In this document: positions 1-64,000 of the stretch, piece by piece | Layout of the letters: each line of letters begins with the position of its first letter | Position numbering within the stretch: position 1 is the stretch's first letter | Assembly: GCA_010909165.1 (NCBI GenBank) | Contig: MU008160.1 | Span: 1,426,001 to 1,490,000 of the forward strand | Direction: 5' to 3' | Source of the DNA: Anthoceros angustus | Taxonomy: Eukaryota; Plantae; Anthocerotophyta | Length of the DNA: 64,000 bases | Notes under the pieces: generated by a model | What the model was told of the DNA's origin: nothing | Databases searched by the model: none | Seen by the model: the letters and a program-made list of their open reading frames with translations, nothing else | Translations under genes and position numbers: made by a program

Positions 1-792
1 CTGATCCTTTGAGGGTTCTTATCTTAGCGTGCAACAAAGCAGGCAAGATAATCTCCAAAGAAGCAGACTTGGAACAGGTGACTGTTGTGCGTGATTGCTC
101 TCTAGCTGTGAATCTACACGCACAAGGAGGAATGGGAAGGTCTTTATGTAAACTGGTCAATTTTGTCTCACAGGTCATGCAGGAGCTTCCTAAAGCTATC
201 CAGAAAACGAGTCTACTGCTTTCTGTCTTGGCTGTCGTGGATCAACCAGCACTTGCAAGCTGACACTTATATGGGCTATGTTCTTGATCTTGCTCGTGGT
301 CACGCCCTTTCTTGTTGTAATGATCCCACAACCCGGTCACTTCATTGAACTGTAAGTGAGGATCGGGCCCGGCACAGCTCTACTGCAAGGACAAAGGACC
401 ATGAACAGAGCGTGTTCGCAAGCCAGCCGGTGGGCACGCACGTCCATCTGCATCAAACACTTGTTATGTACCTAATATGCATGTAGGAGTTTAGGGTTGG
501 GAGTGAGTTGGCGAAATTGCCTCACCAGCACAAGGTCCGGTCACTTGCGGACACCCTTCACAGCGCTCCTTCCTTATTCCAGTCATACCAGCTATGTCTA
601 CCCTGTCCCTCGCTTTGGTAACATCTGGACCTCGTCTGCGTTGTCCACGCTCGAGCTTGCCCTCGAACTGTGAGGTAAGGCGCTCCTGTCCGTCCCACTG
701 CTCGCCCGCTCTCTTCGTTCAGTTGGCTACAGGTCTCTAGGTGCTCGACTGTGCCTTGCTGGCACCGCCGCCCTCCCACTGGCAGCAACTGG

Positions 793-820
793 TTGCCGCC
801 TTGCCGCCTTGCCGCCTTGC
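793..820. repeat. (TTGCCGCC) x3.5 micro-tandem repeat
   Basis: ttgccgcc ttgccgcc ttgccgcc ttgc read directly. Confidence 0.9.
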
Positions 821-937
821 GTACCTCTTGCCATCGTGTAGGTCCAGTTGATTCCTCTTAGGAGTTTCTTAGGAATTAGTTGGCTTTCTATTCAGCGGCT
901 ATGAGAGCCAAGGCATCTCGGGTGTGGAATTATTGCT

Positions 938-1446
938 ACTGCAGACATGACTACACCGGGAGATGGATGTGATACAGATATGACTGCACCGGGAGATGGA
1001 TGTGATGCAGAGATGACTGCACTTTGGAGATTGATGTGACACCGGGGGAGACGGATGTGATTCAGAGGAGATGACTTGCACGGGGGCAATTGGATGTGAT
1101 GCAGAGATGAGTGCACCGGGGCAAATGGATGTGATGTAGAGGTGATGACTACACCGGGGCAAGTGGTTGCGATGCAGAGGAGATGACTGCACCGGGGCAA
1201 ATGGATGTGATGCAGAGATGATTGCACCGGGGCAAATGGATGATGACTGCACCGGGCAAATGGATGTGACGCAAAGGTGACTGCACCGGGGCACATGGAT
1301 GTGATGCAGAGATGACTTGCACCGGGGCAAATGGATGTGATGCAGAGATGACTGCACCGGGGCAAATGGATGTGATGCGACATGACTGCACCGGGGCAAA
1401 TGGATGTGATGCAGAGATGACTGCACCGAGGTAAATGGATGTGATG
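938..1446. repeat. 35-bp minisatellite, ~14-15 copies
   Basis: Unit GGATGTGATGCAGAGATGACTGCACCGGGGCAAAT repeated head-to-tail with degenerate copies and no spacers. The overlapping His/Pro/Cys ORFs are by-products. Confidence 0.92.
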
Positions 1447-1629
1447 TGAATTTGAACATCCATGCCTTTAGGGGTTATTTAGTCTATGTTTTGAAGAAGT
1501 TGGTGAAGATTGCAAAGAGGTGTTCTCATCACAGTGAAAAGTTTTATCGAGTATCGAGGCAAGTTGGAGAGGTTAGAGCTCCGAAGGATGAGGATATTGA
1601 AGAGGTTGGAGCTTTGAAGGCTGGAGAGG

Positions 1630-2245
1630 TTGGAGCTTTGAAGGCTGGAAATGCTGGAGTTACAACGGTGGTGCAAAATGCAAGAGCTGGAGATGCTGCA
1701 CGTACTAGAGTTGTGAAGAATGTAGAGATTGGAGATGTTTGACATATCGCAGTTGTGGAGAGTGCAGGGACGGGACGTATGGCAGGTAGAGAAATAAAAT
1801 TTAATCCTATCTTCAATCTGCTTAAGGTAGAGATTTAAGAATTACGCATGAGCCACCAGCAACAGTTAGCACATCATGAACAGGAGATTGAAGACTTCAA
1901 AACTTGAAATAGTCTTACCAGCAGCAGGTTTCCAGCTTCAAGTCTTCATCTTGAATTTTATTGATAGTGAGATTATTTCAAATCTTCAATCAGCTGTTCA
2001 TGGCGTTCCAAGTGTTGCTGGTGGCTCATGCATAAGTCTTAAATCTCTGTCTTGAACAGATTGAAAATTACATCAAATTTTAGTTCTCCACTCATCAAGC
2101 GTTCATTCTATGCTTTCTCCACAAGCTGCATTATGTTCAACATCTTCAACCCTTATATTGTCTACAACTATGATATGTCCAGCATCTCCAGCTCCTGCAT
2201 TCTTCACCCCTGCCATAACTCTAGTATCCCCAACCTCTAGAGCTT
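1630..2245. repeat. Diverged inverted duplication (foldback), ~290-bp arms, ~45-bp spacer
   Basis: 1829-1900 matches the reverse complement of 1977-2048 at 61/72 nt. Colinear similarity of roughly 65-70% continues out to ~1630 and ~2245. Confidence 0.85.
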
Positions 2246-3180
2246 TAGCCTGTGATCGCTCCAAAGAGTCCACAAGTTTGTCTTGGACTCTTTAGAAAAA
2301 CTAGTTAACAAGGGTTCCTTACCTTATTCTTTTTGCCGGAGGCCTTCAAAGGGGAGACCTCAAGGTGCGGCCTGGCAATGAGTCCGAGTAACGAAAGATT
2401 TATGAGGGGACAGCTTTGAAGGCTTGCCACAGGTGCTCTCTAGTGTTGCAAACATGTGATATTTTTATAAATTTGAACCGCAAAGGCATTGAAAACTTCT
2501 TGTAATTCTGGTTGCTTCCATGCACTGCGTCAAGCGCAATCGACTCTGAAGAGAGAAATGACAAGCTAAATGGCCAAGCAATTGTCCTCCTCCTCAGTTC
2601 CTTGGGGCCCTTGGTGAATGTCTTGCTTGCTGTCAGTTTGTAAATTTCTTTTAGCATCTATTCTAGAAACTGGGGTACCTATAGAACTGGGAACCGATTA
2701 GGATTCTGAGAAACTAGCTTTGGTACGCTTAGGGCAACTGTGATTTTGAGAAGCTTACAATGACGGAGGAATCAAGCTCTATTACATGAAGATACATGAG
2801 GGGAAAGATTACATATAAGAGAAGGTTCCAAAAGATTGTGAGTCAAGATCTGGATGGAGGAAATTGGTGGTTGCAACTATTAGTTTTAAGAAGAGACATG
2901 AGGTGCTGGTTGATCAAAATCTCATTCCTGAAGAGCATGGCAAGGACCCATTCCAGTTTGGTTGACTTCTATTGCCTTTAGATATGCACTCTGTAGATTC
3001 ATGTTATGTTGTACTCTGTAGATTCATATTATGTTGCATCATTTATCTTTTCTACCACACACATTTGGTGGACGTGTGCTTGAGAGTTTTCAAAGACAGT
3101 TTTTGACATGAGTTAGATGTCCTACGCTCAGCTGGAAATGTGCAAGCTTTCTTCAGACCACTAGCTGCTTGCTTACACGG

Positions 3181-3846
3181 TCGATGTTGTTAGGTCTGAG
3201 TTTTTTGTACTCTTTGTCTAGGATTTGAACACTAGGCGCTTACTCCAAAAACATACAAGATAAGGAATGGGCGAGCACCTCCCGAACACTCTTTTACACT
3301 TTGATCATTGTGATACCTGTCGACGAGAAGCCAATGACTGTGATACCTGCAAGCGAGAAGCTCATGGCTGTGATATTTGTGAGCGAGAAGCTGATGATTA
3401 TGACACCGCCAAACAGAGCGTGACATGATACCTAGGAGCGAAGTTGATGGTGATACCTAGGAGCGAGAAGTTGATGACTGTGATACTTGCGGTGAGACAA
3501 CGATGTTGTTAGGTCGAGTTTTTGTACTCTTTGTCTAGGATTTGAACACTAGGCGCTTACTCCAAAAACATACAAGATAAGGAATGGGCGAGCACCTCCA
3601 ACACTCTTTTACACTTTGATCATTGTGATACCTAGGAGCGAGAAGTTGATGATACCTAGGAGCGAAGTTGATGGTATGATATTTGTGAGCTGATGATTAT
3701 GACACACCAGGCCGATATGATACACGCGTTGGGGCCGATGATACCTAGGGCGAAGTTGATGATCGTGATACTTGCGGTGAGACAGTGGTAATGTACCTTA
3801 CGAGGCTATTGGTTTGATACGCTAGAAGGCGATGGCTCTGATACCT
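3181..3846. repeat. ~320-bp tandem duplication containing a degenerate 30-bp array
   Basis: 3181-3318 recurs at ~3502-3635. TGATACC/TGATAT/TGACAC units start at 3311, 3341, 3371, 3401, 3451 and 3481. Confidence 0.85.
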
Positions 3847-3913
3847 TGTCAAATAGAGGTAGAAAAAAATATTCTTGTTTAATACATAATATTTTTCTAC
3901 CCTTATTTGACAA
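3832..3913 (-). mobile_element. tRNA-iMet-type primer binding site adjacent to a 67-bp hairpin (LTR-retroelement relic)
   Basis: GGCTCTGATACC (3834-3845) is the complement of the TGGTATCAGAGCC PBS. It is followed by the inverted repeat TGTCAAATAGAGGTAGAAAAAAATATT (3847-3873) / AATATTTTTCTACCCTTATTTGACA (3888-3912). Confidence 0.55.
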
Positions 3914-4529
3914 TGCCGGATAATATGTTAAGGCCTTTAAGGGTGGCTGCATCTAAGTCTCAAAATTGGAGCCGACGCAGCAATGTATGGCAACCCTTAT
4001 TCTCGGGCAAAGGTAAAGGTGGGGAGTTTTAGTGGGTGAGGGAGTTTTTCCCAAGTTCCACATAACTTGCGATGGTATCTAAGTACGTACTCAGACGACC
4101 TCGGGAAGAGCATAGTCTCTTCCTATTGGGATGATACGATGTGTAACATAGGGGAATCAGAACCCTTGCTGAAGATTTCTCCCCCGGGGTTGTTTTGATT
4201 TATTTTCAAAATATCAAATTAAAAAAAATTAATCTAAGTCTCAAGGGATGCTCAAAACACTAGTAGCCATCCATATTTTAGGTCGACTTCTAATTGTTGT
4301 GCTTCGTGAGAGTGTGTATAGGGTTTTTGGTTGAAAGCTAGATGAGAGGGATTCTTATTGTCTGGTCTTTGTGGAGAGTGATCCAGACTTTTCTGTTGAA
4401 GTTGGTAACACAAAAGATTGGTGTTTCAATAGCATCAATGACAGGTCCAAGAATTCAAGCGAGGTGATTTTCATGGGGTCACATAATCCGTATTAGACTC
4501 ATGTGTTGGGCTCAACATTTAGCAACACT

Positions 4530-4900
4530 CAGGGGAGACTAGTATGCGATAATATCTGCTGATCTGGTCTCTCCAGGTGTATTTGATGGATGCCAACAAA
4601 CATCAGGCTCCGTTGCAGTTGGTTCAAAGGCGGAGGCCTGGGTTGGAGTATTCTGTTGAACATCACACTGGTCTTGTCTACATTCTCACAAATTTTACAG
4701 CAGATGACCATGATGTACACGATTCTGGCAACATCAGACTCGCTCAGACCTGACCTAAAGAGGGCAGTTTTCCGGGGTTCGCATTGCTAAGATTGCGGCC
4801 CCTTGACCCACTCATGCTTGGCAGCAACTTATGGTAGCACCTGCGTGGACGTAAGCTGGGGGAAGTCATGTGACTCTCTAAGAACAGTGTTGCAAACTGT
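4530..4900 (-). mobile_element. Possible degenerate LINE 3' fragment (zf-RVT-like)
   Basis: Broken frames give RCYHKLLPS..RGRNL..CPL..GQV and LMFVGIHQIHLER, loosely resembling the W..LP....L..RG...CPLC...ES..HL and W.IW.ERN motifs. Weak. Confidence 0.25.
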
Positions 4901-5433
4901 GGTGGCGACTGAACCGGGTGTCATATTCAAGAACATGCGCAGTTTCCAGGAAGGTATGATGCGTTAGAATGGAAGGGTGCTACCAGAGGACGAAGGCTCC
5001 CGGCTGGGTTGAGCCTGCTGCTGTTTGCACTGGACCGGTCCAGAGGATACTCCGTGGTCAGATTGACGTTGTAGATAGGCAGCAACCAGCGTCGTGTCGA
5101 TCCCCGATAGCCGGTCGACCATGGCGCCGCAGCGAGCCTGCCCGATCGTGTGCGCCCCTCTAACCTTGCACATCACAGTATGTACAATGTTCAGTAACGT
5201 ATTAAGGTCAGCTTAACTCAAGTAGGGTCAGCTCACCTGAACTCAGCTCACCTTAGCTCAAGTTAGCTCACCTGAAGGTGGCTCTATCGGGTGAATAGTG
5301 GCGGCAATGGCGTGGTCAGCGTTACCCGTCCATGTCTCAGTTGGGACAGGGACGGCCTGAAGCAAGCACACCAACCCCAAAAGCAATGTCCTCTGTCGTC
5401 CACGCTTGAGCACTGGCTACTTCATCATTTTTC

Positions 5434-5838
5434 TCACGGTCGGCCCTTACAACTGCAGCAACCAGCGGCGAATCGATGCACCCGGTACGCATCTCTTACA
5501 ACAATGTCTCTCTGTTCGACCCTCGACATGATCTCTGTGGAACTGTGGCAGTCACTGCACATGCGTAGATTCTTGGTTAACACCAGAGGTGTCCCACTTG
5601 GAGTGTTCAAGAGACCAAACGCCAGAGCTAGCTTCTCAGCATGCCCACAAAGCGCATCTTCCTTTTCCTTCTCACACACTGGTTTCAACACCAACTTTGT
5701 GTGAGGCACGTGGCCTCCTTCCTGCTTCATACGTGCATTCGTGCTCTCTACCTTAAGCGCAATATCCTCTCTCCTTTCTCCCACCAGAAATCTATGTACC
5801 TGCTTATTCACCTCAATGGTCGCCACTGCGGGTTTCTT
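5434..5838 (-). other. DYW:KP deaminase-fold domain, GRP subtype
   Basis: KP motif ([11 protein letters not shown]), HAE in place of HSE, CxxCH zinc ligands, and terminal GRP instead of DYW. Confidence 0.93.
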
Positions 5839-8800
5839 GTTAGCTCCCGCTGCCCTTCTCTGTGTTTCGATCCTGCCTACATCGGTCCACCTACCTGCAT
5901 CTGCATAGGCATTGGCCATGAGCACATAACCGGGGGCATCCTGGGGGTCCAGCCTAACAATGCTTTCAAAACACCACATGGCCCTCTCTACATCCCCGTG
6001 ACTTTTGCAGGCATTTAACAAAGACCGCAAGCCCACAACATTACTTTGGCCCTCACATGATAATAGGATCTTCTCTGCCTCATCTAAATGGCCTGCCCGC
6101 CCAAGAAGATCAATCATGCAAACGTAATGCTCAATAGTAGGTCTGATGCCATGCTGTTCAGCCATGGAATCGAAGTGCTTGCGACCGGCTTCGACCAGTC
6201 CCTCATGGCTGCATGCTACCAAAAGGCAAGTAAAGGTAGCATCATTAGGCTGAATGCCTGCAACTAACATCTCCTCAAAGCAAGCTAGTGCCATGTGACC
6301 TTCATCACAAGTACCATACCCAGATATCAGGGCATTCCATGTCACCACGTTTTTTGCGTTCATGCTGTCAAAAACCTGGCGTGCGTCTTCCAGTTCGCCA
6401 CATTTTGCATACATGTCTACCAGGCAGTTGCCGACCAGTACGTTATCCAGAAGTCCTCTTTCACAATCTGTGAGTGCAGCTGCCTGCCCTTCTGTAAGGC
6501 ACCAGTGCTTGCACAGGCCTTCAGAAGGCAAGCAAAAGTAACATGGTCAGCCAAAATCAGGCCTCTGCTCCATTTGTCCACACAACAAGCGCCTCTTGGA
6601 GTCCTTGCTGTGCATACCCAGCAATCAGGGCATTCCATGTCACCACATCCTTTGTGGCCATGCTGTCAAAAACCTGGCGTGCATCTTCAGTTCACCACAT
6701 TTTGCATACATGTCCACCACATTTTGCATACATGTCCACCAGGCAGTTGCCCACCACATTTTGCATACATGTCCACCAGGCAGTGCCCACACTACGTCAT
6801 CCAGCAGTCCTCTTTCCAATCTGTGAGTGCAGCTGCCTGCCCTTCTGTAAGGCACCAGTGCTTGCACAGGCCTTCAGAAGGCAAGCAAAAGTAACATGGT
6901 CAGCCAAAATCAGGCCTCCTGCTCCATTTGTCCATACACAAGCGCCTCTTGAGTCCTTGCTGTGCATACCCAGCAATCAGGGCATTCCATGTCACCACAT
7001 CCTTTGTGGCCATGCTGTCAAAAACCTGGCGTGCAACTTCAAGTTCACCACATTTTGCATACATGTTTACCAGGCAGTTGCCCACCAGTATACTACCCTG
7101 CAGTCCTCTTTCCACAATCTGAGAGTGCAGCTGCCTGCCCTTCAGTAAGGCACCGGTGCTTGCACAGGCATTGAGAAGGCAAGCAAAAGTAACATGGTTA
7201 GCCAAAATCAACCCCTCCTGCTCCATTTGTCCATACAGAACAAGTGCCTCATGTCCGAGCCCTTGCTCTGCATATCCAGCTATCAGGGCATTCCATGTCA
7301 CCACATTCTTTGTGTCCATGCTGTCAAAAACCTGGCGTGCATCTTCCAGTTCACCACATTTTGCATACATGTCCACCAGGCAGTGCCCACACTACGTTAT
7401 CCAGCAGTCCTCTTTCGACAATCTGTGAGTGCAGCCCTTCTGTAAGGCACCAGTGCTTGCACAGGCCTTCAGAAGGCAAGCAAAAGTAACATGGTCAGCC
7501 AAAATCAGGCCTCTGCTCCATTTGTCCACACAATAAGCGCCTCTTGAGTCCTTGCTGTGCATACCCAGCAATCAGCGCCGTCCATGTCACCACATCCTTT
7601 GTGGCCATGCTGTCAAAAACCTGCCGTGCATTGTCCATTTCACCACATTTTGCATAGCCAGATATCAGGGCATTCCATGTCGCCACATCCTTCGTGGCCA
7701 TGCTGTCAAAAACCTGGCGTGCATCTTCTGGTTCACCACATTTTGCATACATGTCCACCAGGCAGGTGCGCAACACTACGTCATCCAGCAGTCCTCTTTT
7801 CAGAATCTGTGAGTGCAGCTGCCTGCCTTTCTGTAAGGCACCAGTGCTTCCACAGGCCTTCAGGAGGCAAGCAAAAGTAACACGGTTAGCCAAAATGAGG
7901 CCTTCTTGCTCCATTTGTCCATACAGAACAAGCGCCTCTTGGCCCAGTCCTTGCTGTGCATACCCAGCAATCAACGACGTCCATGTCACCACATCCTTTG
8001 TGGCCAAGCTGTCAAAAACCTGGCGTGCAACTTCAAGTTCACCACATTTTGCATACATGTTTACCAGGCAGTTGCCCACCAACGTTATCCAGCAGTCCTC
8101 TTTTCACAATCTGTGAGTGCAGCTGCCTGCCCTTCTGTAAGGCACCAGTGCTTGCACAGGCCTTCAGAAGGCAAGCAAAAGTAACATGGTCAGCCAAAAT
8201 CAGCCCTCCTGCTCCATTTGTCCATACAGAACAAGTGCCTCATGTCCAGCCCTTGCTGCATACCCAGCTATCAGGGCATTCCATGTCACCACATCCTTTG
8301 CCATGCTGTCAAAAACCTGGCGTGCATCTTTCAGTTCACCACATTTTGCATAGCCAGATATCAGGGCATTCCATGTCACCACATCCTTTGTGGCCATGCT
8401 ATCAAAAACCTGGCGGGCATCTCCCAGTCCATCACATTTTGCATACATGTCCACAAGGCAGTTGCCAACAAACAGGTTAGTAGGAATGCCACTGTGCAAC
8501 ACATCACAGTGCACTTTTCTGCCAGATTCCAAGTCAGCGCCAAATGCACAAGCTTGAAGGGCAGCTACAAAGACGTGACCATTTGCCTTCACTCCTGACT
8601 TACGCATCTCATGGTACAGTTGTATAGCCTCATTAGGTTTCCCATGCTTAGCATGCAGATTATGGAAGACCACATGAAGGCATCTGGTTTGCCACCCTGG
8701 TGAACACATCCATGGCCTCCTCTAGCCTACCTCCACATGCATACATGCGCAAGATATGGTTCCCCAAGTATGCATTCGACTCGTACCCAAGTTTGACACT

Positions 8801-9468
8801 GAGATCATGAACTCGTCGCCCACAACCAAATCCTTCTTAGCTGTACACAGTTTCAGCACAGTGCAAAACAGAGAGTCGGAAATAGCAGAGTCTGTCTGCG
8901 CCAGAGATTCCAGGGCTCCGACGGCCTCGGAAAGCTTCCCCTGCTGACAGAACGTGCTCACGGTTAGGGCCGTAACGACATCCATTTCCGATGTTGCACG
9001 CCTCCCAGGTTCAGGCTTATCCGGTGAGCTGGACTCGGAAGGAGAGGCACCATGTCCCATCTGTATATCCATGAACATGAGCTGCTCATCAACCCAAGCT
9101 GGCTTAAACATGTTGTTTAACCACAGCACCTCGCCGGACCTCTTACGCCGGAAGTCAGGGGCACGGGAGCTCTTCTTATCTCGTCTGTTGTCCCACCACA
9201 GGGTAGGGTCCAGAAAAAATTGTTGCCACAAGTGCTCCTGCTCCTGCTCCTGGCAACGACCGGCATCGCTGGAAAACCCGCCCCTACCCATACACGCTTT
9301 CGGAAGTGGAAGTGCTGGGCTCCTTACACTGCTGCACCTGGAGGCTTTGTTTGCCAGGGGTTGACTCCCTAAGATGAGGTGAGCGGGAGCTCCTGGTGGA
9401 ATCCCTGTACACACACCAATTGCAATTTGTTGGGTCCACAACGGGTCCGGTTGCCATACTGTGGCCAT
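5434..9468 (-). CDS. PLS-class PPR protein with P2-L2-S2-E1-E2-DYW:KP (GRP) C-terminus and N-terminal PDF motif; frameshifted as assembled
   Basis: About 25 P/L/S/SS motifs ([52 protein letters not shown]). The last 365 codons are open and end [10 protein letters not shown]...HAEKLA...CSDCH...CSCKGRP. Frames 8722-9468 and 8200-8709 join by single-base shifts in short homopolymer runs, giving [40 protein letters not shown]. The true start may be further upstream (~9560). Confidence 0.9.
9118..9231 (-). other. PDF motif of OSB (organellar ssDNA-binding) protein type
   Basis: [38 protein letters not shown] followed by [13 protein letters not shown] fits the OSB PDF pattern W..FF..P..WWDNR..K...PDFK.K..GE.LWL...P.WV as recalled. 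Confidence 0.85.
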
Positions 9469-10099
9469 CGTTCAGGGACCGCTGTCGGAAGATGAGTCTA
9501 ACAACAGACTATCCAGGATGCTCAGCTACTATGCATGACCACACCGTACGAGCTAGCATGGAAACCGCAGCCAAAGGCTGGGTTCCCATGAACCCGATCC
9601 CCGGGAGGCATTCGGAGTCGGCGTTTCCTATGTGAGACCCGGAATATGGCCCAGACTTGGCATTGTTACCGGCACTCCACGGGTCATAAGACCGGACGAG
9701 CCTGTCGCTCCAACGGAGCGCCAAGTCGAGACCGGAGAGCCCGTGCTCACGTATAATAATAATGGTCGATCTGCCAAGCCCGACTCCGAAAACCCCCTAC
9801 TATCGGGTCGAGCTTGGTACCATGCAGTCCATTTCTAACAGAACCGTTAAAAAAAGTTACGAGCTTTCTATGCTGTTCCCGGCGGTCTGAACTGTGGGTC
9901 ACCCAGCAAATTCTACACGTATCTGCATCGGTTCCATATAAAGGAAAATTTTTGATGAGAAAATTATGAGAAAAGTCCATCCATGAGGGTCGTGGTGAAA
10001 AGGAGCAGTTCACCTCCCTACCCATATGAAGTTTTTTTTTTCTTTTTTCTCCATATAACAAGTCAGGTTATACTCTATTTATAGATATATCAAGGGAAA

Positions 10100-10523
10100 G
10101 AAGACTTTATTATAAAAAAGAGATGGGAAAAACCCATCCACCCAAAAACAAAAGGGGAAAAACCTAACGAAGGGCTCCATGTCAGGGGGACTAGCCTCCA
10201 CGATCACACATTTCAGAACTACCAACCGCCCGAAGAACTTCGTGGTCAGGGATGTGAAAAGGCCTACTTACCACCGGTGTCAAAGAAGGCGCATCTCCAC
10301 TTTTCATTTGTCGTTCTATACCCGCTACGTTAATAACCCTACGCAAAGCGATGGAAACCCTCTGCCGGAAGAAAGCAACAATAGATATACATATATCAAC
10401 TATGGTAGTATGAAAAAATATTACAAGGCATATTTTTTTAAAGTGGAAGGCCGAATTCATCAAGATCATGCGGCTTTCCATTAACATCTTCGCACATAGA
10501 TGCCAAAGAGGAAGAAGGAGCAA
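10100..10523 (-). mobile_element. Non-LTR retrotransposon 3' relic (CRE-like C-terminus)
   Basis: FFRQRVSIALRRVINVAGIER resembles the F.QR.SIALQR C-terminal motif of RLE-type LINEs. A T-rich tail follows on the same strand. Confidence 0.4.
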
Positions 10524-12210
10524 CTAAGCTCAATGCCAAAGAGATATTATAGGGAGTCCTATTGATGTTTCACAAGTGAGGCCATAATAACGTTACTTGA
10601 AGCAATCGTGCCTATAAGGCTCTACTACAATATTTTAACAGACTCAGGCCACGGAGTATCACCGTTGCAGGAGTGGGGAGTGCGGGACTATTAAGAGGTT
10701 TGAAAAGGGACGCCAAATGATCACATGTCATTTAGTGTGTATGATCAGTACTAGTCTTTTGGTTGAATAGTGCCAAACGATCACGTGCAACATGAAGAAT
10801 CAGATTTAACGTGATCAAGATGAGTCCTATAATCAGCAACCTAAATATTTCATACATCCACAACTTCTTTATCCACGCAATTTACTGGTCCACAAAGATC
10901 TTTACAAAACATGGACATATTAGATACAGGGGTTACCACGAAGTCTTCCACAAGAGAATGAAAGGTAGTAAGCTTCCTGTATATGAGACCTAGGCCCTAG
11001 CTGTCAAATCAGTTTGTCGGGGACAACCACCAAATTAGGCCGCTTCTTTTTGCAAAAGTTTGGTGGTAGAGACTAGTCATATTAAGCTAACTTCTCCAAA
11101 GAATCAACAATCTTCATTGCAACATTTGAATCAGAGGTAGACTTGCAAGTCTTGATGTGCTTATAAGTGACTTGGCATGATTTGATGAACTCAAGCTTGC
11201 AGTAGAGGAATGTAATCGTGCAAGGCACTTGGTAACATGTGCAAACTTTTGAGCATTTGCCCTCGGACAAGCCTTTGGCTCTCCCACATGAATAAAGATG
11301 TTACCATTTTCAACTTGCCCTAAGATATTCTCTCTCATTTTCAGCTTGCCCCAAGATATCCTCGCCCACACTTTCCAGGATATTACCAATTTTCGATTTC
11401 TCCAAGAGCCACATGTAGAGAGGATTGCGTAAATTGCACCGTTTCTTAGGCAATTTCATTTTTGCATAAGCTGCTCTCAATGTCGCCAAAAGGTATGATT
11501 AGGCTAGGAGATAGTTTTTTTTACGCATTAGGCCTTGTATTTAAGGGACGAACAATATGAGGACCTATAAAGACTCCTAGTTTAAATGAATTCGCATCAT
11601 TTAGTTTGACGAACTAAGTGCCAACAATGTAACAAACTTTATAGTTGGTACGAATGGATGTAGTTGTTAATAAACTTTCTACATAATTCAATTTATCTGT
11701 TAATTATTTTTATCATATTTTTTACTTATATAATTAAAATAACTCAAAAATTGGCTTCATGTTTAAAGTACAATTTCAACTAGGCTTGGGATATCACAAC
11801 TCTAGTACTCCGTTCATGTTCGAAGGACAATTTCAACCAAGCTTGGGACATTGAAAACCGGATCCTACGATACTGTTTGCTTGATCACGCCTTGTAGCAA
11901 AATACTCTCCTGCGGACCACAAAGTCGCGGATTCATGACGAGGCTCTTTAACTCTGTTGCCAGAAAAACACTGATGATAGATGCGCTTTCTGTGCTAGCT
12001 AGTCTCACCTCGTAAACTTTCACTGACATACTCACAAGGAAATTGCCAGAGCTGGTGAAAGCTGAAATGATCTTTCAAAGAGAGCTGCTACCTGAGTAGT
12101 TAGCTTCATTATCAAAAGGTTTTGAGCTTTACAATTAGCCATAAGTTTGGGTTGAGCTTTAGCTCCACCACTTGTTCTGATAGTCATTCCGCTTCTCTGC
12201 TGTCATGCCG

Positions 12211-12807
12211 TGTGATACTAATCTCTGCACTTGGGTTTAGTGTTTGATTAGCATTAATTAATCTAATTACTTATCTTTAAGTAAGTAATTAGTGTTAATT
12301 AATCTAAGGTGCTTATGCTAATTAAGCATTCATTATGGTTAATTAATCTAATGTGCTTATGTTAATTAAGCATTGATTAGTGTTAATTAAACATGGTTAG
12401 CAATAGCTAAGTGGATAAGCTCAAGTAATATGCTTTGGCATATTCCTTGCATATTATAGTGTATTCTTAGGATATTTACGCATATGCGATGCCCGATAGG
12501 ATATCTTAGGAATATGCCGATGCAGTCTAGTATATATAGACCCTTCCATTGAGACAAGCTCGGATCATAGCTTGTCCACTGATATCTGATCTGAGCGTTG
12601 TGAGGAGGCCAAAGCTATGACTCAGGAGCGATGTGTGAGGAATTTGCGTGTTGTTATCGTGGGGAGAGTGTGTTTGTGCCACGACGTGCGAGCTACTCCC
12701 TCCTGTTACTATTGGTTTGCACCTATATATCTGCGTATTAGATTTATTTGCTTGGTTGTTGGTCGAGGAAGTGCTTATGTGAATTCAAGTGCTTACCTCG
12801 TGCGACA
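12211..12807. mobile_element. Possible solo LTR with TTAATTAA-rich repeats
   Basis: TG...CA ends, TATATATAG box at ~12530 and repeated (G)TTAATTAA units at 12255-12390. No matching TSD found. Confidence 0.35.
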
Positions 12808-14471
12808 GTGCTGAAGATTTCAATTCTTTGAAAAAAGGTTCTTCTACATTCTCAAATGCATCTAGCCAAGTCGCTCCTCACTGCAAATATTTCGACGACT
12901 GGCTTATGACAAGCTTTGATTTCTCTGACATCATCCGATAAATAGCCATTTCCAGGAGCCACTTGCGGAGCGCGCTTTTGTCTAGTCTGTTTCCTCCTCC
13001 GTACCTCTGAGGTGGTACGATTTCCTTCCAGTCATTCTTGGAAGTCTTCCATTCGTTGTTATTCATGGGTGGAAATTTACTACTGGTGAAACTGTCTCGT
13101 TGACAAGTCTTCTATCTGCTATTCATGGATGGAAATTTGTTGTTGGTGAGATTATCTCAAGTCTTTATTTACTGTTCATGGCATTCCAAATCAAACATAT
13201 TCAAATTTAGACTCCAAAGTTGTTCTGGGTTGTCCAAAAAGCTTGAGTAGGTGAATCTATTTGTGCTCAAATGTTTTTCAAATCGCCAAAAATCCCAAGT
13301 AGTAAAAAAAGGAATATATATATCTTTCCCATAAACAAAAAGAACAAGCCATCTTTCGCAAAATCCTTCATTTTCTCTTTCAAGATTGCAATCTATCCAT
13401 CGTAACTCGAACAATGACTGGCACCAGCCTCATGCAACGATGGGCTTTCCAATAGTGTACGTATTGCTTGCATCTCCTTCGCGCATAGCCGTACAAGCAT
13501 CTCGCAACAGGAGCCACGCTTCTGCGTATTTTGAAGAGTGTGGTCTCTGCCGAAGCAAATGCGGCAAAGCTCTGTGACATCGACATGCCTTTCTAACTAT
13601 TGCAGTCAGCCAATCATCCTCACCAAAATTCAGCATGAAAAACTCAATCTGGTTTGATTTGAGGCGTGATTAACGACAAATCCTTGAAAAAATTGGGTCG
13701 GTGAACGCAAACGTTTTGTACCAGTTCCAACTCTATCACTACACCGCCTCCCTGTCCAAGCCTTCGTATACCACAAAACAAGGACGCCATCTACCCACAC
13801 ATCGCCCTCCCATTCGCTTCTCCACCCCACCACGGCCGCATGTGCGCCTTCTCTCATCGGTCTTGGCGGAAAGACCATAAGGAGGGAAGCATATGGCGGC
13901 GATCGTCGTGGCAGAAACGCCGAGAGCCCCTAGCTTGCCTCAGACTGATTCCACGTTCAGATTGAGATTCTAAATGTTGTTGTGGTCCGATCTTTTATGC
14001 TTTGTAGATCAGGAGGTGCGGATCAGAAAGCGGAATCCGACTCTATGGCATGCTAGAATTATTAGGGTCCCATATTTTCGTGAGAGCTCGAAACCGACCT
14101 CAAATTCTTGATTTGAGTAGGTCGGTCATTCTTGGGTTAAACTCCTCAAAGAAAAGAAGACTTGGGAAAAAGGTACTCCAAAGTCCCATTCTAGGCCATG
14201 TTTGAATCACTACTCGTCCATTATGGCATGCGGAACGCCATGCATGTACACTATATTTTTAGTGAATAGAACGAATATTGTTGGAGTTTACCATCGACAC
14301 TCGGCTTTCCTTAGAAGGTGATGAGGCAATTCAATTACTGACACCACTCAATCATGAGAGACTGCTCTTTCAAGTGAAACAACAAATTCTAAGTTAAGAA
14401 CACAAGAAATTTAATAACAAGCAGAACTTGTCGCTAATGTCATGATGTGGAAAAGGAGAAGGTAAGTGAGA

Positions 14472-14566
14472 AGAGCATGTTGGCTAGAGACCACAAGGTC
14501 GGAGGTTCATGTCCGCCCTCTAGCATGCTGGCTAGGGACCTCAAGGTCGAAGCCCTCCCTCCGGCG
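14472..14566 (+). pseudogene. Two tandem degenerate tRNA-Asn-derived 3' fragments
   Basis: AGAGCATGTTGGCTAGAGACCACAAGGTCGGAGGTTCATGTCCGCCCTCTAGC aligns with plant tRNA-Asn(GTT) as recalled (AGAGCGTGTGGCTGTTAACCACAAGGTCGGAGGTTC..CCCTCCTTCTAGCG), but the anticodon loop is altered. The second copy (14522-14566) has an internal deletion. Confidence 0.6.
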
Positions 14567-15338
14567 TTATTCCACTCTACACTTGCTGGCTCCTTGTGCA
14601 ATACAAACCGTCTACATACTACCAAACAAAAAAAAAAAATCCTTGACGTGGCACCGTGGAGCTGAAGAGAACCACCTCGCTTTTATTATGTATTATTATT
14701 GTGTCTTGCTGACATGAAAACGCTAACCACTGTCCCTCTCGGAGCCCGCCGCCTGGTGATGCAGTTGTGCCGATAATACTGAGCCAATGCAGAGGCTATA
14801 TCTCCTTCACCCAAACCGTAGAGTACGTTCCCACTTGAGGAAGCTATAGGCTGGGCGGGGACTCCCTTTCAAACTGGAGAATTTGCGTTTCCCGCGCGCG
14901 GCCGCGGACTCGGGCTCTCCTGTCTTGCCTCTTGATTGCATCCGTGGAGCCAAGCTTGATTATTCAATGACGAGCAGGCTGCTGCCAACCGCATCCTTGT
15001 CGCCCCCGCGCGCAATCGACATCGCAAGCAATGTGTGCCACGTTCTTGCTGAACCAGCAGCGCCCAGTCTGCGCTTGTCCAACTTTCTGGAGCGTCATCT
15101 GGCCGGGCGTCGCGGTTCTATGACCAATCTTGCTGCCCAGCCAGCGCGCTGCTGATCCCCTGCCGAGGCGAGGTTCTTGCGCAAATCTTGATTCTGTTCC
15201 CGGCTTTGTCCACCTCAGTGTGGGCGAGGGTGACGAGTTCTTGAAATCGAGCGAATTCTGTGCGGGAGGAGTGCGCGGGAGGGGTAGTATGGCGGCATTG
15301 CAGCTGCTCCTGGCGGGCTAAAGAAGAGCAGGAGAGCC

Positions 15339-18300
15339 ATGGGCAGGAGAGCGAGAGGGAGGGCCAGAGCAGGGGGCCGAGGGCGCGGGAGGAGGGATGG
15401 GGAGGACGGGATTCCGCCCGCAGCAGTCCGGCAGGAGCGGGAGAAGCAGGAGCAGCAGGAGCGGGGGAGAGAGCAGGTGGACCCTCGGATCGACCCGTTG
15501 GAGAAAATGGGTCGGGAGCTCAAGTGTCCTATATGGTATGTGTGTGGAGGCTTTCGAGGATTTTGTGGGCGCATTTCTTGGGAATGTGGGTGCGGATGAA
15601 TGTTGATGCGTTTTTGTGGGTTTGTGCAGCTGGTGCCTCTTCACGGAGACCATGACCCTCTCCTCCTGCAGCCATAATTTTTGCAAGTGAGAATTATCTT
15701 CTCCAGAGTGGTTGTGTTGACTGTGGGGATGAAATGGGAGGATGACTGATGTGCTGGCTGTCTGCCAGGAGCTGTATTACAGAGTCCATGAAGAGGATGT
15801 CTTCATGTCCGGTCTGCAAGCAGCCCACTACCCGGAGAGGTATGGATGGCTTGAGGTTTCGTGCTTTCGGTACTTGGCGGGGGGTTGTGGGATGACGTAA
15901 CTCAGCAGTGGGTTCTTGTGGGTGTTTGTGCAGAGGTACGAGCAGCACCGCATCTGGATAATTTGGTTGCGGCTTACAAGGGGATTGAGAGGTCTTGCGG
16001 CTTTAGCCTGTTTAGCTCGCAGCCATATGCAGCAGAAGCAGGTATGGATGTTGGGATAGGTGGTCCAGTTTGTGAGGTGTCCCGGTCTGACCTTGTAGGG
16101 GGTTGGGATTGACTTTTCGTCGATCTGCTGCATGTGGTTGGAATGAGCAGAGAGCTTGGTTCCTGCTGAGCTTGAGGGCAGAAAGGACTCTAAGGAGTTA
16201 GAAGGTCCGAGAGCGAAAGAGTCGGGAGTAGAGGCTCGCAAGAAGCATGAATCCAATCTTGCGTTTGCAGACATTACCAACAAGGACGGGCAGGAGAGTC
16301 ATGATGCTGGGAAGGATCAGGATGGGGGAAATACATCAGACGATGCTGGAGCCAAGGCTAATGAGGCAGAGGCAATTGCAGACGAGCCCTTCCAGGCTTT
16401 TGTTCCTGCCAAAAAGCGGCTGAGGGTGCATGTTCCACATTTTGCCAGGAATGAGGTGACGGGTAGTGATAACATGCTCGCAACGGGGGTGATTAGCAGA
16501 GAGCCGAGGAGCGGTCCTATGAGGGGAAAGAGATCAAGAGGTGGTAAGCTGTTTCAGCTGGGCCAGCCGAGCATGGCCCAGTTTCTGCTAGGGAGTACAA
16601 GTGAAACAGCAATGGGCACCACAAATGAAAGAGACCCTTCTGGCAGGGACCTCTCGATAGCTCTGCTTTTGGAGAGATCAAAGGAGGCTGAGGTGGAAGA
16701 AGCAAGGAAGAAGGAACATATCCATGTATCTCCTCCACCTGCTAGGGCGGAGAACAGACTCCGGGGGGGATTTTTGGCTCCCAGGCCAATCAGTAAGAGC
16801 GGTCAAGGCTTGTCTCAGGAACAGGCGGTGACTCGGGTACTGCCCTCCCCGTCTCTACGAATCCAGGTTGAGATTCCTCCCCCGCACGTGGAAGAGGTGC
16901 CGCCTCAAGCGAAGTCTCCCACCACTGCTGGTGATGCCCCTTTGTTGGTGGATATGCACACGCCATCGCCCGTCGCCTCGTTGAAAGACCCAAGATCGGT
17001 TAGCTCATCGCTAACTCCTTTCCGGTGTAAGAGATGGGCTTCTGGGGCAGAGGTTGGGGTTGGTACTTGGACCCTTCAGGGTTGTTCCAGTTCAGTAGTC
17101 AACAAGCTTCCTAATGGACAGATTGTGATGGCTTCCAACTCCATTGTACAAGCACATGCCAGTGGCAGGGGTCCACTTCCTCCTCTCTTCTGGCTAGGGG
17201 ACGTAATTGGAACACCAGACATGACACAACCTACTCCACCTCTTCCATCTCAACTTGCTCTTGCTCGACCCTCGTTCGACGACCTCAAAGTAGAAGAGGA
17301 TGAAAGCTCACGCAGAAAGGAAGGAGAGGTAAGATTTTCTTTTGCCCAGGGCAACGATAAAGCATGGGCCCCGTTTCTGGATACTAAGCTGTTCCTTGTG
17401 GTACTTGAGTGTAGAATGAGGTGACGAAAGGTGAAGCTGCTGCAGAAATTGACAGCTTTGATAGTGAGGTTTTTGCATGGACACAGCATCCGTGCTCTCC
17501 AGAACTGGATGCCAACCTTCAGAAGGCGCAAGTGAGTAGCACCTTCGCATCCAACATGTATTTCTAAGATCTCTGGAAAGCCATGCTGGAAGGATGTTGA
17601 CGTCATCTTGTTTTGTATGGCACGCAGGCTTCTCTTGCTGAAGTACCTTCACCACCCCGTGCACGCGGATGTAAACTGACATTTCTAAGTCATGAAGAGG
17701 CCCGACCTTCAGAGCCCACGGAACAAGGCAACTGTACCATGGATGCACCGGAGTCTGTCAAATCTCCGGAGCCAGCTGATCAAGGGCAGGAAGGGGAGGC
17801 TATCTTGCAAAAACCGGAAAATGAGGAAATACAAGAGCACGGGCAGGAGCAACAGCAAGAACCGGACGAGGGACAGCATGGTCTGCAAATGGAGGACAGG
17901 TTGGCGGCGTATGAAAGTGTGCCTGCTCAGAATCAGATGCCTCTGCAGGAAGAGGAGCAACAGGGCATGGACTGTGGTCAGGAACTTGATGAGGGGCAAG
18001 ATCAGGCTATGTTGGCAGCACCTGCTGTGTCTGCGCAGAATCGGATGAAGACAGCTTGTAAAGATATCCAACTGCCCCCTGAAGCTCAAGCTGAAACTTC
18101 TCTGCCTGATGATCAAGTAGGCCGAGAAGCTGAAGCTGAAGCAGGCCCACGGCTGAAGTATCAAAGGCAGCAGAAGAAAGTGCAGTGGGACACACTCCAC
18201 CACGAGAAACTCACTGTCGAACAGCAGCATGAGCCAGTCCCTGGGTCTTCTGATGCAGCCGTGAGTAAGCCATCAAGGAAGCGACTGAACAGGCCCAGTG

Positions 18301-20656
18301 AACAGGCAGGTGGTGGGACAGTCTTAGACTCACTGAAACCCCCAAAACGGGCCAGGAAATCGGACGACAACCCAGTTCGTAAGGACAAAGTATTAGCAGT
18401 TGGGCTTAACAATGAAGTCGCCAACCTGACAGCTCCAAAGCCTGTTGCTCTGAAAAGATCCAAGATAAGGCGTAAGGTAGATGGTGCTTCCGCTCAGTAT
18501 CCAGTGAATGCCAAGGATGATATGGCAAGGCCTTCAGATGCGAGACAGGAAAATGAAGGAGGAGTAATTGAGCACGGTGAAGCAGCTCTTCAAGAAGCTG
18601 CACTGTTGGAGAAATCCATGGGCGATGTCATAAATGACACCAATTTCCTGGATGAGGAGATCGGGAGCAAGGGTGGAGCTGAGTTCAATGTCCAGTGCAG
18701 GGAATCTAGGGGACCTGTGGAAAGTGAATGTGACGAGAAAGTGTGCTCGTTTTGTCGACAACCTGGTGACAGTCAGGTGAGTGGAAAATTGAGTGCAAAC
18801 TGGATTAATGGTCAGAGTCCACATCTTAATGTGGGATCTCTGCTCTTGCGAAGTCGCTTACTTCCTGTCCTTGGTGGCAGATAGCCGGTGAGCTGCTTGA
18901 ACATGTCGATGCAGATTTGGCTCCACGGTCGTCTTCAAAGAGCAATTCCAGAATCTTCGTGCACAAGAAGTGCGCCGATTGGTCAGTTCCTCGGGCTCTG
19001 GTTTTAAATTTCAAAACGATCAAGAGCTAGAGATTTTCTGACTGTTGCTCGACCAAAACATTCCAGGGCTCCTGCGGTGTACTTTGAGAACGATCATCTG
19101 AGAAATCTGGAAGCAGAGCTTGCTCGCGCCCTCAAGATTAAATGCAGCATATGTGGACTTAGAGGAGCAGCTCTGGGATGCTACAATGGACACTGCCGGA
19201 AAAGTTTCCATTTTCCATGCGCCAGGGCTATTGCTGGTTGCAAATGGGAAGATGTAGGTTTGCTGTACATGTCCTGTCATGTCTTGATTGACGTCCTGTT
19301 TTTGCCTTCCGTTCATCATGCTCAGAGAAATGGTCTTTCTCCATTCCAGGACATTTTTGTGGTACGATGCGCAGCCCATGCAGCATGGAAGCTTGGGGAA
19401 GAACGGAAGAACAAACCCGTGAGAAGGAAATCGAAATCCTCCACTTTCCAGTCTCCTGCAAAGAGAGACCCAAAGGATGAAGGAGCAGTCCCAGGGGATG
19501 TACCCGCATCAGTACCTTCCAAACGGTGGGCAATTCAACCTCAATGCTCCTGTTGGTATCTTGCATGTCAACTTGGGACTTGCTTAGCTTTTCAGGACTG
19601 CATAACCAAAGCGAGAGCTCGCTTCTCAGAATTGTGAAAGGCAAGGGGAACGCAGTCGAAGCTACTGAACAGCACTCGACAACCCTCCCCTTTCAGAAAT
19701 GGCCAGCAGGCCCTGCAACAAAGTGGGTTCTTACTGGATCGGGCCTGGACTCGTCAGAGAAGGTGAGCGGGGAGATCACTTGCTGCTGCATCCACTTAAG
19801 CCATATTTCAAATGCCTGTGAGCTCATCGCACCTTCTTCGCTGCCTGTCACCAGGATCAGCTGGCTGCATTCATCGCTGTTACAGGTGCCACCTTGGCGA
19901 AAGCCTGGAACCCCACTGTAACACACGTGATCGCTGGCGTCGATGAAAGTGGTTCTGCGAGAAGAACTCTTAAGTTTCTGATGGCAACGTTGGAGGGCAA
20001 GTGGATTCTCAAGCCTTCATGTAAGCAAGCAACCGACCATGTGCAGACCTATCTCCGTGCCAAGCAGCTGCCCGTCTAATCTTTCAAGGCCTTAATGTTC
20101 CTGGCACCAGGGATGGCTGCCTGCACCACTGCAGGAGCAGCAGTCGGGGAGGAGGCATTTGAGGTAACCAGCGACACCCACGGCATGGTTGATGGACCAA
20201 GACGAGGCAGAGAACTGTCTGCCATCAGGGTATGTATGCCCATCTCCTCCTCCCGCCCGTCGCCACCCCAACATCTGGTATCCTATGCTTTCTGACCTGG
20301 TCCTACCACAGGCACCCAAAATCCTCCACGGCTTCGCTCTCTACTTCTGCTTGGGCTTCGAGACTGCGTACAAAGCAGACCTGCAGGCCCTGATCCTGGC
20401 GGCTGGAGGAAGGGTCCTCCACCGAAAGCCAGCTCCTTCAGCACAGTCTCTGAGAGACGGCTCCCCAAGAAGACTGCGCACCTTGGTACTCTACAACACA
20501 GACGTATCTGCAGCTGGGAGCCTGGAAGAGAGGCAAAGGATCATGCGAGATCGGCAGCAGGGAGCCAAGGCTGTGGCTTCCAAAGCAGGTGCCACAGCTC
20601 TGCCCCACACCTGGCTCTTGGATTCCGTTGCAGGATGCCGGCTGCAGCCCGTTTAG
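15339..20656 (+). CDS. BRCA1: BRCA1 homolog (RING - ePHD - tandem BRCT), 13 exons
   Basis: Predicted GT-AG exons: 15339-15535, 15630-15686, 15769-15839, 15934-16041, 16151-17328, 17415-17531, 17628-18776, 18881-18981, 19067-19253, 19350-~19524, 19588-19762, 19855-20020, 20111-20229, 20312-20656; one junction may merge or shift, so 13-14 exons. RING: LEKMGRELKCPICWCLF..CSHNFCKSC..CPVCK. Plant BRCA1 motif DSFDSEVFAWTQHPCSPEL. ePHD: CSFC..VHKKCADWAP..CSICG..CYNGHCRKSFHFPC. BRCTs: THVIAG..RTLKFLMA..GKWIL and HTWLLDSVAG. Confidence 0.93.
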
Positions 20657-21394
20657 GCATGTGCCCAACGTAGTACCGAATGCAGTTGCATCACTTGCAA
20701 CCAGTCCGAGGCAATAGAAAAACAGCTTCAGGCCTCAGGCCCTGGCCAGGGCCGTCAGAGCAGCTCCAGCCTACAGATTTACCTCTGAATGGCACAATTT
20801 TGCAACGCCTTTGAGGCTCCCTAAGTTATGGGTTGCCATCATAGTATGCGTAAGCCATGCCGCCAAAATATGACCTAATGCGGTCAAATCGGCCAGCCTC
20901 ATATTTATCGTAGTTTCATTATTCTAATGTATGTATGCATAGCATCATAATTAATATGATGTATATTAATATTATGCAGATATCGTATGAGTCACACTAA
21001 ATAGAATAGAAGAAGTTGCAAGGGCTTGGAAGCAATAAAATATCAGCGTTTGCAAGGTGCTCGAATGCGCAAGGGTACATAAGAGGGGAGGAGGATCATT
21101 AAAAAAATATTTTAATTATATTAAAAAAATATTAAGATAACATGTAAAATATATGATATATAGAAGAAGGAGAAGAAATTTTTTTTTGAAGTCCACTAAG
21201 GACGGATTTCTGTCATGGGACTGAAATATGGCAAGTACATAGATTGCGGTAAAATTGTCTAGACGAATGCAAAGGTAAAATTCAAACAAGACAAATAACA
21301 ACAGTGTCATTGAAAATGCGTGAACAAGGGCTAAACACCACCAATTCATCCCCACGAAAGAAAGCCACATGACATGTAGCACGAGCAGCTATGA

Positions 21395-21610
21395 AAGCGG
21401 GTAACTTCTCCTTCTTAGTCTTCCATTTCAGTGCTTCTCCTTCTTAGTCTTCCATTTCAGTGGTGTAAGATCCTCTTTGATATATAATTGAGTTGTCCGT
21501 AACTTAGACCTAGCCTTCATAACCTGGAGGCGATCATCCATAGAGTAAAAAGTCATAATCAATATGCGCTCTCTACTAGGATCCTTTCCAAGCCAGAAGG
21601 CTCAAGGAAT
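21395..21610 (-). mobile_element. LINE ORF1 fragment with a 29-bp tandem duplication
   Basis: RERILIMTFYSMDDRLQVMKARSKLRTTQLYIKEDLT fits the LINE ORF1 motif RP..V.F....D...V.KA..KL.....I.EDLT. CTTCTCCTTCTTAGTCTTCCATTTCAGTG occurs twice at ~21405-21462. Confidence 0.55.
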
Positions 21611-21776
21611 GACGACATGATATAGCTAATGGGTAATGTATATCTAGTGAAAGAGTCTTTTTGAGGGAGAACTTTGATATGTCCCTGAATAATTCCGCAT
21701 TACAATAAAAGAAAAAAAGTCATAATAGATAAAAACCGATATCTACTGTTTGCTACTTAGTTCATGGGACAAAAAT

Positions 21777-22026
21777 TGTAACCGATGACGAGGACGGGTT
21801 AGGATCAGGCACGCATGAGTTGTAACCGATGACGAGGACGGGTTAGGATCAGGCACTTAAGAAGGCGCGCATGCCGAAGGATCGAACAAGGTGTGAGTAG
21901 GCAGGCATGCCGTAGGGATGTGGGAGAGGTGTAAGTGAAACTGTGGTTACTAAACCTACCAAGTGTAAGGGTATAAAACGATAAGAAATGAAGGGCAAGG
22001 GGCCCTCGTGTTGGGACTTGCTTGCA
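21777..22026 (+). repeat. Chromovirus 5' LTR (250 bp)
   Basis: TGTA...TTGCA followed by the PBS. Contains an internal 43-bp tandem unit. Confidence 0.92.
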
Positions 22027-22632
22027 TTTTGGTATTAGAGCCACGCGTTCACCAGTTGGTTGAACAAACTGAGCTTACATCGGGAACAAACTTGGCTGTG
22101 GCTGTGAGAATTTCAGCCTGACGAACAAAAGCCAAGTTGATTCCTGGTGTCAGCCCAGGTGTTGCGGGCATTTGAGTTGTTGGAAGGATTGTATGGCAAG
22201 ACGGTACATCCCGTCTGATGAAACGGTGGACAGACATTGGGCTAAGTGGCGTCGCTTGGCTACCTGGAATGGGTTTCCTCGCCACCGAGAGCTGCGTAGT
22301 GCAATTAAACTAGCAAGGAAGTATATTTGGGATAATCTTTGGGCTGAGGAACTTTGTGTTCTACTGGAGGAGCGATATCAACAACTTTGTGGGGTCAGTG
22401 GTCGAACACAGGAATGCTCTTTACTTGTTACAAGATTTCATAGCTTGTCAAGATTTGGATCAGCATGAGTATTCAACGCTACGAGGTGATGGGTAGCGAG
22501 GACGAGAAATGGAAACAAGTGAAAACAGCGCCTTGATTCTGAGATGAAGTATATGCGGGGATAATGCGGATGATGCAGTTGACTGAGGAGCAAAGAATGC
22601 GGATGGAGGAAATTCGTGCTTAGGTAAGTTCT

Positions 22633-25600
22633 TTGCGGGGAGCTACAGCTGAGGCAAGCTCTGCCAGTCCTTTACCACATCTGTTCAGGATGATGAAGGC
22701 ACAGGCTCAGGAGGTCGCAAATGTCAGAGCGGAATTGTTAAGGCAGCGTGAGCACAGTCTAAGAACTACAGGAGGGGTTAAGCCTAGCAGACCACAGCCA
22801 TATGCTGGTGAAAGGGATTCCACGAAGTTGGAGGAGTGGATTGATAAAACTGATCAGTATATGTTGCTTGCAAATGTTGGAATCGAAAGACAGGTAGAGA
22901 TGGTTGCGTCTTTTCTCACCGGAACAGCGGCATTATGGTGGCAAACAGGTTAGCGATTCGAAGAGTCATTTACACCGTTGGAGAATTGGCTGAAGGATTA
23001 TGTGATTTTGCCCTAGGCGAGAGTGGGTATACGAGATCGTTTGAGCAAATTGACTGGCGTGGAGTAGCAAAGTATACTGATGAGTTTTTGGAACTTGTGC
23101 TTTCGATACCAGATATGCAGAGAAGGAACAAGTGGATCGATATTTGCGGGGGTTAAAATCTCACATATACAGTGAGGTCGATCTGCGTTCTAACAAGGAT
23201 TCGTTGGATGAGGTTATAAGACTTGCAGATCGAATCGAAGCACACAAGTCTGGAGGACAAGGTGGTACGTTGCAGCGGAATACTCAACCTTGGGTTCCAT
23301 GGGTAATGACGAAATCTGGAGATAGTGTTAATACGCAGCAAAGGTCTGAGGTTGTGCCGATGGAGTTAGGGGCCACGCAATTTCCAGGTAGATGTTATTC
23401 TCGTGGCAGGTATGGACATAGGGCTCAGGAGTGTCGGGGAGGGTTCAAAGTTAGAGGAACTCAGAGTGGTGCTGCTAATCAAAGGAGGCAACTGAACACA
23501 GTACAGATTGAAGAGGAAAATGCTGATATTTCGAAGTTACCAGTTGGTAAGAGATCTGTGTACTCCACCTTGTATGCTATTCGTGCAGCGGGGTTAATTC
23601 GGGTCCCAGTCATGATTAAAGGGACACGTGCTATCTTGCTTGTAGATTCGGGAGCTAGTGCTAACTTTCTGTCGTATGACTTTGCTCAGAAGCATAACAT
23701 CATGGCTACGTCTGATGGGGGGCCTGTGTTCTTTGCTGATGGACATCAAGCGCCGATAGCATCTCAATTTAGTCAGGCAGTGGATGTAAATATTGAAGGT
23801 AGTCAGCATAAGATGTCCTTTGTAGTAACACAGTTACAAATTGCATGTGACGGTATCTTGGGGATGCCCTAGTTAGAGGCAAATCAGCCTTGTATCAATT
23901 ATTGGAGACGTAAAGCTATGACCTTCTGGAACTCAGGACGAGAGTACAAGGTACAAGGAGAGCAGGCTGTACCTCAAGTACAGTTAGTGTCAGCAGCCAC
24001 AATTCTTTCTAGCTTTAAGAACAAGCAAACCCATGGTCTGTTGTATGTAGTTCGGACAGCTCAGGAAACACCCTCTAAGGAGTCTGGTGTTACAAAGCTA
24101 CTAGATAAATTTGAGGATGTGTTGGTCTCGAATTGCCTTCTGGATTACCCCCGGATCGGACCATTTCACATAAAATTGATTTAATTGAAGGAAAGCATAA
24201 ACCGCCGTGCAAACTGTTTATAAGATGTCACTAGTGGAAATTGCCGAGTCTCGGCGACAAGTGGAGGAGTTGCTTAAGAAGGGTTTTATTCGACCATCAC
24301 AATCACCGTTTGGAGCTTCCATTCTATTTGCTAAAAAGAAGGATGGAGGGCTGCGGATGTGTGTAGATTACATGACATTGAATAATCTAACAAAACGCAA
24401 CAGCTATCCCCTTCCGCGGATAGATGAGATGCTTGAAAAGCTAGTAGGAGCTAAGTACTTTACCAAACTAGATTTGGCTTCAGGGTATCATCAGATCAGG
24501 GTACATTCCCAGGATGTTGAAAAAACAGCTTTCAACACATGGTATGGACATTATGAGTGGTTGGTGATGCCCTTTGGCATGACCAATGCACGGAACCTTT
24601 CAGTCATTAATGAATGAAATATTCGCTGATTTACTGGAACATGGTGTGCTGGTATATATGGATGACCTGCTCTTATATACGACAACAAAGCTAGACCATG
24701 AGGTACTACTAGAGAAAGTGTTACAGTGGTTACGTCAGAATAAGCTCTATGTTAAGAGAAGCAAATGTACGTTCATGGCTTCTCAGGTGGAGTATTTGGG
24801 TCACCTGGTGGGGGCAGATGGAATTCAAGTTGACCACCACAAAATTAAAATGTCAATGATGGCAGTTCAAGGAATGAGATTGATCATTTTGGGTTTGGCC
24901 AGCTATTACAGACGGTTCATTCGAGCTTTTTCACAGATGGCTGCACCACTTACTGGTTTACTCAAAGGTGGTCGGGAATGGAAGTGGACAGAAGAATGTG
25001 CAAAGGCTTTTGCAATGTTGAAAACAGCTCTTACTACGGCACCCGTGTTAGCCCATCACGACCTTTGAAAAACATTTGTAGTTACAGATGCAGTGTCTGT
25101 TTGTTGAGCGATCTTTGCAGCAGATTGTGGACGGGGGCATCTGACCAGTAGCTTTTTGATGAAAATTAAGGATCTTGAGTTGAACTATTCGGTACATGAG
25201 AAAAAGCTCTATATGTTGAAGAAGCAAATGTCGTTCAGCTTCTGGTGGAGTATGGGTCTGGTGAGGCAGATGGAATTGAGTTGACCACCACAAAATTAAA
25301 ATGTCAATGAGTGGCAGTTCAAGGAATGTTAGGATTCGATCATTTTGGGTTTGGCGGCTATTTCGAGCAGTTCATTCGAGCTTTTTCACGGATGCACCAC
25401 TTGGTTTACTCAAGGTGGTGGGAATGGAAGTGGGGAAAGAATGTGCAAAGGCTTTTGCAATGTTGAAACTTGACTCTTACTACGGCACCGTGTTAGCCCA
25501 TCACGACCTTTGAAAAAAACATTTGTAGTTACAGATGCGGTACGGCTGTTTGAGCGATGTCTTTGCAGGATTGTGGACGGGGCATACCTTGATAGCTTTT

Positions 25601-25812
25601 TCGATGAAAATTAAGGATCTTGAGTTGAACTATTCGGTACATGAGAAAGAAGCTCTAGCTCAGGTGTTGGCATTAAAGCATTGGAGATGTTATCTTGAAG
25701 GACCTCTGTTCACTTTGGAAACAGATCACAGCCCTTTGAAGTACCTGCAGACTCAACCTCACTTATCTCGTAAGCAGGCCCGATGGTTAGAGTTTTTTCA
25801 GCAATTCCATTT
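22633..25812 (+). pseudogene. Chromovirus gag-protease-RT-RNase H, with frameshifts, stops and a ~460-bp duplication
   Basis: Gag KPSRPQPYAGERD..LEEWI, knuckle CYSRGRYGHRAQEC, protease [67 protein letters not shown]. 24745-25210 is repeated at 25211-25660. Confidence 0.9.
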
Positions 25813-26098
25813 CACTACTACAAAAAGCCATGCGTTAAGACGCTGGTCTTAAGACGTTCAGCTTAGCATGTTTCCTACATCTTAAACTTAAGACGGTGAG
25901 GGAAACCAAAGATGCTCGAGGCGAACGTCAAAAGGCAAGAAAGACGGCCTCAGTCCTGCATCTTTCACAGCGTCTTTTCGCACCATGAGCCCGGTCACCA
26001 TCGAACAAATTTCCGGACGTGACTTGTCATACCCAGTTCTTGTCCATTTCCGTGCACGGTCCGTAGCAGGCAGAGCACACAGAGGGGGCCGTTGAGTT

Positions 26099-29000
26099 TT
26101 GGTGGGTGGCACGATGGCAATAGCCGTTGGCCGTCCGCCAACGGTACCTTGCCGGCGGGTAAGTCGTCGAACCCACGTCCCCAATCCCGCTCGGGGAAGC
26201 GGACTGCAATTTCCAGCCATGGCTGCTCCGAGCACTTTTCGTCAAATCCCTTCAATGTATTGTCCTTGCCCGGATTGCGAGGGGAGGAACCACACAATTC
26301 GAGCGGACATCTCTCGCCGACATGTCGTTAAGTGGCAAAGGCTTCGCGCAGAGGTGGAAATTGGCAAACCTTGCCCCTTTTGTTTTGTTGCAGATGCATC
26401 TGGATGTAGATCATTGGGGAGTCATGAGCTAAGGGCATCTATTTTTACATGGGCTATACGGCTCGGGCTTCCGGTGATTGCAGAAGAGGTGCCCGTGCTC
26501 TTCCGAGAGTCGACTGATGAGGCTCCTCAGCGATTCATGATTCGGGCGTGGGGGTGAGTGACAGTGACAACGCATCTTCTGACCAGGATTTTGCGAACAT
26601 GGAAGACACGGGTGATAGTGGTCGTGGCCTGCCCCCTTATCTCCTTTCCGCCACTATTCCCAACTCCGAAGCATCACTTCAGGCTGAGTCTAACATCCCG
26701 CTCTGGGATTGCAAGCAGCCTGCCAAATCGCAACAAAGTAGGCTCTCTGCCACCTTGGCTTTATTCTTCATCCAAGAGCGCTTCCGCATATCAGACACTG
26801 CCATATCTGCAATCTTTGGTCTGCTATCCTCCACAATGCTGCCCTCGGACAATTGCTTACCGTCGACTCATCGAAGCACGACGTGCTGCTTCTTGGTCGA
26901 CGCTTGCGAGGATCGATGCATGTGAAGGGCGCACAATTTTTGGGCGATTGCAAGCGGAACAACCTGCCTTGCATGCGTGGAACCCCGTTATCGAGCTGGT
27001 GTGGCTGGAGCTACAATCCCGCGCAAGACCCTGTTCCACTTTCCAATCATTGAGCGCCTTCAGAGGCTTTTTGGAAGTGCGAAATCGGCAAAGGAGCTGA
27101 CCTGGTTTGCTTCGAATAAGAGCACCGATGGGAAATTCAGGATTATGGCAGATACCCCGGCCTGGAAACGTCTTGATGAAATTGATGGGTTTGGGCGAGA
27201 GGATAGAAACATCCGACTTGGGATTTGCACAGATGGTATCAATCCCTCCGGTCACCGTTCATCGGCTTATTCCATTTGGCCAGTTTTATTGATCTTGCAT
27301 AACCTCCCACCATGGATTGCTACCAAGAGGCACTGGTTGCTTATGCCTATCATTGTGCCCGGCCCGAAGCAGGCTGCGAATATGGACGTCTATTTAGAAC
27401 CCCTTTTGCAAGAACTAGCGCTCTTGTGGAAAGGCGTGCCTATTGTGGACCACTCTAAACCATTGGGGGACCCAACACGCAATTTCACCCTGCGGGCTGG
27501 ATTGTTGAATGCTACCTGTGATTACCCTGGACTTGGGAGCCTGTTTGGTTTACAAGTACGTGGGTATGGATGCTGTGTAGACTGTGGGCATGGCCTGCAA
27601 CCAAGATGGTCACATGCACTGGAAAAGTTAATCTGCGATGGAAACAGGAGGTGGGCCACCTCTATGCGTGATCCTCGACGCCGAGAAGACCGAGAATTTT
27701 TCAATAATGAAATTGAGGACAGGGCTCGCCCGGTCCCAGTCATAGTGCAAGACATTGTGGCAGAGATGAACAGGTGGGCAAATGCTACAGCGGATGAGCG
27801 GGCAAATGTTCAAGCATGGAGAGTGAAGCGGAAATCTAGGTTCATTGATCATTTGCCATACATGACACAGGCCCACAAAATGTGGCTCAAAGATGTAATG
27901 CATGTTGAAGTGAATAATTGTCAGGTATTTTGGAAGCTTTTTACGGGAAAGGGAGATACTCAGAAAGCAAGAGTAGACTTGGAAGATGCCGATTCCAAGC
28001 CATGGCTATGGCTAGTTCAAGACAATGACGAGCACACTTGCCCCATGCAAGTTACACTTTGCACAGGCGAGATCTAGGCACGGGGAATCGCGCCGCAAAG
28101 CCACCTACAGGTATGGGATCAAACTTGGGAACATGTTTTAAGGGTGCCAAAGTCACTGGACTCAAGAGCCATGATTGGCATTTATTGATGCAGTATTTCC
28201 TACCCATAGCCCTTCGAGGATATTTAGACGGTCCTGAATACAAGGCTTTCATAGGCCTAAGCTCAATCTATCGATGGTTGTGTCAAAAGGCAATCAAGGT
28301 CAGCGACATACCATCAATGAAGACAAAGGTGGTTGACATCATGATCAAATTAGAGAAGTATTATCCGAGTACCATATGGAATCCAATGCAACATTTAATC
28401 ATGCACTTGGTGGATGAGGTTGAAACTCATGGGCCAATTACATAGTAGGTGGATGTACCCCTTGAGCATATGCATGTCTTGAAACAAGTGCGCCAAAAAG
28501 CTCGGCCTGAAGAAGCATGGCAACAAGGTACCTTGCGAAACTATGCTCATTACTGAGAGTACATGCGAAGGCTCCAGTTCATGCACACCTATTTAACTTC
28601 ACCGGAGATGATTGGGCAGTTGAACGACCCATTGGTAAAGCAACGCATAAGACCCTTGAAGCCGAGGACCACTTGCGATTACATTGGTATTTTATACTGC
28701 ACTCTGCCATTATGGACCCGATTCGGGATGGTATGGATGAGGGGGACGGCATACGGTGGTTGCGAGAAGGCGTGCAGGTTGGCCGATGGGCACATTTACC
28801 TGCTTACAGTGCCATCGAGTCTATTGTCAGTGGGCCACGACTCTCAGTAAATACATACCGGGGTCTCGAGACCATGGGGTTCCACTACCGTACAATGGCA
28901 GGACATAGCCATCGAGTTGCAACCCAAGACAGCTGGGTGCAAGGCAAATTCGATATGGATGATGGTACAAAACAGTTCTTCGGCCAGATTGAAGAGATCA

Positions 29001-29290
29001 TTGATGTGGAGTTTGATATCGGTGAGCTACAAGCTTATGTCTTTAATGTGAAGTGGTATGAATGCAGCACCACTAATTGCCCCCGGAGCATGGAGGAAGA
29101 CTTCAGTGGGTTCATGGCTGTTGATACCACTAAACTATACACATATGGGCGCGATAGCAAAGTGGGGCCGTTTGCCTTCCCCAAGCATTTAACTCAAGTG
29201 CTGGCCCATCCAGATGTTATGCCAAGGCGGAAAGGCTGGGTAATATGTACTGAAGTACCACCACGATGGGACAGCGAGCTCGAGCCGTGA
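26099..29290 (+). pseudogene. CACTA transposase (transposase-associated domain, Transposase_21/TnpD, DUF4218, DUF4216), frameshifted
   Basis: CPCPDC; RNIRLGICTDGINP..YSIWPVLLILHNLPPW..GPKQAANMDVYLEPLLQEL..LWKGV; GLKSHDWHLLMQYFLPIAL..MQHLIMHLVDEVETHGP; FFGQIEEIIDVEF..VFNVKWY. Confidence 0.9.
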
Positions 29291-29409
29291 GTCAGCCAGC
29301 ACGGACGATCACGCGATTTTAATGTTCAATGACATGCCACTGTGGGGCTACTGCACTGGCAGGCTGTAGACTTTGACCATGCTCCACACCTGTTGACTGG
29401 TCCCATTAA

Positions 29410-31730
29410 ATGAATGATGATTTCGTGTTACAAGCAGCCTCAATGGTTGGCCATGTCCCATCGGGTAGTGGCATGGAACCAGAGTCACAGCCCATCGATG
29501 TTGAACATGTGCCAGAGCAATCGGGTCCGACCAACGAAGTAGAAACCACTGAGATCATTGTCACGACGATCCATAGCACTCAGCTTGGCACACTGCATGC
29601 TGCAACAACATCAGATCGTGATGATGAAGAGGTCACATCTCACAACATGGAAAGCAAAGGCATTGTGCTGTGGCTGAGGTTGAGGTGCTGTGATTGTTTG
29701 TTCCTTTCTGCTCCATGGAACCCCGAGGACTTGAGGAGATGTCCGCGGCATGCGCATCTAGAAATCCCTCCGCCAACAAGCCCTTGATTTGCACCCAGTG
29801 CATTGTGCTGGTCGTGGTGCTGAGCTTTGGAGCCCAATCAGCTCTCGGCCCGGGTCCGGACAGAGACCATGGAAAACTCATCACAAGTAAGAGATTGCAG
29901 AAACGGGTAAGACGTCATATGCGTGTTTCAGTTGTTGAGTCGTGATGAATTCGCAACCATGCCTAGTTGTCTGTCTTCTGAAAGCTCACGACCAGACTTT
30001 GCATTTGGCGCCTTTTCTTAGCTGGATTTTGAACATGGGGTGCGCCGGGGAACCACCCATCCTGCTCGGGTCCATGAACTATTTCAGTTTTTTGTCTGCA
30101 TGGTTTTGTGGGCTCTTTCACAAGAAATGGCTGGGACATGGGAGGGAGAATGGGGAAGGGCTCTTGGAGGAAATGGAGTGCTCTGATTCTGGTGAGTCGA
30201 AGGAGCACATGCCACAAACCTCAGCTAGTTCTGAGGAACATGATGCAGACTCTGATTCTGAGGATGATGAAGGGGAGGATTGTGAGGGGAACCAAGAGGA
30301 GCAAGCTGGATTGGATGCACAGTGGGGCAAGAACTACAAGGAACGTGGAGGGAAAAACAAGCAAGGTGAGCCACCCCAATGATGTTGGCTCTCCATGAAA
30401 TTCTTCGTCCATATGCACCTGCAGACATAGTTCGTTCCTTGGTCAGGACACATGGAGTGCTAGTGATACAGGCATTGTTAGTGAGGGTTTGTGCTGAGGA
30501 GGGATCCGGTGCACCATCGCAAGGAGACCGTGATGATGTGACGGGCGGAGTTTTGGGACAGACGAAGCTAGAGTTGGAGAAGCGCATTCGGGATTTGTGT
30601 GTCAGCCGGCTTACAATCTTGAAGCCTTAGACATCACATGCAATGCAGCTAAGGGAGGAGCTAATGGGGATAGTGACAAGGGTTTCCATGACAAGCCAGA
30701 GCTTTTGAAGCACAAATTTTCTAGTGTGCAGATAGGCCGGAATTTTTCACTTCGGCTGAAGTTGAAGAGGGCAGCCAAGGATTTGAGAGAACGTGGGGAG
30801 GTGGCTCCCAAGCCATCGTCTGTGACTGAGGAGGCCTGGGATAAGGCCGTGAAGTGGGCATGCACAGAATACGAGCGGGGCAACGGGGAGTGGCCAAGGC
30901 CACAACAGCAGACAGCGGTGGAGGCTCGAATCATGAAGCACGGCACAGCCGCTACAAATCCTTTTGGCCGAGCAGGCATTGACAAATTTGCTGAGAGATT
31001 TCGAAAGGTATGGGGCAGGGAACCAAGTAAGGCAGAGGCTCGATGGGGGGCACATAATTCGGTGGAAAGGATGCCTGAGTTCTGGGATGCTCGGTCAGTG
31101 CGAGCCGGTAAGTGTATATTGTACTTGATTGCTTCTTCCTGAATGGCTACGTTGCACTTACATGGGTACTTGATGTCCATCAGCAGATACTTTGGTTGGA
31201 ACACCAGTTGAGGAGGAGGGAGATCCCATTTCTTTGGAGAGGAGGTTGGCATTTAACTTAGTAGAGACGGTCATGGAAATGCAAATCGAAACACCGGTTG
31301 ACAATCATGTCAAGCTCAAGAACAAGAGGCACAAGAACAAGCGACAGGTGGGATTTGCTCTTGTTCAGGCTTCTCATATGTAAATTTGGTAAGCGGGCAG
31401 CCGTAGGTCATCCCGTCTAACACAGGACGAGTCCTGTAGGTGAAAAGCTGGGATTTGCTCTTGTTCAGCCTTCTCATATGTAAATTTGGTAAGCGGGCAG
31501 CCGTAGGTCATCCCGTCTAACACAGGATGAGTCCTGTAGGTGAAAACACGCAATCTCAACGTGCTTGGAGGTGGCTCATGCACAAGTGTCCAGGAGGAGC
31601 ATGGCCGGTACACGCAGAAATCTTCAACAGGCAAAAGGAAGCACGGTGCAAGGTCCAAGGAAGCTAAGGAAGGCAGGAAGGAGAAGCATTCGAAGGCACG
31701 AGATGTTTCATTTTCGGCTTCTCGGTATAC
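29410..31730 (+). CDS. CACTA second gene (TnpA/Transposase_24-like), probably spliced
   Basis: Acidic segments plus KPSSVTEEAWDKAVKW..HGTAATNPFGRAGI, resembling the PTTA/Transposase_24 region. Exon limits not resolved. A ~101-bp tandem duplication lies at 31348-31546. Confidence 0.5.
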
Positions 31731-32136
31731 ATAGTCTTAACCTTCATGGTCTTTCTTGTTGAGACTTAGGTATCAATCCCATATGTGGATCTATGGATAC
31801 TATGATCATGCGGTGATCATAAATAAAAGCCGTATCATAAGCGGTCAATTAGCGTAAATTATAATGACATCTAACATGATCGAGTTACCATGAAACTCTC
31901 ACTAATGGTTTGAACATGCAAGAATATACCTTGCCAAACATTAAAATATTCTTTATGCGGTCATGTTTGTGGCATGTATCGGTCATGGAGGTCACCATTA
32001 TCGTCTGGCGTGTCTGGGACAAGCGAGCCCGTGCGGCACCGAGTCTGTGCGTCTTGCTTACACAGGCTCGGGCCACCTGCGATATTCGATGTCTTGTATG
32101 GAAAAGCAGCGTCGTAATGCCCGGTGGCTCGGGGTG

Positions 32137-33050
32137 TGATCTGGACTTGGAAACCCTGTTGGGACGTGCACAGAGTGTTTTTTGTTTTTGGCGAGTGTGG
32201 TGTGAAAATAAGTCGGGTTGACAGTGGGCAGAGGTATTTATAGAAGAAATGTCCTTGGCCTATGGTTTCTTTTTTCTTGTTTTGATTTTTAGGTTAGAAA
32301 ATAAATGGTCCGGGAACTTGGTGTTCCTTGGCCCATGGACTTGGAAGGTCCCCTAAAAAGTCTATATATGTGAGATAGGGGGGGGTTGGAACAATTAGAG
32401 TGTGATAGGTCTATAAGTTTGGGGTCGTAGCCAAGGCGGCCGAATGATAGTGTGGGGTTGTGGATTGGGATGCGGGGAAGCGGTCGTAAGAGTCGAGCAG
32501 GGAGTAGGGGAACACAGGAAACTTAACCTAGGAAATAGCAATCCGTTCGGCCAGGCTGTAGCGTCTGGGCGAGCAAACAATGAGGCCTGCTTGGGCTGGA
32601 GTGTGACGAAGTCGAGCGGCGGGCAGCAGTCACGATCTGCGGGGAGGGGCCTTGAGTCGCACTTACGGAGGAGGGCTTGAACACAGTGGCCAGTCGCACT
32701 TACGGAGGAGGAAGCGCGGCAGCCCAGCTCCTCGGCGAGGTAGGAACCACAGGCTGACCCACAGGCGGCCCCCAGTCGCAGAGTGGCGTTGATTTGAGCG
32801 AGGCAGGCTGTGAGAGGATGGCGCCAAGGTCTGTGTGTGCTTGCCCAATGGCGAACATGGATCATTGGAAAGTTCGATGAGGCGGTGAAGGAAAGTGGGT
32901 TTCATGGAAGAGCGGTGGAATTACATGAACACAGAATGGTGCAGTGTCTTGCGTCACACGAAGGACAAACAGCCAGTGAGGGGGATTTAGGCGAAGCCAC
33001 AGTTGGGACACAGGTGGTTAGGAGGTGTATGGGCGCGATGGGAGGAGGCG
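32137..33050 (+). mobile_element. LTR unit Z, 5' part with the N-terminus of the LTR ORF (left boundary uncertain, ~32135-32270)
   Basis: T-tract GAGTGTTTTTTGTTTT and the TCCTTGGCCC and GTCTATATATG blocks are shared with the starts of LTR-A/LTR-B. ATGGCGCCA at 32818 then AQWRTWIIGK..FMEERWNY parallels A (GPTWTIGK..FMEKKWCY) and B (AQWPN..FMDKKWCY). Confidence 0.65.
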
Positions 33051-35278
33051 GAGTGTCCCTGCGCCCACCACGTTGAGCAGAAGAGGTTGGCTCGTGGATT
33101 CGTGACGACTCTCCGCCTCTCATGTTCCTTGGCATTAAGATGGAATTTCTCGAATTTTGCCATCATCTCCTCCATCTTGTTCCCTGTTGTTCTACTTTCT
33201 TGGCTACCTCGGCCTCCCTCCTCGCTTTGTTCCGCGTCCTTTTTGCGTACATCGCCTCTGTTTTGCCCTTGCCAGCTCCTTGTTGTCCGTGCGACCCTTC
33301 ATTTCTTTTTCCATTTGGCGCTCCTCATCGATGGCGCTTCCTCCGACATCACTCGTTTCCTCCTCAGGAACTTTACGTGGAATCTTACGTGGAGCTCTCT
33401 TCACGATGAACTTTCTTAGGAGGATGAGGATCCTTCTTTTTTCCGATCTGGGCTTCTTCTTCTCCTTCTTAGCCTTCCTCCTCCCTTGCGGGTTGGATTC
33501 CTCATAGTTTAGCGCGCCTTGATAGCCTTGCCCAAATTCTTCTCCGCTTGTAACCTTACGTGTCTCCCCATCTTAGAACCCGGGCCTTTAGCGAACCACC
33601 GTGTACTGCAACTCGAGTGAGGGCCACTTGATCGCGTGGTGTGAAACCTCTCCACATCGCTGCAAGGTTTCCTTCTTTCCTCTCGCTTTTCAAGCTTGGA
33701 CAACACGTATCCCTCCACGTCAAGCCCCAGACCTCTCACAGGCGGTTTTAATTCTTCATAGGTTCTTGGAGGTGTGGGCGACTTGAGGTATTCGCCTATA
33801 CCACTTCTGGACCCCGAAGAACTCCATAGAACAATGAATCTGTGCATCTCCGCTTCTGGTTTGCAAATGTCAGCTCAAAGCGCTCAACAAATTCATCGGT
33901 CTTCATACCCTTCCCTCTCCATACGGTAAGGCTTGGTGGTGACCACCACCGGCGTGGTGGTCATGACTATCGTTCGGTATTGTGGTTGGTCAACAACGGT
34001 TCCTGCGAGTCGATTGATCTCCAGCGATGCACACTTTTGGAAGAGAGGTCGGTGGATGGAATTGGTCCGAGGTTCCTTGGCGGTGGTACCTCGTCCAAGT
34101 CCGAGGTTGGGGATCTTGCTCCAACAAGATCGGACCCCGTCCACAGTTGCTTCCTTACTTCCCTTCTCCTTCCAGCGGGTGTCTTGGACCCTCCTCAACT
34201 CGCGGTTTGCAACCCTTTTAACCTTTCCGGTGCTTGGCGTTGTCGCTTCTCGTGTGGCCTTCCGTCCCGACTTGACTCGAACCCTCGACTCAACCGTGGC
34301 ATCCATCTACCTAACTAGATACACTCCAAAACTAGACACCTAAGCTATGGTTAGTCCCCTATAACCTTGTGTTTCATTCCCGACAGCGGCCAAAATGTGG
34401 AATGGGTTTTGCATCGAAGGCAAAGAGGCCACATTTACCCTCTATGTCGTTATAGTCCTAGGATTCGATCCCAAGGGAATGGTGTTGTGTCAAGGTGTGC
34501 TAAATCTATGGATTCTAGACCTACCCGTCGCTCACTACCCCACCTTCTCCTACCTTCCAAACCCACCAGTGGTAGACTCGGCCACCGTGGCGGTTCGCAA
34601 CGTGGCGGGTCCCACCTGCGCCGCCTTCGCGAGTCTATTAAATCACCGGCTTCTCTAACACGGACCTAGGGGCTATGGGACACCATACGCCTCCTCACCT
34701 TACGGAATTTGCGATTCCACCACACGCTTCCACTCCCCCTACGCGTTTCCGATTTTCCCTCACACGCTCTCACAATCCCTCGGTAGCGCACACAACTACC
34801 CCTCAGGAACCTTTCCCTTCCCAATGAACTCTCCCTCGTCTCACGGGCCACAGACCCTCCTTGGGCCACAGACCCCTCTCTCATGGAATGAACACACAGT
34901 GGCGGCGGTTGGAAGAGGTCGATGGATGGAATTGGTCCGAGGTTCCTTGGCGGTGGTACCTCGTCCAAGTCCGAGGTTGGGGATCTTGCTCCAACAAGAT
35001 CGGACCCCCGTCCCCTGGTTGCTTCCTTACTTCCCTTCTCCTCCCAACGGGTGCGTCTTCCGGCTGGATCCTCCTCAACTCGCGGTTTGCAACCCTTTTC
35101 AACCTTTCCAGTGCTTGGCGTTGTCGCTTCTCGTGTGGCCTTCCGTCCCGACTTGACTCTGAACCCTCGACTCAACCGTGGCATCCATCTACCTAACTAG
35201 ATACACTCCAAAACTAGACACCTAAGCTATGGTTAGTCCCCTATAACCTTGACGGTTTCATTCCCGACAGCGCCAAAA

Positions 35279-38200
35279 TGTGGAATGGGTTTTGCATCCG
35301 AAGGCGCAAAGAGGCCACATTTACCCTCTATGTCGTTATAGTCCTAGGATTCGATCCCAAGGGAATGGTGTTGTGTCAAGGTGTGCTAAATCTATGGATT
35401 CTAGACCTACCCGTCGCTCACTACCCCACCTTCTCCGGCTACCACCAAACCCACCATGGTAGACTCGGCCACCGCGTGGCGGTTACATGGCGGGTCCCAC
35501 CAAGCCCGCCTTTCGAGTCTATCACCGGCTTCTCTAACACGGACCTAGGGGCTATGGGCGGACACCTATATCGCCTCACCTTACGGAATTCTGCGATTCC
35601 ACCACACGCTTCCTCCCCTACGCGTTTCCGATTTTCCCTCACGCTCTCACAATCCCTCCCAGTAGCACACAACTACCCCTCAGGAACCTTTCCCTTCCCA
35701 ATGAACTCTCCCTCGTCTCACGGGCCCCCTTGGGCCACACAGACCCTCCTTGGGCCACACACCCCTCTCATGGAATGAACACAGTGGCGGCGGTTGGAAA
35801 GAGGATCGGGAAAACCCGGTCGGTGCTTGGGCGATTCGCCTTCCGGATTCCGCCTCGGCCGTCGGCAATCCTACCTCTTTTCCGTGGCGCGCCTTCCGTT
35901 ACCCAGGCGTGGAGCTTGGCCACTCCGCTCTCGACCATCCGAGATCTTCCGGCCTTCTTGTGACGAAGGCGGTGCGAACCCGTTTGATCTTGACGGACGT
36001 CTCCAATCAACCCCACTCGGCGGTTCGATACGGAAGTTCACACAATCGTCGCCTTGAGAGACACCCAAAGGGTCTCTTATACATCTGGTGTGGTCCAACA
36101 CGACTCACTTCTCTTTAGTGTCTAAAATTGTAGCTCCTACCACGGCGCCTTACCAATCTAAGCAACATGACTCTGGTGATGGAACTCCCTATCCTCGCTT
36201 TGAAAAACCCGGTCCTAGGCTATCGCGACTCCCTAAAATCAGCTGCCGCCTCGCGATTCTTGCCTCGCCCCTCGGCCCATGGGGACCCCTCTCGCTCTTG
36301 ACCTCGCCTGATCCGCGATTTTCCCCACAACCTCCACCTCGCTCTCACTCCTGAATTTCCCTCGCGCCTTCCGCGGACGTTGCCTTTGTACCTCTATGTC
36401 CATTGTCCGCTCCTCCTCATTTGGACAACCATACTGTGCTCCTCCCTCCATGCTCGCTGCGCCTCGCTCATCTCTTCCGGCACCACTTGCGGAGGATAGG
36501 CGCCCGCTCCTACTCGAAGGAACCAGTAGCGCTGTGGCGGTCAAGATGTCTGACCGGTGGTTTACGCCCCTCTGTCCCAACAACCACATACACGTTTAGA
36601 GTGAGCACCGCTCACCATGCGGCGGGGACATGAGCATCCTCATCCGGACGCCGTAGCTGTCGCCCTTGATACGGTCCTTACCCTCTCCTCCGTGGACAAT
36701 CCACAGGCGGCTGTTGATTCTCCGGGATCATCCCTCCATCTGCGACACTCCGTCGGTGACTTCCCCACCTCGGTTCCCGTTCCACGGTGGCTGGTTTAGC
36801 CACCGTGGTGGTTCTTGACTCTGCGGTGGTTGTTGCTCGGCCTTTCTTGGTTTGGCCACCTCTCTCTTGACTCGGCCCTAACCCGTCTCTTTCCGCTTGT
36901 ACCTCTCCGACTTCTTGAATTTCTCCAAGGCGCCATCGCTTCCACACTCTGGACTCGCGAGACCTCATCACAGCTCTTCAATTGTAGCATCGCCCCTTGA
37001 CTGATTTACTAAAGCTTCTGAGTGGACATGTCCCTCGCTCCTGTGCCTTGCATAAGGCCGCCGCACTCCGTCTGCGCTCCTCGGCCTTGCTCTCGCCTTC
37101 GGGCTCTCCAACTTCTCCTTGAGCAACTTCTCCTGTTGGCCTTGCACACTCGGCCAAGTGAGAGCCATGGGCTTGATCGAGGAGATCCTGCGTCGTGCCA
37201 TGGCGAAGTCAAACCACCGCAAATCCCCAAATTGGGCTGTCCCTTGCCCATCCGCCTCCACAACAATTCTCGTGTCGGTGTCTCCTATCCCCACCTCGGT
37301 AGGACGGTTCGGTGAAATGTCGCCAAAAATGTCCGGAGCTCGTTGCGGTCTCGGCGAAGTTAACCCCTCCTCTCCTAGGGGTTGGTGCCTTGCCTCTTCC
37401 CCGCATTCTCCCCTAGCGGCGTTCATCCCTGCACACAGGAGGGAGCAACTTGCCATTTCCCCTTTACTTTCTCCTCCTTTACCCGCGTTCCTGCTGCCGT
37501 CTTCGACCTGGTGACCCTGGGTGTGGCTGTGGGTTCCTCCTCTGCTGGTGCCTCCCTTCTTCGCCGATCCCCGTTCGACCGTTGCCGCCCTTCGCTTCTT
37601 ACCCTTGGAAACTTCCCCACCCTCTTCCGAACCTTCCAGGGAAGCGCACTCCCAACTGCTGGAATCCTTGCCCGAATCCTCCTTCAATTCCTCCTCTTCT
37701 ACCTTGAGTTCCGGCCGGCTTCCAACCATGCAGGCGGACGACTTCAACTCGTTAAACACCGGAATGCAAATACATGAATCGAGAAAAGGCGAAATCAAGG
37801 AGGGCCGAGGGAAGAAAGTAAATTCGCCTTCTCCTCACAGGCTCTTTCGAAAATCATCCTCCCCAATCAATTTGTGTACCCTTGACCACCTCGTGAAGAA
37901 AAACCAAGAAGTGATCCGCCATATGATCCGGCTTAGGTTACAGGAAACACAAAATCCATTTGGCCAATCCCACCAGTGCAGACACGAGTTGGCGAGTCAC
38001 CCGACCATTGTTCACTCTCACTTCCCAGGCTTCATGGCGCGGCCTGCTTTCAAGGTCTTCTTTCAGGGTCAATCACCAAGCTCCCATCCTCGATGCTTCT
38101 CGCCCATACCTTTGCTCGAAGAGGCCAAATCCAGTTCTGCGGCCTTTTCCTCGCGTCACCCTCTTGCGACTTGGTCCTTAATTGCGGGCGCACTCTTGCA

Positions 38201-40043
38201 CCAATGCGGTACGTAGCACCATTTCTTCTCCATGAACTTGACCCGGCTCACGCACGGTGCCGGCTCTCACTTTCCGATGGTCCATGTTGGGCCGCTGCGT
38301 CTGCCATGGCGAAGTCAAACCAAATCCCCAAATTGGGCTGTCCCTTGCCCATCCGCCTCCACAACAATTCTCGTGTCGGCGGTGTCTCCTATCCCCACCT
38401 CGGTAGGACGGTTCGGTGAAATGTCGCCAAAAATGTGTCCGGAGCTCGTTGCGGTCTCGGAAGTTAACCCCTCCTCTCCTAGGGGTTGATGCCTTGCCTC
38501 TTCCCGCTTCATTCTCCCCTAGCGGCGTTCATCCCTGCACAGGAGGGAGCAACTTGCCATTTCCCTTTATTTTCTCCTCCTTTACCGCGTTCTGCTGCGT
38601 CTTGACTGGTGACCACAGGTGTGGCTGTGGGTTCCTCCTCTCCTAGGGGTTGGTGCCTCCCCTTTTCGCCGATCCCCGTTCGTTGCCGCCCTTCGCTTCT
38701 TACCCTTGGAAACTTCCCCACCCTCTTAGAACCTTCGAGCGCACTCCCAAGCTGGAATCCTTGCGAATCCTCCTTCAATTCCTCCTCTTCTACCTTGAGT
38801 TCCGCCGGCTTCCAACCATGCAGGCGGACCGACTTCAACTCAGTTAAACACGGAATGCGCAAATACATGAATCGAAAAGCGAAATCAAGGAGGGCCGAGG
38901 GAAGAGAGAGTAAATTCGCCTTCTCCTCAGGCTCTTTGAAAATCATCCTCCCCAATCAATTTGTGTACCCTTGACCACCTCGTGAAGAAAAACCAAGAAG
39001 TGATCCGCCATATGATCCGACTTAGGTTACGTAGGAAACACAAAATCCATTTGGCCAATCCATTTGACACGAGTTGGCGAGTCACCCATTGTTCACTCTC
39101 ACTTCCCGAGGCTTCATGGCGCGGCCTGCGGCTTTCAAGGTCTTCTTTGGGGTCAATCACCAAGCTCCCATCCTCGATGCTTCGCCCGCTCGAAGAGGCC
39201 AAATCCAGTTCTGCGGCCTTTTCCTCGCGTCACCCTCTTGCGACTTGGTCCTTAATTGCGGGCGCACTCTTGCACCAATGCATCGTAGCACCATTTCTTC
39301 TCCATGAACTTGACCAGCTCCTGCACGGTGCCGGCTCTCACTTTCCGATGGTCCATGTTGGGCCCTGCGTGAGTGAGATTTCGGCCGCTCGGGCGCCATC
39401 TCCTTCTCTCGTTGTTTCCCAAAACAAAACCTCGACTACCTGCGGATCAGTCGGAAGAGAAAAAAAAAATCGAGCCGCCCTCGCGCTCCTTCCACGCCTC
39501 CTCGCGAACTTGCGCCGCGATTCTCTCCTCCGCCGCCGCCGCTCACGATCGTCGCGCGCCTTCCTCCTGCAGTGAGGCGGTGATTTGGCTGGCGTGGTAT
39601 GCCGCGCCCCTCTTCTGCGCTCCGCTCATTGCCCCTCACGGAAAGTCGCGACCTCAGTCTTGGGTGTGCCCTTCTCCCGATTGCGCTCCGTGGTAGTCCC
39701 GCTCCGCCACTAGGGTTGTAAATTCCCACAGTGCATGCGTCCGTTTCGGCCACCGTGGTGGAACTAGCCACCACCCTTGACTACACTGGCGGCATATTGT
39801 GAGCATCCCTAGCATATATAGACACCTTTTATTCTAAAATTCCCAATACCCAAGGACTCTATTTCTACCCCACCTCGGGGTCAAACCTAAGGGTCGAAAA
39901 ATTATTATTATCTCCAAGGGCCAAGGACCATTCCGTATAAAAGACGACTCGACGATTCTCAAAGCACTGCTATTCTAACATCAAAACAAAAAAATCGTTC
40001 ATCGACACTTGAGGCGGGGTTAGTGCACATGTGGTCTTCCACA
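35279..40043 (-). repeat. Element A 3' LTR (~3.7 kb without the internal duplication), containing a long ORF
   Basis: Starts TGTGGAA two nt after the PPT and ends TTCCACA before TTTTGGCGC (7-bp terminal inverted repeat). TATA GTATAAGAG at 36074-36082. ORF starts ATGGCGCCC at 39399. Confidence 0.8.
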
Positions 40044-40077
40044 TACTCCCTTCTCATTTGTTGGCGTCCTCGCCAAC

Positions 40078-43000
40078 TTATTGGTAATATTTCTTGACCC
40101 GCCAACCGTTGGCGTTGGCAGTGGTGCACTCTTGAGTTGAATTGATCCGTTGTCGAAAACTTAAAACTACGAAGGGCCCCATCCATCGAGATGTAATTTA
40201 CGGAAAATGCATGTATCGGTTATCATATAGTAAAGCGGATCCCGGGAACAACGTATTCTTGGCTTCAATCTCTTGTCGTGCCACTCCTTCCTCCTTCTTT
40301 GGACATCCCGCATAACTTGGAGGCTTGTTCTCTGTCCTCCGTGTGTCGTCTGAAACCCACCAACCTTTCCAAGACTTTCCTCCACGGCATTCGACTTGGT
40401 TCCTGTATTCTCGGGGTGGGAACTTGAATTCTATTGGCATATGACGAATGCCGTAAGTAAGATAATACGGGTTTCTTTGCGTTGTCACTTTTCCATGATC
40501 CAGTGCACAGTCTTGAATGCGATTTCATATCGATCCCGCATAGGCGGTGAGTTTGGTTAGGATCTTGCACAACAAGCCATTTGCCTTTCCGTGATTGGCT
40601 TTTGGGTTATAAGGCGTGGACTTCACTGGCGGCGTTGAAGTGGTTGGTCATGTTGGAGATTACACGATTGAAATGTGTTCCTCTGTCCGGCTCCGGTAGC
40701 GCCATATCGGTGATGATTTGCTCGAGCAGAATCGCGGCGTGCGCGAATCTACCGGCACATGCTTCTACCATCCGTCTGCATGGCCACGGGATGTATTGGT
40801 TTTGGCGAGCCTTGGTTTTGTGGATAGGACCGACAAAATCGATTCCCCATTTCTCGAATGGTGCGGTGCAAGTATGGGGACAAGGGGCCATTGGGTTGTT
40901 CTTTGTTGGCTTGCCGACCCTTTGGCAAGCGTCACGGCTTCACGAACTCCTTGGCATCCTTGTACATTGTAGGCCACCAATAGCCGACCTCAAAATTTTC
41001 CGCATGTGACATGCGGCATAATGACCTCCGCCTCTTCTTCGTGTAAAGAGCTCGGGACTCGCTCACACCTTGATGCGTACCCATAACCGCTCCCCGTCCG
41101 GATGACTCGGTATAAATTCATATTGTGCCGTGTAGAATGGTGGAGTAGTGGAATGACGCTTTGAATCATGTCTTGGAAAATGTGGAGGAATTTGGCTGTG
41201 CCAAGATAATCGTATATCTCACGATATGTTGGTCTTAAGCCACCCTCCCTTCTCAATCGATCTTGGCTCCCTCCTTCCGGAGGCTTCACTCGTTGGTTTG
41301 CAACTCCTATGACAGTGTCTCATCGGGAAAGTCGTCTTCTGGTCCTTTCCACCTTCCTGTTTTCAATCGAGATATGAAGTCGGCATTGATATGCTTCCTA
41401 CCTCTCTCGTTTCCTTTGTGAAGGTAAACTCACAGCGGCAAGATCCGGTATCGTCCGAAAGGTCGAGTTTATTCACAAGGTGTTTCAAGGCAAAGTGGTC
41501 AACATGGAACACAAATTCATACGAGAGGAGGTAGTGTCGAATTTCGACCGAGTAAACCATTCCCGATTGCTTGGCGCTCCGTGGTGGTATACTTTCGCTC
41601 GCGTCCGTTAGTTGTCTCGGCATAGTAGATCGGAAAATCCTTCTTCTTCTCATCCGGCTAAGGGTACCCAATTGCAAATCTTTGAAACATCAGCAGCGTG
41701 GAACTTCTTACTCGATCCGGTCCTTTAGCGTGGGGCTGTCGATGTAATGCGTAAGTCACGAAATGCTTCCTCCGTTCGTCCACTCCACTCCGATCCTTCC
41801 TTAACAAGCTCGTTAGTGGGGCGGCCGCTTGGCGAAATTTGGAGCAAGCGTCTATAATATCCGATTCCCGGAACCCGGAGTTCCTTTAGCGTTATTGGTG
41901 CTCTAAGGGTGGCGATGACCTTTACCTTGTCCGGATCTACTTCTATACCTCGGCTTGAAAATTCGATGCAGAATTCCTCGACATGCAGTAGCACTTTTAC
42001 GGATGCGGCATAATTGCGTGGCTCGGCTCCGAACGGTGCGGCGGATGGTCCCAGACCCGAATCACAGTCGTCGGAAAACTTCCATAAAGTCGCGGAGGAA
42101 GTCCTTGAAAATTTTGACGATGGCTCGCATGAAGGACCCAGTGCTCCGTCAACCCCGTGCGCTGCGCTTGTAAGCATATGTCCCCAGTCGGTTGTAAAAG
42201 CGGTGAGGCCAATCGCTCTCCCTAAGGTGCGGTGATTATACCCAGTACCGTCTAGGAATGAATCGCCATTACACTGCGACGGATCCGAGGATATTATCGA
42301 TGAAGGGTAGCGGAAAGTGATCCTTCTTGGTGACCTTATTCAACCTTCTCCGATCCGACAAACTCGGATTTTGCACAGGCGCCTCTTAGTACTACCACTA
42401 TTGGAGCCACCCATTCGGTATTGACTATAGGATAGATCACGTCGCCTTGAGGTACATCTCCAAGCGATCCTTTACCTTGAGGAGTACTTGGATTTAACTT
42501 GTCTTGTGGAATCCTTGGGATTGCTCACGGTTCCGAGTCAATCCTATGCTCGCCCATTCTTTGGGGATCCCTTCATGTCTGTCCTCGGCGAAAACATCGA
42601 TGAATTACGCAGCGGTTGCTTCATTCCTTCCTCCAACGCCGCATCCATTGTTACGGAGAATTTGAGCACCTTCCGGAAGAACCTCAACGTCCTTGACTTC
42701 ATCGGCTGTACCACTCGCGCTCTCGGTGCGGTGCTAACCCCGAATCCTTCTTACGGCTCCCGGTTCCTCTTCTCTCATGCCCCATTCCCTAAACAAATCC
42801 TCCGGCGTGAGCTGCGTGGCGCCTCCTCCGCTTTCTCCACTGCTTTTAGAATCCGCGGACCCCTTCCGGAGCATTCGGCGGTTACCCGTAACGACCCTCG
42901 GGTTAATTGTATATGGGATATCTCTGCGGTAGTCCGCTCCTCATCGACCATGAGATGTGCGAGCAGGAACCTATCTTCCTCTTGCATCTCCCGGACGTGT

Positions 43001-44470
43001 CCTCTGCCGAGTGTACCCTTACATTTGATTGGAGTTTCACCGCATACATGTCCTTACTCCACGATAGGCACATCCTTCCCTCCTTGGTCTTGGGATCCCA
43101 TTCCAGCGGTTTAAAACCGACTTCCTTCCGCCCACTTGGCGTGCATTGCGATCGTACATCCATGTTCGGCCAATTAGGACGTCGTGCCACAGCGATTTTC
43201 TTTGGATGACTACATAATCCATCAAGTAGGGATGGTTCCAATGGTCGTTAGCACCCTGTCGGTTCCCCACGGCACCATTACGGACATGTCGGCTAGCCTC
43301 AAAACCTTGGTAGTATGTTCAATATCCAAGCCCAATTTCCTAGCCGTGTCTTACGTCATAATATTTACACCGTGTCGAGAGGCACTCCTTTGATGACACA
43401 TCCGAAATTTCCACAGGTTGGTGGGCCTTGATCCACCATGGATACCAAGTTCACATGGCGGCGAAATTTGGTATAGGAACATTGCGCCTCTTTTGGGTTG
43501 CGCCTCTTTTAACGCCCTCGATCATTGCCTATACTGGATTGTCTCGGAGGAGTTGTCGAATGTGATCATGAAATGTTGGTCCATGATGGCCTCGGCGAGA
43601 TTGAAAGAAGCGGTGGCCGCGACCTTGCCATCCGAGTTTGGTTGGTTGTGGGTTCCGGTTCGTCATGACTTGGGATGCGGTGGCCCTTCCGGTGGGGTGG
43701 TGGACTCCCACAGGGTGGTGGAAATCGACACCCCCCCTTTTCCCCGTAGCCTCCTTGCCAATTCTTCTTGTATCATATCCATGACTTCGCCCGTCGTCCG
43801 GTGGAAACCCTAACTCGGTTCGGTAACTTTCTCGAAATCGGTAGGGTTCCACCCCTTCTCGTGACCCTTCATTCACCTTTCCGCCCATTGGAACACTCAA
43901 TGTCTCATGCATCACTCTTTTGCACATATGGTCCATCCAGCCAAGTCACTGCGGGACTTGTTTTTTAAATCTTTGGCGTTCCGGTGTTGGTATTTCCCCA
44001 TGGTGGCGACACTCTCTCCCTCATCGATCCGTGGTCGTATCCGCCTCCTTTCTTCTTTTCCCCATCGCCTCTCTTTTGCTTTTGTGCTCCTTGTTCTATG
44101 ACCATGGCGGAGGCTTCCCCATAATAATCGCTTCTCTCTAATCCTCAAGCTCCTCGGGGTTCCAATCTCGGCATCCTCCCATACCGCCATAAGTCGTCCT
44201 CAACATGCATGGCGGACCGGACTTGGGTTTGGTCGGTGAACTCACGGGTGGGCTGCGCGATCCTCACCGTCTTTACGGGGCTTTGGCGAGCACACTTCCG
44301 CCAAATGCCCTGCTTGCTACAATCTTGACATAGTTTATCAAAATCTCCATTGCCTTGTGAGTTGGATAAGGCAATGTCGCATAGTGTCAAGGTTGCATTG
44401 TAGCACAACCGGTGCCCATTGGATTGTTACCACTTGGTGATTCTGACGCCTACCCAAGTGGAGTTCGTAG
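40078..44470 (-). pseudogene. Element A gag C-terminus and pol (CCHC, protease, RT, RNase H, integrase), heavily frameshifted
   Basis: CQDCSKQGHLAEVC; GVNIMT.DTARKLGL; RH FHVDHFALKHLVNK; INT WPTMYKDAKEFVK..PFEKWGIDFVGP; terminal SRWMGPFVV..NGWRVKKYYQ-stop. Confidence 0.85.
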
Positions 44471-47400
44471 TGTGGGTGATTTCTAAACCAAGTGGTCACA
44501 AGAGGCCACATTTACCCTCTTTATCGTTGTAGACTTGAGATTCGTACCCAAGGGAGTGATTTCGTGTCAAGACAACCAAAACATAGCCAATCCAACCAAA
44601 ACACGGACATACAAAACATCTAGCGACTCTGAGACCAAGCTACTATCCTAACAACACTCGGACACATGGCTATCTTAGCCACGCGACCTGTTGCTACCTT
44701 AGCAGCAGACGCCAGTTGCTATCTTAGCAACCACCCTCTATTTTAGTAGGCGGGGCCCATCTCGGGTTCGGGCACAGCTATTAATAGAAGGTGGGGGCCC
44801 ACTTGGGGTCCAAGTGGGTAAGATTGGACACCCTCTCTCTTATCCTTCCACAAAGTCGAGATCCACCAATCGAGTTACCGATCACACACCTCCTGCAGTA
44901 GCGCTTCCCGGATCTCTCTTTCTTCCCTCAACCTTTCAGCTTTCCTCCCAAGCTTCATACAGTCCTCCCAGGCTCTCACGGCTCACAGGTACCTCTTGCC
45001 TCTCTCTCCATACTCCCCAAGTTTCTCTGCAACCCCTTCCGCTCCTTGTTCTCACACCTCACGGCCTCATTCAATCTCCACTTTCTCGGCCAAACATCAC
45101 TTACAGTCTTCTCCAATCCCTCTTACTTCTCTCACAGCCAATCAACTCTCCATGTCCGGCATTTCCACTCCTCTCACAGTTCACTTTTGCTCACATTTTC
45201 CAAGCATACAAACCCAGTTCCGTCTCACTTGACCTTCTCTTCCACCCACACGGGCTCCCGCCTTGTCTCCTTTTCCCACATGACCTCCGACACCACAGAA
45301 AAACTCAAACACAAGGTGAGTACTAGACAAGTGAAGGGAATGAGTAAGGAATGGGCCTCCCGGCTTCACAACCCCTTCCTCTTATCCTTGGGAACTCCCC
45401 AAGGAGACCACAGTTCCCTCCTTGCTTTCCACCACTCTTGCGGATCTGGTCACACGGATCTGGGCAACAGTAGTCTTCTCGGCTCCTCACAGCGCGGAGA
45501 AGCAGTGCCTAGACTCAGCTTGGGGTCAGTACCCCAAACCCCGTGCTCAAACACCGAGACTTTAGGCCAACATTGCTTGCATTTCATCAAGAGGCTGCCT
45601 CTTATACCCAAGATCGCCCACAAAAGTAGCTTGGCTACTTGCCAAAATACCAATCGGTCTTAGCCTACCAATCCTAGAGGCCTATCTCTTAATTCTATCC
45701 ACTATGAGGAAGATCAGTCTATAACACATGGGCCTTCATCTATTTGAGGCCACCCTATTATCCCTCACAGGCCTCCTAGGCCGCCTAGCCCATGTTCTCC
45801 TCTTGCTCTTCGCCCTCTTGGCTGGTTGGGCAATCTCTCCCACAAAATCTCCACTTCCTCAGCTGGACTCTTCCCTCTCTTGTGCTCGCCGCATGGTACT
45901 CCTCCTCGGTGAGCTCTTGAATCCTGGATGGGTCGGTGAAAGTCTCCTCCGTGAGTCCAACCCATAGGTAGGATCCGGTGCCGTCAAGGCATGGATCAAG
46001 TACCTCCATGTCCCTCCGCTCCCCGGCTTTTGTCCTCCTCACGATCTTGATTGCCTTTCTTCCATTTAGTGGCTTTGGTCTTGGAGCTTACAGTTGTTGC
46101 TTCCCTTAGCAGTGCAGGCTTGCTTCCCTAGCAACGGCTTCGGTTGCTTGCATTTCATCAAGAGGCTGCCTCTTATACCCAAGATCGACCCACAAAAGTA
46201 GCTGCTTGCCAAAATACCAATCGGTCCTAGCCTACCCGTCCTAGAGGCCTATCTCTTAATTCTATCCACTATGAGGAAGATCGATCTATAACACATGGGC
46301 CTTCATCTATTTGAGCCACTTACCCTATTATCCCTCCACAGGCCTCCTAGGCCGCCTAGGCCATGTTCTCCTCTTGCTCTTCGCCCTCTTGGCTGGTTGG
46401 GCAATCTCTCCCACAAAATCTCCACTTCCTCGAGCTGGACTCTTCCCTCTCTTGTGCTCGCCGCATAGCCTAGTACTCCTCCTCGGTGAGCTCTTGAATC
46501 CTGGATGGGTCGGTGAAAGTCTCCTCCGTAGAGTCCAACCCATAGGTAGGATCCGGTGCCGTCAAGGCATGGATCAAGTACCTCCATGTCCCTCCGCTCC
46601 CCGCTTTGTTTGTCCTCCCCCTCCAGTCTTACTGCCCTTTCTTCCTTCTGGCTTTGGTCTTGGAGCTTATTCTGATTGTTGCTTCCCTAGCAGTGCAGGC
46701 TGTTGCTTCCCTAACAGCGGCTTGATTGCTTAGCAACCTCCTCCATTGCTTCGACCTTGATTCTTCCATAGAGCCTCTGCCTCTTCCACGGTGGCCCTCC
46801 TTGCAATCCACAGCCCTCTTGGCCTCCTTCCACCTTTCCTAGCCTCGTCCCTCTCCTTCTGGCGCTCGGCGAGGCATCCGAGGTTTCGGCTGCACTTGTG
46901 CATCGAAATAACATTACGCAGCTCTCCTATGGTGCTCGTGTGTCGGAGGCGAGCCATGAGGCTTCTGGTCCTTAGACTTGCAACTCCTCTCGGACCTTCC
47001 CTATTTCCACTTCCAAGGCTTGGCGTCCCTCCAAAACCTCCTTCTCCTTCTTCATCTTGGAGCTCCTCCATTTGCTCCTGTTGCTTCCTTCTGCTGTAAA
47101 CCTAACAAGGAGAGGACGAGCTATCGATCTTCCATCTAGCCACAGTGCGTGCCATGAAACCAACTCACGAGGGTGATGTTAGGTCCCGGACCTTCTTGGG
47201 AATGGGCTCCCTCCTTCCTGTCATGGTGGCCGCCCCTGTCACAACTTCCGGGTATACTTGAAAGCCACCCGTTGAGCAGTGTACTTTCTCGGATCACTCG
47301 GCATGCCCAAGGGTTGGTGATTCCTCTGTTGACTGTGGTTTCCCACAGGCTCTGGGATATTGGTCTTTGCCAGCCTTGCCCTTGTCTTGCTTCATCGGGT

Positions 47401-49358
47401 AGCTCCCGTCGCGCTCTTGTGGCTCTAGGTGTTGTTGGAGTCCCCGTTGCTCCCCGGCTCCTCTTGGTACTGTTGGGGCCTTAGCAAGCTGATTGCCTTG
47501 TTAACAAGTGCTACCTTAGCCAGTCACATTCCTTTTCATGGACACTTGGACTTCTCACCTTCACTCCCGGTGCCACGGAGATGGCCTCTTCCTCAGACTC
47601 CTCTTTGGGCTTCCTTCTTTCAAACACGGCCTCCAGAAATGAAAGGTGAGACCATCTCCATTCCCTCCGGCAACTTTGGCATGGTCAAAACGTGGATTAA
47701 GAAGGAGATAGAGGTGAGGGGCTAGGTGATGGTAGGGTCAAGTGGTCCCTCTCACACTGTTGTGTCATAGAACATCTGGCCCAATCTATCTTGGACCCTC
47801 TCACCACCTCATAGAAAGACAAGGAAATGGTCGCAATGTGCTCCGCTTCTTAGTGAGGTGAGAGCAGGATCACTGGCTAATCCGGCCATTTCGAGGTCTA
47901 GCTTGTTGGTGACCCAGCCATTCTCCACTCTAGACAATGTAATGTGAGCTTGTGCCTCCTGCGGACTTTTGAGGAGATGGTTTCTGAAAGGGTCAATGAT
48001 TATCCGCCACATTCCTCTTGGTCTCTCATAACGGCCGGAGCAATTTGAATATTCCAGTGCGGGGTTGGTCCTCACGTTGCCTTCCCCAATGGCCTTCTCC
48101 CTCATCGCTCTGCACTCCAAAACCAACGTGGGGCTATTGTAGCACCACTTTTTGTCCATGAAGGACGGTGATGCTTAGCCACTAAAGACCGCCTTCACTC
48201 TCCGATTGCCCCATATTGGGCCATTGGGCGGTAATAGCCTCAATGGCGAGGAGGTTCTTCTTAGGTGCCATGCTCACTGTCCTATGACACAAGCTTAGAG
48301 CTTCACGAGCAAAGGTGTCCGGCTACCGTCTATGCTTCCGGCCGTTTTACGTGTTGAGCTTGACACCCGGCTCCTCTGCGGAATTGGGCCCGATACACCT
48401 CGCCTCGGCTCGGGCGATCGGCTGTCCGGCCTACCTCGGTTGTATGAGGCTTGGAGGTGTATCCTGCAACCACGGTTGAGCGGCGACCCTAGTGCGCTTT
48501 GTCTTGCCCCGCGACCTCCAGTGCGTGCCTCGATTCTGGCTGCCCGTTGCACACTTCTCTTTTCTGCGGGACGGTTCCCGGCCCCCTTCACAGCCTATCA
48601 GGCTTGCCCCACTCTTGTTAGCTTCTGCGGCACGGTCGCCACACGCCGCCCGCCTAGCCTTCTCCGGAGTTGCACGCCCGATTACTCCCCACTCGCGGTG
48701 GGCGATTTCTGGCGCCCGGCTGCCTCCCATTGCCCAGCCGCACAGGCGTTCTCCACCAGACCTTCATTCGCCGCCTCAGCCTGGGGTCTTGCCTCCGGTT
48801 TGCGCTCCGCTTCCTCCGGCCCCTCTCAATCCTGCCAAACCGGTTTGGTCTCTGCTGGCGCTCGTTCTGTTGGACTTCACGATCATTGCGACACCTCGCC
48901 TTGCATCCGTCCGGCGTTCGCTCCGGCCTCCACCCGTCGCGCTCGAATTCCGGTAGCGCGGCGCCGTCTTCGATCACTTTTGGATTCGATGCAAATACTC
49001 TTCCACGGACTTAATTGCCAATAGGACCCCGTTACTTCCGTTTGGGTATTCCTTGTGATTCCATCGATTGGATTTTCGAAGTCATCGAAAGAAACTCCAA
49101 CTTGGTTGCTACCATAGCAGGCTCCGTCGGTTGTGGTCATAGCGACACAACGGCCCTAACAGCCGCGTTAGCAACGGTCGAGACCAACCCTCAGGGTTAC
49201 ATCCGGGATCGGGACTAGACTCTCTTCCTCCTACTAGGCTCTAGTAGACTTTTCTTTATTTCCTAACCTACTTCATTCCAACTCCACACGATTCTCATAA
49301 CTTAAACACAAAACAAAAAACACTCCTTTCAAGTCTAGTCTTGATGTGGTCACCACCA
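44471..49358 (-). mobile_element. Solo LTR B (related subfamily) inserted in gag of element A, containing the LTR ORF
   Basis: TG...CA ends, flanks CGTAG/CGTGG (4/5 TSD), start homologous to the LTR-A start, conserved 3' motif at 44500-44571 and TATA at 45599-45607. ORF runs from 48271 (MAPKKNLL) to ~46730. No PBS, gag or pol inside. Confidence 0.75.
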
Positions 49359-50752
49359 CGTGGTTGGTCGGGTACATGGTTTTGGGTACACTTGGGTTGG
49401 TGAACCTCTGGATCTGTATGTATCTTCCACCGGACCCTCTTCCTCCTCTTCCTCATATCCCGGGTGTACCCTTGTCGTCGGACAATTAGCTTTGGAGTGT
49501 CCCTGCCCACACGTTGAAGAGGTTGGCTCGTGGGTTCGTGACTCTCGCCTCTCATGTTCCTTGACCGCATTAAGATGGAATTTCTCGAATTTTGCCATCA
49601 TCTCCTCCATCTTGTTCCCTGTTGTTCTACTTTCTTGCTACCTCGGCCTCCCTCCTCCTTTGTTCGCGTCCTTTTTGCGTACATCGCCTCTGTTTTGCCC
49701 TTGACTCCTTGTTGTCCGTGCGACCCTTCATTTCTTTTTCCATTTGGCGCTCCTCATCGATGGCGCTTCCTCCAGGCATCACTCGTTTCCTCCTCAGGAA
49801 CTTTACATGGAATCTTACATGGAGCTCTCTTCACTGATGAACTTTCTTAGGAGGATGAGGATCCTTCTTTTTTCGATCCACAGGCTTCTTCTTCTCCTTC
49901 TTAGCCTTCCTCCTCCCTTGGGTTGGATTCCTCATAGTTTAGCGCCGCCTTGATAGCCTTGCCCAAATTCTTCTCCGCTTGTAACCTTCGTGTCTCCCCA
50001 TCTTAGAACCCAGGGCCTTTAGCGAACCACCGTGTGCACCGCAACTCAGTGAGGCCACTTGATCGCGTGGTGAACCTCTCCACATCGCAAGGTTTCCTTC
50101 TTTCCTCTCTGCGGTTTTCAAGCTTGGACAACACGTATCCCTCCACGTCAAGCCCACAGACCTCTCACAGGCGGTTTTAACTCTTCATAGGTTCTTTGGA
50201 GGTGTGGTGACTTGAGGTATTCGCCTATACCACTTATTGGACCCCGAAGAACTCCATAGAACAATGAATCTGTTGTGCATCTCCGCTTCTGGTTTGCAAA
50301 TGTCGGTGCTCAAAACGCTCAACAAATTCATCGGTCTTCATACCCCTTCCCTCTCCATACTGAGGTAAGGTTGCTTGGTGGTGACCACCACCGGCGTGGT
50401 GGTCATGACTATCGTTCTTGATTCGGTGGTTGGTCCAACAACGGTTCTGCGGAGTCGATTGATCTCAGCAGTGCACACTTTTGGAAGAGAGGTCGGTGGA
50501 TGGAATTGGTCCGAGGTTCCTTGGCGGTGGTACCTCGTCCAAGTCCGAGGTTGGGGATCTTGCTCCAACAAGATCGGACCCCGTCCACAGTTGCTTCCTT
50601 ACCCTTCTCCTTCCAGCGTGTGTCTTGGTGGATCCTCCTCAACTCGCGGTTTGCAACCCTTTTCAACCTTTCCGATTGCTTGGCGTTGTCGCTTCTCGTG
50701 TGGCCTTCCGTCCGACTTGACTCTGAACCCTCGACTCAACCGTGGCATCCAT
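49359..50752 (-). pseudogene. Element A gag (5' part), frameshifted; second truncated copy at 33051-34306
   Basis: MDATVESRV... to MEEMMAKFEKFHLN..CSTCGQGHSKANCP zinc knuckle, directly downstream of the PBS. Confidence 0.7.
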
Positions 50753-50840
50753 CTACCTAACTAGATACACTCCAAAACTAGACACCTAAGCTATGGTTAG
50801 TCCCCTATAACCTTGAGTTTCATTCCCGACAGCGCCAAAA

Positions 50841-53800
50841 TGTGGAATGGGTTTTGCATCCGAAGGCGCAAAGAGGCCACATTTACCCTCTATGTCGTTA
50901 TAGTCCTAGGATTCGATCCCAAGGGAATGGTGTTGTGTCAAGGTGTGCTAAATCTATGGATTCTAGACCTACCCGTCGCTCACTACCCACCTTCTCCGGC
51001 TACTGCCCAAACCCACCAGTGGTAGACTCGGCCACCGCGGTGGCAGTTCGCCTGGCGGGTCCCTCCACCTTGTGAGTCTATTGTCGTCACCGCTTCTCTA
51101 ACACGGACCTAGGGGCTATGGGCATACGGATACCTATATCGCCTCACCTTACGGAATTCTGCGATTCCACACCACTCCCCTCGCGTTTCGATTTTCCCTC
51201 ACACGCTCTCACAATCCCTCCCCGCACAACTACCCCTCGAACCTTTCCCCTTCCCAATGAACTCTCCCTCGTCTCACGGGCCACACGGACCCCTCCCTTG
51301 GGCCACGGACCCCTCCTTGGGCCACAGGACCCCTCTCTCATGGAATGAACACACAGTGGCGGCGGTTGGAAGAGGATCGGAAGAAAACCCCGTGCTTGGG
51401 CGATTCGCCTTCCGGCGGTTCGCCTCGGCCGTCGCGGCAATCCTACCTCTTTTCGTGGCGCGGCACCTTCCGTTACCCAGGCGTGGAGCTTGGCCACTCC
51501 GCTCTCGACCATCCGAGATCTTCCGGCCTTCTTGTGACGAAGGCGGTGCGCGAACCGTTTGATCTTGACGGGCGTCTCCAATCAACCCCACTCGGCGGTT
51601 CGATACGGAAGTTCACACGAAATCGTCCTTTGAGAGACACCCAAAGGGTCTCTTATACATCCGGGTGGTCCAACACTCACTTCTCTTTAGTGTCTAAAAT
51701 TGTAGCTCCTACCACGGCGCCTTACCAATCTAAGCAACACGGCTCTGGTGATGGAACTCCCTATCCTCCTGAAAAAAACCCGGTCCTAGGCTATCGCGAC
51801 TCCCTAAAATCAGCTGCCGCCTCGCGATTCTTTGCCTCGCCCTCGGCCCATGGGGACCCCTCTCGCTCTTGACCTCGCCTCGATCCAGCGATTTTCCCCA
51901 CAACCTCCACCTCACTCTCCTGCTGAGTTTCCCTCGCGCCTTCGCGAGTCTATCGGCTTCTCTAACACGGACCTAGGGGCTATGGGACACCTATATCGCC
52001 TCACCTTACGAATTTGCGATTCCACCACGCTTCCACTCCCCTCGCGTTTCCGATTTTCCCTCACACGCTCTCACAATCCCTCGGCACAACTACCCCTCGA
52101 ACCTTTCCCCTTCCAATGAACTCTCCCTCGTCTCACGGGCCACAGACCCCTTTTCCCCTTGGGCCACACAGACCCCTCCTTGGGCCACAGACCCCTCTCA
52201 TGGAATGAACACACACAGTGGCGGCGGTTGGAAGAGGATCGGGAAAACCCGGTCGGTGCTTGGGCGATTCGCCTTCGGCGGTTCCGCCTCGGTGTCGCGG
52301 CAATCCTACCTCTTTTCGTGGCCGCTACCTTCCGTTACCCGGGCGTGGAGCTTGGCCACTCCGCTCTCGACCATCCGAGATCTTCCGGCCTTCTTGTGAC
52401 GAGGCGGTCGCGAACCGTTTGATCTTGACGGGCGTCTCCAATCAACCCCTCGGATTCGATACGGAAGTTCACACGAAATCGCCTTGAGAGACACCCAAAG
52501 GGTCTCTTATACATCTGGCGTGGTCCAACACGGCTCACTTCTCTTTAGTGTCTAAAATTGTAGCTCCTACCACGGCCTTACCAATCTAAGCAACAGACTC
52601 TATGGAACTCCCTATCCCTCGAAAAACCCGGTCCTAGGCTATCGCGACTCCCTAAAATCAGCTGCCGCCTCCGATTCTTTGCCTCGCCCTCGGCCCATGG
52701 GGACCCCTCTCGCTCTTGACCTCGCCTCGAGCGATTTTCCCCACAACCTCCACCTCACTCTCCTTTGCAATTTCCCTCGCGCCTTCCAGCGGACGTTGCG
52801 CTGTGACCTCTATGTCCATTGTCCGCTCCTCCTCATTTGGACAACCATCGTGCTCCTCCCTCCATGCTCGGCCGCCTCGCTCATCTCTTCCGGCACCACT
52901 TGCGGAGGATAGGCGCCCGCTCCTACTCGAAGGAACCAGTAGCGCTGTGGCGGTCAAGATGTCTGACCGGTGGTTTACGCCCCTCCTGTCCCAACAACCA
53001 CATACACGTTTAGAGTGAGCACCGCTCACCATGCGGCGAAGCGAGGACATGAGCATCCTCATCCGGGCCCCGTAGCACAATACGCCGATCTGAGGTCCTT
53101 ACCCTCTCCTCCGTGGACAATCCTGGGCGTGCCGTTGATTCTCGGGGATCATCCCTCCATCTGCGACACTCCTGGGTGACTTCCCCACCTCGGTTCCCGT
53201 TCCACGGTGGCTGGTTTAGCCACCGTGGTGGTTGCTTGCTCTGCGGTGGGCTGTTGCTCGGCCTTTCTTGGTTTGGCCACCTCTCTCTTGACTCGGCCCT
53301 AGCCCGTCTCTTTCCGCTTGTACCTCTCCATGACTTCTTGAATTTCTCCAAGGCGCCATCGCTTCCACCTGCTCTGGACTCGCGAGACCTCATCTTGAAG
53401 CTCTTCAATTGTAGCATCGCCCCTTGACTGATTTACTAAAGCTTCTGCTGAGTGGACATGTCCCTTAAGCTCCTGTGCCTTGCATAAGGCCGCCGCACTC
53501 CGTCTGCGCTCCTCGGCCGCCTTGCTCTCGCCTTCGGGCTTCCAACTTCTCCTTGAGCAACTTCTCCTGTTGGCCTTGTCGGCCAGTGAGAGCCATGGGC
53601 GCTTGATCGAGGAGATCCGCTGCGTCATGCCATGGCCAAGTCAAACCACCAAATCCCCAAATTGGGCTGTCCCTTGCCCATCCGCCTCCACAACAATTCT
53701 CGTGTCTGCGGCGGTCTCCTATCCCCACCTCGTAGGACGGTTCGGTGAAATGTCGCCAAAAATGTCCGGAGCTCGTTGCGGTCTCGGCTGAAGTTAACCC

Positions 53801-55404
53801 CTCCTCTCCTAGGGGTTGGTGCCGCCTTGCCTCTTCCCGCTTCATTCTCCCCTAGCGGCGATTCATCCCTGCACTGGAGGAGCAACTTGCCATTTCCCTT
53901 TATTTTCTCCTCCTTTACCCACGTTCCTGCTGCCGTCTTGACTGGTGACCACAGGTGTGTGTGGGTTCCTCCTCTGCTGCTGTCCTCCCTTTTCCCATTC
54001 GGCCGTGCCGCCCTTCTTCTTACCCTTGAAACTTCCCCACCCTCTTAGAACCTTCGAGGCGCACTCCCAGCTCTGGAATCCTTGCCCGAATCCTCCTTCA
54101 ATTCCTCCTCTTCTACCTTGGGTTCCCGACCGGCTTCCAACCATGCGGGCGGACCGACTTCAACTCGTTAAACACCGGAATGCAAATACATGAATCGGAA
54201 AAGGCGAAATCAAGGAGGGCCGAGGGAAGGAGAGTAAATTCGCCTTCTCCTCACAGGCTCTTTCGAAAATCATCCTCCCCAATCAATTTGTGTACCCTTG
54301 ACCACCTCGTGAAGAAAAACCAAGAAGTGATCCGCCATATGATCCGACTTAGGTTACAGGAAACACAAAATCCATTTGGCCAATCCCACCGGTGAGACAC
54401 GAGTTGGCGAGTCACCATTGTTCACTCTCACTTCCCGAGGCTTCATGGCCGGCTGCTTTCAAGGTCTTCTTTATTTGGGGTCAATCACCAAGCTCCCATC
54501 CTCGATGCTTCTCGCCCTTCACCTTTGCTCGAAGAGGGCCAAATCCAGATTCTGCGGCCTTTTCCTCGCGTCACCCTCTTGCGACTTGGTCCTTAATTGC
54601 GGGCGCACTCTTGCACCAATGCAGGTATCGTAGCACCATTTCTTCTCCATGAACTTGACCCGGCTCACACGGTGCCGCTCTCACTTTCCATGGTCCATGT
54701 TGGGCCCTGCGTGAGTGAGATTTCGGCGCGGCTCGGGCGCCATCTCCTTCTCGTTGTTTCCCAAAACAAAACCTCGACTACCCTGCAGATTCTGGTCAGA
54801 AGAGAAAAAAAATCAGAGAGCCGCCCTCGCGCGCTCCTTCCACGCCTCCGCGCGAACTTGCCGGCGCCCGATTTCTCTCTTCCGCCGCCGCCGCTCTGTC
54901 CTGATCGTCGCGCGCCCTTCCTCCTGCAGGCGAGGCGGTGATTTGGCTGGCGTCGTGATGCCGCGCCCCTCTTCTGCGGCTCCGCCCCTCACGGAAAGTC
55001 GCGACCTCGCTGATCTTGGGTGTGCCCTTCTCCCGATTCGCTCCGGTGGTAGTCCCGCTCCGCCACTAGGGTTGTAAATTCCCCACAGTGCATGCGTCCG
55101 TTTCTGCCACCGTGGTGGAACTAGCCACCACCCACTTGACTACACAAGCGTGGCATATTGTGAGCATCCCTAGCATATATAGACACCTTTTATTCTAAAA
55201 TTCCCAATACCCAAGGACTCTATTTCTACCCCACCCTCGGGTCAAACCTAAGGGTCGAAAAATTATTATTATCTCCAAGGGCCAAGGACCATTCCGTATA
55301 AAAGACGACTCGACGATTCTCAAAGCACTGCTATTCTAACACATCAAAACAAAAAAATTGTTCACGACACTTGAGGCGGGGTTAGTGCACATGTGGTCTT
55401 CCAC
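50841..55404 (-). repeat. Element A 5' LTR, containing a long ORF
   Basis: Similarity to 35279-40043 stops exactly at TTCCAC (55404), where Z sequence resumes. ORF starts at 54743. An ~850-bp internal duplication lies at ~51100-52760. Confidence 0.8.
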
Positions 55405-58400
55405 GGTGGCTCCTATGTTTCCTGACAAGAAGCGGGATTATTTGTCGACCACTTGCTGTTCCTTCATGAAGTGGTCAAGGCGAAGATCGATTGAGGCGAA
55501 TTCTCTTGACAAGTTGTGTGAAGAGAGGTTGAACTTGATTTCCTCGCCTCGGCCCTCTCTAATCTCACCATTTACGGTCCATCTTTATGTTTACGCTAGC
55601 GCACGCGGAGGTGGAGATTGTAGCCTCCCTCCACATGTGGAAGCCGGTTAGGGAGGTGAAGTGGGCGGAGGAGCCCAGGAGGAAAAATCGGATAGGCGGG
55701 AGTCGGTGGCGGCAGGCGGTTCGGAGGAAGAAGGAAATTCCCACCGGCAAAGGAGGAAAAATCGGATAGGCGGGAGTCGGTGGCGGCAGGCGGAGGAGGA
55801 GAAGGAAATTCCCACCAAGAAAAAGAGGAAGACCGGGGTGAAAGGCGGGCATCGTGAAAAGGTGAAAGGCGGATCGCGTCACCAGTCAGCAGGCGCTCTG
55901 AAATGAAGCCAAGCGGCGGTTGGAGGTGGCGAAGAGGAGGCGCGATCCGAGGACAATTTCTTGACACGGATGCGAGATGATGAATCAACTCCGGAGGGTT
56001 TAGGGCGACCTCGAGCGGACCCCCTCGGCATGGGAAGAGATTTTCAAGGACTCCAGCAGAGGTGGATGCAAGATTGGTGAGGTGCGCACCTTGGGAGGAA
56101 AGTTCTCGACGGAGGATGGCGTCGGCGGGGCCGCCACAACAAGTGGACTTGCGGGCTGACCACGTCGATGATCCGGGCCAGCGGTTGTTGGATCAAGCGG
56201 CTTTAGCTCTCACGGCTCGGTGTGCGGGCGGCGGAGGAAGTGGTGAAGGCGGGGTTGTGAAGGAGGCCAAGCGCAAGCAGGGAGGAAGACAAGCGGAACC
56301 TAGAAATAAGGGCCAAGATTCAAGAAGATTTGTGCGGGGCCGGGAGAAGTTGCAAGCCATGGCGAGCCGGGAAGCACTCATGGCTCAAATTAAGGATGCC
56401 CAGGCGAACCGGAGATGCGGGGAGTTGTTGCGAGCCGAGGCGAGGCGGCCTCGGTGGAAAAGGCCCATAAGCTAGCGGAGGCGATATAAGCGGAGGCGGG
56501 ATGAGGCACGTGGCGGGCGAGAAAAGACAAAGGAAGGGGCGGGGTGGCAGGACCACGGCGGAGTAGCGGAAGGAACTACCGCGGAAGGGGCGACGAGGTG
56601 GCGAAACCTCACCTACCAAGGTTCTTTGAGCGAGCAACAGTCGTGGAGTCCACTACATGCGGTAGTCGAAACCGCTACCGACATTGGCGCATCAAGCAGG
56701 CGGCGGCGGCGGGATGCGGCGTGGCGCCTCGCGAGACATGGGCGAGCAACGGTGTAGCCTACGGGAGGAGGGTAAGCACCTCAGTGCAGGGGTCCTATTA
56801 TATTCGGCACATGGATGAGAAACTTATGTTCTGGTCTATATGTGAATGGAGGCAGCGTGCTTAACTTCCATCCATGTGCGTGTGGAAATAGGAGGATCGG
56901 GGCCTACCTCGCAAGTGAGGACCCAGTGCATACTTCTACCCTGCGCCCGGTGTGGGGTTGGCCCCTATTATCGGAGGCGACTTTGGAGGAGTTGAGCGAG
57001 GAGGAGGTCGAGCTTGGGTGGGCGAGGCCGTAATAATCCTCGGCAATAGGCGGCCGTGGAAGATCACGGAAGCTCCAGGCGGTACACCTCAAATTGAGGC
57101 GTCCAGCGGTGGCGGTGAGGTGGAAGTAGTGTGGGAAAACACATCCGACCAGCGTGGCGGGAGGCTCGTGGCGGCGGCAATGGAGGATGTGGGCGGACGC
57201 CAAGTCGAGGTAGGCGCGCGGATAAGCGTGGCGGTGAGGTGATAGCATCCTAAAGATAATTTGGTTAGGATCTTGCTGGACCTAGGATCGCTCCGAATTG
57301 TGGGCGCGTCCCTTCGTGATAGCCATCTTAGGACCTAAAATCCGGGCATGGTGCCCGGCCGATGTATAAGAGGGGCGACTAGGTCCCTCACGGATAACTC
57401 TGGTTGAGATCCCCACGTTGCACATGTGGCTGGTTGGAGACGTCCGATTAGCGAGGTGGTAGCAACCTAAAGATAATTTGGTTAGGATCTTGCTGGACCT
57501 AGGATCGCTCCGAATTGTGGGCGCGTCCCTTCGTGATAGCCATCTTAGGACCTAAAATCCGGGCATGGTGCCCCGATGTATAAGAGGGGCGAATTAGGTC
57601 CCTCACGATATAACTCTGGTTGAGATCCCCACGTTGCTGTGGCTGGTTGGAGACGTCCGATTAGAGGTGGTGTCGCGAGGCGCTCCTAGGGGTGGTCGAG
57701 CTTGCTCCATGCCCGGGAGGAGGGGTGGAGCAATTTCTTGACAGCGGAGGAGGAAGCCAAGGGATTGGCGCGGGCGGGTCTGGAGCTTGCTCGTGCACTT
57801 GTGGCGGGGGTTCTTCTCTCCTTCACCTTTGATCACGAGTTGTGTTCGAAATCGAGAGTGTGTTGAGTGGATGGTTGGAAGCTGTGGGCGGGGAAGGAGA
57901 GGAGAGAAGAGATCGGGTGAAGGAGAGATCAAATCTTTGTGCGATGCGAGGTGTGAGATCGTAAGTGGGAAGAGAAGGTGGCGAGTGGAGGCGTTAACGG
58001 TGGAGGTGTGTGTGTGATTTGAGAAACTCGAACGGTGCTTGCAGTGGAAAGTGCACAAGGAAACAACGTCTGGTAGAAGAGTGGGGTGGCGCCCTTTGTG
58101 TGTGTGTGTGTGTGAGGAGGCGGGTGAGGTATCCTAGGAACTTTGGTCTCTAGGAAGCAGTCTTGAAGTGTGGAGTGCGAGAATAACACGATCAGTGGCT
58201 GCCGCCCGTGGCGAGGTGGTGATAGCATCCTAAAGATAATTTGGTTAGGATCTTGCGGACCTAGGATCGCTCCGGTGTGGGCGCGTCCCTTCGTGATAGC
58301 CATCTTAGGACCTAAAATCCGGGCATGGTGCCCCGATGTATAAGAGGCGGGGTGGGTCCCTCACGATAACTCTGGTTGAGATCCCCACGTTGCACATGGC

Positions 58401-59315
58401 TGGTTGGAGCGTCCGATTAGAGGTGGTGTCTGCGAGGCGCTCCTAGGGGTGGTCGAGAGCTTGCTCCATGTTGGGGAGGAGGGTGATGGAGCAATCTTGG
58501 CACAAGGAGGAGGAAACCAAGGGATTGGCGCGGGCGGGGTGCGGAGCTTGCTTGCGCTTTTGTGGCCTTGGGGTTCTTCTTTCCTTCACCTTGTCACGAG
58601 TTGTGTTCGAAATCGAGAGAGTGTTGAGTGGATGGTTGGAAGCTGAGGGCGGGGAAGGAGAGGAGAGAAGAGATCGGGTGAAGGAGAGATCAAATCTTTG
58701 TGCGATGCGAGGTGTGAGATCGTAAGTGGGAAGAGAAGGTGGCGAGTGGAGGCGTTAACGGTGGAGGTGTGTGTGTGATTTGAGAAACTCGAACGGTGCT
58801 TGCAGTGGAAAGTGCACAAGGAAACAACGTCTGGTAGAAGAGTGGGGTGGCGCCCTTTGTGTGTGTGTGTGTGTGAGGAGGCGGTGAGGTATCCTAGGAA
58901 CTTTGGTCTCTAGGAAGCAGTCTTGAAGTGTGGAGTGCGAGAATAACACGATCAGTGGCTGCCGCCCGTGGCGAGGGTCATGCGCGCACGGAGATGAGTT
59001 GCTAGGGTTTGGTGTGGGACCCACCTCGGTGGATGTAGCAACTACCCGGTAGTGGCTCCGGAACGGGGGTCGTGGAACGAGATTTGCGGTCAGGAAGTTA
59101 GGTCCGTGGTAGGTTGGATAAGACAGGGGGTAGTCGTAGTTGAGAAGATAGGTGTAAGGAGTAGTAGCGGTCCAGTCCAGGCTTAGGCGAAGGTTGGTAG
59201 TGATAGAAGATAGCGTCTTTTGGCACAAACCATTCCCTTGGGAGCGAATCCGGGACTAGCGACATTGAGGGTAAATGTGGACCTCACGTGCCCCGACACG
59301 GGTCTTCAACCCACA
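55405..59315 (+). mobile_element. LTR unit Z, 3' part (ORF remainder, TATA repeats, LTR-end motif)
   Basis: DHLLFLHEVVKAKID parallels DHFLVFLHEVVKGTQIDWG (A) and DHFLVFLYEVVRGSKIDWA (B). GTATAAGAG at 57364, motif at 59220-59288, end ...CAACCCACA at 59315. Tandem duplications at 57240-58975. Confidence 0.75.
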
Positions 59316-59534
59316 GGTGCTGATCGCCGCGGACGGCCCGGGCGGTCGGGTCCATTGCAACCTGCTAGTCGAACCGGGACCTGGTGTCCGGTGCTCGTCT
59401 TTCACCTCTCCACGGCGTCCTCGAAAAGACACTACAAAGGCGTGTTCCGATCTTGGGAGCACGTCTTAAGGCACCGCCCATTGTCTTTCGGGCGTCTTAA
59501 TATGTGTCTCAAATGACAGTGTTTTGTAGTAGTG

Positions 59535-61063
59535 ATTTTCAGGTGAAGTGTCAAGCTGGAAAGGATAATCGGGTGGCAGATGCCTTGAGTAGGGTGTTGT
59601 TAACGTTTGTTACTAACTCCGGACTGTCAACAGAATGGTTGAATGAAATTAAGCAAGCATTGCAGGTCGATCAAGAGGTGCGGCGGTAGAATGGTTCAGA
59701 CCTGACTTGGAATCAGGGTTTGCTCTTTTGGAATGGGCGAATGTACATTCCTCATCTGCCTCATATTCGACGGGCCATTTTGGTGGAGGCACATACGGTA
59801 CAGTCTGCTGGACATCAAGGTCGGGATAAAACGTTGGATTTGGTTCGTCGACATTATGACTGGCCAGGGGTCGTTCGGGATGTACAGGAGTTTGTTCGTG
59901 CGTGTGATGTTTGCCAACGTGTGAAAATCTCTACGCAGGCATCACCTGGTTTGTTACACCCACTTGCCATACCAACTACGTCTTGGGAATGTATTCATAT
60001 GGATTTTGTAACTGGATTGCCTCGAACAGCGAGGGGGCACATTGCGTTATTAGTATGTGTCGACAGGTTCACTAAGGCAGTTGTCTTGATGCCCACAACG
60101 GATACCTGTTCAGCCCCAATGGCTGCTGAATTATATATAGAATATGTGTACAGGCGGTTTGGGTTGCCGCGTGTAATCATGAGTGATCGAGATCCTCGGT
60201 TTCTATCTCGGTTTTGGACTGAACTTCATTGGGGATTGGGAACTGAGTTGTTGTATTCCACGACATATCATCCACAAACGGATGGCTTAGCAGAAAAAAT
60301 GAATCAAGTTGTGGAGACAACCCTTCGCGCTTATGTCCATACTCGTCAACAGCGGTGGGATCGGCATTTGGCTTTAGTGGAGTTTGCAATTAATAATGCT
60401 AAGCATGCTTCTACTGGACAAGTTTTCTCCCTTTTATTTGCTGTATGGTCGTCATCCACGTACCTTGTTGTGTCCGATGCATACACAATTACATGCTCCT
60501 GCACTCTTGACTTCGGCACAACATGTCGAATTACCGTCGGTAGCGGCTTCATATGGTCGACTCAAAATCGTGAGCGGCGGGTTGATCGTCATCGACGTCC
60601 TGTCCAGTTTCTTCCTCAACAATGGGTTTTATTATCCAGTCGGAATTTACCAATTGCATATGGTGTTCGAAGCTTTCTCACCGATGGGTTGGCCCTTTTC
60701 GTGTTCTTCATTCTATTGGTCCGGTATCTTATCAACTCCAACTTCCTGATACTTGGCGTATTCATCTTGTGTTCCATGTCTCTCTTCTTAAGCCCTACTA
60801 TGGCGACCCCCCGGTTCAACCCGCCTATATTGATTGATGATCATCCTGAATATGAGGTTCAAGAGATTTTGGGTCATCGGCGCCGTCGTGGTCATCTTCA
60901 ATTTTTGGTTTGTTGGACTGGGTATCCTTTGTCGGATGCCACTTGGGAACCTCTTGCTCACCTCACTCATTCTCCTCGTCTTCTTCGACTTTATATCAAT
61001 CAATATCCCGAACTTGGAAGTTTTCTCTTTGAGGGGCGGTTATATGTAGATGGCACGGGTTAG
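59535..61063 (+). pseudogene. Chromovirus pol 3' part: integrase and chromodomain
   Basis: HHCC (EAHTVQSAGHQG..CDVCQR), HMDFVTGLP..SDRDPRF..HPQTDGLAE, and chromodomain EYEVQEILGHR..FLVCWTGYPLSDATWEP. Confidence 0.92.
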
Positions 61064-61308
61064 GATCAGGCACGCATGAGTTGTAACCGATGACGAGGAC
61101 GGGTTAGGATCAGGCACTTAAGAAGGCGCGCATGCCGAAGGATCGAACAAGGTGTGAGTAGGCAGGCATGCTGTAGGGATGTGGGAGAGGTGTAAGTGAA
61201 ACTGTGGTTTAGTTCTAGTTATAGTAGTTACTAAACCTACCAAGTGTTAGGGTATAAAACGATAAGAAATGAAGGGCAAGGGGCCCTCGTGTTTGGGACT
61301 TGCTTGCA
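61045..61308 (+). repeat. Chromovirus 3' LTR (264 bp)
   Basis: Matches the 5' LTR apart from 2 substitutions, a 20-bp and a 1-bp indel, and a different first ~20 nt. Confidence 0.92.
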
Positions 61309-61318
61309 AAAACCAATT

Positions 61319-64000
61319 TTATTGGCAGCACACCTCATATATGGAACTTGTCTCGTCAAGTTTTGATAATCTTTTTGCATGACCATCACATACAGCACAA
61401 CTTGGTTGTGCACAATGAGGCCAAATATTCCGGTCATAAATTGTTTTAATACAAGAAAAAGCTTTCCTAGGAGTCCTTGGCCAAAGGTTCAAAAGTGGAG
61501 ACCCCACCATGCTTAAGGACGCCCAAAATTGGATAGGAAAGTGGCCTGTAATATATACTTTCATAATGTAGTGCAAGGCCTCGCAGACATTCATACCACG
61601 TGTGTGAGGATTAACGTATAAAATATGAAATAGTACTGCAACCAAAAACACCACGTAAAAGTCAGGGGATGGACGACGAAGTTGGGAATTGAATTGAATT
61701 GAATTGAATTGAATAAATGTGGTGTCCCGGAATAAATGAAAACATAGCAACAATTTGAGGAAGGGAACGTAATACAATCATACCCATCCACCCACCTACA
61801 ACCAGAAGCATTTGGTGTCGATCGTCGACCTTCCACAAGGTGAGTACTGCTGCGGCAGCACCGGCTTGCAGCAAAGCGCGACCCAATCCCAGCAGCCCTT
61901 CGCTTCCGGTGACCTCACCCAGGCCCGATTCGCACGTACTCAGCACCACCAGGCCAGCAGCAATACCACCTTCCAGATCCGCAATCTCTGAAGCAGTAAG
62001 GACCTGGCCAGCCTCTTGGACCCTGCGCAAGCGGGAGTTGGCATCTGTACCCTCGAACACATGGGAGCTTCTGTGGCCGGCACCGGCACCATGGCCGTCT
62101 GTTCTCCTGCTTGTGCTGCAGTCATGTGGGCCCTGCATCAACAGGCAGCCGTGAGGGTACCGTTCTTCTTCTACCACGCCATGGGTTGCCAACAGAACCA
62201 CACCGCTGTTTGCCAGCCCGTCCAGCACAGCTTTCTTGGTCATGTTCCGACCCACGCAGGGCTGGACGTTGAAGTACGAGGCCACAGTGATGGCTTCGTG
62301 CAGCGAGAAGTCCAGCTGGGGCCAGCCCAGGCCCATGGGTTCTGGGTTGCCAGCTATGAAGGCAACCTGGCCCTTGCTGAGCTGCTTGCTTCGATGGAGT
62401 GGCTCGACGGCGTGCATTCCTTGGGCAGGTAAGCTGACCGACTGCAGGGAAGAAACGTCGTCCACGAGACCCGGGAACTGCATCCTGGCCTGGAACTTGT
62501 CCTGCCGCTGTAAGCATCTGTACAAAGTTGTGATGGAAGGGATGACAGCCACACCTCTGGTTGCTTGCAGTTGGACCAGGAACTTGCCCTTCCTCTCGTC
62601 ATACAAAGCGGCAAAGGGCACCTGAGACAAGCACCCGTGCCCTGGTGCGAAAACGAGAGTGTCACAGCCCTCCAGGTCTGCCTCTATGAACTGCACCAGG
62701 AGTGCGTGCAGAGTGGCCAAGGCTTTGATGGGCCTCCGGCTCCTCGTGTCTTCCTCATTCTGAATGTCAGTCCGAGCCTGGCTTATCAGTCCCTCCAGAC
62801 TAGTTGTGGGTGACTCGCCTGCATCCTTAAACCAGGTTCTCAGGTGACAGATCGTGCAAAACTGGTTCACGAGCGCGAGGTTGGGAGATTCGGCTGATTG
62901 TCTGATGACATAAATGTACAACAACCCCAGCCATGTGTTGTAGACATAGTGGATGATGGCAGTCTTGGGGCTTAGCGATTGTGCAGTGGCCCAGATTATG
63001 CTCTCCAACAAAGTGTCGCACTGGTCCAATGCCATGGGCTTGAAAAATGGTTCCTCCCCTCCTTTGATATGGATCTGGTGCAAGAGAAAGCGCACGTTGG
63101 CCCTTTCCGCCCAAATCAAGCCTCGCGTAGGATTTCGAAGGCCGTTGATCCACAAATCCTGCAGGAGCCAGTAGACCATCTCCATCTTCTGATCGAAAAA
63201 CAGAACCCAAGCTAGGGGTTTACTGTCTTGATAACAAGTCTCCCGTTGTTCCACAGCGGCAAGTACAGCAGCCTCCTCAGCCACCATAGCAGCCCTCACC
63301 CATTCCTGTCGCTCTTCAATTTCTGATGACTCAGCCCTCTCCATGTTCTGTTGCTCTTCAATTTCTGTTGACTCAGCCCTCTTCAATTTCTGTTGATCCC
63401 GTAGGACACGGGCTTTCTGCCGCAGGACAAGGGCTTGCTCGAATTTGGCCAGGACCAGGTAGACACCATCATTGGCTGCCAATGTTACTGCTTCCTCGGT
63501 ATAGGTCCATGCTGCTGCCGGATCCCCGAGCCTCAAGGCTGCTCTGGCCTGCAGCAAGCGCACCTGCAAACCAGACACAGTGTGACCAGTCATATCCTGC
63601 GACACTGTCGTCCCCAGCTCTGCATCGAGCTTTTCGTACTGTTTCAATCTCTCGAGAGCCAGGCACAAAATGACGCGCACATTCATCTCCAAGATCTTCG
63701 CCTTGTGGAAGGTCACCTCAGTGCTCTTAACCTTTTGAAGCGCTTTCAGTGCCTGCTGAGATTTCCTCTCGGCCATCTTCCAGTTACCATTCTTAATGTG
63801 GAGCCCAGCAGTCACCTTCATCAACACCAACTCATGGAAAAGTGGACCACGACCTGTTTCCACCTGATCCGTCCCAGCTAGTGCCTCCTTCATGTATTTA
63901 AGAATGGTTTCAGCCTGCTTGAGGTCGCCCATGTCCTCTGCTATAACTGCCTTCAAAAGGTTCCAACGATTCCATAGCAACCTCCCTTCCACCCTCCCTT
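61319..64000 (-). CDS. TPR-like helical region plus CHAT (caspase/HetF-like, clan CD) protease; 5' end outside the window
   Basis: Open frame from the window edge to 61796, GT-AG intron 61795-61636, last exon 61635-61319. Contains LHALLVQFI, LSQVPFAAL, VLLATHG (His codon 62181-62183), VVLSTCESGLG (Cys codon 61932-61934), GLGRALLQAGA..LTLWKVDD, then EAL..M..FPIQFWASLSMVG in the last exon. Confidence 0.88.
61686..61714. repeat. (GAATT)n microsatellite inside the CHAT intron
   Basis: About 5.8 perfect units read directly. Confidence 0.95.

Follow-up and report, generated by a model that had tools for sequence, protein, structure and literature searches.

The analysed window, a 64-kb stretch of the Anthoceros angustus genome, contains a gene in which a PDF domain, the motif of plant OSB proteins, precedes a PLS-type PPR array, an E motif and a DYW:KP domain. 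This gene copy is probably a decayed pseudogene that belongs to a large, recently expanded nuclear PDF-PPR-DYW:KP family, and is itself most likely without function. The design in which a PDF is placed before a PPR array is old, being found in moss, lycophytes and ferns as well as in the A. angustus genome. PDF-PPR proteins end in canonical DYW as well as in KP/GRP domains, and the design is thus not tied to U-to-C editing.

Organization of the locus

The features of the gene are listed in Table 1. Starting with the ATG at 9468, the N-terminal frame runs without interruption until the stop codon at 8724-8722 (248 aa in the ORF list), and thus takes in the PDF motif along with the earliest PPR-like helices. 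The initial annotation, which had placed a PDF-type peptide at 9118-9231 and a PPR start about 50 residues downstream with no stop in between, is borne out by the sequence. The peptide LWQQFF...EVLWL maps to 9231-9118 and PAWV to 9102-9091 on the minus strand, and EAVGALESL begins at 8928, 55 residues past PAWV, in the same open frame. The 3' ORF (6531-5434) carries matches to Pfam E_motif (1.3e-14) and DYW_deaminase (4.7e-33), features KPAVATIEV at 5835 and terminates in CSCKGRP. As annotated, the PDF shares one frame with the start of the PLS-PPR array, and the array closes with a complete DYW:KP (GRP) domain.

Table 1 Features of the PDF-PPR-DYW:KP gene copy. Positions are those of the window.
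Feature	Position	Strand	Evidence
Whole gene: disordered leader, PDF, short linker, PPR repeats, E motif, complete DYW:KP domain	9468-5434	minus	
Multi-copy sequence, about 70 nt 5' of the ATG	9469-9540	minus	contig pile-up
Start ATG and leader of 67 aa, probable organelle-targeting presequence	9268-9468	minus	ORF list; AlphaFold
PDF domain: helix, three short strands, helix (predicted)	9055-9267	minus	BLASTP to AtOSB1, signature residues, predicted fold
PDF core motif LWQQFF..WWDNR..PDF..LWL..PAWV	9231-9091	minus	
Flexible linker, about 22 aa, S/P/E-rich	8989-9054	minus	AlphaFold and homologue comparison
First PPR-like helical repeats, in frame with PDF	8836-8988	minus	AlphaFold; collinearity with homologues
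First frame break, frame 0 to frame 2	8816-8822	minus	frame chain; contigs with extra base
PLS-type PPR array, at least 14 frame segments	6001-8835	minus	Pfam, frame chain, tandem repeats
22-nt and 37-nt micro-duplications within a PPR motif (repeated ..VDMYAKCG..)	6693-6790	minus	Tandem Repeats Finder
E motif	5812-6000	minus	Pfam PF20431 E_motif 1.3e-14, residues 178-240 of ORF 6531-5434
DYW:KP-type deaminase-like domain, 133 aa	5437-5835	minus	Pfam DYW_deaminase 4.7e-33; feature count
Stop codon of the DYW:KP end	5436-5434	minus	

The PDF domain

Sequence comparisons identify the motif as truly homologous to the PDF domain found in the OSB proteins of plants. PDF motifs span about 50 aa and feature a conserved Pro-Asp-Phe with flanking residues (W..P..WWDNR..K...PDFKHK...LW...P.W), all of which are found at the locus. 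BLASTP aligned the locus PDF with residues 182-241 of AtOSB1, corresponding to the C-terminal PDF of this protein (44% identity, E 6e-17), and the locus PDF aligns with all three PDF motifs of the 440-aa AtOSB3. All 16 signature residues, defined as the near-invariant positions in a 72-sequence alignment including AtOSB1 and AtOSB3, are kept; PPR-linked PDFs retain 15-16 of these residues, and OSB proteins retain a mean of 15.6. The resemblance goes far beyond chance, as a phmmer search of 1.84 billion proteins with the 102-aa region yielded 620 matches at E<=1e-3, 174 of which reach E<=1e-10. Most of the 620 matches have the OSB architecture, which consists of a Pfam SSB domain and 1-13 C-terminal repeats, and several bear the names OSB1 or OSB3. 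PDFs are also present in unrelated settings, among them a kinesin and repeat proteins of dinoflagellates.

Alternatively, the likeness of the stretch to a PDF might be fortuitous, or a separate small gene might have been joined to the PPR gene in error. The Pfam search of the 248-aa N-terminal ORF gave no match, no Pfam model covers the PDF stretch, and a word-index protein search with the same ORF was empty, the tool being too insensitive for a short motif (residues 15-100 of the PDF-PPR protein P0005 retrieved two proteins only). Set against these results are the AtOSB1 match, the 620 family matches, the continuous frame at the locus, the single ORFs found in other species and in a fern transcript, and the collinear alignment of 18 N-termini, which refute this explanation and leave it with virtually no probability.

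AlphaFold predictions indicate that the PDF module, about 70 aa long, folds independently. The module has a pLDDT of 89.1 and a pTM of 0.75 when modelled alone, and a pLDDT of 93-97 in a 217-aa context. Both the leader (pLDDT about 46-60) and the linker (54-74) are predicted to be without secondary structure, and the first PPR helices (residues 161-175, 179-191 and 198-211) reach 84-94. The leader is a probable presequence, which would target the protein to an organelle. An atlas shape search with the PDF returned three PPR/DYW clusters of 57-127 members (TM 0.85-0.89), one SSB cluster (TM 0.85) and two phage clusters (TM 0.64). A phage link is not supported, as the phage_gp49 lead from an atlas feature search with the 102-aa region was weak (0.78, below the trust level) and a Foldseek search of BFVD was empty. 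Neither Foldseek searches of the PDB nor a wide VIA-align comparison with solved structures (best Z 4.5) revealed a relative of the PDF fold, and the structure therefore yields no functional clue.

The PPR array and the DYW:KP end

Pfam PPR or PPR_2 matches were found in every ORF piece of the array, which is built of near-identical 306-nt P-L-S units (102 aa) and 93-nt S units. The tandem period of 306 (85% match) was identified by Tandem Repeats Finder, and repeat families D1-D8 are found in the locus region. The array is assigned to the PLS class by its tandem P, L and S motifs and the E motif behind them, though its frame is broken.

DYW:KP domains are marked by a KPAxA box, which replaces the PG box, and by a GRP-type C-terminus. 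The domain at the locus starts with a KPAVA box, carries HAE at residues 65-67, Lys88 and CSDCH at residues 93-97, and ends in GRP; HAE and CSDCH represent the zinc-binding HxE and CxxCH of the DYW deaminase fold. Its length of 133 aa and Lys88 conform to the DYW:KP subtype (132-133 aa, conserved Lys88; PMC11845758). The catalysis of U-to-C editing has been shown for synthetic KP proteins (PMC9478123, PMC11845758). Such catalysis by this broken copy as assembled is excluded.

The locus resembles the PLS-PPR-E-DYW:KP proteins of hornworts, lycophytes and ferns, which are candidates for U-to-C editing, in its PLS repeats, E motif and 133-aa KP domain, with which it shares the KPAxA box, HAE, Lys88, CSDCH and the GRP end. 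In contrast to these proteins, it has an additional N-terminal PDF, no mention of which was found in the KP papers searched, and a frame broken at least 13 times.

Decay of the gene copy

The locus had been described as an editing enzyme in which the later joins require single-base shifts only. In contrast, phmmer searches with every inter-stop segment revealed that the frame changes at least 13 times over about 2.4 kb (frame chain 0>2>1>0>2>0>1>2>1>2>0>2>1>0). A frame track drawn from the best tblastn HSPs was discarded as too coarse, because HSPs crossed stops. A compound deletion (4+2+2 nt), present in the units at 7590, 6995 and 6643, causes several of the frame changes; further breaks are added by the 22/37-nt micro-duplications, where three overlapping frame pieces occur. 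A base following position 8818, common to most family copies, is missing in this copy; the extra C is found in 9-51 contigs per run, accounting for 33-80% of the contig depth. The domains are not joined by a single open frame, the first stop being at 8724-8722, and the product as assembled is only a 248-aa stub comprising the leader, the PDF and about 1.5 PPR motifs.

An intact gene in the actual genome, coding for a functional PDF-PPR-DYW:KP editor of some 1,340 aa, is unlikely; the breaks would then be assembly or polishing errors within a highly repeated family. In favour of an intact gene, the sequence is undamaged and conserved in full over the N-terminal 217 aa and over the last 365 aa, and reads from paralogues can corrupt consensus polishing. 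Moreover, all contigs covering the gene body are short paralogue fragments, and so do not independently confirm the breaks of this particular copy. However, the changes include 4-, 2- and 3-nt deletions and 22/37-nt duplications, which go beyond homopolymer slips, and the presence of the compound deletion in three internal units fits a mutation that was spread by duplication or conversion within the array. Other long ORFs of the window, such as a 776-aa CHAT-domain ORF and TE ORFs of 366-447 aa, are unbroken, which makes a uniform indel error rate of about 1 per 300 nt unlikely, and short-read contigs of related organisms hold many frame-shifted copies. Mis-polishing of a repeat family could be the source of some frame breaks; a decayed pseudogene is the probable reading of the locus as a whole.

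The family of near-copies

Dozens to more than 100 distinct near-copies, many of which are also frame-shifted, were found in public short-read contigs of related organisms. Single PDF positions are covered by 30-104 distinct contigs in each of four runs, and many family contigs carry a frame-shifting 1-nt deletion at 9214. Being paralogue fragments, these contigs inform on the family, not on this copy. The runs on record as RNA do not contain the stretch. The 5' boundary of the multi-copy unit was mapped to about 9540. In all four runs the pile-up ends between 9482-9538 and 9539-9595, unique flanking sequence starts from about 9540, and the flank 9483-9700 is covered by a single X1 contig only. 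Transposon capture is not supported as the cause of amplification, as no LTR or TIR pairs surround the gene within positions 1-16000.

PDF-PPR proteins in other plants

Intact proteins carrying an N-terminal PDF and PPR motifs were identified in Sphagnum (P0130, CAM6033764), Selaginella (P0125, XP_024517303), Diphasiastrum (P0123, KAJ7231026), Adiantum (P0099 and P0050; KAI5076972 and KAI5061374) and the Pteridium transcriptome (P0154, P0087 and P0126). The named examples come from moss, lycophytes and ferns, in keeping with the earlier remark that the design is not known from angiosperms. Two or three PDFs are present in P0005, P0050 and P0154, the latter being a single 1374-aa transcript ORF with three PDFs. 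As at the locus, these proteins feature a leader, a PDF, a short linker and a first PPR motif with the pattern C..G.L..A; leaders range from 45 to 80 aa before the PDF, and linkers vary in length and sequence. They differ from the locus in having open frames, and some have a canonical DYW (P0130) or no DYW in the model.

The closest intact KP homologue, P0119 (Logan SRR33208241), is a single 753-aa ORF with the order PDF-PPR-E-DYW and a GRP end. It is 63% identical to the locus across the last 341 aa (E 8e-155) and collinear with it from the PDF into the first PPR motif, as are the N-termini of 17 further homologues, 18 N-termini having been aligned in all. The signature of P0119 is weakened (12/16), with PDF changed to RDF, which hints that the module may be dispensable in some lineages. 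In a tree of the PDF segment, which comprises too few columns for firm conclusions, 14 of the 17 PPR-linked PDFs grouped with the PPR-linked PDFs of P0059, P0134 and P0143 and the fragment P0116 (SH-aLRT 81); the tree neither demonstrates nor excludes a single origin of PPR-linked PDFs.

The pairing had been linked to DYW:KP domains and U-to-C editing. This link does not hold, as the Sphagnum protein P0130 has a PDF followed by PPR-E-E+-DYW, contains a PG box and terminates in DYW, and PDF-PPR proteins also occur in Selaginella. To our knowledge, C-to-U editing is the sole type known in Selaginella. It is very unlikely that the PDF acts as a tether special to U-to-C editing, by which DYW:KP domains would edit during transcription at R-loops or have ssDNA itself as their substrate. 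The PDF is a reported ssDNA binder and the family has the full KP features (K88, HAE, CSDCH and GRP), yet the Sphagnum and Selaginella proteins separate the PDF from KP chemistry, editing of DNA is without support, and this copy is broken.

The novelty of the PDF-PPR pairing, which the initial annotation had left to be confirmed by search, is consistent with our literature search, in which no paper describing it was found. RRM-PPR, MORF-PPR and OZ fusions are similar in that a module binding nucleic acids or partners is added to a PPR editor, and the kingdom-wide catalogue of editor fusions that reports them makes no mention of OSB or PDF (PMC13386178).

Discussion

Arabidopsis OSB1-4 were described by Zaegel et al. 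2006, as summarised in PMC6963530 and PMC13393729; the former, a review, states that the PDF motif of OSB1 suffices for ssDNA binding. The locus PDF has the same 16 signature residues as the Arabidopsis motifs (36-44% identity), and its predicted fold agrees with theirs (TM 0.85 to an SSB-family cluster). OSB proteins carry an organelle transit peptide; the leader of 67 aa at the locus, predicted to be disordered, may serve as one. However, the central OB-fold that precedes the PDF in OSB proteins, seen as Pfam SSB in true OSB matches, is missing, the 67 aa before the PDF being predicted as disordered. Moreover, the PDF is single and N-terminal at the locus, whereas it is C-terminal, after the OB fold, in OSB proteins. 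As the rest of the protein is of the RNA-editing factor type, the locus does not belong to the OSB family.

The family design consists of a targeting leader, a PDF, a flexible linker, a PLS-type PPR array, an E motif and a DYW:KP domain. In intact members, the site on the organellar RNA would be chosen by the PPR array, and the base conversion would be carried out by the DYW:KP domain. The basic, Trp-rich PDF, carried on a linker of about 22 aa, would most likely bind single-stranded nucleic acids independently of sequence. Located at the N-terminus, the PDF would face the 5' side of the RNA bound by the array; its partner could be either RNA adjoining the footprint of the PPR array or nucleoid ssDNA, and binding may raise affinity or place the editor at transcription sites. 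Nucleic-acid binding by the PDF in PPR proteins is suggested by analogy with ssDNA binding by the OSB1 PDF (PMC6963530), and the conserved aromatic and basic positions (W, W, W, R, K, F, K, W, W) appear typical of single-strand binders.

The PDF might instead be a protein-protein docking or import/sorting element, directed for instance to OSB-type or nucleoid complexes, a role that we consider rather improbable. Its location directly after the presequence, with a flexible linker before the RNA-binding array, would suit docking, as would the lack of a solved structural relative among nucleic-acid binders and its occurrence in a kinesin and in dinoflagellate repeat proteins, reminiscent of a generic adaptor. 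The sole experimental statement available (PMC6963530) is that the OSB1 PDF is sufficient for ssDNA binding; this argues against docking, as may the aromatic and basic character of the conserved positions.

We tentatively propose, as a possibility that is itself doubtful, that seedless plants have a branch of PPR editors (C-to-U and U-to-C) in which the PDF serves as a second, sequence-independent single-strand grip, coupling editing to the nucleoid or to nascent transcripts. Conversely, the "ssDNA-specific" PDF of OSB proteins might bind RNA too, in which case the link between DNA maintenance and RNA editing in organelles would be ancient and lost in seed plants. PPR-DYW editors are commonly viewed as consisting of an array that reads RNA and a catalytic tail. 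A conserved PDF, derived from the organellar DNA-maintenance toolkit, would be a third working part of these editors, and provides a testable handle both on substrate finding in hyper-editing plants and on the PDF ligand. The module may in addition be relevant to engineered U-to-C editors of the KP type, which are constructed without a PDF. The locus itself is of smaller value, as it documents a large, young family full of dead copies; such copies matter for the gene counts of "editing factors" in such genomes.

Organization of the PDF-PPR gene

The initial annotation of this minus-strand locus proposed that an OSB-type PDF motif is fused in frame to a PLS-PPR-DYW:KP editing enzyme. The ATG opens a 248-residue frame, which ends at a stop at 8724-8722 and includes the peptide LWQQFF...EVLWL quoted in that annotation. 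The first PPR-like helices lie 55 residues past PAWV (EAVGALESL begins at 8928), and no stop separates the PDF motif from the first PPR in the sequence as assembled. The 248-residue ORF has no Pfam match; PPR families are detected by Pfam in the next four ORF pieces, and E and DYW domains in the last. The PDF motif and the DYW end each occur once in the window.

Features of the PPR locus and of other ORFs in the window
Feature	Position	Strand	Remarks
PPR gene	9468-5434	minus	ATG at 9468, C-terminal GRP end
PDF core peptide LWQQFF...EVLWL	9231-9118	minus	
PAWV	9102-9091	minus	
E_motif in last ORF piece	ORF 6531-5434	minus	Pfam 1.3e-14
DYW_deaminase in last ORF piece	ORF 6531-5434	minus	Pfam 4.7e-33
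22- and 37-nt micro-duplications	6693-6790		
Retroviral-type aspartyl protease ORF (TE)	23132-23872	plus	
CACTA-type tnp2 transposase ORF (TE)	26977-28077	plus	1.6e-49
Ty3/gypsy integrase ORF with chromodomain (TE)	59720-61063	plus	
CHAT (caspase-like) ORF	61662-63992	minus	intact, 776 aa, reaches window edge; Pfam 6.2e-33

From its KPAVA box to the final GRP, the DYW:KP domain spans 133 residues, including HAE (65-67), Lys 88 and CSDCH (93-97). Published DYW:KP domains measure 132-133 residues, with a conserved and essential Lys88 (PMC11845758), and the window domain fits on both counts. The last 341 residues are 63% identical (E 8e-155) to P0119 (P-numbers denote proteins retrieved by the phmmer search described below). 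With all these elements present, the DYW:KP domain is complete.

Identity and predicted fold of the PDF domain

An exhaustive phmmer search with the 102-residue region at 8985-9291 (minus strand) against 1.84 billion representatives returned 620 proteins at E<=1e-3, 174 of them at E<=1e-10. The majority are 250-500 residues long and have 1-13 matched stretches in the C-terminal part. In sampled matches, Pfam detects an SSB domain near the N-terminus, for instance in P0030 (4.4e-13) and P0079 (5.6e-12); together with the C-terminal repeats, this corresponds to the OSB architecture. P0024, P0034, P0010 and P0017 are labelled OSB1 or OSB3 by their source databases. The C-terminal PDF motif of A. 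thaliana OSB1 (P0257, 261 aa, residues 182-241) is 44% identical to the window peptide (E 6e-17), and all three PDF motifs of A. thaliana OSB3 (P0188, 440 aa) align with it. In an alignment of 72 PDF sequences (A1), the window keeps 3/3 invariant and 13/13 nearly invariant positions. These matches bear out the OSB-type assignment and identify the N-terminal motif as a PDF domain.

The PDF domain has been described as plant-specific. Symbiodiniaceae proteins of 460-850 residues (Effrenium voratum P0004 and P0265-P0271, Cladocopium sp. P0007) are made of 7-9 PDF-like repeats, matching the window motif with phmmer E-values of 1e-50 and 5e-48, and thus place the PDF also outside green plants. In a Coptis chinensis kinesin motor protein (KAF9616283, P0053, 1526 aa; Pfam Kinesin 1.8e-86), PDF-like stretches at ~336-388 directly precede the motor domain; the fusion could be genuine or the product of a faulty gene model.

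AlphaFold2, run on A1, models the PDF module alone with a pLDDT of 89.1 and a pTM of 0.75; three short strands lie between a long helix and a C-terminal helix. When the first 217 residues are modelled together, pLDDT is ~50 in the disordered leader (1-67), 93-97 in the PDF (68-138), 54-74 in a linker of ~22 residues and 84-94 in the first PPR helices. The confident PDF between a leader and a linker of low pLDDT is thus a self-contained domain held by a flexible tether. Neither Foldseek on the PDB nor VIA-align (best Z 4.5) detected a solved relative of the fold. A shape search of the ESM Atlas retrieved, over all 75 residues, three Streptophyta PPR/DYW clusters (57, 63 and 127 members; TM 0.85-0.89) and one SSB-family cluster (TM 0.85), so that both PDF contexts are recovered independently of sequence. 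Two phage (Uroviricota) hypothetical-protein clusters also match the model (TM 0.64 over 58-67 residues), and an atlas feature search gave a weak lead to Phage_gp49; neither was confirmed by Foldseek on BFVD.

Decay of the locus

To trace the coding path, each stretch between stops in the three minus-strand frames was queried against intact homologues. Starting in frame 0, it moves to frames 2 (~8820), 1 (~8690), 0 (~8655), 2 (~8215), 0 (~8085), 1 (~7560), 2 (~6930), 1 (~6790), 2 (~6769), 0 (~6738), 2 (~6688), 1 (~6584) and 0 (~6460), that is, at least 13 changes between the PDF frame and the 3' end, as assembled. Relative to the intact unit at 7989, the internal units at 7590, 6995 and 6643 carry compound deletions of 4, 2-3 and 1-2 nt, all in the same 19-residue stretch. 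Together with the micro-duplications, these deletions indicate that the breaks are not simple homopolymer slips, and the earlier view that only single-base shifts separate the later pieces does not hold. A uniform assembly error rate of ~1 indel per 300 nt is unlikely, since the CHAT ORF and the tnp2 (366 aa) and integrase (447 aa) ORFs are unbroken in the same window. As judged from its broken frame, the locus is best regarded as a pseudogene, one of many, most likely without function, rather than as a working editing enzyme. It sits in TE-rich DNA; no LTR or TIR pair was found around it. Six ~69-nt tandem units (61-96% identity) occupy 1039-1446, inside overlapping minus-strand ORFs (892-1459); the one ORF scanned over the array (899-1459) has no Pfam match.

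PDF-PPR proteins in other plants

Among the best 150 of the 620 phmmer matches, we looked for proteins in which an N-terminal PDF is followed by PPR repeats. Single ORFs of this kind are carried by Logan contigs (P0119, 753 aa, PPR-E-DYW with a GRP end; P0005, 1371 aa, three PDFs) and by a Pteridium aquilinum transcript (P0154, 1374 aa, three PDFs). Further examples are the Pteridium transcript fragments P0087 and P0126, Adiantum capillus-veneris P0099 (801 aa) and P0050 (512 aa), Selaginella moellendorffii P0125 (910 aa) and P0151 (911 aa), Diphasiastrum complanatum P0123 (503 aa) and Sphagnum compactum P0130 (564 aa). The fusion is thus real outside the window. P0130 has the order PPR-E-E+-DYW; its box is of the PG type (EPGRTWIEV) and its C-terminus is DYW, and the PDF is hence not tied to the KP (U-to-C) type.

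Eighteen aligned N-termini share one layout, in which a variable leader precedes the PDF and a short linker, also variable, leads into the first PPR motif (C..G.L..A). Of the 16 signature residues, 15-16 are retained in PPR-linked PDFs, except P0119 (12/16); the mean is 15.6/16 in the remaining A1 PDFs, mostly from OSB-type proteins. This near-complete signature argues for long-term purifying selection. In P0119 (residues 70-144), the closest intact KP-type homologue, WWDNR has become CWDIR and PDF has become RDF; the module may be relaxed in that lineage.

The PDF-segment tree places 14 of the 17 PPR-linked PDFs in a single group (SH-aLRT 81), together with four sequences from outside the original PPR-linked set. 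Three of these are themselves PPR-linked, because P0134 and P0143 continue into the first PPR motif and P0059 precedes a PPR-E-DYW ORF; the fourth, P0116, is a short fragment. Sphagnum and Selaginella PDFs lie elsewhere, with weak support, and a single origin of PPR-linked PDFs is neither shown nor excluded. P0059, the closest single-domain match (58% identity), comes from a contig of another species (L003, Logan SRR33208241), of which positions 6001-8506 show ~70% DNA identity to the locus. There, the 162-residue PDF ORF is followed on the same strand by a 44-nt gap and then by a 657-residue PPR-E-DYW ORF; the interruption is due either to a single stop or frameshift or to a short intron. The opposite strand (2066-5089) encodes a 1007-residue PPR protein lacking a PDF.

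A multi-copy family in public reads

The complete stretch was present in no public run; the best share of sampled words was 0.46, across 11 studies and four organism labels. Contigs of four runs were aligned on 8000-9700 at >=90% identity. Thousands of short contigs stack from 8000 to ~9540 and then end, and the unique flank (9483-9700) is covered by one contig only, from the run X1. All contigs over the gene body are paralogue fragments, informative on the family and not on the indels of this exact locus. In each run, 30-104 distinct contigs overlap single positions of the PDF region, indicating dozens to more than 100 distinct close copies in those organisms. Most copies (33-80% of depth) have an extra C after 8818, coinciding exactly with the first frame loss of this copy. 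In two of the four runs, many copies (23 and 48 contigs) read T5 instead of T6 at 9214, in the FF codons, which shifts the frame of the PDF itself. This variant makes up ~60% of the summed depth in X1, suggesting that already dead copies were amplified. The short-read data, which are independent of the assembly, thus reveal a large and young PDF-PPR family full of dead copies.

Possible role of the PDF in PPR proteins

A full-text search for the PDF motif with PPR, OSB or DYW found only OSB reviews. Of two papers from 2026, one surveying 182 OSB genes (PMC13393729) makes no mention of PPR, and one cataloguing domain fusions of editing factors kingdom-wide (PMC13386178) makes none of OSB or PDF. 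Within the full-text literature searched, this pairing of a PPR editor with an OSB-type accessory domain is undescribed. The PDF-PPR-DYW:KP layout of the initial annotation stands as an observation; a working enzyme at this locus as assembled and a KP-specific association are not supported.

The PDF of OSB1 reportedly binds ssDNA (PMC6963530), the one experimental basis on which we infer that the PDF in PPR proteins is a putative single-strand binder. In intact members, the PPR array would read RNA and the DYW:KP domain would convert the base. The PDF, rich in conserved Trp, Arg and Lys, would bind single strands non-specifically next to the N-terminus of the array, the end that faces the RNA on its 5' side. 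Alternatively, it would anchor the editor to nucleoid ssDNA. Though the copy analysed here is one pseudogene among many, the PDF-PPR architecture merits experiment.

Follow-up and report, generated by a model that had tools for sequence, protein, structure and literature searches.

A gene located in the U3 region of LTRs of Athila-like retrotransposons in Anthoceros angustus, with a possible role as a DNA-binding accessory factor

LTRs of Athila-like retrotransposons in Anthoceros angustus carry, with high probability, a protein-coding gene in their U3 region. In the 64-kb stretch of DNA analysed here (the window), an ORF in sense orientation, about 2.1 kb long, was found upstream of the main TATA box in both LTRs of element A, in the solo LTR B and in the solo unit Z (Table 1). 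As the gene lies downstream of the PPT, in U3, it is present in both LTRs of an element and in solo LTRs. We give even chances to the idea that its product would be a nuclear, sequence-specific DNA binder of the VANC/plant-mobile-domain fold, which would read the palindromes of its own family and prevent silencing of that family.

Table 1. Positions of the elements and of their parts in the window.
Feature	Position	Strand	Remarks
Element A, 5′ LTR	50841..55404	−	about 3.7 kb minus the duplication 51092-51943/51956-52786
Element A, 3′ LTR	35279..40043	−	duplication 37188-38300/38295-39370 inside its ORF
U3 ORF, A 5′ LTR copy	52639..54743	−	frameshifted as assembled
U3 ORF, A 3′ LTR copy	36220..39399	−	partly duplicated, frameshifted
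TATATAT box, candidate ORF promoter	55175..55181	−	upstream of ORF; also 39814-39820 and, in Z, 32363-32369
TATAAGA box, presumed main LTR promoter	52505..52511	−	downstream of ORF; common to A, B and Z; duplicate at 51657; in 3′ LTR at 36081
PBS after A 5′ LTR	50820..50837	−	tRNA-Asp-like
gag of A, 5′ part	49359..50740	−	resumes beyond B at about 44470-43600
pol of A	40085..43400	−	protease, RT, RNase H, integrase; no extra RNase H, no chromodomain
GCGAGGACGC motif, PPT and TA	40044..40073	−	directly after pol
Second PBS and truncated gag	33050..35278	−	after A 3′ LTR, with jump-back copy of LTR end
Solo LTR B	44471..49358	−	inserted in gag of A; flanks CCACG / CTACG, 4/5 TSD
U3 ORF of B	46340..48271	−	frameshifted; longest stop-free piece 47812-48174, 121 aa
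Unit Z, left	32135..33049	+	LTR start, TATATAT box, ORF start at 32818
Unit Z, right	55405..59315	+	ORF remainder to about 57230, TATAAGA boxes, conserved end motif, CCCACA end

The two LTRs of A, an element of about 16 kb, aligned inward from 40042 and 55404. The integrase end and the PPT lie upstream of 40043, and unrelated sequence of Z upstream of 55404. The limits drawn in the preliminary description (PPT, TA and TGTGGAA at 40043, loss of similarity at 55404, TTCCACA followed by a PBS at the other ends) were all recovered. The 3′ LTR shows a 7-bp inverted match, TGTGGAA..TTCCACA, and the 5′ LTR copy begins CGTGGAAG, one letter off TG. TTCCACA plus PBS is present at 50841, at 35279 and a third time near 34397. 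The PBS of the window is an imperfect Asp-like sequence, which we take to be that of tRNA-Asp; the relatives described below show a fuller form, and no family was matched in the tRNA and Rfam searches. Similarity extends beyond 35279: past the 3′ LTR come a PBS and 1.3 kb of gag, which end abruptly at 33050. This segment is either the remnant of a tandem element or a mis-join: the LTR-internal-LTR-PBS-gag order from 55404 to 33050 is like that of tandem LTR retrotransposons sharing an internal LTR (PMC11899658), except that the second unit ends prematurely here, within gag.

Each LTR, including B and Z, contains its own jump-back duplication (37188-39370 and 51092-52786 in A). Without duplications the lengths are 3704 (A), 4313 (B) and 3842 bases (Z). 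True LTR lengths are about 3.7-4.3 kb, and the earlier qualification as “giant” was an overstatement, as about 1 kb of the assembled length is duplication. The duplications are likely long-read assembly errors, and so, probably, are most frameshifts in the window, because indels outnumber substitutions in a read-error pattern (per 100 bases, copies of A or of B differ by 4.0-5.0 indel events and by 1.2-2.7 substitutions) and pol is as broken as the U3 ORF, its integrase being interrupted 14 times within about 1 kb. An indel was present in at least half of the contig depth at 117 places in 6.3 kb, and the LTRs of the outermost, older element differ by 2 substitutions.

Both A copies of the ORF lie inside the LTR limits and upstream of the TATA box, as had been proposed, and the ATGs at 39399, 54743, 48271 and 32818 all encode MAP. 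The homology claimed for the ORF of B was borne out, and the shared protein motifs were found in the expected combinations: TW.IGK in A and Z, FM(E/D)..W.Y in A, B and Z, RV.NG in A and B, DH.L.FL..EVV..IDW in all three when read across frame breaks, and EELQDE in the A 5′ copy and B. This 5′ copy comprises an N-terminal domain (about 54650-54160), an acidic/basic linker, a coiled coil near 53600-53300 and an acidic tail. That Z holds a homologous ORF is also correct, but Z is a plus-strand unit, and A interrupts its ORF, which runs from 32818 to 33049 and again from 55405; Z has neither a PBS nor a clean TSD. None of the copies in the 64-kb window has an open frame, a caveat already raised.

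A, B and Z could be aligned only in the N-terminal domain of the ORF (58-66% DNA identity) and in a 70-bp end motif. Mismatches between them followed a codon periodicity, with a ratio of 1.23 against 1.01+/−0.07 (pooled p=0.006; p under 0.05 in 4 of 8 pairs taken singly). Distribution by codon position was 55/29/78, a partly circular measure. On this sequence evidence the N-terminal domain is under codon-level constraint, and the selection formerly suggested for the ORF is supported within that domain. The DNA alignment of the left part of Z with A or B was not better than shuffles, and stop-triplet density did not separate the ORF from non-coding DNA in the window.

The best explanation for A, B and Z is that they are Athila-like Ty3/gypsy retrotransposons. 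The order PR-RT-RH-INT without chromodomain is that of Ty3/gypsy non-chromoviruses (OTA superclade), and tblastn hits of intact relatives were colinear along 43400-40084, pol ending a few bases before the PPT. Tat elements with an additional RNase H (TatI-III, Ogre, Retand) were excluded: there is no room for it between RH and INT in the window, and Pfam detected none in the pol of six relatives. Phygy and Selgy, short elements with a tRNA-Trp or -Ala PBS, a 4-bp TSD and no extra ORF, were discarded as well, given the extra ORF and the size of A. Athila elements have a tRNA-Asp PBS in 72% and a 5-bp TSD in 95% of cases (PMC6317226, supplement); here the flanks of B match at 4 of 5 positions, and A and Z have no clean TSD. 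The nearest named integrases are from Riccia and Marchantia, in which aRH-less Tat elements occur (PMC10508981). With Athila and aRH-less Tat, the window elements share the non-chromovirus pol order, an imperfect Asp-like PBS and large LTRs, of which examples up to about 5 kb are known, as well as an accessory protein made of a globular domain and a coiled coil. Known accessory ORFs are Athila ORF-1 (PF03078), Transposase_32 (PF20167), the plant mobile domain of Ogre (PF10536) and Transposase_28 of Retand (PF04195) (PMC6317226, PMC7264820, PMC11963269); their function is left as an open question in PMC7264820. Described Athila/Tat ORFs are internal, mostly between pol and the 3′ LTR, whereas in A the PPT and LTR start come directly after pol and the ORF lies downstream of them, in U3.

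A homologue of the accessory ORF was present in 8 of 59 integrase-matched metagenome loci, 4 times inside the LTR, 3 times between pol and the LTR, and once in an unclear position. The ordinary Athila/Tat layout is found in L001, L004 and L008, with a purine tract right after pol. Among the in-LTR loci, L010 and L012, whose contigs contain no LTR end, were assigned by the start motif that they share with L006 and L011. All four come from other hosts, and their frames are intact where complete. The family counts 232 database proteins. When the window was scanned with the relatives' profile, allowing frameshifts, 5 of the 6 top peaks fell on ORF copies. No shuffle out of 200 reached the scores of the A 5′ copy, the duplicate in the A 3′ copy, Z left and Z right, 5 reached that of B and 12 that of the A 3′ copy; an unrelated stretch of gag ranked second. 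Plain HMMER between window and family gave at most 5.9 bits, and profile-profile comparison a probability of 0.4%. No match was obtained with the window profile among 1741 ORFs of the relatives' loci, nor with window pieces in Pfam, among 106 candidates of a word-indexed protein search and in a full HMMER scan of 1.84 billion proteins; in Atlas the best score was 0.83 and no match was accepted. The LTR-end DNA pattern had no match in metagenome contigs, and viral contigs contained no member of the accessory-ORF family. We consider homology of the window ORF with the relatives' family very likely, and its membership in the accessory ORFs that clade mates carry between pol and the 3′ LTR is supported.

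The preliminary description held that this lineage moved its accessory gene into the LTR. U3 position and family membership are compatible with such a move. In the integrase tree the two layouts require 2 changes, and a single origin was not rejected (p-AU 0.09). Forty of the 59 loci had enough integrase for the first tree and 31 rows were kept in a later one, where L018 was unlabelled, its contig ending just after the LTR start; the window branch is long and unplaced. In in-LTR elements the motif marking the working PPT directly follows pol, and in elements of the other layout it follows the ORF; this agrees better with a rearrangement than with a simple switch to an upstream purine tract. 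The motif, PPT and TA module is also found ahead of the LTR start in 7 relatives.

The in-LTR layout itself might be an assembly artefact, the true LTR being shorter and the ORF, located between pol and the 3′ LTR, having been copied before the 5′ LTR. The many jump-back joins, the unexplained junction at 33050, the absence of a TSD around A and the ordinary layout of three relatives speak for it. We nevertheless regard it as very improbable. The junction at 55404 coincides exactly with the LTR start defined by the PPT, and the sequences that meet there have nothing in common on which a mis-join could occur. B possesses both of its ends and most of a TSD, the motif, PPT, TA and TG module occurs once on the strand of the element, right after pol, and in the independent short-read contigs L006 and L011 inverted ends bracket the same layout. 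It is unlikely, although less so, that the ORF is a decaying passenger that entered U3 by rearrangement and is a pseudogene here, its conservation being left from the pol-LTR position. All window copies are broken, constraint was measured between the old subfamilies A, B and Z and not within A, and the expressed copy may belong to another subfamily, since a contig from run X2 differs from A at 81 of about 1540 letters. Against this, pol is equally broken, indels outnumber substitutions as read errors would have it, the frames of the in-LTR relatives L010 and L012 are intact over 605 and 629 codons, and A, B and Z are all in-LTR, so that their divergence occurred with the ORF in the LTR.

No window frame matched Transposase_32 (PF20167) or ATHILA (PF03078) in Pfam. 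PF20167 was matched by 1 of 72 family members (L004, E 2.5e-4, 21.4 bits against a cut-off of 45), and the Atlas leads for the family domain were PF20167 (0.89) and PF03078 ATHILA (0.88); the relatives' domain is a remote relative of Transposase_32/ATHILA-ORF1. Its fold was modelled on L010 (pLDDT 93.6), a second model, of L004, being too poor to search (pLDDT 52). The best of 48,161 PDB chains was VANC21 bound to DNA (Z 6.9, rmsd 4.2, 193 aligned), the sole match over Z 5, with the next-best chain at Z 2.3. A repeat comparison gave Z 7.1 (rmsd about 4.1, 193-194 of 221 aligned), a Z of about 7 being in the range that the tool calls common for helical proteins, and Foldseek gave TM 0.48 and E 2.1. 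The PDB sequence search returned coiled-coil matches only (best E 0.008). From the model, the fold points to a DNA binder of VANC/plant-mobile-domain type and not to an envelope protein. Athila sense ORFs after pol have been called env-like (PMC7264820) and a coiled coil is present, but an envelope-like gene is hardly credible here: no TM segment was found, as the highest 19-residue hydropathy lay at 0.84-1.30 for five intact relatives and did not exceed 1.41 in the frames of the window, and the viral fold library had no match for the family domain.

VANC21 (PDB entries 9lnj and 9lnk) is, like the U3 protein, a transposon accessory protein; its element contains short family-specific motifs (PMC5735166), and it is a predicted coiled-coil dimer (10.1101/2024.04.02.587720). 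VANDAL21 is, in contrast, a Mutator-like DNA transposon, and sequence identity is 11%. VANC motifs form arrays of 9-base units, all in one orientation, in non-coding DNA, whereas palindromes here run through coding DNA too. Such palindromes were more frequent than in any shuffle in 8 of the 11 sets with the ORF and in 3 of 11 other sets. The words are TCCGGA (L006, L010, L011 and L012), AGCGCT (L001), CAATTG and GGCN4GCC, with CTAN3TAG in B. Enrichment concerns B and 7 relatives, A, Z and L002 not being above shuffles; 4 of the 8 positive sets are one clade, and L013 has a palindrome and no detected ORF. We propose that the upstream TATATAT box would drive a subgenomic mRNA ending at the R region of the LTR, that the coiled coil would dimerise the protein for palindrome reading, and that binding would lower methylation or activate the downstream main promoter. 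Since U3 is copied into both LTRs during reverse transcription, and one LTR survives when a solo LTR forms, every insertion would then leave a gene copy able to act in trans.

An anti-silencing or self-activating effect has about an even chance on this model. Somewhat doubtful, yet the strongest of the alternatives, is a functional U3 gene with another job: a chromatin tether, a cofactor of integration or of the particle (for instance for insertion into repeats), or a self-repressor. The fold is compatible with an effect in either direction, since MAIL1, a host silencing factor, is reported with the same fold, and MAIN and MAIL1 act in silencing (10.1101/2024.04.02.587720). A and Z have no palindrome excess, and the locus is a five-deep nest of elements, as repeat targeting would give. 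In favour of the anti-silencing reading, the sole structural match of the L010 model is a DNA-bound anti-silencing factor, the relatives' family-specific palindromes run through pol and LTR, as self-recognition predicts, and the CpG observed/expected ratio of A and Z, 0.90-0.94, is above that of the CACTA and chromovirus next to them, 0.65-0.72 (B has 0.65).

Coding sequences in U3 are known from retroviruses, with MMTV sag, HIV nef and the overlap of foamy virus bel/bet. As in these viruses, the sequence is doubled into both LTRs; the proteins are unrelated, and the U3 of the plant element accommodates an entire gene, of about 2.1-2.3 kb, together with a candidate promoter. In the literature searched, mostly open-access papers, neither a U3-encoded gene in plant retrotransposons nor a VANC-like Athila ORF was found, and a U3-borne anti-silencing gene would be a trick undescribed there for plant LTR retrotransposons. 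Tentatively, and with less confidence than in the function proposed for the window protein, a clade of retrotransposons of non-seed plants may own a VANC-like anti-silencing cassette in U3 with its own promoter, and Athila env-like/ORF1 proteins may by extension be DNA-binding counter-silencing factors. Each LTR, solo ones included, would then be a self-contained cassette reading a family-specific palindrome and unlocking all family copies in trans. Current practice regards LTRs as non-coding and solo LTRs as inert relics, and annotation pipelines seek extra ORFs only in the internal region; a gene placed in U3 is duplicated at each insertion and is not lost in the recombination by which hosts delete elements. 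A VANC-like fold and a predicted target word per family make a binding and demethylation test possible, and the presence of both layouts within one clade offers a natural comparison.

Run X2, which we guess to be RNA, covered the ORF of A and not gag, pol or U5, nor B or Z; this is weak evidence, and the lack of cover is no proof of silence. In one X2 contig, of 950 letters, the integrase end and PPT are joined directly to sequence with a unique 18-letter run of the Z start. Enrichment of 7-mers and 9-mers in A, B and Z was at or barely above that of shuffles. In run X1 the depth over the ORF (1258-2446) was about twice that of gag (727-1032) and of most pol bins (357-1326), depth not being copy number.

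The two LTRs of element A, an Athila-like Ty3/gypsy retrotransposon, align up to 40042/55404, outside which a polypurine tract (PPT) stands on one side and coding sequence of the solo unit Z on the other. The LTR ends are inverted (TGTGGAA/TTCCACA) and the primer binding site (PBS) comes next. This alignment and these ends bear out the limits of the preliminary description, placed at PPT/TGTGGAA, at TTCCACA with the PBS and at 55404. The solo LTR B has an A-like start, a CCCACA end and the flanks CCACG/CTACG. The start of Z is independently backed by a contig of sequencing run X2, which joins an integrase end and a PPT to sequence having a unique 18-letter run in common with 32138-32155. The ORF had been described as inside the LTR and upstream of the TATA, and TATAAGA was indeed found downstream of it in all three units (A, B and Z); in A and Z, TATATAT precedes the ATG by about 430-450 bases. 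Run X1 covered the ORF at about double the depth of gag and most of pol, as two ORF copies per element predict, depth not being equal to copy number by this method. We conclude that the U3-located accessory ORF is a real feature, and placement of the gene in U3 is a layout of which we are highly confident.

U3 genes are known from retroviruses. In plant elements, extra ORFs are described as lying in the internal region, for the most part between pol and the 3′ LTR (PMC7264820, PMC6317226, PMC11963269). Within a limited coverage of the literature, we found no report of a U3-gene layout in plants, nor of a VANC link to such ORFs.

Layers of the nest of repeats
Feature	Position	Strand	Remark
Chromovirus LTRs	21794-22026 and 61055-61308		outermost layer
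CACTA element	about 25815-59519		interrupts chromovirus pol; Tnp2 PF02992 match and DUF4218
Unit Z	32135-59315	+	held within CACTA; split by A
Element A	55404-33050	-	splits Z
Solo LTR B	49358-44471		sits in gag of A

The chromovirus LTRs (234/254 bases), which enclose the whole nest, are nearly identical, so all inner insertions are young. The chromovirus integrase-chromodomain ORF (59690-61063) is open. The named integrases nearest to that of A belong to liverworts (Marchantia, Riccia and Calypogeia), which makes a non-seed plant the probable host; aRH-less Tat, present in liverworts (PMC10508981, PMC13468544), is an alternative label to Athila. Diverged tandem arrays occur at 940-1446, 3182-3784 and 6301-8473 (units about 100, 300 and 340 bases), and 61759-64000 (minus strand) is gene-like, with helical-repeat character.

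Per 100 bases, pairs of A or B copies showed 1.2-2.7 substitutions against 4.0-5.0 indel events, which were mostly of 1-2 bases, an excess also seen between adjacent tandem copies. The chromovirus LTR pair, the oldest since it is outermost, has 2 substitutions in 233 columns. Against short-read contigs of X1 and X2, the window showed indel disagreements at 336 sites over 14.1 kb (20% share) and, in a second comparison, at 117 sites over 6.3 kb (50% share). A single X2 contig, 1690 letters long, covers 1540 window bases, and the integrase of A needed 14 breaks in about 1 kb. We infer that the window comes from an unpolished long-read assembly. Jump-back tandem duplications were observed at 24731-25657, 34037-35804, 37188-39370, 45573-46731, 51092-52786, 55677-55830 and 57227-58976. 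With a short common word at each joint, these are probably assembly artefacts too, and may mislead other findings on the A. angustus genome; the one in the 5′ LTR is skipped in an X1 contig. At the 33050 junction, roughly 40 codons of Z are missing (profile positions 97-134), and either a tandem element (cf. PMC11899658) with a deletion or a mis-join would account for it.

A, B and Z could be aligned in two stretches only, the first 500-600 ORF bases (58-66%) and a 70-base motif (74-86%) just inside the LTR 3′ end (50871-50942, 44500-44571 and 59220-59285), unlike which the rest of R/U5 has diverged. The motif had no Rfam match and is possibly a packaging or priming signal. In ungapped blocks, mismatches recurred at lags of three (pooled 1.23 versus 1.01+/−0.07 in shuffles, p=0.006; 4 of 8 single pairs under 0.05), which upholds the suggestion that protein motifs were kept by selection while the DNA diverged. 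With frames chosen by score, a partly circular procedure, 12 of 17 blocks were sense, with 55/29/78 mismatches at codon positions 1/2/3.

Direct searches with pieces of the window found no homologue of the ORF. Through the integrase, 59 metagenome loci were reached, and 8 of them carry a related domain after pol. L001, L004 and L008 have an internal ORF: pol is followed by a purine tract and the ORF, after which come a GCG.GGACGC-type motif, PPT, TA and TG. The window and L006, L010, L011 and L012 have PPT and TGTGG directly after pol, and the ORF lies downstream of both; the inverted LTR end precedes the PBS in L006 (first 9/9 letters) and L011 (12/14). L002 was left out of both classes. Intact frames are present in L010 (605 codons) and L012 (629 codons), and the family has 232 database members. 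In a frameshift-aware scan of both strands with a profile of 111 members, window ORF copies made up five of the six top peaks (28.1, 25.5, 24.2, 22.6, 21.1) with colinear matches; an unrelated gag stretch scored 25.8 and the best of the reversed profile 22.1. Shuffles reached the score in 0/200 cases for four ORF regions, 12/200 for the copy in the 3′ LTR of A and 5/200 for B. Because plain HMMER and hhalign comparisons of window ORF and family were not significant, the case from sequence that the ORF belongs to this family is good without being overwhelming. The integrase tree requires two layout changes, with in-LTR relatives forming a starred clade and the window unstarred, near liverwort elements; a single origin was not rejected (p-AU 0.09).

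The L010 domain was modelled with pLDDT 93.6. Among 48,161 solved chains, its sole match over Z score 5 was VANC21, the anti-silencing protein of the DNA transposon VANDAL21, bound to target DNA (Z score 6.9, rmsd 4.2, 193 aligned; next chain 2.3; repeat comparison 7.1); Foldseek gave TM 0.48 but E 2.1. The likeness is one of predicted fold, and concerns a relative rather than the window ORF. The same domain lies near the Atlas clusters PF20167 (0.89) and ATHILA PF03078 (0.88), and L004 matched PF20167 below cut-off. The rest of the protein consists of a charged linker, a coiled coil and an acidic tail, and no membrane segment was found. The ORFs of A, B and Z end in a like acidic-hydrophobic word, EVE + V/I + V/L (about 52750, 46420 and 57120), which we take to resemble a SUMO-interacting motif. 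ORFs of the internal type continue into an additional C-terminal region rich in aromatic residues (L008:2663-5098, L001:5900-6447), which has no Pfam match.

VANC proteins bind short motifs specific to a transposon family and bring about demethylation of their own transposons (PMC5735166), and the VANC domain resembles the host silencing factor MAIL1 (10.1101/2024.04.02.587720). In 22 sequence sets, the number of spaced palindromes was compared with that in shuffles. TCCGGA exceeded every shuffle in L006, L010, L011 and L012 (17-57 copies versus 2-5 expected), running through the LTR and also inside pol; so did AGCGCT in L001, CAATTG in L004, GGCN4GCC in L008 and CTAN3TAG in B. None did in A, Z or L002. 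Four of the positives are close kin, sequence errors weaken the window counts, and 3 of the 11 sets with no detected ORF also pass (L013, L005 and the left arm of the window, the last two with AT-only words). CpG observed/expected was 0.90-0.94 in A and Z and 0.65 in B, with 0.65 for CACTA and 0.72 for the chromovirus. These data fit a self-recognition model, which they do not prove, and we give the proposed anti-silencing or self-activating mechanism roughly even chances. The pol of L001 (817-3714) has a CpG ratio of 0.07, and the CpG-holding AGCGCT is kept elsewhere in that locus.

X2, which we guess to be RNA, yielded 6 and 5 contigs, with depth in 6 of 30 bins each time (29 of 30 for X1), almost all on the ORF of A (52980-54926), which hints weakly at a subgenomic transcript.
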